Assembly: GCF_023955645.1 (NCBI RefSeq)
Contig: NZ_JAMXHU010000008.1
Location: 21,501-53,500, forward strand
DNA: 32,000 nucleotides
Reading direction: 5' to 3'
Source: Ralstonia mojiangensis
GTDB taxonomy: Bacteria; Pseudomonadota; Gammaproteobacteria; Burkholderiales; Burkholderiaceae
Position numbers and translations under genes: made by a program. Under the pieces are notes generated by a model. The model was given only the letters and a program-made list of their open reading frames with translations, was not told where the DNA came from and made no database searches. Positions 1-32,000 of this stretch are shown here, in pieces. Within the stretch, counting starts at the first letter, position 1. Each line of letters opens with the position of its first letter.

Positions 1-111
1 CAGCGTCTGGGCAATGGCGGGAAGGGCGGGGAGATAACTGTCAGTCGCAACCGGCTGTGCCGACAGCAATAGCGGCAGCAGCAGGGCAAAGCTCAAAGGG
101 CGACGCGTCAT
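1..111 (-). CDS. N-terminal 37 codons of an MFS transporter (Bcr/CflA-like), truncated by the window edge
   Basis: The reverse complement from ATG at 111-109 reads MTRRPLSFALLLPLLLSAQPVATDSYLPALPAIAQTL. This is a hydrophobic TM1 followed by the D-x-YLPALPxIA motif typical of Bcr/CflA-type MFS. It starts 5 nt after the stop (116) of the upstream same-strand gene. Confidence 0.4.
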   Translation of the reverse strand, partial: MTRRPLSFALLLPLLLSAQPVATDSYLPALPAIAQTL

Positions 112-115
112 CGGC

Positions 116-949
116 TCAGTATGCAATGGCTGCGCTGCGCCGCAACTCATCTGCGGTGGCGGTGCCGAAACCGAAGAACTCCAGGTACGCGGGAATCATT
201 TCGAACAGCATGTCGGTGCCGACCTGGACATCGCAACCCTTGTCGAGCGCTGCGCGCAGCAACGGCGTGTACTCGGATTTCATCACCACCTCGCCAACAA
301 AGCAGCTTGGCGCGATGCGTGCCACGTCGAAGGGCAGCGGATCGTCTTCTTTCATGCCCACCGGCGTGGCGTTGACCACGACATCGAAGCCGTCCGGATC
401 ATTCGAACCGGTGCGCACCACCAGCGCAGGATAGTGCTCGCGCAGACGTCGGCCCAGCGATTCCGCCGATTCTGCGCGGGTGTCATACAAAGCAAGCTCG
501 CCCACACCCGCAGCGGCCAGCGACGCGGCAATCGCCGAGCCGACGCCGCCGGCCCCTGAAAGCAGCACACGCGCCCCTTCCAGTTGGCGCCCCTTGCGAA
601 GCACGCCGCGCACGAAGCCTGCGCCATCGAACTGGTCGCCCAGCAACGTGCCGTCATCGCGCTTGAGCACCGCGTTGCAGGCCCCCGCGATGCGCACGGC
701 CGGCGTGACCTCATCGACCAGATCCACCGTGGTGACCTTGTGCGGCATCGTGATCAGTGCGCCACGCAGGTTGGTGAAGCGGCAGATCGACTGGAAGCTC
801 TGCGCGTAATCCTCTGCCTTGACCCCCATGGGCACCACAACGGCGTCGATGCCTTTTTGCTCGAACCAGGGGTTGTAGATCATCGGCGACTTGAACGTTT
901 CGGTCGGGTAGCCGATGTGGGCGATGAGGGTGGTTTTTCCAGAAATCAT
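116..949 (-). CDS. Shikimate/quinate 5-dehydrogenase family protein (AroE/YdiB-like)
   Basis: The 277-aa ORF has the SDH-family N-terminal substrate domain (IGYPTETFKSPMIYNPWF, ITMPHK) and a Rossmann GAGGVGSAI motif. It sits in a quinate/shikimate catabolic neighbourhood. Confidence 0.85.
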   Translation of the reverse strand: MISGKTTLIAHIGYPTETFKSPMIYNPWFEQKGIDAVVVPMGVKAEDYAQSFQSICRFTNLRGALITMPHKVTTVDLVDEVTPAVRIAGACNAVLKRDDGTLLGDQFDGAGFVRGVLRKGRQLEGARVLLSGAGGVGSAIAASLAAAGVGELALYDTRAESAESLGRRLREHYPALVVRTGSNDPDGFDVVVNATPVGMKEDDPLPFDVARIAPSCFVGEVVMKSEYTPLLRAALDKGCDVQVGTDMLFEMIPAYLEFFGFGTATADELRRSAAIAY

Positions 950-967
950 GGTTCAGGGGTGCGGGTT

Positions 968-2350
968 TCAGGCGGCCAAGGCTCCGGCCCGCTGGCGGGC
1001 ATATTCAGCCTTGTCGACGGGTTGGGCGGCTGGCTGGCCCAGGTCGTCCATATGGATGCGGTAGGTCTCGCGTGCGGTCATGGCGGCCACGGCGGCAATC
1101 ACCGTGACGCCAAAGGCAATGGCGCCCACGGTTAGCCAGATGTTGGTGGCTCCCGGTGGGGCCACGGCGGTGAAGAGGGCCGGCAGCATGGCAGTGATGG
1201 CCGTGCCGATGTTCTGCGAAATCGCCATGGCCGACACACGGGTGCGCGTCGGGAACAACTCCGGATAGAAGCTCGGGAACACCGCGTTGTAGCCCTGGTA
1301 GACCACGCCCCACATCAGGATCGACATGAAAAAGGCGAGCGGCACGTTCTTGATGCTGATGGCGTACAGGTAGGCAAAAGCAAGCACCCCGGCGAGCAGC
1401 GAACCGAGCACGATCGGCGGCTTGCGGCCGATGCGGTCAGACAGGTCACCAACATACGGAATGACCAGCACTGCAACGATGTTGCCCACCACCGGAATCC
1501 ACAGGTAGATGTCTTTGGCAAAGCCGATGCCGTATGCCGGCTGCACCGCATAGGCGGCGCCAAAGATGGTCGCGACCACCGGAATCACGTTCATCAGCGC
1601 CATGCAAACCACGCGCAGCATGTCAGGCGTGCTGTATTTGAAGGCGTCGAGCACTGGCGAGCGCGGGCGGCCTTGTTGTTGCTCAGCGGTAAACGCGGGG
1701 GTTTCGTGCACTTCACGGCGGATGACGTAGCCGGCGATGATGACGACGAAGCTCAGCAGGAACGGAATGCGCCAGCCCCAGGCGTTGAACTGGTCGACGG
1801 GCATGTAGTGCGCCAACGGCAGGAACACGGCAGCGGCCAGGATCTGCCCGGCCTGCACGCCTTGCAGCGTAAAGCTCGCGAAGAACCCGCGCCGGCCAAA
1901 TGGGGCGTGCTCCAGGATCATGGAACTGGCGCCCGAAATTTCACCGGCCACGGCGAAGCCTTGGATCAGGCGCATGATGACGAGCAGTGTCGGCGCCCAC
2001 AGGCCGACTTGGTCGTACGTGGGCAACAGGCCCACGGCAATCGTCGAAAAACCCATGAGGAACATGCACCAGAGCAGCACGTTCTTGCGCCCGTGCGTGT
2101 CGCCCAGATGGCCCAGCACGAATGCGCCGATGGGCCGCGCGATATAACCCACGCCATACGTGGCCAGCGAGGCGATGATGGCCGTCTTCGGGTCGCCCTT
2201 GGGGAAGAATATCTGCGGAAAGATCAGCGCTGCGGCGGTGGCGTAGATGAAGAAGTCGTAGTACTCGAGCGCCGAGCCGATCCAGCCGCTGGCGGCGGCT
2301 TTCTTCGACTGGTGCTTGCCCAGGGGCTCGTGGGCAGGGGCTGCGGTCAT
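968..2350 (-). CDS. MFS transporter, metabolite:H+ symporter (MHS) family, shikimate/dehydroshikimate-transporter-like
   Basis: The 460-aa polytopic ORF has the MHS signature region (GWIGSALEYYDFFIYATAAALIFPQIFFP, GHLGDTHGRKNVL). It lies 18 nt upstream of the dehydrogenase gene on the same strand. Confidence 0.9.
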   Translation of the reverse strand: MTAAPAHEPLGKHQSKKAAASGWIGSALEYYDFFIYATAAALIFPQIFFPKGDPKTAIIASLATYGVGYIARPIGAFVLGHLGDTHGRKNVLLWCMFLMGFSTIAVGLLPTYDQVGLWAPTLLVIMRLIQGFAVAGEISGASSMILEHAPFGRRGFFASFTLQGVQAGQILAAAVFLPLAHYMPVDQFNAWGWRIPFLLSFVVIIAGYVIRREVHETPAFTAEQQQGRPRSPVLDAFKYSTPDMLRVVCMALMNVIPVVATIFGAAYAVQPAYGIGFAKDIYLWIPVVGNIVAVLVIPYVGDLSDRIGRKPPIVLGSLLAGVLAFAYLYAISIKNVPLAFFMSILMWGVVYQGYNAVFPSFYPELFPTRTRVSAMAISQNIGTAITAMLPALFTAVAPPGATNIWLTVGAIAFGVTVIAAVAAMTARETYRIHMDDLGQPAAQPVDKAEYARQRAGALAA

Positions 2351-2472
2351 GGTTGTCTCCGGTTTTATCTGTGCGGCCTATCGTGCGATTCGTTTGATGA
2401 AGGGCCGTCTGTACACGCAACGCAGCGTAGTCCGCCGCCATGGCGGGGCACAAGCGACTGTGGATTGAAAAC

Positions 2473-2508
2473 GTTCGATAATCGCACGGAATGGTGCGAA
2501 TAACGTAC
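2473..2508. promoter_or_regulatory. PcaR/PcaU-type IclR operator: GTTCGATAATCGCAC plus an imperfect inverted copy GTGCGAATAACGTAC
   Basis: GTTCGATAATCGCAC (2473-2487) matches, as I recall it, the 15-bp PcaR box of the Pseudomonas pca promoters. A 12/15 inverted copy sits at 2494-2508. Both lie in the 205-bp gap upstream of the MFS/dehydrogenase operon, beside the IclR gene. Confidence 0.5.
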
Positions 2509-2555
2509 GAGCCAAGGGTTTCTCCGAGTCTGTCTATCTCCCGGGGCGGAAGGCG

Positions 2556-3323
2556 CTACAGCACACGCATGATCGAAAGCGCGGTGTCCTGCAGCACCTG
2601 CAGCACCCGCTGCAAAGCGTGCTCCGTGGTTTCTTCACCGACCTGCATGTTCACGCTCAGTGCGGCGATCACGTTGCCGTGCCGATCCCGCAGCGGTACC
2701 GCCACCCCGCGCACGCCAATCTGCAATTGCTGCTCGACCACGGCGTAGTCCTGCCGACCAGCCTTGCGGATTTCATCGAACAGGCGGTCCCGCTGCAGGA
2801 TCGTGTAAGGCGTATAGGGCGTCAGCACACAGGTTTCCAGCCATGCCTTGACCTTCTGCTCGGGTTGCGCGGCCAGCATCATCACGCCGGCCGAGGCGAG
2901 CGGCGCCGGCACGCGCGCTCCCAGCACGAATCCGGTGCTCATGACCCGGCTGGTGCTGGTGCGCGAGATGAAAACGAGCTCCCAATCATCCAGCACGCTG
3001 AGGTACGCCACTTCGCCCACGGCGGCGGTCACCTGCTGCAGGAAGGGCTGTACCGTGCGCGGCAGACGTGCTGAATCGAAGTACGACCAGCCCACCTTCA
3101 GCACGCGCGGCGTCAGGCTGAACAGCGTGCCTTCACTGGTGAGGTAGCCGAGGTGTTCGAGCGTCAGGAGGTAGCGGCGCGCGGCTGTGCGGGTGAGGCC
3201 GGTCAGCTCGGCGGCCTGGGTGGGCGTCAGCCGGGGGTGCTCGTGGTCGAACGCCTCCAGGATGGCGAGCCCTTTTTCCAATCCGGCGATCCAGTCGCGC
3301 CTGTCGAGCGATTCCTTCGTCAT
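2556..3323 (-). CDS. IclR-family transcriptional regulator, PcaR-like
   Basis: The 255-aa ORF has an N-terminal wHTH (LEKGLAILEAFDHEHPRLTPTQAAELTGLTRTAARRYLLTLEHLGYL) and a C-terminal IclR effector domain. It is divergent from the dehydroshikimate dehydratase gene. Confidence 0.9.
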   Translation of the reverse strand: MTKESLDRRDWIAGLEKGLAILEAFDHEHPRLTPTQAAELTGLTRTAARRYLLTLEHLGYLTSEGTLFSLTPRVLKVGWSYFDSARLPRTVQPFLQQVTAAVGEVAYLSVLDDWELVFISRTSTSRVMSTGFVLGARVPAPLASAGVMMLAAQPEQKVKAWLETCVLTPYTPYTILQRDRLFDEIRKAGRQDYAVVEQQLQIGVRGVAVPLRDRHGNVIAALSVNMQVGEETTEHALQRVLQVLQDTALSIMRVL

Positions 3324-3362
3324 GGCGATAACCCTAAAAACGAGCGATATGTGCGCACGATT

Positions 3363-3377
3363 GTACGATCATCGAAC
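3363..3377. promoter_or_regulatory. Second PcaR-box-like half-site (GTACGATCATCGAAC) in the iclR/quiC divergent promoter region
   Basis: It matches 13/15 to the reverse complement of GTTCGATAATCGCAC. It lies between the IclR start (3323) and the likely quiC start (3461). Confidence 0.35.
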
Positions 3378-3460
3378 GCTGTTGCGCGAATGCCGCTTGT
3401 CGGCATGTGGAGGCGCTCCTACGCTGCGGGCATTGCTTGACGCCCGACCACCGTATCGCC

Positions 3461-5344
3461 ATGAACTCGCTTCACCCAGCACGTCGCCCCAAATGCATCG
3501 CCACGGTGTGCCTGTCCGGCACGCTGCCTGAGAAGCTGGAGGCTGCCGCCGCCGCAGGCTTTGACGGTGTCGAGATCTTCGAGAACGATTTGCTGAATTT
3601 CGATGGATCGCCGGCGCGCGTGCGGCAAATGGCAGCAGACCTAGGGCTGGCGATCATGCTGTATCAGCCGTTCCGCGATTTCGAAGCCATGCCGCGAGAG
3701 TTGTTCGCGCGAAACTTGGCGCGGGCCGAGCGCAAGTTTGACGTAATGGCCGAGTTGGGCGTCGAGATGGTGCTCGTCTGCAGCAGCGTGCAGGACATCG
3801 CCATCGACGATCCGGCGCTCGCGGCAGACGATCTGCGCCAGATGGCAGAAGCGGCGGCACGGCGCGGGCTGCGCGTGGGGTATGAGGCACTGGCCTGGGC
3901 GCGGCATACGCGGACCTGGCGGCAGGCGTGGCAGATCGTGCGACAGGCTGACCACCCGGCGTTGGGGCTGATTCTCGACAGCTTCCACACGCTCTCGCTG
4001 GGCGATTCGCTGGATGGCCTCCACGATGTGCCGGCGGACAAGCTCTTCTTCGTGCAGTTTGCAGACGCCCCGAAGTTGTCGATGGACGTACTGTCCTGGA
4101 GCCGGCATCACCGTAACTTCCCGGGGCAGGGTGACCTTGCGGTGACGGAGTTTGCGCGCGACCTGCTTGCTGCGGGCTATACCGGGCCGTTGTCGCTTGA
4201 GGTCTTCAATGACGAATTCCGCTCTGCGCCCGCACGACTAACGGCGCTGGACGGCATGCGTTCGCTGCGCTGGCTGGAGTCCGAAGCTGGCGGTGCGGAA
4301 CTGCCGGCGCCAGCGCAATTTGAAGGCGTGGATTTCCTGGAGTTTGCCGTGGATGCTGCGGCAGGACGGGAACTTGAAACGCGCCTGCGTGCGCTGGGTT
4401 TCATCCTTGCGGGGCACCATCGCTCCAAGGCGGTTGACCTGTATCGGCAGGGCGGCGTCAACGTGATCCTGAATATGGAGCAGGACAGCGCAGCGTCGGA
4501 ACACTTCCAGTTGCACGGGCCGTCTGTCTGTGCGATCGGCCTGAAAGTAGACGATGCCGAGCGCGCCATGGCACGCGCACGTGAGTTATGCGCCCAGGAA
4601 TGGCGCGGGCCCGTGGGGCCGACTGAGCGCAGCATTCCCGCGCTGCGCGCGCCCGATGGCACGCTGCTCTATCTGATCGACGATCGTGAGGCCGATCGCA
4701 GTATCTACGAAAGCGATTTTGTCTTGCATCCTGGCGTGCAGGACGATGCAGCCGGGTGGGCATCGATCGACCACGTTGCACAGGCGCTACCCGCGCACCG
4801 GCTCGACAGCTTCGTGCTGTTCTACCGGGCCATCTTCGGCATGCACGCCGAAGCCGTACAGGAGATTGCCGACCCGTACGGCCTCGTGAAAAGCCGGGCG
4901 ATGGTGAGTCCGAACCGCAACGTGCGGATTCCACTCAACGTATCGGAAAGCGGGCGCACGGCCACGGGCAGGTTCATCACCGCCTACGCGGGCTCGGGGG
5001 TGCATCACATTGCATTCCGCACTGAGCGACTGTTCGAGACCATCGAGGCCATCGACCGTGGCGCGGCCCGCCTGCAGCACGTTCCCGAGAACTATTACGA
5101 CGACGTTGCCGCCCGACTTGGGCTGGATGACGCATTGCTCAACCGCCTGCACGACGACGGTCTTCTCTACGACCGCGACCCGCACGGCGATTTTCTGCAC
5201 GCCTACACCGAACCCTTTCGCGAGCGCTTCTTCTTCGAGCTTGTCCAGCGCAACGGCTACCTGGGCTACGGCGCAGCAAATGCTGCCGTGCGCATGGCTG
5301 TGCAGGCACAACTGAGCCGCGGCGCCACTTCGGCTGACCACTGA
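3461..5344 (+). CDS. quiC: 3-dehydroshikimate dehydratase, QuiC1-type fusion (xylose-isomerase-like TIM barrel plus HPPD/VOC-like C-terminal domain)
   Basis: The N-terminal half is a sugar-phosphate isomerase/epimerase-like fold (CLSGTLPEKLEAAAAAGFDGVEIFENDL, LSLEVFND). The C-terminal half is 4-hydroxyphenylpyruvate-dioxygenase-like (GVHHIAFRT, FFELVQR). I prefer the start at ATG 3461 (MNSLHPARRPKCIATVCLSG) over the track start at 3407. Confidence 0.85.
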   Translation: MNSLHPARRPKCIATVCLSGTLPEKLEAAAAAGFDGVEIFENDLLNFDGSPARVRQMAADLGLAIMLYQPFRDFEAMPRELFARNLARAERKFDVMAELGVEMVLVCSSVQDIAIDDPALAADDLRQMAEAAARRGLRVGYEALAWARHTRTWRQAWQIVRQADHPALGLILDSFHTLSLGDSLDGLHDVPADKLFFVQFADAPKLSMDVLSWSRHHRNFPGQGDLAVTEFARDLLAAGYTGPLSLEVFNDEFRSAPARLTALDGMRSLRWLESEAGGAELPAPAQFEGVDFLEFAVDAAAGRELETRLRALGFILAGHHRSKAVDLYRQGGVNVILNMEQDSAASEHFQLHGPSVCAIGLKVDDAERAMARARELCAQEWRGPVGPTERSIPALRAPDGTLLYLIDDREADRSIYESDFVLHPGVQDDAAGWASIDHVAQALPAHRLDSFVLFYRAIFGMHAEAVQEIADPYGLVKSRAMVSPNRNVRIPLNVSESGRTATGRFITAYAGSGVHHIAFRTERLFETIEAIDRGAARLQHVPENYYDDVAARLGLDDALLNRLHDDGLLYDRDPHGDFLHAYTEPFRERFFFELVQRNGYLGYGAANAAVRMAVQAQLSRGATSADH

Positions 5345-5464
5345 GACACGAGAAATCTTGCGCTCACGGTTGTGCGGCCGTGGGCGCTATCCACGCAACA
5401 CCACGGCTGCACGTGCGGCCGTCGCACATTCATACCCATCACACAAAGAGGAGACAAGGGAGCC

Positions 5465-6529
5465 ATGAACAAGACAATGATTGCCGCACTGGTGCTCGGA
5501 GCCACGAGCCTGCCGGCGGCAGCGCAAACCGCCGGCGGCGTCACGCTCTACGGGCTGATCGACACCACCATCCGCTACAGCACGCACGAAAATGCGGCAG
5601 GCAACAGCAATCTGCAGATGACGGACGGCGTGCTGACCGGCAGCCGTTGGGGCCTGCGCGGCACGGAAGACCTGGGCGGCGGCACCAAGGCCATGTTCAT
5701 CCTGGAATCGGGCTTCTCCCCCGATACCGGCGGTAGCCAGCAGGGCGGGCGTCTATTCGGACGCACTGCGGTGGTCGGCCTGGAAGGCGATTACGGCAAG
5801 CTCTATCTCGGCCGGCAATACACGCTGGCGCACGAGGTCCTGTCTTCATACGAGGCGATGGCGTTTGCCAATAACTCCATCGTCGGCTATCAAGGCGGCA
5901 ACTACACAGGCCTGCGCTACGACAACACGGTCAAATACATCAAATCGTTCGGCGGCCTGCAGCTTGCCGGCGCATGGACGTTTGGCGAAGCGGCGGGCAG
6001 CTTCAGCAAGAGCTCGGCGGGCGCCGGCTCAATCGTCTACAGCATGGGGTCGGCTGAAGTGGGCGCGGTGTACCAGGTCACGCGTGATGTGTCATCTGCG
6101 TTCTTCGGCGCGGTGCCGGCAGCGCTGGCCAGCAAGCAGACGGTCTGGGGCTTCGGCGGCAAGCTGGATACTTCGATTGCCACGTGGTACCTCGGCTACA
6201 CGAACAGCCGCCTCGACGTGGCCGACTACAAGAACCAAGCCGCCTATGTGGGCGCAAAGGTGCCGATCTCCGGCGCACTCAGCTTCATCGGCACCGTGCA
6301 GTACGACTGGATGAAGCACCTCGATGCCAGCGGCAAGCGCCTGACCACCGCCGGCATGCTCGACTACGCGTTCAGCAAACGCACCGATGTGTATGCCGAG
6401 GTGGACTACACGCATCTGCAGGGTAGCTGGGTGGCGTTGGACAGCGCCGCCGCGTTCAACAACTCCGGCAACCTGTACGGCAACAATTCGCGCTTGGGCG
6501 TGATGCTGGGCGTGCGACACAAGTTCTGA
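5465..6529 (+). CDS. Outer-membrane general porin (Burkholderia/Ralstonia Gram-negative porin family)
   Basis: From ATG 5465 the product begins MNKTMIAALVLGATSLPAAAQT, a signal peptide preceded by a GGAG RBS. It continues VTLYGLIDTTIRY, has alternating beta-strand character and ends in the typical F (VRHKF). The track start at 5372 is an upstream extension. Confidence 0.85.
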   Translation: MNKTMIAALVLGATSLPAAAQTAGGVTLYGLIDTTIRYSTHENAAGNSNLQMTDGVLTGSRWGLRGTEDLGGGTKAMFILESGFSPDTGGSQQGGRLFGRTAVVGLEGDYGKLYLGRQYTLAHEVLSSYEAMAFANNSIVGYQGGNYTGLRYDNTVKYIKSFGGLQLAGAWTFGEAAGSFSKSSAGAGSIVYSMGSAEVGAVYQVTRDVSSAFFGAVPAALASKQTVWGFGGKLDTSIATWYLGYTNSRLDVADYKNQAAYVGAKVPISGALSFIGTVQYDWMKHLDASGKRLTTAGMLDYAFSKRTDVYAEVDYTHLQGSWVALDSAAAFNNSGNLYGNNSRLGVMLGVRHKF

Positions 6530-6552
6530 TCGCTTGGATCGTGCTCGCAATG

Positions 6553-6584
6553 AAAAAGCCCGCCGTGACTCTGGTGGGCTTTTT
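6553..6584. terminator. Bidirectional intrinsic terminator between the convergent porin and oxidoreductase genes
   Basis: AAAAAGCCCGCC-gtgactct-GGTGGGCTTTTT is a GC-rich stem with one G-U pair. It is flanked by an A-run on the left and a T-run on the right. Confidence 0.6.
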
Positions 6585-6595
6585 CGTTTCTGCGA

Positions 6596-7849
6596 TCAAT
6601 GAAGCGGGCAATCTCGCGCGATCACGTCGCCCACCATTGCGGCGGTAGCGCCGGATAGCGTCCAGCCGAGGTGCCCGTGGCCCGTGTTGTAGAACACGCG
6701 CCCATGCCGCCCACGGCCGACGCGCGGCATCATGTCCGGCATCATCGGGCGCAAGCCGGCCCAGGGCACCACACGCGACGTGCCAATGGCGAAGTTGCGG
6801 CGCGTCCACGCGACCAGCGGTTCGATGCGGTCGGCGCGGATGTCGCGGTTGTAGCCGTTGAATTCCGCCGTGCCGGCCACGCGGAAGCGGCCCGCGCCCA
6901 GGCGGCTTGTCACGATCTTCGCGCTCTCGTCGAGCAGGCTGACCCACGGCGCGCCTTGCACGCTGGCTTCGTCGTCCAGGTGCACCGTGATCGAATAACC
7001 CTTGACCGGATACACGTTGATGCGATCGCCCACCAGTTGTGCGATATGCCGGCTGCCCACGCCCGCGCAGACGACCATCGCATCCGCGGCAAGGTCCTGT
7101 ACGACATTCGCCGAGCTGGTAGACAGGCGGTCATCGAGCGTGGTTTGCAGGAGCAGGCGGACGCCGCTTTCGGTGGTTTCCACATCGCGCACATCTACGC
7201 CGTGCATGAACCGCACGCCGTGCTTCTCACACGCCTGCGCCAGGCCGCGCGTGAACTTGTGGATGTCACCGGTGGCGTCGGATTCGGTGAAGTAGCCGCC
7301 GTAGTAGTTGCCGCGCAGCGTCGGCTCAATGGCGGCAATCTCCTCGGGGCTCACGGGGTGTCGCTCAAGGCCACCTGCGACGAGCAGGGCGTTGGCCTTG
7401 CCTGCTGCCGCAAAGCTGGCCTTGTCGTGATAGACGTGCAGAATGCCGCGCTTCTGCAGGTCGAAATCGATCTGCTCGCGTTCGGCCATCGCAAACAGGT
7501 GCTTGCGTGCCTCGATGGCCATGCGTGTGGTCTCGATGGTGTTGCGGCGGTAGTGCGCGATGCTGGCGACGAACTCGCCGATCCACGAGTATTTGTGCCA
7601 CGACGGCTTGGGGTTGAGCAGCAGCGGCGCGTCGTTGCGCAGCATCCATTTGATGCCCTTGAGGAGCGTGCCGGTGCTGTTCCAGACTTCTGCGTTGCTG
7701 GCGGAAAGCTGCCCGCCGTTGGCAAACGAGGTTTCCATGGCTGGATACAGGTGGCGGTCGAGCACCGTGACCTGATAGCCGAGTTGCGAGAGTGTGTAAG
7801 CAGTGGTGACGCCGGATATGCCGGCGCCGACGATGACGATGTGCGTCAT
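6596..7849 (-). CDS. FAD-dependent oxidoreductase, D-amino-acid dehydrogenase (DadA)/glycine-oxidase family
   Basis: The 417-aa ORF has an N-terminal dinucleotide fold (HIVIVGAGISGVTTAYTLSQLGYQVTVLDR) and a DAO-family C-terminal region (YNTGHGHLGWTLSGATA). It sits directly downstream of a glycine riboswitch. Confidence 0.85.
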   Translation of the reverse strand: MTHIVIVGAGISGVTTAYTLSQLGYQVTVLDRHLYPAMETSFANGGQLSASNAEVWNSTGTLLKGIKWMLRNDAPLLLNPKPSWHKYSWIGEFVASIAHYRRNTIETTRMAIEARKHLFAMAEREQIDFDLQKRGILHVYHDKASFAAAGKANALLVAGGLERHPVSPEEIAAIEPTLRGNYYGGYFTESDATGDIHKFTRGLAQACEKHGVRFMHGVDVRDVETTESGVRLLLQTTLDDRLSTSSANVVQDLAADAMVVCAGVGSRHIAQLVGDRINVYPVKGYSITVHLDDEASVQGAPWVSLLDESAKIVTSRLGAGRFRVAGTAEFNGYNRDIRADRIEPLVAWTRRNFAIGTSRVVPWAGLRPMMPDMMPRVGRGRHGRVFYNTGHGHLGWTLSGATAAMVGDVIARDCPLH

Positions 7850-7903
7850 GGCGGTCCCTATGGAGTGATGTCATGACCGGACGATCCGGTCGGCTCACCC
7901 CAT

Positions 7904-8095
7904 CTGTCTTGGGACCTGAGAGCTTGGGCATCAGCAGCGCTGGCGCCTTCCCCTTCGGTGGGCGCACGCGTGTACGCCTCTCTCCAGATTCGCAGTCGAC
8001 GCCACAGTCCTTTTGCCTGAGAGTTTCCGGGGTGGTTGCTCCATCGGCGCCGGGCGTTGCGCGTGTGCGTGTTGCGCCCGGTCTCTCCTGCGGCG
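7904..8095 (-). promoter_or_regulatory. Tandem (two-aptamer) glycine riboswitch in the leader of the DadA-like gene
   Basis: On the minus strand, aptamer 1 (about 8088-8007) reads GGAGAGACC..GGCGCCGAUGGAGCAAC..CUCUCAGGCAAAAGGAC. Aptamer 2 (about 7987-7904) reads CUGGAGAGAGG..CCCACCGAAGGGGAAGG..CUCUCAGGUCCCAAGACAG. Both carry the conserved GGAGAG, ACCGAAGGGGCAA-like and CUCAGG..GGAC cores in the same order as the B. subtilis gcvT tandem element. A 7-bp hairpin (7875-7891) lies between aptamer 2 and the start codon. Confidence 0.85.
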
Positions 8096-8164
8096 TGTTG
8101 CAGCTGTCGTTGGTGCGTCAGCCGCGCCTGCGTGCTGCCGGTGTGGGCAGCGGGAGCGAGTGTG

Positions 8165-8956
8165 TCACGGCTCGTCTCGTTCGGCAAGTCGGGCTGCGCC
8201 GGAGGCAACGGACGGCGTGTCGTCCTTCAGGTCCACGCCACTGCGGCCGAGCGCCAGTGCGCCTTTGAGCAGGAACACCAGCCGGTTCGCTGCCTGGTCA
8301 TAGGTCAGGCCCGCCGGCCGCACATTGGAAATGCAATTGCGCTCTGCATCCGAGCGGCCAACGCGCGGCGCGTAGGTCAGGTAAATGCCTAGGCTGTCAG
8401 GCGAACTTAACCCCGGCCGCTCACCGATCAGCATCACGACCTGCCGCGCGCGAAGCAACGCACCGATCTCATCCCCCAGCGCAACCCGGGATTGCTCGGC
8501 GATGGCGACCGGCCCGATCGACCAGCCGGCCGGCAGACGCTCACGCACGCTGCACAGCAGCGGCACGGCATGGCTTTGCACGGCCAATGCGGAGAGCCCG
8601 TCGGCAATCACGAAGACAAGGTCGAATGGCTCCGCTGGCCGCAGCGCGCCGAGTTCTGCGCGGCTGGCTTCGTCAAGCCGGCGGCCGAGATCGGGGCGGC
8701 GCAGATACTCGGCGCGATCGGCTGCCGCGCTGTGCACCGCCAGGGCCGTGAAGCCCGCCTGCCCAAGCGCGGCCGCTAAAGCTGCACGATTGAGTGGCAA
8801 GTGCACGGCATCGCGCGCCTGGGCGTGCGCCACGCCAAACGCGAGCACAGCGTCGGTCGTCTGGCTGTTGCCGGCGCGGCCCAGCGCAATGCGCGCGTCG
8901 GTGAAGGCGCGCAGGTGTGTCCATGGATTCGGCTGAACGAGGGGATATTTCGGCAT
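8165..8956 (-). CDS. eutC: Ethanolamine ammonia-lyase small (light) subunit
   Basis: From ATG 8956 the product begins MPKYPLVQPNPWTHLRAFTDARIALGRAGNS. EutC hallmarks follow (FVIADGLSALAV, MLIGERPGLSSPDSLGIYLTY, ERNCISNVRP). It starts 20 nt after the eutB stop. The track start at 9070 is an upstream extension into eutB. Confidence 0.9.
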   Translation of the reverse strand: MPKYPLVQPNPWTHLRAFTDARIALGRAGNSQTTDAVLAFGVAHAQARDAVHLPLNRAALAAALGQAGFTALAVHSAAADRAEYLRRPDLGRRLDEASRAELGALRPAEPFDLVFVIADGLSALAVQSHAVPLLCSVRERLPAGWSIGPVAIAEQSRVALGDEIGALLRARQVVMLIGERPGLSSPDSLGIYLTYAPRVGRSDAERNCISNVRPAGLTYDQAANRLVFLLKGALALGRSGVDLKDDTPSVASGAARLAERDEP

Positions 8957-8976
8957 GTTTGGCTTCCCGGCGGGAT

Positions 8977-10383
8977 TCACAGCGCGTGGGCCAACTGCAG
9001 CAGCGGTTGCCGCGCCGTGGCGTCTTGCAGGCGCCCAGCGGCGTCGACAATACCCATGCTTTGCAGCCACGCCTCAAACTCCGGTGCAGGCCGCAGGCCC
9101 AGCGTGTCGCGCAGATAGAGCGCGTCATGAAACGACGTGCTCTGGTAATTGAGCATGATGTCGTCGGCACCCGGGACGCCCATGATGAAATGGATGCCCG
9201 CCACGCCAAACAGTGTGAGCAGCGTATCCATGTCGTCCTGATCGGCTTCGGCGTGATTGGTGTAGCAGACGTCGCAGCCCATGGGCAGGCCCATCAGCTT
9301 GCCGCAGAAGTGGTCTTCCAGCCCCGCGCGGATGATCTGCTTGCCGTCGTAGAGATACTCCGGGCCGATAAAGCCGACCACCGTATTGACCAGCAACGGC
9401 GAGAACGCCCGCGCCACCGCATAAGCTCGCGCCTCCATGGTTTGCTGATCGACGCCATGATGCGCATTGGCCGACAACGCGCTGCCCTGGCCGGTCTCGA
9501 AATACATCACGTTGTTGCCGACCGCACCGCGCGCCAGGCCCTGCGCGGCGTCATGCGCCTCGGCCAGCAAGGCAAGACTGATACCGAATCCCGCGTTGGC
9601 CTGTTCGCTGCCCGCCACCGATTGAAATACCAAGTCTACAGGCGCGCCCTGGTCAATGGCGCGCAGTGTGTTTGTCACGTGGGTCAGCACGCACGACTGC
9701 GTGGGAATGGCGTAGCGGTTGCGCAGTTCGTCAACCAACTGCAGCAGCGAGACGATGGCGCCGAGATTGTCGCCAGCGGGGTTGATGCCGATGGTCGCGT
9801 CGCCGCAGCCATAGAGCAGGCCATCGATGATCGATGCCGCAATGCCTTTGGGATCGTCCGTCGGGTGGTTGGGTTGCAGCCGGACCGACAACCGGCCGGG
9901 CAACCCGATGGTGTTGCGAAAGCGCGTGACCACGCGGCACTTGCGGGCCACGGAAATCAGATCCTGATTGCGCATCAGCTTGCTGACTGCGGCAGCCATT
10001 TCGGGCGTGATGCCGGGGGCAACGCCTGCCAGTGTCTGGCTGTCGGTCTCATGCAGGAGCAACCAGTTGCGGAACTCACCCACCGTGAGCGAGGCAATCG
10101 GCTGGAAGGCCTGCGCGTCATGCCGATCAAGAATCAGGCGCGTGACCTCGTCGTCTTCATAAGGCACCAGCGCTTCGTTGAGGAACACCGACAGCGGCAC
10201 ATCCGCCAACGCCATGCGCGCGGCCATGCGTTCGCCCTCGCTGGCCGCGGCCAGACCCGCCAGATAGTCGCCCGAGCGCGCCGGGCTGGCTTTGGCCAGG
10301 AGCGCCTTGAGATCGTTGAACACATGGCGTTGCGCGCCAATGGTCTGAGCGAAGTGCATGATGGGATACGCGGAAGCGTCCAA
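8977..10383 (-). CDS. eutB: Ethanolamine ammonia-lyase large (heavy) subunit
   Basis: The 468-aa ORF carries EutB-family sequence throughout (e.g. GLPMGCDVCYTNHAEADQDDMDTLLTLFGVAGIHFIMGVPGADDIMLNYQSTSFHDALY). An alternative start at the ATG at 10359 (MHFAQTIG) is possible. Confidence 0.9.
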   Translation of the reverse strand: MDASAYPIMHFAQTIGAQRHVFNDLKALLAKASPARSGDYLAGLAAASEGERMAARMALADVPLSVFLNEALVPYEDDEVTRLILDRHDAQAFQPIASLTVGEFRNWLLLHETDSQTLAGVAPGITPEMAAAVSKLMRNQDLISVARKCRVVTRFRNTIGLPGRLSVRLQPNHPTDDPKGIAASIIDGLLYGCGDATIGINPAGDNLGAIVSLLQLVDELRNRYAIPTQSCVLTHVTNTLRAIDQGAPVDLVFQSVAGSEQANAGFGISLALLAEAHDAAQGLARGAVGNNVMYFETGQGSALSANAHHGVDQQTMEARAYAVARAFSPLLVNTVVGFIGPEYLYDGKQIIRAGLEDHFCGKLMGLPMGCDVCYTNHAEADQDDMDTLLTLFGVAGIHFIMGVPGADDIMLNYQSTSFHDALYLRDTLGLRPAPEFEAWLQSMGIVDAAGRLQDATARQPLLQLAHAL

Positions 10384-10483
10384 TGACGGTGACGGCGATG
10401 CTTATCCTGCCACTTTAGTTGCCTTCTATGTCACGGCGGCAATGTTCTAATACGCATTTCCCAAACGTCGATCTCGCCCGTAA

Positions 10484-11719
10484 ATGACCGCATCCGCCAC
10501 ACCGTCCCGCTTACACCAAGCGGGCTCTGCCATGGAAGTGCTGGCGGTCTTTCTCAAGCTGGGCCTCACCAGTTTCGGCGGCCCTGTCGCGCATATCGGC
10601 TACTTCCGGCGCGAGTTCGTAGACCGCCGCCGCTGGCTGGATGACGCAACATTCACAGATCTCGTTGGCCTATGCCAGTTTCTGCCCGGGCCTGCCAGCA
10701 GCCAGGTGGGATTCTCCGTCGGGCTGCTTCGGGCGGGATGGCGTGGCGGGTTGGCGGCATGGTGCGGCTTTACGCTGCCTTCCGTCTTGTTGCTGCTGGT
10801 TTTTGCGATGCTCGCGCCGAGCCTCGGCGGCCCGATTGGCGTGGGCCTGATCCACGGTTTGAAGCTGGTTGCCGTTGCGGTGGTGGCGCAGGCCGTGTGG
10901 GACATGGCGCGCAAGCTCTGTCCTGACTGGCAGCGCGCAGGTATTGCGCTGATCAGCATCGCCGTGCTAAGCGCGTTGACGACCGTTTACGCGCAACTTG
11001 TCGTGATCGTGCTTGGCGCCGTGCTGGGCTTGTTGTTATGCCGATCGTCGCGTCCGGCGAATGAGGGTCCGAGGGCGGGGCAGGGAACCGCATTCCGCGT
11101 GTCTCACGCTGCCAGTATCGTCAGCCTGGTGCTGTTCTGCGCGCTGTTGTTCGGGCTTCCGGTTGTGGCAGACCTTCATCCATGGATGCCCGCGAAAGTG
11201 TTCGACGCGTTCTATCGGTCGGGCGCGTTGGTTTTCGGAGGCGGGCACGTCGTGCTTCCGCTGCTGGAGCATCAGACGGTCGCGACGGGTTGGGTCACGC
11301 CGAACGATTTCCTGGCAGGCTACGGCGCCGCGCAGGCCGTGCCCGGGCCGTTATTCACCTTCGCCGCTTTCCTCGGCTGGACGATCGCGCCAGGGCTCAA
11401 TCATTGGGCCGGTGCTGCGCTTGCTACGGTGGGCATTTTTCTGCCGGGCCTGCTGCTGGTCATCGCGGCGCTGCCTTACTGGCAGGCATTGCGCGCGCGT
11501 CCTTCCATGGCGGCGCTGCTGGCGGGTGTGAATGCCGCAGTGGTTGGATTGCTGGCGTTTGCCCTTTACACGCCGGTCTGGACGAGCGCCGTGCGGTCAT
11601 GGAGCGACTTTGCCGTCGCGGCGATTGCGTTCCTGCTGCTGACGCGATGGAAAACGCCACCGCTGATTGTGGTGGCGTTTTGTGCGGCGGCGGGCGTTGG
11701 CGCTGCCATGCTGGGTTGA
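10484..11719 (+). CDS. chrA: Chromate ion transporter (CHR family, long-chain ChrA)
   Basis: The 411-aa polytopic ORF has duplicated CHR domains. The N-terminal signature is FLKLGLTSFGGPVAHIGYFRREFVDRRRWLDDATFTDLVGLCQFLPGPASSQV, and the second copy is FYRSGALVFGGGHVVLPLL...GYGAAQAVPGPLFTFAAFLG. Confidence 0.9.
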   Translation: MTASATPSRLHQAGSAMEVLAVFLKLGLTSFGGPVAHIGYFRREFVDRRRWLDDATFTDLVGLCQFLPGPASSQVGFSVGLLRAGWRGGLAAWCGFTLPSVLLLLVFAMLAPSLGGPIGVGLIHGLKLVAVAVVAQAVWDMARKLCPDWQRAGIALISIAVLSALTTVYAQLVVIVLGAVLGLLLCRSSRPANEGPRAGQGTAFRVSHAASIVSLVLFCALLFGLPVVADLHPWMPAKVFDAFYRSGALVFGGGHVVLPLLEHQTVATGWVTPNDFLAGYGAAQAVPGPLFTFAAFLGWTIAPGLNHWAGAALATVGIFLPGLLLVIAALPYWQALRARPSMAALLAGVNAAVVGLLAFALYTPVWTSAVRSWSDFAVAAIAFLLLTRWKTPPLIVVAFCAAAGVGAAMLG

Positions 11720-11769
11720 ATCGCGCTCTTCCTACGAGCGGCAACCAGTAACTGCGCAGGGGCAGGGGG

Positions 11770-13167
11770 TCATTCGTCCATGAGCCGAACCCGGACCTTC
11801 TTGCCCTTCAGCGTGCCACCGTTGAGCTTGCGCAGCGCCTCGCGTGCGATGCCGCGGTCGACCGCAACGTAGGTCGAGAATTCGGTCACGTTGATCTTGC
11901 CGATCTGGTCGCCCCGAAAGCCGGCGTCGCCCGTCAATGCACCGAGTACATCGCCGGGGCGGATCTTCTCCTTGCGTCCGCCGAGAATCTGCAGCGTTTC
12001 CATTGGCGGCAGCAGCGGTGCGTCATTGCCGGTATCAAGCTCGTCGAGCTTGTGCCATTCGACCTCGCGCCCAAGCGCCTGTTCGATGTTGCCGACACGG
12101 CCCATCTCGTCCATGCTCGCGAGGCTCAACGCCCAGCCGTTCTCATCGGCGCGGCCCGTGCGGCCAATGCGATGCACGTGCACTTCGGGGTCGGGCGTCA
12201 CGTCAACGTTGATCACCGCTTCGAGCTGTGCGATGTCGAGCCCGCGCGCGGCAACGTCGGTCGCGACGAGCACCGAGCAACTGCGGTTCGCGAACTGGAT
12301 CAATACCTGATCGCGCTCACGCTGCTCGAGTTCACCATGCAGCGCCAGCGCGTGGATGCCCTCCGCGCGCAACACGTCGAGCAGGTCACGGCATTGCTGC
12401 TTCGTGTTGCAGAAGGCGAGCGTGCTCACCGGCCGATAGTGCTTGAGCAGCAGCCCGACCGCATGCAACCGCTTGTTGTCGGTCACCTCGTAGAAGCGCT
12501 GGCGAATCTTGCTGTCGTCGTGGCGCTCTTCGAGCTTCACTTCTTTTGGATTGCGCAGAATGCGCTGGCACAGCTTCGCAATACCTTCCGGGTAGGTCGC
12601 CGAGAACAGCAGCGTCTGGCGATCGGCCGGGCACTGGCGCACGACCGTCGCGATGTCATCGAAGAAACCCATGTCGAGCATGCGGTCTGCTTCGTCAAGC
12701 ACGAGCGTCTTCAGCGCGCCGAGCGCAAGATTGCCGCGTTCCAGGTGGTCCATGATGCGCCCCGGCGTGCCGACGATGACATGTGCGCCATGCTCAAGGC
12801 TTGCCGCCTGCGGACGCATCGGTGTGCCGCCGCAGAGCGTCAGTACCTTTACGTTTTCTTCGGCGCGTGCCAGGCGGCGGATTTCCTGCGCGACCTGATC
12901 GGCAAGCTCGCGCGTCGGGCAGAGCACCATCGCCTGTACGTCGAAGCTGCGCGCGTCGAGCCGTGCGAGCAGTGCCAGCGCAAACGCTGCCGTTTTGCCG
13001 CTGCCCGTCTTTGCCTGCGCGATCAGATCGTGGCCCGCAAGCGCGATGGGCAGGCTTGCAGCCTGGATCGGCGTCATGTCGGTGTAGCCGAGCTGCGCAA
13101 GGTTCGCGAGCACGGCCGGGGCGAGCGCTAGGGTGGTGAAGGGCGTGGCGGTTGGTTCGATGGTCAT
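11770..13167 (-). CDS. dbpA: ATP-dependent DEAD-box RNA helicase DbpA
   Basis: Q-motif/Walker A (TPIQ, AKTGSGKT), DEAD (VLDEADRMLD), SAT, HRIGRTGRA and a C-terminal DbpA RNA-binding domain (GGRKEKIRPGDVLGALTG...VRVRLMDE) are present. I prefer the start at ATG 13167 (MTIEPTATPFTTLAL) over the track start at 13269. Confidence 0.9.
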   Translation of the reverse strand: MTIEPTATPFTTLALAPAVLANLAQLGYTDMTPIQAASLPIALAGHDLIAQAKTGSGKTAAFALALLARLDARSFDVQAMVLCPTRELADQVAQEIRRLARAEENVKVLTLCGGTPMRPQAASLEHGAHVIVGTPGRIMDHLERGNLALGALKTLVLDEADRMLDMGFFDDIATVVRQCPADRQTLLFSATYPEGIAKLCQRILRNPKEVKLEERHDDSKIRQRFYEVTDNKRLHAVGLLLKHYRPVSTLAFCNTKQQCRDLLDVLRAEGIHALALHGELEQRERDQVLIQFANRSCSVLVATDVAARGLDIAQLEAVINVDVTPDPEVHVHRIGRTGRADENGWALSLASMDEMGRVGNIEQALGREVEWHKLDELDTGNDAPLLPPMETLQILGGRKEKIRPGDVLGALTGDAGFRGDQIGKINVTEFSTYVAVDRGIAREALRKLNGGTLKGKKVRVRLMDE

Positions 13168-13181
13168 GTCGTTGCGTTGGA

Positions 13182-13445
13182 TCACTTGAGCGGCTTGCCT
13201 TCGATTTGCTTGTAGATGACCCGGCCGTCTTTGGTTTCGACGCGTTTGAGATAGTTGCGCGCGCCGCATAGCGCACAGCGGAACAGCGGTCCTTGGCCCT
13301 CATCCTTGATGACGACGTCGGACAGCTCCCACTGCGTGCCGCAGCTCTGGTTGATGCAAGTGAACACGGTTTTCTCTAAATGGATTGTTCGTTGCGCCTC
13401 GATGACGAGGCAGGTGGACCGGGGCCGCGAATGCGCCGATGTCAA
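13182..13445 (-). CDS. Small zinc-ribbon protein (CxxC...CxxC), function unknown, immediately upstream of dbpA
   Basis: The ORF contains FTCINQSCGTQWE...FRCALCGARNY, two CxxC knuckles. Its stop is 14 nt before the dbpA start. The start is uncertain: the track start is TTG at 13445, and GTG at 13367 would give 61 aa. Confidence 0.5.
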   Translation of the reverse strand: MTSAHSRPRSTCLVIEAQRTIHLEKTVFTCINQSCGTQWELSDVVIKDEGQGPLFRCALCGARNYLKRVETKDGRVIYKQIEGKPLK

Positions 13446-13862
13446 TCTGGATCAATACCTCAACCACAAATGGCGTTGCCGAGCCGTTCGTAGGAGATTG
13501 CGCTGCCCTTTGGCTATTTTGGCCTGACAGGTGGGAAAGTCATCTCGTCTCGCGACGCCCACGCCATGCGCCCAATGCATCCTGTTGGTGCAACAGATTT
13601 GCGGCTACAACGTTGAGAGCGATGGAAATATGGGGCCGATCTTGCAGATCGTCACGTTTTCCCCGCCGGACTCTAACACACCCATTTAGGCTCGTAAGGC
13701 GCGGGCGAAGCCTCTGTGACGAGTGGCAGGAAACTGCAGATGTCATTTCTTTGACACTGTCTAGAGTCCGCGCTCTTGTCCCGGTTTGAGGTGCGTCAAG
13801 TCTGGTCGGTAGCCGCTGGCATCTAATGGATCGCATATTGGCAATCGTTTGACGCCCCAACT

Positions 13863-15611
13863 ATGCGCACCGCCCCCGTGCCGTCTTCACCAACTGCAGA
13901 ACAGATCGATCTGCCGTTTCACGCTGCTCTTGCCCGCACATCGAATTCGCTGTCCCTCGCATCAATGCAGCTGGCGTTGCTCGACTGGGCACTGCATCTC
14001 GCCGTCTCGCCAGGCAAGAGGCTGGATCTGTGCCGCCTGGCGCTGACGCAGGCCGAACAACTCGAGCGTTACATCCGGGACTGTATGGCGTCCGGCCCTC
14101 AGGACGTGTGTCTTTGCGTCCAGCCGCCGGCCCATGACCGTCGTTTCTTGGCTGACGAGTGGCGCTTGTGGCCGTTCAACGTGCTGCACCAGTCCTTCCT
14201 GTTGACGGAGCAATGGTGGGAGGCGGCCACACGCGGCGTGTGGGGCGTCGCCAAGCATCATGAAGACGTGGTTGCCTTTGCTGCGCGTCAATGGCTCGAC
14301 ATGATGTCGCCAGGCAACCAGTTGGCAACCAACCCCATTGTCTTGCGTCGGACCTTTGAACAGCACGGTACCAATCTCGTGCGCGGCGCACTCAATGCGC
14401 TTGACGATCTGGAGCGCTCCATGAGCGGCGCGCCGGCCGCCGGCACCGAAGGTTTTATGGTGGGCCGCGACGTGGCCATCACGCCCGGCAAGGTGGTCCT
14501 GCGCAACCGCCTGATCGAGCTGATCCAGTACGCGCCGGCCACGAACAAGGTCCAGGCCGAGCCCATCCTGATCGTGCCGGCATGGATCATGAAGTACTAC
14601 ATCCTGGATCTGTCACCGCAGAACTCGCTGATCCGCTATCTGGTAGAGCAGGGCCATACCGTGTTCTGCATCTCCTGGAAAAACCCCGATGAGGCTGATC
14701 GCGCCCTCGACATGGATGACTACCTCAAGCTCGGTGTCTTTGCCGCGCTCGATGCCGTCAATGCCATCGTGCAGGGCCAGCGCGTCCACGCCACCGGTTA
14801 CTGCCTTGGCGGCACGTTATTGGCCATTGCAGCGGCTGCCATGGCGCGCGATGGCGATGCGCGGTTGGCATCCATGACGCTCTTTGCCGCGCAGACAGAC
14901 TTTTGCGAGCCGGGCGAACTCGGCCTGTTCATCGACGAGGCACAGGTCAGTCTGTTGGAAGCGCAGATGGAGCAAACCGGCTATCTACGCGCCAGCCAGA
15001 TGGCCGGAGCCTTCCAGATGCTGCGCTCGTACGACTTGCTGTGGTCGCGTGTGGTGGGTGAATACCTGCTGGGCGATCGCGCACCGATGAACGATCTGAT
15101 GGCCTGGAACGCCGATGCCACGCGCATGCCCGCGCGGATGCACAGCCAGTATCTCCGGCATCTGTTCCTGAACGACGACCTGAGCGAGGGCCGCTACCCC
15201 GTCAACGGAAAGCCGGTGGCCCTCAACGACATCGACTTGCCCATCTTCGTGGTGGGCACGCTGACCGACCACGTGGCGCCATGGCGCTCGGTCTACAAGC
15301 TGCATCACCTGACCGAGGCGGAGCTGACGTTCGTATTGACCAGCGGCGGCCACAACGCCGGCATTGTCAGCCCGCCGGCCAACTCGCACCGGCGGTTCCA
15401 GATGCAGACACGTAACGTCGGCGAGGTATCGGTGGCGCCGGATGATTGGTTGGCATCGGCACCCACCACCGACGGTTCATGGTGGCCGGCATGGCATGCA
15501 TGGCTGGTCGCGCATGCATCGGGCCCCGCACCGGTGAAGCCACCGAAGATGGGCGCCCCGGCACTGCCGCCACTGGCGGACGCGCCGGGCGCCTACGTGC
15601 TGGAGAAATAA
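13863..15611 (+). CDS. phaC: Poly(3-hydroxyalkanoate) synthase, class-I-type PhaC
   Basis: The 582-aa ORF has the lipase-box Cys (ATGYCLGGTLL), a catalytic Asp context (VVGTLTDHVAPW) and a catalytic His (LTSGGHNAGIVSPP). An N-terminal PhaC_N-like region is present. Confidence 0.9.
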   Translation: MRTAPVPSSPTAEQIDLPFHAALARTSNSLSLASMQLALLDWALHLAVSPGKRLDLCRLALTQAEQLERYIRDCMASGPQDVCLCVQPPAHDRRFLADEWRLWPFNVLHQSFLLTEQWWEAATRGVWGVAKHHEDVVAFAARQWLDMMSPGNQLATNPIVLRRTFEQHGTNLVRGALNALDDLERSMSGAPAAGTEGFMVGRDVAITPGKVVLRNRLIELIQYAPATNKVQAEPILIVPAWIMKYYILDLSPQNSLIRYLVEQGHTVFCISWKNPDEADRALDMDDYLKLGVFAALDAVNAIVQGQRVHATGYCLGGTLLAIAAAAMARDGDARLASMTLFAAQTDFCEPGELGLFIDEAQVSLLEAQMEQTGYLRASQMAGAFQMLRSYDLLWSRVVGEYLLGDRAPMNDLMAWNADATRMPARMHSQYLRHLFLNDDLSEGRYPVNGKPVALNDIDLPIFVVGTLTDHVAPWRSVYKLHHLTEAELTFVLTSGGHNAGIVSPPANSHRRFQMQTRNVGEVSVAPDDWLASAPTTDGSWWPAWHAWLVAHASGPAPVKPPKMGAPALPPLADAPGAYVLEK

Positions 15612-17135
15612 ATGCGTGTGCAAAAGCAGCTTCGGGCGTGTGGCAGCTACGCCGGCACGCGTATGGCCGCCATGGTAGTCACCGCCACTGTGCTGGCACT
15701 GTCGGGTTGCATCTCGATGGCGCCGCCTTACGAGGCGCCCGCGTTGCCCGTGGCCCAGCACTACGACGCCGACGATGGCCGGGATGGCCTGTCAGCGTCA
15801 GCGACCGGTTGGCAGGCGTACTTTACGGACACGCGCCTGCAGGCGTTGATCGAGCAGGCGCTGGAAAACAACCGCGACCTGCGCACTGCCGTGCTGCGTG
15901 TGGAAGAGGCGCGTGCCGCGTTTGGCATCCAGCGCGCGGAGTTGTTTCCGCATCTCAATGCGCAGGCCGGCGTCAGTCGCCTGAGCATTCCGGCGGACGT
16001 AAGCCCCTTCGGCATGCCGATGCGTGTCACCCAGTACCAAGTGGGGGCCGGCGTCTCCAGTTGGGAGATCGATTTCTGGGGACGCGTACGCAACCTCAAC
16101 GAGGCCGCACTGGAAAGCTATGTGGCATCCGACGCCGCACGCCGTGCGGTAGCGCTTGGGCTGATCGCGCAAGTGGCCGACAGCTATCTGGTGCTGCGTG
16201 AACTCGACGAGCGCATCGCGCTGGCACAACAAACCGTGGATAGCCGGACCGAAACACTGCGCATCTTCTCGCGCCGCGTGGCGGTGGGCGCGACGTCAAG
16301 ATTGAACCAAACGCAGGTCGAGACCCTGCTGACCCAGGCGCAGGCGCTGCTAACGCAATTGCAGCAGGCGCGCGACGCGCAGGCGCACGGCCTGGCCTTG
16401 CTTGTCGGCAAACCAATCGACCTGCCGCCGGTCTCCGAGCCACTTGACGAGCACCGCATGCTGGCCGAACTGCGCGCAGGCCTGCCTTCCGACCTGCTGA
16501 CGCAGCGCCCGGACATTGCCGCCGCGGAGCACCGGCTGCGTGCTGCGCACGCCAGCATCGGCGCGGCACGGGCCGCTTTCTTTCCCCGAGTGGCACTGAC
16601 CGGCGCTTACGGCACGCTGGGTCCGGAACTGGGCAACCTGTTTGCGCCCGGCACACGCGCCTGGGTATTTGCGCCGAGTATCAGCCTCCCGCTCTTTGAA
16701 GGTGGAAAGCTGCGCAGCAACCTCGACCTGGCAGAAGCCCGCCGAGACCTTGCCGTGGCCGGTTACGAGAAGATCGTGCAGAGCGCATTCCGCGACGTGT
16801 CCGACGCGCTCTCTGCACGCAAGTGGCTGGCCGACCAACTCGACATTGCGAAGGCCGCACTGGCGGCACAAACCGAACGCGCGCGGCTGTCGCAACTACG
16901 TTTCGACGCTGGAGCATCGACGTTCCTGGAGGTGCTCGACGCCCAGCGCGACCTACTGGCCGCGCAGCAGCAACTGGTGCAGGTACGCCGTGCGCTTCTC
17001 TCTAGCCGCGTTGGCCTGTATGCCGCACTGGGTGGCGGCACGCAGGCCGTCGAATCCGAATCTGATCTGCAACCTCACCTGAGCCTGACGCCGCCCCCGC
17101 GCGTATCGGGCGTATCGGGCGGAACAACACCATGA
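15612..17135 (+). CDS. Efflux outer-membrane factor lipoprotein (NodT/OprM family)
   Basis: It has a lipobox (VLALSGCIS), then AQHYD...WQAYFTDTRLQALIEQALENNRDLRTAVLRVEEARA and a duplicated OEP repeat. The ATG directly abuts the phaC stop (TAAATG). An alternative start is ATG 15663. Confidence 0.9.
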   Translation: MRVQKQLRACGSYAGTRMAAMVVTATVLALSGCISMAPPYEAPALPVAQHYDADDGRDGLSASATGWQAYFTDTRLQALIEQALENNRDLRTAVLRVEEARAAFGIQRAELFPHLNAQAGVSRLSIPADVSPFGMPMRVTQYQVGAGVSSWEIDFWGRVRNLNEAALESYVASDAARRAVALGLIAQVADSYLVLRELDERIALAQQTVDSRTETLRIFSRRVAVGATSRLNQTQVETLLTQAQALLTQLQQARDAQAHGLALLVGKPIDLPPVSEPLDEHRMLAELRAGLPSDLLTQRPDIAAAEHRLRAAHASIGAARAAFFPRVALTGAYGTLGPELGNLFAPGTRAWVFAPSISLPLFEGGKLRSNLDLAEARRDLAVAGYEKIVQSAFRDVSDALSARKWLADQLDIAKAALAAQTERARLSQLRFDAGASTFLEVLDAQRDLLAAQQQLVQVRRALLSSRVGLYAALGGGTQAVESESDLQPHLSLTPPPRVSGVSGGTTP

Positions 17136-18205
17136 CTACGACTCCCCGACAACGATGGATTGCGCTGCTGGCGGCCGCCCTGGTGATGGCTGGCGGAGCG
17201 TTCGCGTGGAAGGCTTTACGGCAAGAGGGCCCCGGCAAGGGCTTTGCGAGCGGCAATGGCCGCATCGAGGCCACAGAAATCGATGTGGCCACCAAGCTGC
17301 CTGGCCGCGTGCAGGACATTCTGGTGGACGAGGGCGACTTCGTGACGGCCGGCCAGCCGCTTGCGCACATGCAGGTGCAGACGCTGGAAGCGCAACGCGA
17401 CGAGGCCCTGGCGCGGCAGCAGCAAGCGGTCTCTGCCGTGGCGAGTGCGCAGGCCCAGGTGGCCGTGCGAGAGGCCGATCGGCAGGCTGCGCTGGCGCAG
17501 ATTGCCCTGCGCGAGAGCGACCTGGATGCCGCTCAGCGGCGGCTGGCGCGTTCTGAAACGCTGTCGCACGAAGGCGCTTCGTCAATGCAGGAGCTGGACG
17601 ACGACCGCGCCCGCGTGCGCAGCGCCAAGGCCGCGCTGGTGGCGGCCCGCGCGCAAGCCGAGGCCGCGCAGGCGGCCGTGCTGGCCGCTCATACGCAGGT
17701 GGCCGGCGCCGGTTCCACCGTCAAGGCAGCAGACGCAACCGTATTGCGCATCAAGGCCGATATTGACGACAGCGCCTTGACGGCCCCGCGCGACGCCCGT
17801 GTGCAATACCGCATTGCCCAGCCCGGTGAGGTGCTGGCCGGCGGCGGGCGGCTGCTCAACCTCGTGGATCTTTCCGACGTCTACATGACCTTTTTCGTGC
17901 CGGAGACGGACGCGGGCCGCATCGCCATGGGCAGCGAGGTGCGTATCGTGCTGGACGCTGCGCCGCAATACGTGATTCCGGCGCGCGTGTCCTTTGTGGC
18001 CAGCACCGCGCAATTCACGCCCAAGACCGTGGAGACGGCCAGCGAGCGCCAGAAGCTGATGTTCCGCGTGAAGGCGCAGATCGATCGCGATCTGCTGCGT
18101 AAGCACTTGAAGCTGGTGAAGACCGGCCTGCCCGGCATGGCGTGGCTCAAGCTCGACACGCAGGCCGAATGGCCGGCCGCCCTGGCGATCAAGGTCCCGC
18201 AGTGA
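17132..18205 (+). CDS. HlyD-family membrane fusion (periplasmic adaptor) protein, YhiI-like
   Basis: The 357-aa ORF has an N-terminal TM anchor, [20 protein letters not shown], a long Ala/Gln-rich coiled coil and a C-terminal barrel. Its start overlaps the OMF stop (ATGA). Confidence 0.9.
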
Positions 18206-20985
18206 CGCGGTCTGCCGAGCCATCCCCCTTGCATGAGGTGCCCCTCGCGGCGCCGGTGGCGAGCCTTGCCGGCGTGAGCCTGCGCTACCGCAAGACGCTG
18301 GCGCTGGATGGCGTCACGCTTGACCTGCCTGGCGGCTGCATGGTCGGGCTGATCGGTCCGGACGGCGTGGGCAAGTCCAGCCTGCTGTCATTGGTGGCCG
18401 GCGCGCGTGCCCTGCAGGACGGTGCGGTACATGTGCTGGGCAGCGACATGGGCGACCACCGTGCGCGCGCGGCGGTCGGCCCACGCATTGCTTACATGCC
18501 GCAAGGGTTGGGGCGCAACCTGTACCCCACGCTGTCGATCGAGGAAAACCTGCAGTTCTTCGGGCGCCTGTTCGGCCACGATGCAGCGGAGCGCCGCCGC
18601 CGCATTGATGCCCTCACGGCCAGCACCGGCCTGCGGGCGTTTCTCTCGCGGCCTGCCGGCAAGCTGTCGGGTGGCATGAAGCAGAAGCTGGCGTTGTGCT
18701 GCGCGCTGATCCACGACCCGGACCTATTGATCCTGGACGAGCCGACCACGGGCGTCGACCCGCTCTCGCGCAGGCAGTTCTGGGACTTGATTGCCAGTAT
18801 TCGCGCCACGCGCCCGGGCATGAGCGTGATCGTGGCCACCGCGTACATGGAAGAGGCCGAACGCTTCGACTGGCTGGTCGCCATGGACGCGGGGCAGGTG
18901 CTCGCCACCGGCACACCGGCTGGCCTGCGCAGCCGTGCGGGTACCGATTCCCTCGAGGCCGCCTTCATTGCACTGCTTCCGCTGACGCGCCGGCAGGGGC
19001 ATCACGCCGTGGTCGTGCCGCCCCTGGTGGCCGGTGCAGAAGACGATGTTGCGGTGCAAGCGAACGGCCTGACCATGCGCTTTGGTGATTTTGTCGCGGT
19101 CGACCACGTCGACTTCCGCATCCGTCGTGGAGAGATCTTCGGCTTTCTCGGCTCGAACGGCTGCGGCAAATCGACCACCATGAAGATGCTCACCGGCCTG
19201 CTGCCTGCCAGCGAGGGCCAGGCGTGGCTGTTTGGCCATCCGGTCGACCCGAAAGACATCGACACACGCCGCCGCGTGGGGTACATGTCGCAGGCGTTCT
19301 CGCTGTATGGCGAGCTGACCGTGCGTCAGAACCTTGTGCTGCATGCGCGTCTGTTCCAGGTGCCCGAAGCCGAGGTGCAGTCGCGTGCGGCTGAGATGCT
19401 GACCCGCTTCGGCCTGCAGGAGGTGTCCGACAGCCTGCCTCAGAGCTTGCCGCTGGGCATGCGGCAGCGTTTGTCGCTGGCGGTGGCGATGGTGCACAAG
19501 CCGGAGCTGCTGATTCTGGATGAGCCGACCTCGGGCGTGGACCCGGTCGCGCGCGATATGTTCTGGCGCCTGATGATCGACCTCGCACGGCGGGATCGCG
19601 TGACCATCTTCATCTCCACGCACTTCATGAACGAGGCCGAGCGATGCGACCGCATCTCGCTCATGCACGCCGGCCGGGTGCTGGTAAGTGATGCGCCCGC
19701 TGCGCTGGTGCGCGCTCGCGGCACGCAGACGCTGGAGCAGGCGTTCGTAGTCTATCTGCAGGAGGCTGCCGAAGCGTCTGCGGGCACCGACGAGGTTGCT
19801 GCGCCGCTGCCGGTGCGCACGGCGGCGGCCAGCGCACCTGCCGGCATACCCGCCCGCCGCCGCTTCAGTCTTGCGCGCGCATTGAGCTATTCGCAACGTG
19901 AGGCGCTGGAGCTGCGCCGCGACCGCGTGCGCGCCACGCTGGCGCTGCTGGGCACGGCCATCCTTATGTTCATCATCGGATATGGCATCAGCCTGGACGT
20001 GGAGAACCTGACCTACGCCGTGCTGGACCGCGACCAGACCGTGCTCTCGCACGACTACACGCTCAACCTGGCGGGCTCGCGTTATTTCATCGAAAAACCC
20101 CCAATTCGCGACTACGCTGAGTTGGACCGCCGCATGCGCAACGGCGAGTTGTCGCTGGCGATTGAAATCCCGCCTGGCTTTGCACGCGACGTGGAACGCG
20201 GCGCGGCTGTCCAGATCGGTGCCTGGGTGGACGGTGCCATGCCCACCCGCGCCGAAACCGTGCGCGGTTACGTGCAGGCCATCCACCAGCTTTGGCTTGC
20301 GGATACTGCGGTGCACCGGCTGGGGGTGCGTCTGGCGGCGCCCAGCAGCATCGAAACGCGCTATCGCTACAACCCCGACGTGAGAAGCCTGCCTGCCATG
20401 GTGCCCGCCGTGATTCCGATGCTGCTGATGATGATTCCCGCCATGCTGGCGGCGTTGTCGGTGGTGCGCGAAAAGGAGTTGGGCTCCATCATTAATTTCT
20501 ACGTGACACCGGTCACTCGCGCGGAGTTCGTGCTTGGAAAGCAGTTGCCGTATATCGTGCTCGCCATGCTGAACTTCCTCTTGCTGGCACTGCTGGCAGT
20601 GACGGTGTTCGGTGTGCCGATCAAGGGCAGCTTTGCGACGCTCGCGTTGGGGGCGCTGATCTTCGTGACGTGTTCGACAGGTTTCGGGCTGTTTGCGTCC
20701 ACCTTCACGCAAAGCCAGATCGCGGCCATGTTCGTCACCATGATCGGCACGATCATTCCGTGCGTGCAATTTGCAGGGCTGCTCAATCCCGTGTCGTCGC
20801 TGGAAGGAGCGGGGGCCATGATCGGGCGTGTGTATCCCGCCACGCACTTCCTGACCATCAGCCGGGGCGTCTTCAGCAAGGCGCTGGATATGGGGGCGTT
20901 GGGCAGCGCCTTCTGGCCGCTCCTGGCGGCGGTGCCGGTCATCCTGGGCGCCACCTTGCTAATGCTGCGCAAGCAGGATCGGTAG
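18202..20985 (+). CDS. Fused ABC protein: two ATPase domains plus a C-terminal ABC-2 permease (RbbA/YhiH-like)
   Basis: Two Walker A motifs ([18 protein letters not shown]), two ABC signatures ([16 protein letters not shown]) and two Walker B motifs (LLILDEPT twice) are followed by six predicted TM helices. I prefer GTG 18202, which overlaps the HlyD stop (GTGA), over the track start at 18142. Confidence 0.9.
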
Positions 20986-20997
20986 GAGAGCCACGCC

Positions 20998-22149
20998 ATG
21001 CCGAGCCTTCAAGCTGATCGACGCACCGCCCGCCTGAATAACATCTTCCGCCTTGGTATCAAGGAGCTGCGAAGCCTGGCGCGCGACTCGATGATGCTGG
21101 TGTTGATCGTCTACACCTTCACCCTGTCGATCTACGTGGCGGCAACCGCCATGCCAGAGAGCCTGCACAATGCCTCGATCGCCATCGTTGATGAAGACAG
21201 CTCGCCGCTGTCGGCGCGCATTGTCTCGAGCTTCTATCCTCCGCATTTCCGCACGCCTGCGTTGATTCCGCTCACGGAGGTGGACCCGGGCATGGACAGC
21301 GGCCGCTATACGTTCGTGCTCGATATCCCGCCCAACTTCCAGCGCGATGTGCTGGCCGGACGCGCACCGTCCATCCAGCTCAACATCGACGCCACGCGGA
21401 TGAGCCAGGCCTTTACCGGCAACGGTTACATCCAGCAGATCGTTTCGGGCGAGGTGAGCACCTTCCTGCAGCGCCACCGCGCCGCGCCCGCCACACCGGT
21501 CGACCTGGTGCTGCGCACGCGCTTCAACCCCAACCTGGAGCAGACGTGGTTCGGCTCGTTGATGGAGATCATCAACAACGTCACCATGCTGTCGATCATC
21601 CTGACCGGCGCCGCACTCATCCGCGAACGCGAGCACGGCACGATCGAGCACCTGCTGGTGATGCCAGTCACGCCATTCGAGATCATGGTGTCCAAGGTCT
21701 GGTCGATGGGACTGGTGGTGGTGTTCGCCGCGCTGGTGGCGCTGGTGTTCGTGGTGCAGGGCGCGCTGCATGTACCGATCGAAGGCTCGATCCTGCTGTT
21801 CATGCTGGTGGCCACGCTGCATCTGTTTGCCACGACCTCCATGGGGATCTTTCTTGCGACGGTGGCGCGGTCCATGCCGCAGTTCGGCATGCTGCTGGTC
21901 CTGGTGCTGCTGCCACTGCAGTTGCTCTCGGGCGGCACCACCCCGCGCGAGAGCATGCCCAGCGTGGTGCAGGACATCATGCTGGCCGCGCCGACCACGC
22001 ATTTTGTATCGGCGTCGCAAGCCATTCTTTATCGCGGTGCGGGGCTCGAGGTCGTGTGGCCGCAATGTCTGGCCATCTGCGTCATCGGCACCGTGCTGTT
22101 TGTCGCATCATTGACGCGCTTTCGCCAAACCATCAGCCAGATGGCATAA
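20998..22149 (+). CDS. ABC-2 type transporter permease (YhhJ-like)
   Basis: The 383-aa ORF has an N-terminal TM, a large periplasmic loop and a C-terminal ABC-2 membrane domain. An AGGAGA RBS lies 12 nt after the preceding stop. Confidence 0.9.
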   Translation: MPSLQADRRTARLNNIFRLGIKELRSLARDSMMLVLIVYTFTLSIYVAATAMPESLHNASIAIVDEDSSPLSARIVSSFYPPHFRTPALIPLTEVDPGMDSGRYTFVLDIPPNFQRDVLAGRAPSIQLNIDATRMSQAFTGNGYIQQIVSGEVSTFLQRHRAAPATPVDLVLRTRFNPNLEQTWFGSLMEIINNVTMLSIILTGAALIREREHGTIEHLLVMPVTPFEIMVSKVWSMGLVVVFAALVALVFVVQGALHVPIEGSILLFMLVATLHLFATTSMGIFLATVARSMPQFGMLLVLVLLPLQLLSGGTTPRESMPSVVQDIMLAAPTTHFVSASQAILYRGAGLEVVWPQCLAICVIGTVLFVASLTRFRQTISQMA

Positions 22150-22158
22150 GGAGCCAAC

Positions 22159-22665
22159 ATGGATACACCTGCCAACGTGCCTCTCGCGCTCCAAAAGGCG
22201 CAGATCGCATTCGGATTGCAGGCATTGGGTCTGCTCAAGACAACACGGCAGCACTGGTATGCACTGGGCGCCGAGTTGCTCGCCCAAGACGTCGCCCGCA
22301 CCGAGTCTGCGCTGGCCGACCTGCAAAGCGTCGAGGACTGGAGCGCGTTTGCAGCACTGCTGCCCAACGCATTTTGGCAGGCCAGCCAGCGCACCATGGA
22401 TGTACTGCAAGGCGTGCTGCAGACGGCCATCTCGAACCAGTCGAGCCTCGTGGCGGATTACCAGCGCGTCATGCTGGAATGGCAACAGGCTTCCGTACGC
22501 GCGTTGAGCACGACCGGCAACGCCATGCCGGTCCATACAGCGCTGCAGGGCATGCTATCGGCGTGGGGCGTGCCGGGCGATGCATTGCTCCGCTCTGCAA
22601 CCGAGCGCTCAAATCCTGTCCGTACACCCGGCAAGGGCAACGGTCAGCTTCACAAAGCTTCCTGA
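22159..22665 (+). CDS. Hypothetical protein, tentatively phasin-family-like (PHA-granule-associated)
   Basis: The 168-aa ORF has a perfect AAGGAG RBS and lies 9 nt after the previous stop. It is predicted all-helical and Q/A/L-rich (LALQKAQIAFGLQALGLL...LADLQSVEDWSAFAALLPNAFWQASQRTMDVLQG), reminiscent of Phasin_2 proteins. The functional call rests only on composition and context. Confidence 0.55.
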   Translation: MDTPANVPLALQKAQIAFGLQALGLLKTTRQHWYALGAELLAQDVARTESALADLQSVEDWSAFAALLPNAFWQASQRTMDVLQGVLQTAISNQSSLVADYQRVMLEWQQASVRALSTTGNAMPVHTALQGMLSAWGVPGDALLRSATERSNPVRTPGKGNGQLHKAS

Positions 22666-22674
22666 CGAACACAC

Positions 22675-24120
22675 ATGGGCCCCGATCATCTGCCTGTACC
22701 GCCGGCGTTGCTACCGGCCGGCGATCTGAGCGTGGTGCGCAATCGCACCTTTGACGAAATTGCCATTGGCGACACGGTTGCCATCCTGCGCACGCTCACA
22801 GCGGAGGACATCCAACTTTTTGCCGTGTTGTCAGGGGACGTCAACCCGCAGCACCTGGATCCTGAGTTTGCCGCGTCCACGCGCTTTCACGGTGTGATTG
22901 CCCACGGCATGCTGGGCGGAGCGCTTATTTCCGCTTTGCTCGGCACGCGTTTGCCGGGGCCGGGAACGATCTACCTTGGGCAGACGCTGAGGTTCCTTGC
23001 ACCGGTGCGCATTGGCGACACCTTGACCATTCGCGTGACGGTGGTCAGCAAGGAGGATGAGAGAAAGCGGCTCAAGCTGGCATGCACGTGTACAAACGAC
23101 AGCGGCACAGTGGCCATCACGGGCGAGGCAGAGGTCATCGCGCCCACCGAGCGGATCGAGCGTCCGCGCACCACGCTGCCGGATGTGCGGATCACCACCG
23201 GCAGCGATGGCATCCATCGGTTGCTCGACCATGTGCGGCCTCTTGGTGCGATTCGTATGGCCATCGTCCACCCGTGCGATGCGCTGAGCCTTTCTGGCGT
23301 GATGGATGCGCATGCTGAAGGGCTGATCGTGCCTTGCCTCGTCGCCCCGTATGCCAAGCTGATGCGTGTAGCCGCCGAAGCCGGCCTCGACCTCAGCGGC
23401 ATCGAGATCGAAGACGTGCCGCACAGCAGTGCCGCTGCCACTCGCGCGGTGGAGCTTGTGACGCAGGGCAGGGCAGAGGCGCTGATGAAAGGCAGCCTGC
23501 ATACCGACGAGTTGATGGCGGCGGTGGTGCGCGAGGAGGCCGGACTGCGCACCAAACGTCGGATCAGCCATTGCTTCCTGATGCAGTCGCCCGCGTATCC
23601 GCGCCCGTTTATCGTGACGGATGCCGCCATCAACATCGCGCCGACCCTGGATCAAAAGGCTGACATCGTCCGCAACGCCATCGACCTGGCCCATGCGATC
23701 GGCGTTGAACGGCCTCGGGTGGCGATCCTTGCTGCGGTCGAGACCGTGAACCCGCGCATGCCTGCCACGCTCGATGCGGCCGCGCTATGCAAGATGGCGG
23801 ACCGCGGCCAGATTGAGGGCGGAGTGCTGGACGGGCCACTGGCTTTCGACAATGCGGTATCGGCTGCTGCCGCGCGCATCAAAGGCATTGTTTCGGAAGT
23901 GGCAGGGCAGGCCGATGTGCTGGTGGTGCCCGATCTGGAAAGCGGCAACATGCTCGCCAAACAGTTGGAATACCTGGGTGGCGCAGCCAGCGCAGGCATT
24001 GTGCTCGGCGCCCGCGTGCCCATTGTTTTGACCAGCCGCGCCGACTCGCGCGAATCGCGCATCGCGTCGTGCGCCCTTGCCACGTTGCTGGCCCACCGCT
24101 ACCGCAATCTACCGCCATGA
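22675..24120 (+). CDS. pta: Bifunctional MaoC-like (R)-specific enoyl-CoA hydratase / phosphate acetyl(butyryl)transferase
   Basis: The N-terminal hot-dog MaoC domain (FAVLSGDVNPQHLDPEFAASTRFHGVIAHGM) is fused to a PTA_PTB domain (AIVHPCD...MKGSLHTDELM...VLVVPDLESGNMLAKQL...TSRADS). It is 481 aa. Confidence 0.9.
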   Translation: MGPDHLPVPPALLPAGDLSVVRNRTFDEIAIGDTVAILRTLTAEDIQLFAVLSGDVNPQHLDPEFAASTRFHGVIAHGMLGGALISALLGTRLPGPGTIYLGQTLRFLAPVRIGDTLTIRVTVVSKEDERKRLKLACTCTNDSGTVAITGEAEVIAPTERIERPRTTLPDVRITTGSDGIHRLLDHVRPLGAIRMAIVHPCDALSLSGVMDAHAEGLIVPCLVAPYAKLMRVAAEAGLDLSGIEIEDVPHSSAAATRAVELVTQGRAEALMKGSLHTDELMAAVVREEAGLRTKRRISHCFLMQSPAYPRPFIVTDAAINIAPTLDQKADIVRNAIDLAHAIGVERPRVAILAAVETVNPRMPATLDAAALCKMADRGQIEGGVLDGPLAFDNAVSAAAARIKGIVSEVAGQADVLVVPDLESGNMLAKQLEYLGGAASAGIVLGARVPIVLTSRADSRESRIASCALATLLAHRYRNLPP

Positions 24121-25295
24121 ACGATTGCATCGTCGTACTGAACTGCGGCTCGTCGAGCATCAAGTTTGCAATGTTCGATGCCACCTTGCACCCATTGCCG
24201 CGTGTGCCCATGTGGAGCGGGAAAGTGGAGGGGATTGGCACTGATCACCCCACGGCGACGGAGGCTGGCGCGCCGACACAGGCGCTAGCGCTAGACAGCG
24301 CGCAGCCGTATCACGCCGCGCTCATGCACATTCGCCAGCGTGTCGAGCACAGGCTGGACGGCCGCCGCCTGATGGCTGTGGCGCATCGGGTGGTGCATGG
24401 CGGCTCCAAATACTTCGCGCCGGTACGCGTGAACGCCGATGTGCTGTCCGATCTGCGCAGCTACATTCCGCTGGCGCCGCTGCATCAGCCGTTTGCGTTG
24501 GAGGCCATCGAGGCGCTGCTGTCGGACTTGCCCGATGTGCCGCAAGTCGCGTGCTTCGATACCGCGTTCCACCGCACGCTGCCGCAGGTTGAGACGATGC
24601 TGCCGCTGCCGTACACGGCATGGGAGCGCGGTCTGCGTCGTTATGGCTTTCATGGGTTGTCGTACGAGTACATGTCGATTGCTTTGCAGGAACGGCATGG
24701 CGACATCGCACTCGGGCGAACCATCGTCGCGCACCTGGGCAGTGGCGCCAGCCTGTGTGCAATGCACGGGCTGAAGAGCGTGGCCACAACGATGGGGTTT
24801 TCCGCCCTCGATGGCCTGATGATGGGGACGCGATGTGGCGCGCTTGATCCGGGTGCAGTGCTCTACATGATGGAAACGGAGCATCTTTCCCCCACGCAGG
24901 TTGGGCACGTGCTGTATCACGAATCGGGCCTGCTTGGGGTGTCAGGGCTGTCTTCCGACCCGCGCGACATCATTGCGCACGAGGCTGACAACCCGCGCGC
25001 GCAAGCGGCGCTCGCGCTCTATGTGCGCCGGATCGTCCGCGAGATCGGCGCCTTGGTGGCAGTACTCGGCGGCCTGGATTTTCTCGTCTTCACGGCGGGT
25101 ATTGGCGAGCACAACGCCGTACTGCGCGAGCGCATTGTGGGTGGACTTGGTTATTTGGGTGCCAATCTGGATGACGAGGCCAACCAAGCGCACGCAGCAG
25201 TCATTTCCACTTCAGCGAGCCGGATTCGCGTGGCGGTAGAGCCTACAAACGAGGAGTGGGTGGCAGCACGGCATGCCGTCAAGCTGTGCTCATAA
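24117..25295 (+). CDS. ackA: Acetate (short-chain acyl) kinase
   Basis: From ATG 24117 the product begins MNDCIVVLNCGSSSIKFAMF. It also has HRVVHGG, FDTAFH, YGFHGLSYEY and FTAGIGEHN. The start overlaps the pta stop (ATGA). The track start at 24069 is an extension. Confidence 0.9.
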   Translation: MNDCIVVLNCGSSSIKFAMFDATLHPLPRVPMWSGKVEGIGTDHPTATEAGAPTQALALDSAQPYHAALMHIRQRVEHRLDGRRLMAVAHRVVHGGSKYFAPVRVNADVLSDLRSYIPLAPLHQPFALEAIEALLSDLPDVPQVACFDTAFHRTLPQVETMLPLPYTAWERGLRRYGFHGLSYEYMSIALQERHGDIALGRTIVAHLGSGASLCAMHGLKSVATTMGFSALDGLMMGTRCGALDPGAVLYMMETEHLSPTQVGHVLYHESGLLGVSGLSSDPRDIIAHEADNPRAQAALALYVRRIVREIGALVAVLGGLDFLVFTAGIGEHNAVLRERIVGGLGYLGANLDDEANQAHAAVISTSASRIRVAVEPTNEEWVAARHAVKLCS

Positions 25296-25752
25296 GGTTT
25301 TTTGGGGAAATCGCTGATTTCCAGGGCCTGCTGTCGTGTCGCGAGGATGCATCGTATTTATTTAACATAACACAAATAGGTTGAGTCCTCGATTGGCTCA
25401 ACGGCGCGGCTTCGGCGGGTGAGGGTGTCACAAAATTTGTGACACCTAGGCCGACCGCAACGAGGAGGGCGACCAGGCCGCTATGCGCCATCCTCGGTGA
25501 AAAAACTTCCCACAACGATCGCTGGCCAGCTCGTTCGGCGCGGTCAGCGTCTGCTGCCATGATGATCGGCAGCGGGTTCTCCATTCCCAGCTCGAGGGCA
25601 ACGCGCAGACATTGCTCGTTGTCCATGATTCGCAGGCCTTTCCGGTAATTGTTGACGGCACTGTGCGACCAGCCCATGTGCTCGCACAGTGCTTTGTCGG
25701 TCTTCAGGCCGTGTCGCTCGATCACGGCATCCAGGTACTTCACGCTTTTCAT
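25279..25752 (-). CDS. Prophage HTH repressor-like protein with a predicted TM segment; the ORF crosses the dif-like junction
   Basis: From ATG 25752 (RBS AAGAGGGG) the product begins MKSVKYLDAVIERHGLKTDKALCEHMGWSHSAVNNYRKGLRIMDNEQCLRVALELG, an HTH. A hydrophobic stretch (GLVALLVAVGLGVTNFV) follows. Codons ICVMLNKYD are encoded by the dif-like site. The 3' end overlaps the ackA 3' end by 17 nt. It is divergent from the phage replication genes. Confidence 0.7.
   Translation of the reverse strand: MKSVKYLDAVIERHGLKTDKALCEHMGWSHSAVNNYRKGLRIMDNEQCLRVALELGMENPLPIIMAADADRAERAGQRSLWEVFSPRMAHSGLVALLVAVGLGVTNFVTPSPAEAAPLSQSRTQPICVMLNKYDASSRHDSRPWKSAISPKNLMSTA
25360..25387 (-). other. dif-like XerC/XerD recombination site (candidate attL/attR junction)
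   Basis: The plus strand reads ATTTAACATAA-CACAAA-TAGGTTGAGTC. The first 11 nt are the exact reverse complement of the E. coli dif XerD arm (TTATGTTAAAT), followed by a 6-nt spacer. The arm at the XerC position, on the phage side, is degenerate. Confidence 0.6.
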
Positions 25753-25771
25753 GGTCGACACCCCTCTTGTT

Positions 25772-25824
25772 AATCCACGATCCGTGGATTAATCTACGGT
25801 CCGTGGATTCACGGAACGTGGATT
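25772..25824. promoter_or_regulatory. Tripartite palindromic operator array in the repressor/replication divergent region
   Basis: O1 is AATCCACG-atc-CGTGGATT (25772-25790, perfect). O2 is AATCTACG-gtc-CGTGGATT (25791-25809). O3 is GATTCACG-gaa-CGTGGATT (25806-25824). CGTGGATT therefore recurs three times. The array lies 20 nt from the repressor start codon. Confidence 0.5.
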
Positions 25825-25864
25825 TAGACGAAATATAACCGGTTAACCGGGCAGGGGGTAAACG

Positions 25865-26080
25865 ATGCAGCAGAGAGACCACAGGCAGCTTGACCTGGTC
25901 GGCGGCCTTCAGCACCCGCACCAGGCACAGATCCTCCACGTCCTCGGCTCCTGCCGTGACATCCACCCCAGCTATTACTGCGATCGCGACGAGGCTCTTC
26001 GTCGCATGTCTGAGCTCGTGCACAGCCACGCTGGTGCCGATGCTGAGCTGCCCGACGTTCTCGCGGATCGGTACTGCTGA
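25865..26080 (+). CDS. Prophage small hypothetical protein (71 aa), first gene of the rightward transcription unit
   Basis: An AGGGGG RBS lies 6-7 nt upstream of the ATG. Third-codon positions are strongly G/C/T-biased in this frame. Its stop overlaps the next ATG (TGATG). Confidence 0.4.
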   Translation: MQQRDHRQLDLVGGLQHPHQAQILHVLGSCRDIHPSYYCDRDEALRRMSELVHSHAGADAELPDVLADRYC

Positions 26081-26199
26081 TGCGCTGCGCCCATTTCGTT
26101 CTGTGCGTTTGGTTCTTGTTCGGCTTGCTGTGTGTTTGCGCCGGTGTCGGCCTGGCCGTTGTCGCCTTTTGCAAGGCTTTCTCTCTGGTGGTGGGCTGA
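26080..26199 (+). CDS. Prophage 39-aa hydrophobic Cys-rich miniprotein (below the ORF-track threshold)
   Basis: It translates as MRCAHFVLCVWFLFGLLCVCAGVGLAVVAFCKAFSLVVG. Both ends are TGATG overlaps, with the 71-aa ORF upstream and Rep downstream, which suggests translational coupling. Confidence 0.3.
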   Translation: MRCAHFVLCVWFLFGLLCVCAGVGLAVVAFCKAFSLVVG

Positions 26200-27302
26200 T
26201 GCGAGTCGATCTGGAAACCGGGGAGATTCTCGACCTGGAAGCAGGTGAGGGCGCCTGCCAGCCGAAGGACGGAGCGGCAGCGACGGACGAGGCGCCTGCA
26301 GGCGCTTGCCCCCCGCTACTAACAGGGGGGGAAAGTCCAAACGGAGGCAGAGCGGTCATTGACTGGCTGTCTTTCACGTTCACGGAATGGCAGGAATCGA
26401 CGCTTATGTCGATGATGCTGGCGCTGTTGTCGACCTGGTGCGGTCGAAACGTTGGTGCCGAGCCGGCGAATGGCCGTCACGGCTTCAAGCAGTCTCAGCT
26501 GCTGTACGTGTTCCACGAACACAAGTTCGTTCCTGTCGGCGTCATGGCCTGGGGCGGGGAGCAGCAGCGGGGCAGGGCATATGTCTCGCTCAACGGTACG
26601 TGGTGCAGCTTGATCGAGCCGGACATGTGGCCGGTCGTGCGCGGTTGGATTGAGTCGGTTCGCGCGACTCTCACGCGTGTTGACCTTGCAGCTGACTTCG
26701 TCAACGGTGAGTACTCGATTGAGGATGCCGTCGACTGGTATCGATCGGGCGAGTTCAATGCTGGCGGTCGTATGCCGAAGCATTCTTGCGAGGGCGATTG
26801 GCTGCATGCCAATCCGATCGGTGGTCGCACGCTGTACGTCGGAAAGCGTGGTAACGGGAAGTTCTCTCGCCTCTACGAGAAGGGCAAGCAGCTCGGCAAT
26901 GCCGACAGTCCTTGGATGCGTTTCGAGTGTGAGCTCGGCAACCGCGATCGCATTCTTCCCCACGACATCATCACTCGGCCCACGGAGTACTTCGCGGGTC
27001 AATACAAGGTGTGCGCACGCATCGTCGATGCAGCAGCTGCGCGCATTCGCACGACGAAGCTCGAAGGCGAGATCACCATCGGTCGGCTGAAAGCCGCTGT
27101 GAAAACGTCTTACGGTCGCTTCTTCCATGTGCTCCGTCTTATGACTCCCGATCACGCCAGGCTGGTCGACGAGCTCGCAGTTGAGGGCGTGCCCTCACGC
27201 CTGGCGAAGTTCGCACTACATGAGTTCCTCCACCCCAAAGCGTCAGAGACGCCAACTGAAAAAGGACCGCCACCATGGCACTCGCAACAACCTTCAACGT
27301 GA
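26199..27302 (+). CDS. Filamentous-phage replication initiation protein (Rep_trans/RstA-like)
   Basis: From ATG 26199 the product begins MRVDLETGEILDLE and contains RAVIDWLSFTFTE, the conserved DWLxxT(F) opening of rolling-circle Rep_trans proteins. YVGKRGNGKFSRLYEKGKQLG also fits. The 103 upstream codons in the track ORF (from 25890) look like non-coding GC-rich read-through. Confidence 0.8.
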   Translation: MRVDLETGEILDLEAGEGACQPKDGAAATDEAPAGACPPLLTGGESPNGGRAVIDWLSFTFTEWQESTLMSMMLALLSTWCGRNVGAEPANGRHGFKQSQLLYVFHEHKFVPVGVMAWGGEQQRGRAYVSLNGTWCSLIEPDMWPVVRGWIESVRATLTRVDLAADFVNGEYSIEDAVDWYRSGEFNAGGRMPKHSCEGDWLHANPIGGRTLYVGKRGNGKFSRLYEKGKQLGNADSPWMRFECELGNRDRILPHDIITRPTEYFAGQYKVCARIVDAAAARIRTTKLEGEITIGRLKAAVKTSYGRFFHVLRLMTPDHARLVDELAVEGVPSRLAKFALHEFLHPKASETPTEKGPPPWHSQQPST

Positions 27303-27610
27303 TCATCAAGGGCGCTTCGTTCTTCGATGGTGAGATCGATGGCAAGCATCAGAACAGTGGTTGCCTGCATATCGAAGATGAGCTGGAGACGCGTTCCGGC
27401 CGCAACAAAGGTACTCGCACGGTCGAGTACAAGACGATCGATGCTGACCTCGTCAAGCCTTTGGTCGAGAAGTTCGAGTTCCCGATCTCGGCCGAGATCA
27501 CGATCGAGAAGGTGAACACCAAGCGCGGTACCGGTGACATCGTCACGGCCATTAAGCCGATGAGTCGTGTCGCTGGTAACCCGGGCGTTGAAGCCAAGAA
27601 GGTGGCGTGA
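27275..27610 (+). CDS. Putative ssDNA-binding protein (gV-like, by size and position)
   Basis: The 111-aa ORF has an AAAAGGA RBS and overlaps the Rep 3' end by 28 nt. It sits directly after Rep, as in other inoviruses. No motif-level confirmation is possible here. Confidence 0.6.
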   Translation: MALATTFNVIIKGASFFDGEIDGKHQNSGCLHIEDELETRSGRNKGTRTVEYKTIDADLVKPLVEKFEFPISAEITIEKVNTKRGTGDIVTAIKPMSRVAGNPGVEAKKVA

Positions 27611-27759
27611 TGCTCGCGGTGCTCGCGTGGTGCGGTGTTCGTTGGGCGGCTCGCCGTCTCGATCGGAAGCGATTCGCGAATCGCTACATGGTTGCAGCGA
27701 AAGCGTCGCGTCGGCAGCGTTTCTGGGTCGCTGTCTCGCGGGCACTGTTGAGGTATTGA
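27610..27759 (+). CDS. Prophage 49-aa miniprotein (hydrophobic N-terminus, basic tail; below the ORF-track threshold)
   Basis: It translates as MLAVLAWCGVRWAARRLDRKRFANRYMVAAKASRRQRFWVAVSRALLRY. Its ATG overlaps the preceding stop (GTGATG). Its stop is 1 nt before the next ATG. Confidence 0.35.
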   Translation: MLAVLAWCGVRWAARRLDRKRFANRYMVAAKASRRQRFWVAVSRALLRY

Positions 27760-27760
27760 C

Positions 27761-27994
27761 ATGGCTCAGTGCGTGCAAATCGTCAGTGGTCAGCTGCAGC
27801 TCGATAGCACTCCAGCATCGTCGTGCACCGGGTATCTGTTGCTGACTGCTGATGAGGTCACGCTGTTGCATGCGGTGCCGCCACTCTCTGCGAGTGACGG
27901 TGCCCTTATTGGAAGCGCGATGCTCGGTCTTTGGGCTCTCGCTTTCGTTTTTCGGTCCGCAGCGCGGGCCATCATTCAACGTGAAGAGGAGTAG
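27761..27994 (+). CDS. Prophage small membrane protein (77 aa, C-terminal TM), possible minor virion protein
   Basis: The ORF ends in ALIGSAMLGLWALAFVFRSAARAIIQREEE. It is tightly packed immediately upstream of the major coat gene. Confidence 0.55.
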   Translation: MAQCVQIVSGQLQLDSTPASSCTGYLLLTADEVTLLHAVPPLSASDGALIGSAMLGLWALAFVFRSAARAIIQREEE

Positions 27995-27997
27995 GGC

Positions 27998-28234
27998 ATG
28001 AATAAGTTTTCGCAAGTTGCAAAGCGCGTTGGTTCGAGCGTGTACGGCAAGACGGCTGTGGTTGCGGGTGGTCTCGGTCTGGCTGGCCTGGCACACGCGG
28101 ACGGTCCCGATGTGTCGGCTGTCGTCGCTGTCATCACTGGTGGCCTGGCTGCGATCGGTCTCATCGGCGTGGCTGTGCTGTCGGTGTACGGCACGATCGC
28201 GATCTACAACTGGGTCAAGCGCCCGATCAAGTGA
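27998..28234 (+). CDS. Major coat protein (pVIII-like) precursor
   Basis: A strong GAAGAGGAG RBS precedes the ORF. The 78-aa product has a signal peptide ending LAGLAHA/DGPD. The roughly 44-aa mature part has an acidic N-terminus, a hydrophobic core (VVAVITGGLAAIGLIGVAVLSVYGTIAIY) and a basic DNA-contact tail (NWVKRPIK). Confidence 0.85.
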   Translation: MNKFSQVAKRVGSSVYGKTAVVAGGLGLAGLAHADGPDVSAVVAVITGGLAAIGLIGVAVLSVYGTIAIYNWVKRPIK

Positions 28235-28271
28235 TGCACGCAGGGGAGACGTCCCCGGCCTGGTGTGCGAC

Positions 28272-28296
28272 GGGGACTTCGGTCCCCGTTTTTATT
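28272..28296 (+). terminator. Intrinsic terminator after the major coat gene
   Basis: GGGGAC-ttcg-GTCCCC (UUCG tetraloop) is followed by GTTTTTATT. A second weaker hairpin (GGGGA-gacg-TCCCC) lies at 28243-28256. Confidence 0.65.
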
Positions 28297-28378
28297 GGAG
28301 CTCGTCATGGAAGGCTACTTCGTTCTCATTGCGATAGCGGGTGCTGGATGGATTCTTTTCTCGTGAGGGTGGTGAGCT

Positions 28379-29824
28379 ATGCCCTGGTCCTTTTTTTCTC
28401 GTCCTGCGCGCATCTGGACAGGTTTCCGGCTGGTTCTTGTGACACTGGTTTTAGTTTCTGTCTGTGGCCTGAGTTGGGCTTCTGACACTACTGGGCGTCA
28501 GTGGTCACTTGTTGGTGGTGGCTTCGAGAGCGGTTCTGCTGCTGGTTCCTGTCAGGCGTATTTGGCTTATCTGATTTCTGCGGGGCAGGCGCAGTCCACT
28601 GCGACGTTCGATACCGTGCAGTTGTCGTCGAGCGGAATGTCCGGAGAGTGTTTCTTGACTGCGCCTGGTCAACATTACGTTTTCACCTCTGTTGCTGTTA
28701 CTGGTAGCTGCGTTGCGGGTTATGTGTTGCAACCTGATGGGTCGTGCAAGTCGAATCAGCCTTCGTGTCCTGCAGCTGGCGCTAGCGCACCAGGTGGTAA
28801 CAGCGCGACTGGCACCAGTCCGACGCAGACGATCTTGAATCCGCAGGTCTGTGTTGGTGGATGTACTTACAACTACAGCTCGTATTGGACCGGTGCCACG
28901 CCTGGTCAGAACGGGAGTTATCCCGCGCAGTACACGGGTCTTAGCTCAACCGGTTCTGCGTGCAGTGGGACCGGGACCCCTTCAGCTGCTCAACCATCGC
29001 CTACTGATCCTCCTAAACAGTGTGGTGTTAGGCAGTACGCCGGCACTGTGAATGGTGCGAACGTATGTATCGATTATCCGATCCAGACCACTGGCGGTAG
29101 CACGTCGACGACGACAACTGATCAGCCTGCGAGTAGTCCGGCTGCGAGTTCGAGTAGCTCGTCTCAGACGAGCACCACGTGTGATGGCACCACTTGTACG
29201 ACTACGACGGTGGTTACTGGTGGCGGTGGTGGCGTTGGTGGTGGAGGCAGTGGCAGTGGGGCGAGTGGGGCTGCAGCGAGTCCTTGCAGCACTTCGCAGG
29301 TCAGTACTGGCGCTCAGGTTAATGGTGGTCCTGGTACGTGTACGTCTACGACCACTGAGCCGCAAGAAGACTATTGCAAGAAGAATCCGACAGCCGCGCA
29401 GTGTAAGAAAAATTCTGCGAGTGGTGGTGCCACGTGTGATGCGCCTCCGACCTGTGATGGTGATGCGATTAGCTGTGCGATGTTGCAGCAGCAGTGGAAT
29501 ACACGCTGTGAATTGCAGAAGCACGATGACTCCACGGATCTCGGTTCAAAGCTTGCCAATGGCCAGGATCCTCTCGCCGGTAAGTTGCCTACGCCTGGTG
29601 GTGCCGAACAGGTGGATATGAGCTCGAAGTTCTCGAATGTGGACGACATGGGTTTCGTCGCTCAGTGTTTGCCGGATATCGATATTGCTTTGCCACTGCC
29701 TGGTGGTTCGTCCAATTTTCACGTGTCTACAGCGCCGCTGTGTGACATCGGGAAGTTGCTCGGTTATCTCAACATGCTGAGCACGTTGATGCTTTGCGCC
29801 TACATGCTCAAGGGGAGTTTCTAA
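28379..29824 (+). CDS. Minor coat / host-adsorption protein (pIII-like)
   Basis: The 481-aa ORF has a signal peptide (LVLVTLVLVSVCGLSWA/SD) and Cys-containing N-terminal domains. It has Ser/Thr-rich (STSTTTTDQPASSPAASSSSSSQTSTT) and Gly-rich (GGGGGVGGGGSGSGASG) linkers, and a C-terminal hydrophobic anchor (LLGYLNMLSTLMLCAYML). Confidence 0.8.
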   Translation: MPWSFFSRPARIWTGFRLVLVTLVLVSVCGLSWASDTTGRQWSLVGGGFESGSAAGSCQAYLAYLISAGQAQSTATFDTVQLSSSGMSGECFLTAPGQHYVFTSVAVTGSCVAGYVLQPDGSCKSNQPSCPAAGASAPGGNSATGTSPTQTILNPQVCVGGCTYNYSSYWTGATPGQNGSYPAQYTGLSSTGSACSGTGTPSAAQPSPTDPPKQCGVRQYAGTVNGANVCIDYPIQTTGGSTSTTTTDQPASSPAASSSSSSQTSTTCDGTTCTTTTVVTGGGGGVGGGGSGSGASGAAASPCSTSQVSTGAQVNGGPGTCTSTTTEPQEDYCKKNPTAAQCKKNSASGGATCDAPPTCDGDAISCAMLQQQWNTRCELQKHDDSTDLGSKLANGQDPLAGKLPTPGGAEQVDMSSKFSNVDDMGFVAQCLPDIDIALPLPGGSSNFHVSTAPLCDIGKLLGYLNMLSTLMLCAYMLKGSF

Positions 29825-30142
29825 ATGCCTTTCGCTGCTTTGTTGGCTTCGGCCATTGTTGGTTTTCTCGCGCAGGCCTGCGTGTCACTGGTGGGTCGTG
29901 TGTTGGTCGCTCTCGGTATCGGCTTCGTGATGTTTACGGGCGTCGACGCGATGATGAGTGGGTTGAAGACGCTGTTTCAGCAGTACGTGGCTGGTACCGG
30001 TACGTTGCCCTGGAATGTGATCGGCATTCTTGGTGTGCTGAAGGTTGGCACCTCCATGAACATGATCCTCACGACGTTGGGGATTCGCGCGTCGCTTTCC
30101 GGTTTGAGCGGTGGTTCGATTCGCAAGATGGTTCAGAAGTGA
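29825..30142 (+). CDS. pVI-like minor coat protein (DUF2523-like)
   Basis: The 105-aa ORF has three hydrophobic segments. Its ATG abuts the pIII-like stop (TAAATG). Size and position between pIII and pI fit inovirus pVI. Confidence 0.65.
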   Translation: MPFAALLASAIVGFLAQACVSLVGRVLVALGIGFVMFTGVDAMMSGLKTLFQQYVAGTGTLPWNVIGILGVLKVGTSMNMILTTLGIRASLSGLSGGSIRKMVQK

Positions 30143-30149
30143 GGCCGCT

Positions 30150-30335
30150 ATGCGTATGACTTGCGAGGGGTGTGGTGTGGAGTTTGAGACGTTTACATGC
30201 GACTACGTGTGCGTGCGGTGTGAGACGGCGGGGCAGGTTGCCTTGGATGAGTTGAACGATGAGCCGTGTCGCATGTGTACTGGGATTGGTGAGTGGTGGG
30301 ATCGGCCTTGTCCCGTCTGCCTTGGAAAGGGTTAA
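30150..30335 (+). CDS. 61-aa zinc-finger miniprotein with DnaJ-type CxxCxGxG motifs
   Basis: It translates as MRMTCEGCGVEFETFTCDYVCVRCETAGQVALDELNDEPCRMCTGIGEWWDRPCPVCLGKG. This gives four CxxC pairs, the last two as CxxCxGxG. I prefer ATG 30150, just after the pVI-like stop, over the track start at 30111. Confidence 0.6.
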   Translation: MRMTCEGCGVEFETFTCDYVCVRCETAGQVALDELNDEPCRMCTGIGEWWDRPCPVCLGKG

Positions 30336-30344
30336 GGTGCTGAC

Positions 30345-31493
30345 ATGCTGACACTCATCACTGGTCAACCTGGTAACGGAAAAAGTCTCTACACGATCGC
30401 CACGGTGGAGGCGAAACGCCAGGCCGAGAGTCGTCCGGTCTTCTATCACGGCATTCCTGAGCTCACGCTTCCGTGGACCAAGCTGGAGGATCCTGCGAAG
30501 TGGTACGAGTGCCCTGAGAAGTCGATCATCGTGATCGATGAGGTTCAGAAGGTCATGCCGCCGAGGCCTTCGAGCTCGAAGCCTCCGCAGCTCGTGTCGG
30601 AGCTGGAGACGCATCGGCATCGTGGGTTCGATCTGTTCTTCATGACGCAGGACCCTAGCCTGGTCGACAACCATCTGAAGAAGCTCGCCGGCGAGCATAT
30701 TCACCTGGTTCGTCAGTGGGGTCGGCAAAAGGCGGACCTGTTCAAGATGCAGAAGGTGCAGGACCCGACGAATGCGAACTTGAAGCGCGCGTTGCACAGC
30801 ACGTTTCCGTATCCGAAGCAGGTGTTCGACTGGTACAAGTCCGCCGATGCTCACACGCACAAGAAGTCGATTCCGAAGAAGTATTACCTGCTGTATGCCT
30901 TGCCGGTCTTGCTCGTCGTTGCACTGCTCGGTGGCGTATGGAAGTTGTGGAAGTTGTCGCATCCTGACCAGGTGAAGCCTGCGGCTGCAGCTGCTGCACC
31001 TGGTGCGTTACCTGGTCAGCCTGGTGTTCCTGATGCACCAGCTGCGGCACAGCGTGGTCCGATGACTGCGACGGAGTATCTCGCGAGCTATCAGCCTCGC
31101 GTCGCTGGCCTGCAGTACACGGCTCCCGCGTATGACGAGCTCACGAAGCCGTCGAGGGTGCCGGTGCCTGCCGCCTGTGTGCAGATCCGTGGTGGCTGTG
31201 AATGCTGGACGCAGCAGGGCACGCACCTGGAGACGACGCAGCAGGTGTGTGACCAGGCGGTGAAGCGTGGTTTTTTCGAGGCGTTTGAACCTGACGGTCG
31301 CGCTAGGAACCAGGAGCGTGTCCAGGTGGCGCAGCAACCCGCGTCTGCGCCCGCTGCACAGCCTCAGGAGGTTCGGATGGTGTTGGACGTCGCCAAGCCT
31401 GAGGAAAAGGCCCAGGAGCCTCGCAAACGCACGGTCATAGGGTCGGGGAGGGCTCGGCGCGTTGATGAGCTTGAAGCCTTTCCAGAGGGTTAG
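30345..31493 (+). CDS. zot: Zot-like assembly ATPase (pI homologue)
   Basis: It has an N-terminal P-loop (LITGQPGNGKSLY), Walker B (IIVIDEVQ) and a central TM (YYLLYALPVLLVVALLGGVWKLW). A periplasmic region with GGCECWTQQGTHL follows, then an Ala/Pro/Gln-rich tail. Confidence 0.9.
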   Translation: MLTLITGQPGNGKSLYTIATVEAKRQAESRPVFYHGIPELTLPWTKLEDPAKWYECPEKSIIVIDEVQKVMPPRPSSSKPPQLVSELETHRHRGFDLFFMTQDPSLVDNHLKKLAGEHIHLVRQWGRQKADLFKMQKVQDPTNANLKRALHSTFPYPKQVFDWYKSADAHTHKKSIPKKYYLLYALPVLLVVALLGGVWKLWKLSHPDQVKPAAAAAAPGALPGQPGVPDAPAAAQRGPMTATEYLASYQPRVAGLQYTAPAYDELTKPSRVPVPAACVQIRGGCECWTQQGTHLETTQQVCDQAVKRGFFEAFEPDGRARNQERVQVAQQPASAPAAQPQEVRMVLDVAKPEEKAQEPRKRTVIGSGRARRVDELEAFPEG

Positions 31494-31670
31494 CGTCTAG
31501 CGTCGGGAGTGTCCGCGCCTTTGACCAGGCGGTAGAGGTGGGGCGTGGGCAGGATCTCCGGCGGTTGTCGCACGGCTAGTGCGGCTGGCGGGACCGAGCA
31601 GCGGGTATGACCAGGAGTATCGAAAATGGTCGCGTGGATCCAAACACCCCATTCTTTGCAAGCTCGCTTT

Positions 31671-32000
31671 TCAGCAGTGGTTGACTGCCATTTGCTCGTC
31701 TAGGGTCCGCAGGTTGTTCTTGATCATCTCCACCATGAACGCACCGCCTGGCGAGTTCATTGTTTCCACCAACGATGCACGGCTTTTCGCCAGGCTTAGG
31801 CAGTTCGATTTCCGCTGTTCTTCGCGCTGTTGCTTCGCAGCTCGTTCGGCCGGTGTGCCGAATTCCATCGTCGCTTCCATCGCTCGTTCACACGGCTTGT
31901 CCGTGATGACCGTTTTGCCGTTGATCTTGCAGGTGTTGACCGTCTGTGCCGCGGCTGTGGGGATGGCGATACAAACGAGGAGCGGTAGGATTGTGCGCAT
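31671..32000 (-). CDS. Secreted small protein (DUF4124-like N-terminal motif), possibly prophage cargo
   Basis: The 109-aa ORF starts exactly at the window end. It has a signal peptide (MRTILPLLVCIAIPTAAAQT), then CKINGKTVITDKPC and a charged helical region. Its codon style is closer to the phage than to the host genes. Confidence 0.55.
   Translation of the reverse strand: MRTILPLLVCIAIPTAAAQTVNTCKINGKTVITDKPCERAMEATMEFGTPAERAAKQQREEQRKSNCLSLAKSRASLVETMNSPGGAFMVEMIKNNLRTLDEQMAVNHC

Follow-up and report, generated by a model that had tools for sequence, protein, structure and literature searches.

Why would an enigmatic second type of PHA synthase, together with ATP-yielding acetate enzymes, be tied in one operon to an export pump? 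This question is raised by eight open reading frames, all on the plus strand, that were read from the sequence at positions 13863-25295 of the window, i.e., the whole 32-kb stretch of DNA that was analyzed. All eight were present where the initial annotation of this DNA had placed them, and the junctions between them are tight. The TAA of phaC lies directly against the ATG of the outer-membrane factor (OMF) gene (15611/15612), the OMF and HlyD genes overlap as ATGA (17132-17135), the HlyD and RbbA genes as GTGA (18202-18205), and pta and ackA as ATGA (24117-24120); upon re-reading, each of these positions agreed with the earlier description. The remaining three spacers are, as also described, 12, 9 and 9 nt long. 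Good ribosome-binding sites had been assigned to all of them, but a Shine-Dalgarno sequence was recognized in two, and none was found in the 9-nt spacer CGAACACAC that precedes MaoC::pta.

The lower GC content previously noticed ahead of phaC was reproduced (~0.59, versus ~0.64-0.69 within the cluster), and no terminator-like or promoter-like sites beyond chance expectation were found within the cluster. Ralstonia wenshanensis p56D2 and chromosome 2 of Ralstonia sp. R-29 carry the identical eight genes in unchanged order. Together, the tight junctions, the lack of excess internal sites and the shared gene order support an operon-like array, for which a single transcript unit is predicted.

The first gene, phaC (13863-15611), encodes a 582-aa PHA synthase carrying the domains PF07167 (PhaC_N, E 1.6e-56), PF00561 (Abhydrolase_1, E 9.9e-16) and PF12551 (PHBC_N, E 1.1e-15). 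The Cys/Asp/His catalytic residues are retained, as had been claimed (Cys314 in GYCLGG, Asp469 in TDHVAPW and His497 in GGHNAG); the conserved Trp415 is found in AWNAD, and the triad and Trp motifs align with PDB 9knj. Against the class I model TIGR01838 the protein scored 548.4 bits, under the cut-off of 622.65, which sets it apart from canonical class I synthases, in line with the distinct clade that had been suggested. Genomic context, names and identities, rather than a tree built with published sequences, point to the non-canonical type known as PhaC2, group D or 'class V' (PMC8231600 for group D). Orthologues are 88-95% identical within Ralstonia and about 70% identical across the Burkholderiales, with 68% identity to the PhaC of a Janthinobacterium MAG and 60% to a Burkholderia thailandensis PhaC adjoining MaoC::pta. 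In PGAP annotations these orthologues are named either 'alpha/beta fold hydrolase' or 'PHA/PHB synthase family protein'. As for the function of this type, PhaC2 of B. diazoefficiens is dispensable for PHB and may be a modulator, and its gene is a FixK2 target. The literature assigns no physiological role to C. necator PhaC2 (H16_A2003), and PhaC2-type enzymes are not known to polymerize in their native hosts.

Four exporter genes follow. The OMF (15612-17135, plus strand) is a 507-aa lipoprotein of the NodT family, as indicated by a TIGR01845 score of 410.6 bits (cut-off 210), two OEP domains and the lipobox LSGC with Cys33. The HlyD-family periplasmic adaptor (17132-18205, plus strand), with HlyD_D23 and HlyD_3 domains, had PRK03598 as its best NCBIfam match and is 53.6% identical over its full length to E. 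coli YhiI. RbbA (18202-20985, plus strand; alternatively from a GTG at 18142, the start chosen by PGAP in R. wenshanensis) fuses two nucleotide-binding domains to an ABC-2 permease. It covered the whole of the equivalog model NF033858 with 1577 bits (cut-off 1050) and contains two ABC_tran domains and ABC2_membrane_3, with the Walker A and Walker B motifs each occurring twice. The ABC-2 permease YhhJ (20998-22149, plus strand) carries ABC2_membrane_3 and related domains. Full-length identity to the E. coli proteins is 68.7% for RbbA and 65.5% for YhhJ, and the gene order YhiI-RbbA-YhhJ is shared. By sequence, the pump and the E. coli system are close orthologues.

No substrate for YhiI-RbbA-YhhJ was found in the literature searched, and a key paper supporting a 'ribosome-associated' role of E. 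coli RbbA has been retracted. E. coli RbbA, at 69% identity, has no adjoining phaC, so that a PHA-specific cargo does not have to be assumed for the pump.

The gene after yhhJ (22159-22665, plus strand) encodes a 168-aa protein that had been described as phasin-like. This description holds at the level of the family but not for the window copy, which gave no Pfam or NCBIfam match of its own, even at E = 10. Homologues were detected by jackhmmer in 14 loci (E 1e-28 to 1e-64), and Pfam Phasin_2 (PF09361) was matched by 8 of the 12 aligned family members, with a best E of 3.2e-8. Genes of this family stand directly after yhhJ where the exporter is present, and after phaC or fabI where it is absent. 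Through family and position only, the protein is thus a putative divergent phasin (PhaP-like); no signal peptide was found in its sequence. With the phasin gene following yhhJ in exporter-containing operons, PHA genes lie on both sides of the pump.

The array is completed by two metabolic genes. The first (22675-24120, plus strand) encodes a fusion of MaoC, an R-specific enoyl-CoA hydratase, to a phosphate acyltransferase. It scored 758.9 bits against PRK08190 (cut-off 282), contains PF01515 (PTA_PTB) and PF01575 (MaoC_dehydratas), and has an intact hydratase-2 motif, FAVLSGDVNPQH, at residue 49. The second, ackA (24117-25295, plus strand), encodes an acetate/propionate-family kinase (TIGR00016, 356.1 bits, cut-off 293.4; Acetate_kinase domain, 355 bits). 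Besides Pta models, the Pta domain also matched phosphate butyryltransferase models with 310-317 bits, which, combined with the family of the kinase, makes C3-C4 substrates plausible. A FabI-like reductase, found in most relatives, has been lost from this operon.

The butyryltransferase scores and the intact MaoC motif lend some weight to a function put forward in the initial annotation, ATP-yielding PHB mobilization with product efflux. Stored PHB would be cleaved to 3-hydroxybutyryl-CoA, which would be taken to an acyl-phosphate by Pta and, with MaoC and the kinase, to 3-hydroxybutyrate or crotonate plus ATP, and the pump would expel the acid; a role in survival energy would also suit the low-oxygen promoter predicted below. 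We nevertheless consider this scheme unlikely. Domain searches found no depolymerase gene in the cluster, and the same pump, at 69% identity, is present in E. coli, an organism that stores no PHB. Tripartite ABC-2/MFP/OMF systems are known to carry peptides, polymers, lipids and glycolipids, but are not known for short-chain acids. Additionally, the ATP spent per cycle of an ABC pump would be expected to cancel the one ATP obtained per monomer. Export of hydroxyacid monomers, also suggested earlier, would cost about as much ATP as Pta-AckA gains, and that version appears unattractive. As for the cargo, we would guess at something hydrophobic or amphipathic that this acyl-CoA/PHA metabolism yields as a product or by-product, rather than at a small acid; export of an oligomer or a lipid is possible.

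Whether the proximity of synthase and pump carries meaning was addressed by gene-neighborhood surveys in both directions. Of the 80 species-level loci of this PhaC clade, 17 had the RbbA exporter no more than 10 kb away from phaC. These were spread over Beta-, Gamma- and Alphaproteobacteria and in at least five gene orders that included co-directional, divergent, convergent and downstream arrangements. In the reverse survey of 80 metagenome RbbA loci, 52 independent loci were assessable for phaC and 13 of these contained it, and clustering of the neighbors in all 80 loci identified PhaC as the commonest non-exporter partner of RbbA. The RbbA proteins with a linked phaC are scattered over the whole RbbA tree. 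The linkage is old and reciprocal and, recurring in three proteobacterial classes and several gene orders, it is not a one-off insertion, which supports the initial annotation on this point. Because the pairing recurs across many bacteria, each part becomes a testable clue to the function of the other.

These counts bear directly on the notion that the adjacency is due to chance, or to recent lineage-specific insertion of an efflux cassette, and has no biological meaning. The R. solanacearum phaC orthologue, which has neither exporter nor pta-ackA beside it, and the many relatives in which phaC is followed directly by MaoC::pta-ackA could be read in this way. Both surveys contradict such a reading, and an unlinked single-copy gene would be expected to fall inside the 10-kb range in far fewer than 1% of genomes, so that the probability we assign to chance or insertion is close to nil.

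The reciprocity of the linkage, whatever the gene order, and the location of synthase and phasin genes on either side of the pump in one operon would also be in keeping with a more direct coupling, in which short oligo- or poly-(3-hydroxyalkanoate) chains would be made by the PhaC2-type synthase and handed by the ABC-2 pump, via adaptor and outer-membrane channel, to the envelope or the medium, by analogy with the ABC-2-dependent export of capsule, O-antigen and teichoic acid polymers. Polymers and lipids are what transporters of the ABC-2 class move, and in the hosts that have been studied granule PHB does not come from PhaC2-type enzymes. The RbbA pump of Accumulibacter adjoins a type III PKS lipid cluster, which suggests service to neighboring synthases. 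We nevertheless regard the coupling as very improbable: the phasin lacks a signal peptide, the majority of RbbA loci lack phaC and every PHA synthase studied so far is, to our knowledge, located in the cytoplasm and bound to granules. Taken together with the Accumulibacter context, the roughly three-quarters of sampled RbbA loci that are without phaC indicate that the cargo is probably not strictly PHA-derived.

The region ahead of phaC contains a candidate promoter that was overlooked in the initial annotation. An FNR/Anr/FixK-type box, TTGAGGTGCGTCAA (TTGA-N6-TCAA; 13786-13799, plus strand), lies 64 nt upstream of phaC, with its centre 70 nt from the ATG; it is the single match to this pattern in the window (0.23 expected) and shows two mismatches to the full consensus, TTGAT-N4-ATCAA. 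A -10-like hexamer, TCTAAT (13822-13827, plus strand), matches TATAAT at 5 of 6 positions and begins at a distance of 29.5 nt from the box centre. This is the geometry of class II FNR promoters, in which the box is centred at about -41.5, and it predicts a transcription start near 13834. In an alignment of three Ralstonia species (with R. wenshanensis, and R-29, upstream otherwise diverged), box and -10 stand out as conserved islands at the same spacing, and the block GTGGCATCTAAT is invariant across the three sequences. Within 350 nt upstream of phaC, the box was counted in 22 of the 80 related PhaC loci, compared to 1.6 expected, and the R. solanacearum orthologue has one 81 nt upstream. From these comparisons we infer a class II FNR/Anr-type promoter, under which the operon would turn on when oxygen runs low. 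Analogies for such control are offered by the low-oxygen induction of the Burkholderia lxa locus, described below, and by the FixK2 control of phaC2 in B. diazoefficiens.

Oxygen control of this kind also enters a rival reading, in which pump and phaC are only co-regulated. The pump would then serve export at low oxygen or under envelope stress in general, no substrate would connect it to PHA metabolism, and its place next to phaC would reflect the tendency of FNR/Anr-regulon genes to cluster in hypoxia islands and operons. The recurrent neighbors of the PhaC clade agree with this, as they include, besides the FabI-like reductase (18 loci), the functionally unrelated P-type ATPase (16), tandem USPs (8), Zn-ADH (7) and Crp/Fnr (5). 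An FNR box also precedes 7 of 42 RbbA operons that lack phaC (0.56 expected), no PHA genes are near the E. coli orthologue, and the pumps of Accumulibacter and Herbaspirillum occur in other contexts. In the lxa locus, discussed below, the pump lies several genes off phaC, and a second, MacB-like pump intervenes between the two in some species. Against these observations, the pump in Beta- and Gammaproteobacteria is embedded in the operon itself, with phaC(-fabI) on one side and the phasin gene on the other, PhaC ranked as the top partner of RbbA in unbiased clustering, above any other hypoxia gene, and RbbA adjoins phaC (17-19 loci) as often as FabI does and more often than USPs. Co-regulation alone is a serious possibility that nevertheless falls short of being probable.

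The genes and how they join, the conservation of box and -10 and the conserved linkage in both directions were observed directly, and we lean, with a confidence only somewhat better than even, towards explaining them by a low-oxygen operon that divides acetyl-CoA between PHB and acetate plus ATP and that carries a conserved partner exporter. The eight genes, located on a secondary replicon in a Ralstonia from the pickettii/insidiosa/wenshanensis group, would make up a single operon, driven at low oxygen by the class II FNR/Anr-type promoter, and would represent two conserved modules that became fused. The first module would consist of the PhaC2-type synthase, the phasin, MaoC::Pta and AckA; PhaC, MaoC::Pta and AckA co-occur in at least 21 of the 80 loci, and the parts of this module recur as the metabolic core of hypoxia islands like the Burkholderia lxa locus. 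Under limited respiration it would let an aerobe send one share of its acetyl-CoA through Pta-AckA to acetate, with ATP from substrate-level phosphorylation, and another through (R)-3-hydroxyacyl-CoA to polyester, by which CoA would be freed and reducing power absorbed. The MaoC domain would join the enoyl-CoA and 3-hydroxyacyl-CoA pools. The second module would be the orthologue of the E. coli YhiI-RbbA-YhhJ ABC-2 exporter with its own NodT outer-membrane channel and, lying between phaC and the phasin gene, it would be made together with both.

Parts of this arrangement can be compared to known systems. The E. coli yhiI-rbbA-yhhJ genes likewise encode an adaptor, a fused ABC protein and an ABC-2 permease and overlap in the same 4-nt style, but an OMF gene dedicated to them is missing, phaC, pta and ackA are absent from their vicinity, and they are not preceded by a TTGA-N6-TCAA box. 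The orfA-pta-ackA-fabI operon of Sinorhizobium meliloti (Summers et al. [quoted passage not shown] That operon differs in being under PhoB/phosphate-stress control instead of having an FNR-type box, and in lacking PhaC and an exporter.

The synthases of Burkholderia group D, Janthinobacterium ('class V' PhaC2) and C. necator (H16_A2003) are, judged by context and names, of the same non-canonical type as the one in the window. A phaC-(phaJ::pta)-ackA(-fabI) context has already been described for group D of Burkholderia s.l. (PMC8231600), whose clusters have fused MaoC/PhaJ::Pta and AckA as neighbors, as in the window. The exporter, the FNR box and the divergent phasin are not mentioned in the accessible parts of the published group D, class V and PhaC2 descriptions. 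A B. thailandensis plasmid carries MaoC::pta-phaC, and the Janthinobacterium MAG has the order phaC-fabI-OMF-MFP-RbbA-YhhJ.

The initial annotation knew of no characterized system that joins a PHA synthase to an exporter of this kind. For PhaC with RbbA/YhhJ this stands, as no characterizing paper was found in the searched literature, but a precedent for a synthase and an exporter that are both induced at low O2 exists in the Burkholderia cenocepacia lxa locus (BCAM0275a-0323), a 50-gene low-oxygen-activated island (Sass et al. 2013, PMC3721108). This island includes a PHA synthase (BCAM0297), a phosphate acetyl/butyryl transferase (BCAM0298), an acetate kinase (BCAM0293) and, five genes from the synthase, two ABC proteins, an MFP and an OMF (BCAM0302-0305), all induced 3.8- to 224-fold at low O2 (PMC3721108). 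In its regulatory motif (TGA-N6-TCA), a spacer of 6 bp separates the arms of a 4-bp inverted repeat (PMC3721108). BCAM0302-0305 are likened here to RbbA/YhhJ by product names and architecture, not by sequence. The lxa locus also contains USPs, a class II ribonucleotide reductase and a P-type ATPase, unlike the window, where the flanks examined (dbpA, chrA, eutBC, a DAO oxidase and a porin upstream, an inovirus prophage downstream) contained no USP, Crp/Fnr, class II ribonucleotide reductase or P-type ATPase genes. The multi-gene hypoxia set around PHA genes that marks an lxa-type island is thus missing, and the window is not itself such an island; the metabolic core and the pump are what the two share. 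In the synthase, pta, ackA, the four-gene exporter and the architecture of the box, lxa resembles the window, whereas the pump that lies several genes from phaC in lxa is found in the window within the phaC operon.

The eight open reading frames of the array were identified on the plus strand exactly at the coordinates assigned in the initial annotation, confirming that observation. The first, phaC (13863-15611), encodes a protein with PhaC_N and alpha/beta hydrolase domains whose catalytic residues are all intact (GYCLGG with Cys314, Asp469 and His497), as had been claimed. Based on Pfam and NCBIfam searches, it is followed on the same strand by seven genes encoding, in order, an outer-membrane factor (OMF) of the NodT family with the lipobox LSGC, an HlyD adaptor, RbbA, an ABC-2 permease, a 168-aa protein with no family match of its own, a bifunctional enoyl-CoA hydratase/phosphate acetyltransferase (MaoC::Pta, PRK08190) and an acetate/propionate-family kinase (AckA). 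RbbA matched its NCBIfam equivalog with 1577 bits (cut-off 1050) and retains both Walker A and both Walker B motifs, and the hydratase-2 motif of the MaoC domain is intact.

Reading of the junctions also bore out the proposed gene contacts. The phaC TAA meets the next ATG without a gap (15611/15612); two junctions overlap as ATGA (17132-17135 and 24117-24120) and one as GTGA (18202-18205). The remaining spacers have the claimed lengths of 12, 9 and 9 nt, but the ribosome-binding sites claimed for all three were recovered in only two, as the Shine-Dalgarno sequences GGAGAG and AAGGAG; the spacer at 22666-22674 ahead of MaoC::pta (CGAACACAC) carries none. Translation of MaoC::pta may be coupled to that of the preceding putative phasin gene, or may begin at another start codon. 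The start of rbbA is ambiguous between 18202 (927 aa) and an upstream GTG at 18142 (947 aa, reaching 64 nt into the adaptor gene), the latter being the start used by PGAP in R. wenshanensis, and either start overlaps the adaptor gene. Counted in the 927-aa version, the match to the RbbA model and the alignment with E. coli set in at about residue 18-19, and 18202 is therefore favoured. A consensus scan for promoter-like and terminator-like sites within the cluster found no excess over shuffled sequence, and none at the junctions.

The window PhaC falls short of the curated class I cut-off (548 versus 622.65 bits), and its orthologues are named 'alpha/beta fold hydrolase' by PGAP. Its relatives, at 54-70% identity, are distributed across Beta-, Gamma- and Alphaproteobacteria, and the catalytic domain of C. 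necator PhaC1 gave only 310 bits against it. In PMC8231600, the gene context of subgroup D1 of the group D synthases is phaC-(phaJ::pta)-ackA-fabI; other sources tentatively place the Janthinobacterium PhaC2 in a 'class V' and label the C. necator PhaC2 as having an 'unknown physiological function'.

Of 80 species-level loci encoding PhaC relatives, at least 21 have MaoC::pta and/or ackA after phaC, and a FabI-like enoyl reductase (255 aa, PF13561, 303 bits) is encoded in 18, coming after phaC in many relatives. It lies directly after phaC, before the exporter or phasin gene, in loci L005 (a Janthinobacterium MAG), L006, L007, L008, L011, L013, L019, L021, L022 and L026. The gene is missing from the window: since the phaC TAA abuts the OMF ATG, the operon here has lost it. 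Where present, the FabI-like enzyme could form, with MaoC::Pta and the kinase, a branch from crotonyl-CoA to butyrate and ATP. The family of the 168-aa protein has members in 14 loci, and Phasin_2 (Pfam) was matched by 8 of the 12 aligned members (best E 3.2e-8), the window copy being unmatched. The gene sits right after phaC or fabI in loci without an exporter and right after yhhJ in those with one; recognised through its family, its product is predicted to be a divergent phasin.

Other recurrent neighbours of the PhaC clade were P-type cation ATPases (16 loci), tandem USPs (8), Zn alcohol dehydrogenases (7), and Crp/Fnr regulators and ADP-forming acetyl-CoA synthetase/GNAT proteins (5 each), with counts that are lower bounds, as the GC3-based gene caller misses genes and creates antisense artefacts; the counts were cross-checked with tblastn. 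Gene types such as these also make up lxa, the low-oxygen-activated locus of Burkholderia cenocepacia. Additionally, on the 304-kb plasmid p1 of B. thailandensis AW34-19p (L082), MaoC::pta-phaC, thiolase, acetate kinase, FtsH and P-type ATPases form a set resembling lxa, broken by a group II intron reverse transcriptase; its location on a plasmid indicates that hypoxia modules travel on plasmids.

An RbbA orthologue was found within 10 kb of phaC in 17 of the 80 PhaC loci, and where PhaC is at least 60% identical to the query, the pump was present in 11 of 24 assessable loci. The co-directional arrangement phaC-(fabI)-OMF-MFP-RbbA-YhhJ occurs in Ralstonia, Janthinobacterium, Pseudorhodoferax, Aquabacterium, Pelomonas and Pseudacidovorax, and, among Gammaproteobacteria, also in Pseudoxanthomonas and Xanthomonas. 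In Bosea, Ciceribacter and Chelatococcus, MFP-RbbA-YhhJ is divergent from phaC-MaoC::pta-ackA; the pump lies downstream of ackA in a Rhodospirillaceae MAG, is convergent with phaC in a Xanthobacteraceae MAG, and is upstream of phaC in Ottowia and another alphaproteobacterium. A reverse search of metagenome contigs recovered 80 RbbA loci (65-76% identity), 52 of them with enough upstream sequence. A phaC of the window type was present in 13 of these 52, directly upstream on the same strand in 9 of the 13; roughly three quarters of RbbA loci carry no phaC, and the linkage is not universal. In three further loci a FabI-like gene directly precedes the pump and phaC is absent; two of these have MaoC::pta-ackA downstream, and the contig of the third stops short of that region. 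Unsupervised clustering of all ORFs in the RbbA loci returned PhaC as the commonest non-exporter family (12 loci), with MaoC::Pta in second place.

In a neighbour-joining tree of 101 RbbAs, the phaC-linked sequences are spread over the whole tree, including its deepest branches, a pattern that shows breadth rather than frequency as half of the sequences were picked via PhaC; no member of the enterobacterial clade has a phaC link. On account of this scatter the idea of a specialised subclade of phaC-linked RbbAs was rejected, in a sample biased by its PhaC-selected half. The initial annotation had named a recent insertion of the exporter as the finding that would speak against its proposal; gene neighbourhoods examined in both directions, together with the tree, gave the opposite picture, and the recurrence of the linkage from the PhaC side and from the RbbA side led to the rejection of both recent insertion and chance adjacency. 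The PhaC2-type module and the RbbA pump are each other's preferred neighbours.

Within the genus, PhaC and RbbA orthologues with 88-99% identity are found in Ralstonia insidiosa, R. wenshanensis, R. condita and other Ralstonia. Replicon p56D2 of R. wenshanensis 56D2 has the eight genes and the same upstream genes as the window (shikimate-DH-like, MFS, IclR, HPPD-like fusion, porin, DAO oxidase, eutBC, chrA and dbpA), and chromosome 2 of Ralstonia sp. R-29 has all eight in the same order. The megaplasmid of R. solanacearum CFBP2957 (L167, 8452-17066) carries a 77%-identical phaC orthologue without exporter or pta-ackA, flanked by the hypoxia-type neighbours ADP-forming acetyl-CoA synthetase/GNAT and P-type ATPase. 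The match to R. wenshanensis ends at 25318, 23 nt past the ackA stop. From 25319 to at least 32000, GC drops to 0.55-0.60, Rep_trans (25890-27302) and Zot (30345-31493) ORFs are present, and the sequence resembles Ralstonia inoviruses such as phage YO188_1 (79% over 59%); R. wenshanensis has no such region at this spot. This is an integrated filamentous (inovirus) prophage, separate from the array finding.

FNR/Anr/FixK sites share the core TTGA-N6-TCAA, which is also central to the motif that has been reported in the lxa regulon of Burkholderia. Its single match in the 32-kb window (0.23 expected) is at 13786-13799, 64 nt before the phaC ATG, and the first base of a TCTAAT hexamer (13822-13827) lies 29.5 nt from the box centre. 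A box centred at -41.5 is the geometry of a class II FNR promoter. Judged from the TCTAAT spacing, the box would lie at -41.5 of a predicted transcription start near 13834. When the window, R. wenshanensis and the far more diverged R-29 were aligned, the box (CTTGAGGTGC[G/A]TCAAGT) and GTGGCATCTAAT stood out as conserved islands with identical spacing. Across the PhaC relatives, phaC is preceded by a box at a distance of up to 350 nt in 22 of 80 loci, where local box density predicts 1.6; in L167, boxes occur at 12920, upstream of phaC (81 nt), and at 8452, upstream of the synthetase gene. The operon-grade array lies behind a conserved, predicted FNR-type class II promoter. Relatives offer an experimental precedent: under low oxygen, the B. 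cenocepacia PHA synthase BCAM0297 is up 224-fold (PMC3721108), and phaC2 of B. diazoefficiens is a FixK2 target.

Further blocks are kept between the window and R-29, namely ATGTC...TCTAGAG...GCTCT (13745-13775) and GCAATCGTTT[G/A]AC (13842-13855), and could serve as the site of a second regulator or as part of the 5'-UTR. In many loci outside Ralstonia, a divergent TetR-family regulator gene is found upstream of the phaC-exporter operon (upstream of phaC or the OMF gene in L008, L013, L019, L021, L085, L144, L148 and L153); no such gene is present in the window.

When oxygen is limited, family enzymology suggests that Pta-AckA would convert acetyl-CoA to acetate with a gain of ATP, that condensation, reduction and polymerisation to polyester would recycle CoA and take up reducing equivalents, and that the MaoC domain would link enoyl-CoA with (R)-3-hydroxyacyl-CoA. 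As the Pta domain is also similar to phosphate butyryltransferases, C4 acyl groups may pass through it too. For the lxa genes, these functions have likewise been put forward: fermentation, supply of acetate for PHA, and PHA acting as an electron sink.

What the pump does is the least secure part of this proposal. Export of monomers by an ATP-driven tripartite system would cancel the ATP gain, and the usual cargoes of ABC-2/MFP/OMF systems are lipids, glycolipids or polymers; a hydrophobic cargo is therefore favoured, most plausibly a product or by-product of acyl-CoA/PHA metabolism. A strong rival explanation is that the pump is just another member of the low-oxygen regulon, joined to the PHA genes by co-regulation only: FNR boxes precede RbbA operons without phaC in 7 of 42 cases (0.56 expected), and a pump with 69% identity is retained in E. 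coli, where PHA genes are lacking. A bolder reading, a hypoxia-induced pathway in which PhaC2-type ('class V') synthases and RbbA-YhhJ-YhiI(+OMF) pumps would together form short 3-hydroxyalkanoate oligomers or a related ester lipid in the cytoplasm and pass them on to the envelope or outside, is in our judgement a long shot.

If true, this pathway would mean a first physiological function for the second PHA synthases and for the orphan RbbA/YhhJ family of E. coli. Second synthases (PhaC2 of C. necator and of B. diazoefficiens, group D of Burkholderia, 'class V' of Janthinobacterium) occur widely and are conserved without a known physiological role, and YhiI-RbbA-YhhJ, about 70% identical from E. 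coli to Ralstonia, has no known substrate. The operon joins these two puzzles and makes the roles of both orphan components testable. It also carries the lxa picture of how aerobes persist under anoxia over to Ralstonia and a large number of further Proteobacteria, with relevance to the opportunistic pathogens of the R. pickettii/insidiosa group and to PHA biotechnology under oxygen limitation.

Full-length identities to E. coli are 53.6% (adaptor/YhiI), 68.7% (RbbA) and 65.5% (permease/YhhJ). Gene order and overlap style of yhiI-rbbA-yhhJ are as in the window, whereas a dedicated OMF, PHA genes and an FNR box, all part of the window array, are missing there; no FNR box was found upstream of yhiI with up to two mismatches allowed. 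The literature searched yielded no paper on a substrate of RbbA/YhhJ/YhiI and none tying RbbA/YhhJ to PHA genes, and one paper on a ribosome-linked role of RbbA has been retracted. In Herbaspirillum the pump has unrelated neighbours. In Candidatus Accumulibacter (L164/L165, 586-5394), genes for a type III PKS, methyltransferase, FAD monooxygenase, ACP and ketoacyl synthase precede OMF-MFP-RbbA-YhhJ, an alkylresorcinol-type lipid cluster by appearance, which hints that RbbA pumps serve adjoining lipid synthases.

The closest experimental counterpart is lxa, where a PHA synthase, pta, ackA and an exporter with two ABC proteins, MFP and OMF are jointly induced by low oxygen (Sass et al. 2013, PMC3721108); its exporter (BCAM0302-0305) is likened to the window pump by product names and architecture. 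A table in PMC4981469 lists, for some B. contaminans and B. multivorans lxa homologues, a second tripartite exporter that is also induced (OM lipoprotein, HlyD, MacB-like ATPase and permease) and separates the PHA genes from the BCAM0302-0304 pump. A Tn-seq study of anoxic survival used strain H111, which lacks lxa, and is uninformative on this locus. Altogether, the phaC-(phaJ::pta)-ackA(-fabI) cluster is already known, as described in PMC8231600, and what the present analysis adds is the pump embedded within a PhaC2-type operon, the breadth and reciprocity of the PhaC-RbbA association, the conservation of a predicted class II FNR-type promoter, and the recognition of the 168-aa gene as a probable divergent phasin.

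Follow-up and report, generated by a model that had tools for sequence, protein, structure and literature searches.

An intact-looking inovirus prophage without an integrase gene at a dif-like site behind ackA on a Ralstonia megaplasmid

A megaplasmid of Ralstonia carries an intact-looking inovirus prophage, which lacks an integrase gene and is located at a dif-like XerCD site 64 nt behind ackA. In the window, i.e., the 32,000-nt stretch of Ralstonia mojiangensis DNA that was analysed (contig NZ_JAMXHU010000008.1), positions 25360-32000 very likely represent the left ~95% of a ~6.96-kb inovirus prophage, inserted by the Xer mechanism outlined below into a megaplasmid dif-like XerC/XerD site 64 nt downstream of ackA. 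Xer-exploiting filamentous prophages are already well described in Ralstonia, and the present prophage adds one member. Integrase-less filamentous prophages integrated at dif alter the virulence and physiology of Ralstonia; with RSS0/RSS1, wilt virulence can increase or decrease according to the repressor. The prophage adds to the family of dif-integrated prophages a megaplasmid locus from a Ralstonia lineage other than solanacearum, and it documents the free exchange of three modules: p12J-type structural genes, an RSS0-type repressor-attP unit and a third Rep lineage.

Pfam and PHROG profile searches of the region 25360-32000 returned, with strong E-values, a compact inovirus gene set on one strand and in canonical order (Table 1), as the first-pass annotation had read from the nucleotide sequence: Rep_trans, an ssDNA-binding-like protein, coat proteins and the pIII-like, pVI-like and Zot families follow one another. 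Rep and the small ssDNA-binding-like protein open the operon, the major coat protein is of the Coat B family, and the pIII-like and pVI-like proteins followed by pI/Zot form a compact, one-strand array, within the 5-9 kb size range of inoviruses. The gene junctions overlap or measure 0-9 nt, except for two short gaps and the intergenic region. The core ORFs contain no frameshifts or internal stop codons, and all prophage ORF lengths agree with those of the circular relative L250 (Logan SRR11522596_3511). No match to a tyrosine or serine recombinase, nor to a secretin (pIV), was found by profile searches among the ORFs of 25.3-32 kb. Since the prophage occupies the region behind ackA, the base composition shifts there: the GC content drops from 64% to 58% (0.642 in the host part of the window versus 0.584 in the prophage), third-position T doubles from 12.7% to 25.6%, the GGT share of Gly codons rises from 15% to 50%, and GCT and CGT increase from 8% to 26% and from 15% to 27%, respectively. 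The tight or overlapping junctions, the lower-GC, T-ending codon style and the lack of a recombinase and a pIV secretin, all claimed beforehand, are thus borne out.

Table 1. Features of the prophage and its left junction (window coordinates; aa, amino acids)
Feature	Position	Strand	Remarks
Repressor/immunity gene, RSS0 ORF13 homologue	25279-25761	-	phrog_638 4e-39; likely ATG at 25752
attL, dif-like XerCD site	25360-25387	+	XerD arm, central region and phage-derived arm
attL XerD arm ATTTAACATAA	25360-25370	+	perfect, 11-mer
attL central region CACAAA	25371-25376	+	
attL XerC-side arm TAGGTTGAGTC	25377-25387	+	phage-derived, non-canonical
Perfect 11+11 palindrome GGTGTCACAAA-A-TTTGTGACACC	25424-25446		34-35 nt from att core
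Three operator-like 18-nt palindromic repeats ATCCACGNNCCGTGGATT	25773-25824		between repressor and rightward operon
First rightward gene, 71 aa	25865-26080	+	phrog_9247
Hydrophobic ORF, 39 aa	26080-26199	+	start/stop overlap with both neighbours; 39-aa equivalent called in L250
Rep, rolling-circle initiator (Rep_trans, pII analogue), 367 aa	26199-27302	+	PF02486 1e-24, phrog_453 8e-86
Probable ssDNA-binding protein (pV analogue by position), 111 aa	27275-27610	+	phrog_4994 7.5e-26; 111-aa counterpart in L250
ORF before coat genes, 50 aa	27607-27759	+	49-aa counterpart called in L250
Minor coat protein, p12J ORF3 homologue, 77 aa	27761-27994	+	phrog_4644; 77% nt identity to p12J 1334-1567
Major coat protein (pVIII), 78 aa	27998-28234	+	PF05356 Inovirus Coat protein B, 3.7e-12, above gathering score
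Intrinsic-terminator-like hairpin and T-run	28269-28290	+	directly 3' of major coat gene
pIII-like adsorption/minor coat protein, 481 aa	28379-29824	+	phrog_4352 6e-92; p12J ORF5 homologue; Gly/Ser-rich linker
pVI-like minor coat protein (DUF2523), 105 aa	29825-30142	+	PF10734 1e-20, phrog_1242
195-nt insertion with 61-aa Cys-rich ORF (30150-30335)	30150-30344	+	two CxxCxGxG motifs; TGCTGAC duplication at bounds
Zot/pI assembly ATPase, 382 aa	30345-31493	+	PF05707, phrog_197 5e-86
Conserved non-coding intergenic element	31494-31611		~96% to YO188_1, L084 and L250; 85% to p12J
Accessory gene, DUF4124, 109 aa, secreted-looking	31671-32000	-	phrog_7936 1.7e-10; PF13511 just below cut-off

The left junction coincides with the dif-like attL, the core of which sits within the 3' end of the repressor gene and starts at 25360, a single base from the start of 25359 given earlier. 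The 11-mer of the XerD arm occurs once in the 32-kb window versus 0.05 occurrences expected by chance. The 17-nt core is also present in the attR of the relatives L217 (IMG/VR 3300025225_000017) and L224 and in the attP of L248. No recognisable XerC-binding sequence emerged in the phage-side arm from the att comparison, and binding of XerC to this arm is assumed. A search for an inverted second site able to form a CTX-like folded ssDNA attP found none. By equivalence with L217, attR should lie ~318 nt past the window end, near 32.32 kb. In three relatives the right end before dif contains only an 81-aa ORF within ~320 nt, and by analogy the stretch between position 32000 and attR would likewise be devoid of a recombinase gene. 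The sequence of the junction suggests that integration of the prophage depended on XerCD, and the earlier Xer-exploiting (IMEX) reading is supported by the dif-like attL, by an empty R. edaphi site at equal spacing and by bracketed homologous prophages.

The empty site, looked for in related genomes, was found at the same ackA locus in R. edaphi, which is collinear with the window at 90% up to ackA and lacks the prophage. It reads ATTTTACATAA TGCAAA TTACACGGCAT (L004:11247) and follows ackA at a distance of 64 nt, as attL does in the window; its 17-nt core is identical to that of the attP carried by the circular relative L084 (IMG/VR 3300017826_000001). The prophage is also missing from the megaplasmids of R. 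wenshanensis and Ralstonia sp. RRA.1, which excludes that the region is fixed in all relatives.

Judged from a small R. edaphi sample, the site behind ackA is probably the true dimer-resolution site of the megaplasmid. KOPS-like GGGNAGGG motifs are distributed 6:0 on the + strand upstream (window) and 0:2 downstream (R. edaphi), and the GC skew amounts to +0.019 upstream (window) and -0.039 downstream (R. edaphi), so that at the R. edaphi site both the polarity of the KOPS-like motifs and the GC skew are reversed. Possibly, though this is unlikely, the true dif is located elsewhere and the prophage targeted a pseudo-dif or secondary site, such as a scar that earlier elements left at a hypervariable position behind ackA. 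In favour of this explanation, the R. wenshanensis and RRA.1 megaplasmids harbour no dif-like site behind ackA, their KOPS-like motifs keep to the + strand over 12-20 kb beyond ackA, and downstream of ackA the three relatives carry sequences unrelated to one another. Moreover, the R. edaphi site has an atypical XerC arm, TTACACGGCAT, and phage scars adjoining dif sites exist, e.g., at L147. The polarity switch in R. edaphi argues against a pseudo-dif, as does the lack of any other XerD-arm-like sequence within 10 kb on either side of the R. edaphi site. Furthermore, the TTACACG arm is also found at L147, an independent dif locus with a left flank resembling the R. solanacearum dif flank; the dif sequence of strain GMI1000 has been published (PMC2731167). 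The prophage marks the position of a Xer site behind ackA, which is useful for annotation.

Compared with inovirus genomes, the prophage has Ralstonia YO188_1, YO169_3, p12J and PE226 as its nearest relatives, and sequence comparison identifies it as a mosaic of a p12J/PE226-type structural module (77-81% nucleotide identity), an RSS0-type repressor-attP module and the Rep of uncultured relatives. The general layout of the window prophage recurs in YO188_1 (a prophage of R. solanacearum UW30; ON170320) and in L217, each of which has an att repeat at either end. YO188_1 is bracketed by ATTTGACATAAGACAAA and has a canonical XerC arm at attR, and the right end of L217, ATTTAACATAA CACAAA TTATGCGAACC, is a canonical dif, 318 nt past the equivalent of window position 32000. 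L217 shares the 17-nt core with the window prophage and is 96% identical in the repressor region. The circular L084 and L250, uncultured like L217, share the Rep lineage of the window prophage (88% and 95% amino acid identity, respectively). L250 is the best overall relative, with ~5.5 kb aligned at 75-95% and an estimated intergenomic similarity of roughly 65%, but, as a deletion form, it lacks attP, the DUF4124 gene and the C-terminal half of the repressor. In YO188_1, L217, L084 and L250 the modules are shuffled, and none of them is the same phage as the window prophage.

The phiRSS-type likeness proposed in the first-pass annotation holds for the repressor/att module, but not for the structural and assembly module, which is of the p12J/PE226 type, or for Rep. 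Like RSS0 (phiRSS0, Restivirus RSS1; JQ408219/NC_019548), the window prophage possesses a leftward ORF13-type repressor with a dif-like attP in its 3' end and a palindrome 34 nt from the core, and has neither integrase nor secretin. RSS0 differs in its central region (GATAAA versus CACAAA), its Rep (34% amino acid identity), its Zot (about 32%) and its distant structural/assembly genes, and it integrates into the R. solanacearum chromosome, whereas the window prophage resides at a megaplasmid locus. Alignments to RSS genomes cover just 8-10% of the query, well short of genome-wide RSS1/RSS0 relatedness. With p12J (Porrectionivirus p12J; NC_005131) and PE226 (Parhipatevirus) the prophage shares a collinear minor coat-to-Zot module (77-80% nucleotide identity), the conserved intergenic element and the lack of secretin and integrase, but these phages have no RSS0-type repressor, and their Reps are ~35% identical. 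Here, alignments cover 42-44% of the query with 71-78% identity, which is below species level (about 95%) and not collinear throughout; the replication and regulatory modules of the window prophage are unrelated to or absent from p12J/PE226, and p12J ORF8 has no counterpart in the window prophage. The sole dif-like site of p12J, on the other strand, shows the reverse pattern, with a canonical XerC arm and a degenerate XerD arm, and no dif-like site was found in PE226. Zot is 83% identical to that of YO188_1, 79% to p12J ORF7, 76% to PE226 and ~32% to the RSS group. Rep is 95% identical to P0001 over 367 aa with full coverage and shows merely 33-35% identity to the Reps of the PE226, RSS and p12J groups; by sequence, it belongs to a third lineage, otherwise known solely from uncultured relatives.

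The repressor is 64% identical to RSS0 ORF13 over residues 4-127. Its 160-aa ORF, which overlaps the ackA stop codon by 17 nt, is a phage-host chimera, where residues 1-128 are phage-encoded, 129-134 stem from the att core and the last 26 are host-encoded; this calls for caution in annotation. In the closest relative, the free-form repressor ends in ...RKKLWARLQQALRAIQARQEPAPA (reconstructed from L217; the tail swap was checked by translation). RSS0 attP likewise lies within ORF13, and XerCD integration at dif truncates ORF13 and changes the repressor C-terminus (PMC3816273, PMC4471427). The palindrome at 25424-25446 is kept in all RSS0-type modules examined. The three repeats at 25773-25824 may be paired with the repressor as operators; in L084, a different repeat set goes along with a different repressor N-terminus.

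In the mechanism we propose, the double-stranded replicative form would carry, in the 3' end of the leftward repressor gene, an attP with a canonical XerD arm, a host-matched 6-nt centre and a non-canonical XerC-side arm. Host XerCD would recombine this attP with the host site, the phage supplying no recombinase. The products would be attL, seen at 25360-25387 and comprising the host XerD arm and centre followed by the phage arm, and a predicted attR, comprising the phage XerD arm and centre followed by the host XerC arm and hence a regenerated dif. Integration would exchange the conserved C-terminal tail of the repressor (...RKKLWARLQQALRAIQARQEPAPA) for 26 host-encoded residues. The repressor would act on the three palindromic operators to control the rightward operon coding for Rep, the ssDNA-binding protein, pVII/IX-like, pVIII, pIII, pVI and pI/Zot. 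Virions would be extruded via a host secretin, because the phage lacks pIV.

The Vibrio cholerae IMEX (CTXphi, VGJphi, TLCphi) and Xanthomonas XacF1/Cf1c are also filamentous, integrase-less and dependent on host XerCD at dif. The XerC arm is retained in CTX-, VGJ- and Xanthomonas-type attP, and TLC-type attP is devoid of a good XerD arm; the window prophage, in contrast, combines a canonical XerD arm with a non-canonical XerC-side arm. The attP of XacF1 is also located within a regulator gene (PMC5666396). There is a slim chance that the RSS0-type repressor-attP modules constitute a further mechanistic class of Xer-exploiting elements, characterized by a canonical XerD arm, a host-matched centre and no recognisable XerC arm, where the palindrome at 25424-25446, with its invariant spacing, would aid recombination as an accessory protein-binding site or hairpin and the tail swap would serve as a switch between the free and the integrated state.

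An alternative that we consider unlikely is a fixed cryptic prophage, which entered by Xer recombination, is now incapable of excision, replication or virion production, and survives only as an island of repressor and accessory genes. Such decay might be read from the 195-nt insertion between gVI and gI, which upset the original Zot start context, from the prophage-form repressor lacking its conserved tail, and from an attR that, in the window copy, lies beyond the window end. Yet, all core ORFs are full length compared with circular relatives (L250) and P0001 and free of frameshifts and stop codons, close relatives exist as circular molecules, and the prophage is not anciently fixed, because it is absent from the three nearest host relatives. 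The prophage copy may instead be active in excision, replication and virion production. Finally, it is highly improbable that the dif-like sequence is incidental and that a recombinase encoded beyond the window end or in trans (e.g., an RSM-type serine recombinase or a transposase) performed the integration: while ~5% of the element lies beyond the window and Ralstonia RSM-type phages encode the serine recombinase with which they integrate (PMC4471427), the junction sits precisely on a perfect XerD arm and features neither a tRNA nor an RSM-type att core, the right ends of three relatives hold the lone 81-aa ORF before dif, and RSS0, the junctions of which were mapped to dif (PMC3816273), has a homologous repressor-attP module.

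The non-canonical XerC arm, the conserved palindrome and the orphan zinc-finger insertion are the sole parts that possibly lead somewhere new. The 195-nt insertion is unique to the window prophage and absent from YO188_1, L217, L084 and L250, and it displaced the original translation-start context of Zot. Its 61-aa Cys-rich ORF yields a weak DnaJ zinc-finger match below the Pfam cut-off, and homologue searches found none. Profile searches gave no family match for the 50-aa ORF before the coat genes. The intergenic element at 31494-31611 shows no significant fold and no Rfam match and is a candidate packaging signal or minus-strand origin. The N-terminus of the 71-aa ORF and the upstream region containing its ribosome-binding site are conserved in L084. 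The DUF4124 gene, the last one visible in the window, is 91.5% identical to L217 at the nucleotide level.

Family searches strongly matched the compact gene array between 25.3 kb and the end of the window to inovirus families (see the table). Its genes overlap or sit 0-9 nt apart, as the first-pass annotation had described, and the compositional shift relative to the flanks noted there is evident in a drop of GC content from 0.642 to 0.584. The T-ending codon style is likewise pronounced: third-position T doubles, from 12.7% to 25.6%, and the shares of GGT, GCT and CGT within their own codon families increase from 15%, 8% and 15% in the host part to 50%, 26% and 27% in the prophage. Among the prophage ORFs neither a recombinase nor a secretin was found by family match, in agreement with the same annotation. 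The prophage is confirmed as an observation, and its interpretation as an integrative mobile element exploiting host Xer is supported. Since the core ORF lengths all equal those called in L250, a circular Logan contig (SRR11522596_3511) of 6.6 kb, the copy looks intact. Two ORFs of 33 and 84 aa at 28231-28485 were rejected as genes, as they lack a family match and the terminator behind the major coat gene occupies this region. A simple scan detected no sigma-70-like promoter. Inovirus prophages located at dif without integrase or secretin are well documented in Ralstonia and also occur on Cupriavidus chromosome 2 (PMC10011098). The type is therefore already known in Ralstonia, and the present prophage is a further member, an ordinary but cleanly resolved case.

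Features of the prophage, in window positions unless another record is named
Feature	Position	Strand	Match or remark
Repressor	25279-25761	-	phrog_638 4e-39
attL	25360-25387
XerC-side attP arm	25377-25387
Palindrome near att core	25424-25446		11+11
Palindrome counterparts	L084:4236-4258; L002 ~208-232; RSS0 (L085) ~6820-6845
Three ATCCACGNNCCGTGGATT palindromes	25773-25824
71-aa ORF	25865-26080	+	phrog_9247
Hydrophobic 39-aa ORF	26080-26199	+
Rep	26199-27302	+	PF02486 1e-24; phrog_453 8e-86
ssDNA-binding-like protein	27275-27610	+	phrog_4994
50-aa ORF	27607-27759	+
Minor coat protein	27761-27994	+	phrog_4644
Major coat protein	27998-28234	+	PF05356 3.7e-12
Terminator-like hairpin	28269-28290		3' of major coat gene
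pIII-like protein	28379-29824	+	phrog_4352 6e-92
pVI-like protein	29825-30142	+	DUF2523
195-nt insertion	30150-30344		between gVI and gI
Cys-rich 61-aa ORF	30150-30335	+
Zot/pI	30345-31493	+	PF05707; phrog_197 5e-86
118-nt non-coding element	31494-31611		directly 3' of Zot
DUF4124 gene	31671-32000	-

The left junction, attL, reads ATTTAACATAA CACAAA TAGGTTGAGTC. Its first 11 nt are the reverse complement of TTATGTTAAAT, the XerD arm of dif in E. coli and R. solanacearum GMI1000 (PMC2731167), and constitute a perfect XerD-binding arm. This 11-mer has a single occurrence in the window, where chance predicts 0.05, and the third block, TAGGTTGAGTC, bears no likeness to a XerC arm. The repressor ORF contains this site in its 3' end, an arrangement shared with phiRSS0, whose ORF13 has attP (5'-TATTTAACATAAGATAAAT) at its 3' end and acquires an altered C-terminus on XerCD integration at dif (PMC3816273, PMC4471427); the arrangement in XacF1 is analogous (PMC5666396). 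The integrated repressor is a chimera, of which residues 1-128 derive from the phage, 129-134 from the att core and the final 26 from host DNA, and its ORF and the ackA stop region overlap by 17 nt. Translation of the closest relative's right end predicts that the free-form repressor ends in CVMLNRKKLWARLQQALRAIQARQEPAPA*, a tail conserved with RSS0 and with L084, a circular IMG/VR genome.

The first-pass annotation placed the insertion directly behind ackA, and an AckA scan of genome contigs returned R. edaphi as the sole close relative. Look-ups of the Zot, DUF4124 and AckA proteins by identical sequence gave no match. R. edaphi LMG 6871 (contig NZ_CATWEH010000008.1) aligns collinearly, at 90% identity, with window 14114-25280, lacks the prophage and carries, 64 nt past the ackA stop and thus at the spacing seen in the window, the site ATTTTACATAA TGCAAA TTACACGGCAT, whose 17 nt of XerD arm and centre are identical to the L084 attP core. 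The first 25.3 kb of the window are occupied by unremarkable genes of metabolism and transport (EutBC, ChrA, DbpA, PhaC, an ABC efflux system, Pta and AckA). This host segment matches p56D2, a megaplasmid of 1.8 Mb in R. wenshanensis (91% identity), and the 1.98-Mb replicon of Ralstonia sp. RRA.1 (86%), and therefore the window stems from a Ralstonia secondary replicon. The prophage is absent from both replicons, and neither has a dif-like site behind ackA; among the genomes compared, such a site was found only in R. edaphi and the window's genome. Megaplasmid synteny ends right after ackA (window ~25296-25359; L256:27304-27420; L257:19310-19480; R. edaphi L004:11183 onward), and since the sequences that follow in R. 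wenshanensis, RRA.1 and R. edaphi are mutually unrelated, ackA borders a hypervariable point.

Strand polarity bears on the nature of this site. Strand counts (+:-) of the KOPS-like motif GGGNAGGG are 6:0 in the window upstream of the site and 0:2 in R. edaphi downstream of it, where GC skew shifts from about 0 to -0.039 (small counts). R. wenshanensis and RRA.1 still carry the motif on the + strand past ackA. The polarity data from the window and R. edaphi, small as the counts are, fit a true dif in the R. edaphi lineage, and the ackA-proximal site is probably the true dif of the replicon. Over positions 1-32000 all nine motifs lie on the + strand, three of them within the prophage, and these three are therefore directed at the predicted functional dif in attR.

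The right junction can be predicted from relatives. In YO188_1, a prophage of R. solanacearum UW30, attL (ATTTGACATAA GACAAA CTACCCTGCCT) and attR (ATTTGACATAA GACAAA TTATGCGAAGT) lie 7,693 nt apart. A scan of metagenomes with the 17-nt core (XerD arm plus 6-nt centre) was unspecific, most of its 120 matches being chance hits in AT-rich DNA, and gave contig L147; a parallel viral scan gave L217, L224 and L248. The IMG/VR contig L217, whose repressor region is 96% identical to that of the window, ends within attL and presents in order Zot, the DUF4124 gene, an 81-aa ORF (phrog_27692), ATTTAACATAA CACAAA TTATGCGAACC and host DNA, so that its attR combines the window's 17-nt core with a canonical XerC arm. 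The free-phage site of L248 reads ATTTAACATAA CACAAA GCGTTGGCCTG. In L217 attR lies 318 nt past the base matching window 32000, and the corresponding L084 interval is 314 nt; hence attR of the present prophage should lie near 32.32 kb, and the whole unit should measure ~6.96 kb. Judged by these relatives, the 81-aa ORF should be followed by ATTTAACATAACACAAA and a host XerC arm (TTATGCG.. or TTACACG..), and a recombinase could not fit in the unseen right part if that part resembles theirs. L147 (Ga0055525_1000643) presents at 13533-13607 a host dif locus with the last 47 nt of the phage family's right end adjoining ATTTAACATAA CACAAA TTACACGATTA. This remnant looks like the scar of an imprecise loss, and the contig is an independent instance of the TTACACG XerC-arm variant found in R. 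edaphi.

In the proposed life cycle, host XerCD would recombine the double-stranded replicative form with the megaplasmid site, restoring a functional dif at attR and leaving the hybrid attL behind. The leftward-read repressor would bind the three ATCCACGNNCCGTGGATT palindromes and silence the rightward operon. In L084 both the repressor N-terminus and the repeat set differ from those of the window, i.e. L084 would represent a different immunity type. Upon derepression, Rep would start rolling-circle replication, and virions assembled by pI/Zot would exit via a host secretin, as suggested by the absence of pIV and by established inovirus biology (PMC3816273, PMC10011098).

In all 10 RSS0-type modules examined the XerD arm is canonical and the centre is of host type, whereas the XerC-side arm is non-canonical. 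The latter is never recognisably XerC-binding (TCGTTGACCTG-like) in the window, L084, L248, RSS0, RSCq, RSS30, RS611, WC36-1 or YO006_3, and we take it to differ from the CTX, VGJ and TLC attP types. A CTX-like folded ssDNA attP was rejected, as neither the window nor L084, RSS0 or YO188_1 yielded a further XerD- or XerC-like arm in inverted orientation. The phage p12J carries a dif-like site of the opposite kind on the other strand (GGTTTTCATAA TGCAAA TTATGCGAAAC, L001 122-149, minus strand). In this site the XerC arm is canonical and the XerD arm degenerate, and TCAGGTTT/AAACCTGA frame it as an inverted repeat; different attP types are therefore coupled to structural modules that are related. 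In 10/10 RSS0-type repressor-attP modules the att core and a perfect palindrome, in the window GGTGTCACAAA-A-TTTGTGACACC, are a constant 34-35 nt apart. At three pairs of symmetric positions both halves of the palindrome change together, and its symmetry is held even at wobble positions of repressor codons. It was rejected as an intrinsic terminator, since a T-run is absent on both strands, and as a repressor operator, since it is conserved across modules with differing operators.

The inovirus homology was borne out by BLAST against 50,697 phage records, where substantial matches came from Ralstonia inoviruses only and no record spanned 80% of the prophage region. Sequence comparison indicates a mosaic of three modules (structural/assembly, repressor and Rep). 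The segment from the minor coat gene to Zot has 77-81% nucleotide identity to p12J, YO188_1 and YO169_3, and Zot shares 83% of its residues with YO188_1, 79% with p12J and 76% with PE226. The phiRSS-type layout proposed earlier holds for the repressor, which is of the RSS0 ORF13 type (64% amino acid identity), and for the att position, but not for Zot (only ~32% to the RSS group). Rep reaches best identities of just 33-41% in the phage collection, and is 88% identical to that of L084 and 95% identical to P0001, the Rep of L250, which pins its start at 26199. L250 is the best overall relative, with an estimated intergenomic similarity of roughly 65%. At its junction (1637) the intergenic element runs straight into the repressor gene at its middle, and L250 is therefore without the DUF4124 gene, the 81-aa ORF, attP and the C-terminal half of the repressor. 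It is a non-integrating, RSS1-like deletion form, in parallel to the relationship of RSS1 to RSS0. By genome-wide relatedness the prophage belongs to none of Restivirus, Porrectionivirus and Parhipatevirus; it works like phiRSS0.

The DUF4124 protein, encoded by the last gene visible in the window, comprises 109 aa with a signal-like sequence at its N-terminus. Its gene is kept in L217 (91.5% nucleotide identity) and L084. Since this gene is read leftward, as is that of the repressor, expression in the lysogen is likely, and a role in lysogenic conversion or exclusion is possible. The 195-nt insertion is unique to the present copy, being absent from p12J, YO188_1, L217, L248 and L250. It took the former Zot ATG, has a TGCTGAC duplication at its boundary, and its ORF contains two CxxCxGxG zinc-finger motifs; a search for homologues of this ORF returned none. 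The 118-nt element has ~96% identity to its counterparts in YO188_1, L084 and L250 and 85% to that of p12J, though the flanking genes are 72-85% and the Reps only ~35% identical. A structured RNA or DNA was rejected, given no Rfam match and a fold energy no better than shuffled (z = +0.67), and possible roles of the element are those of a packaging signal or a minus-strand origin.
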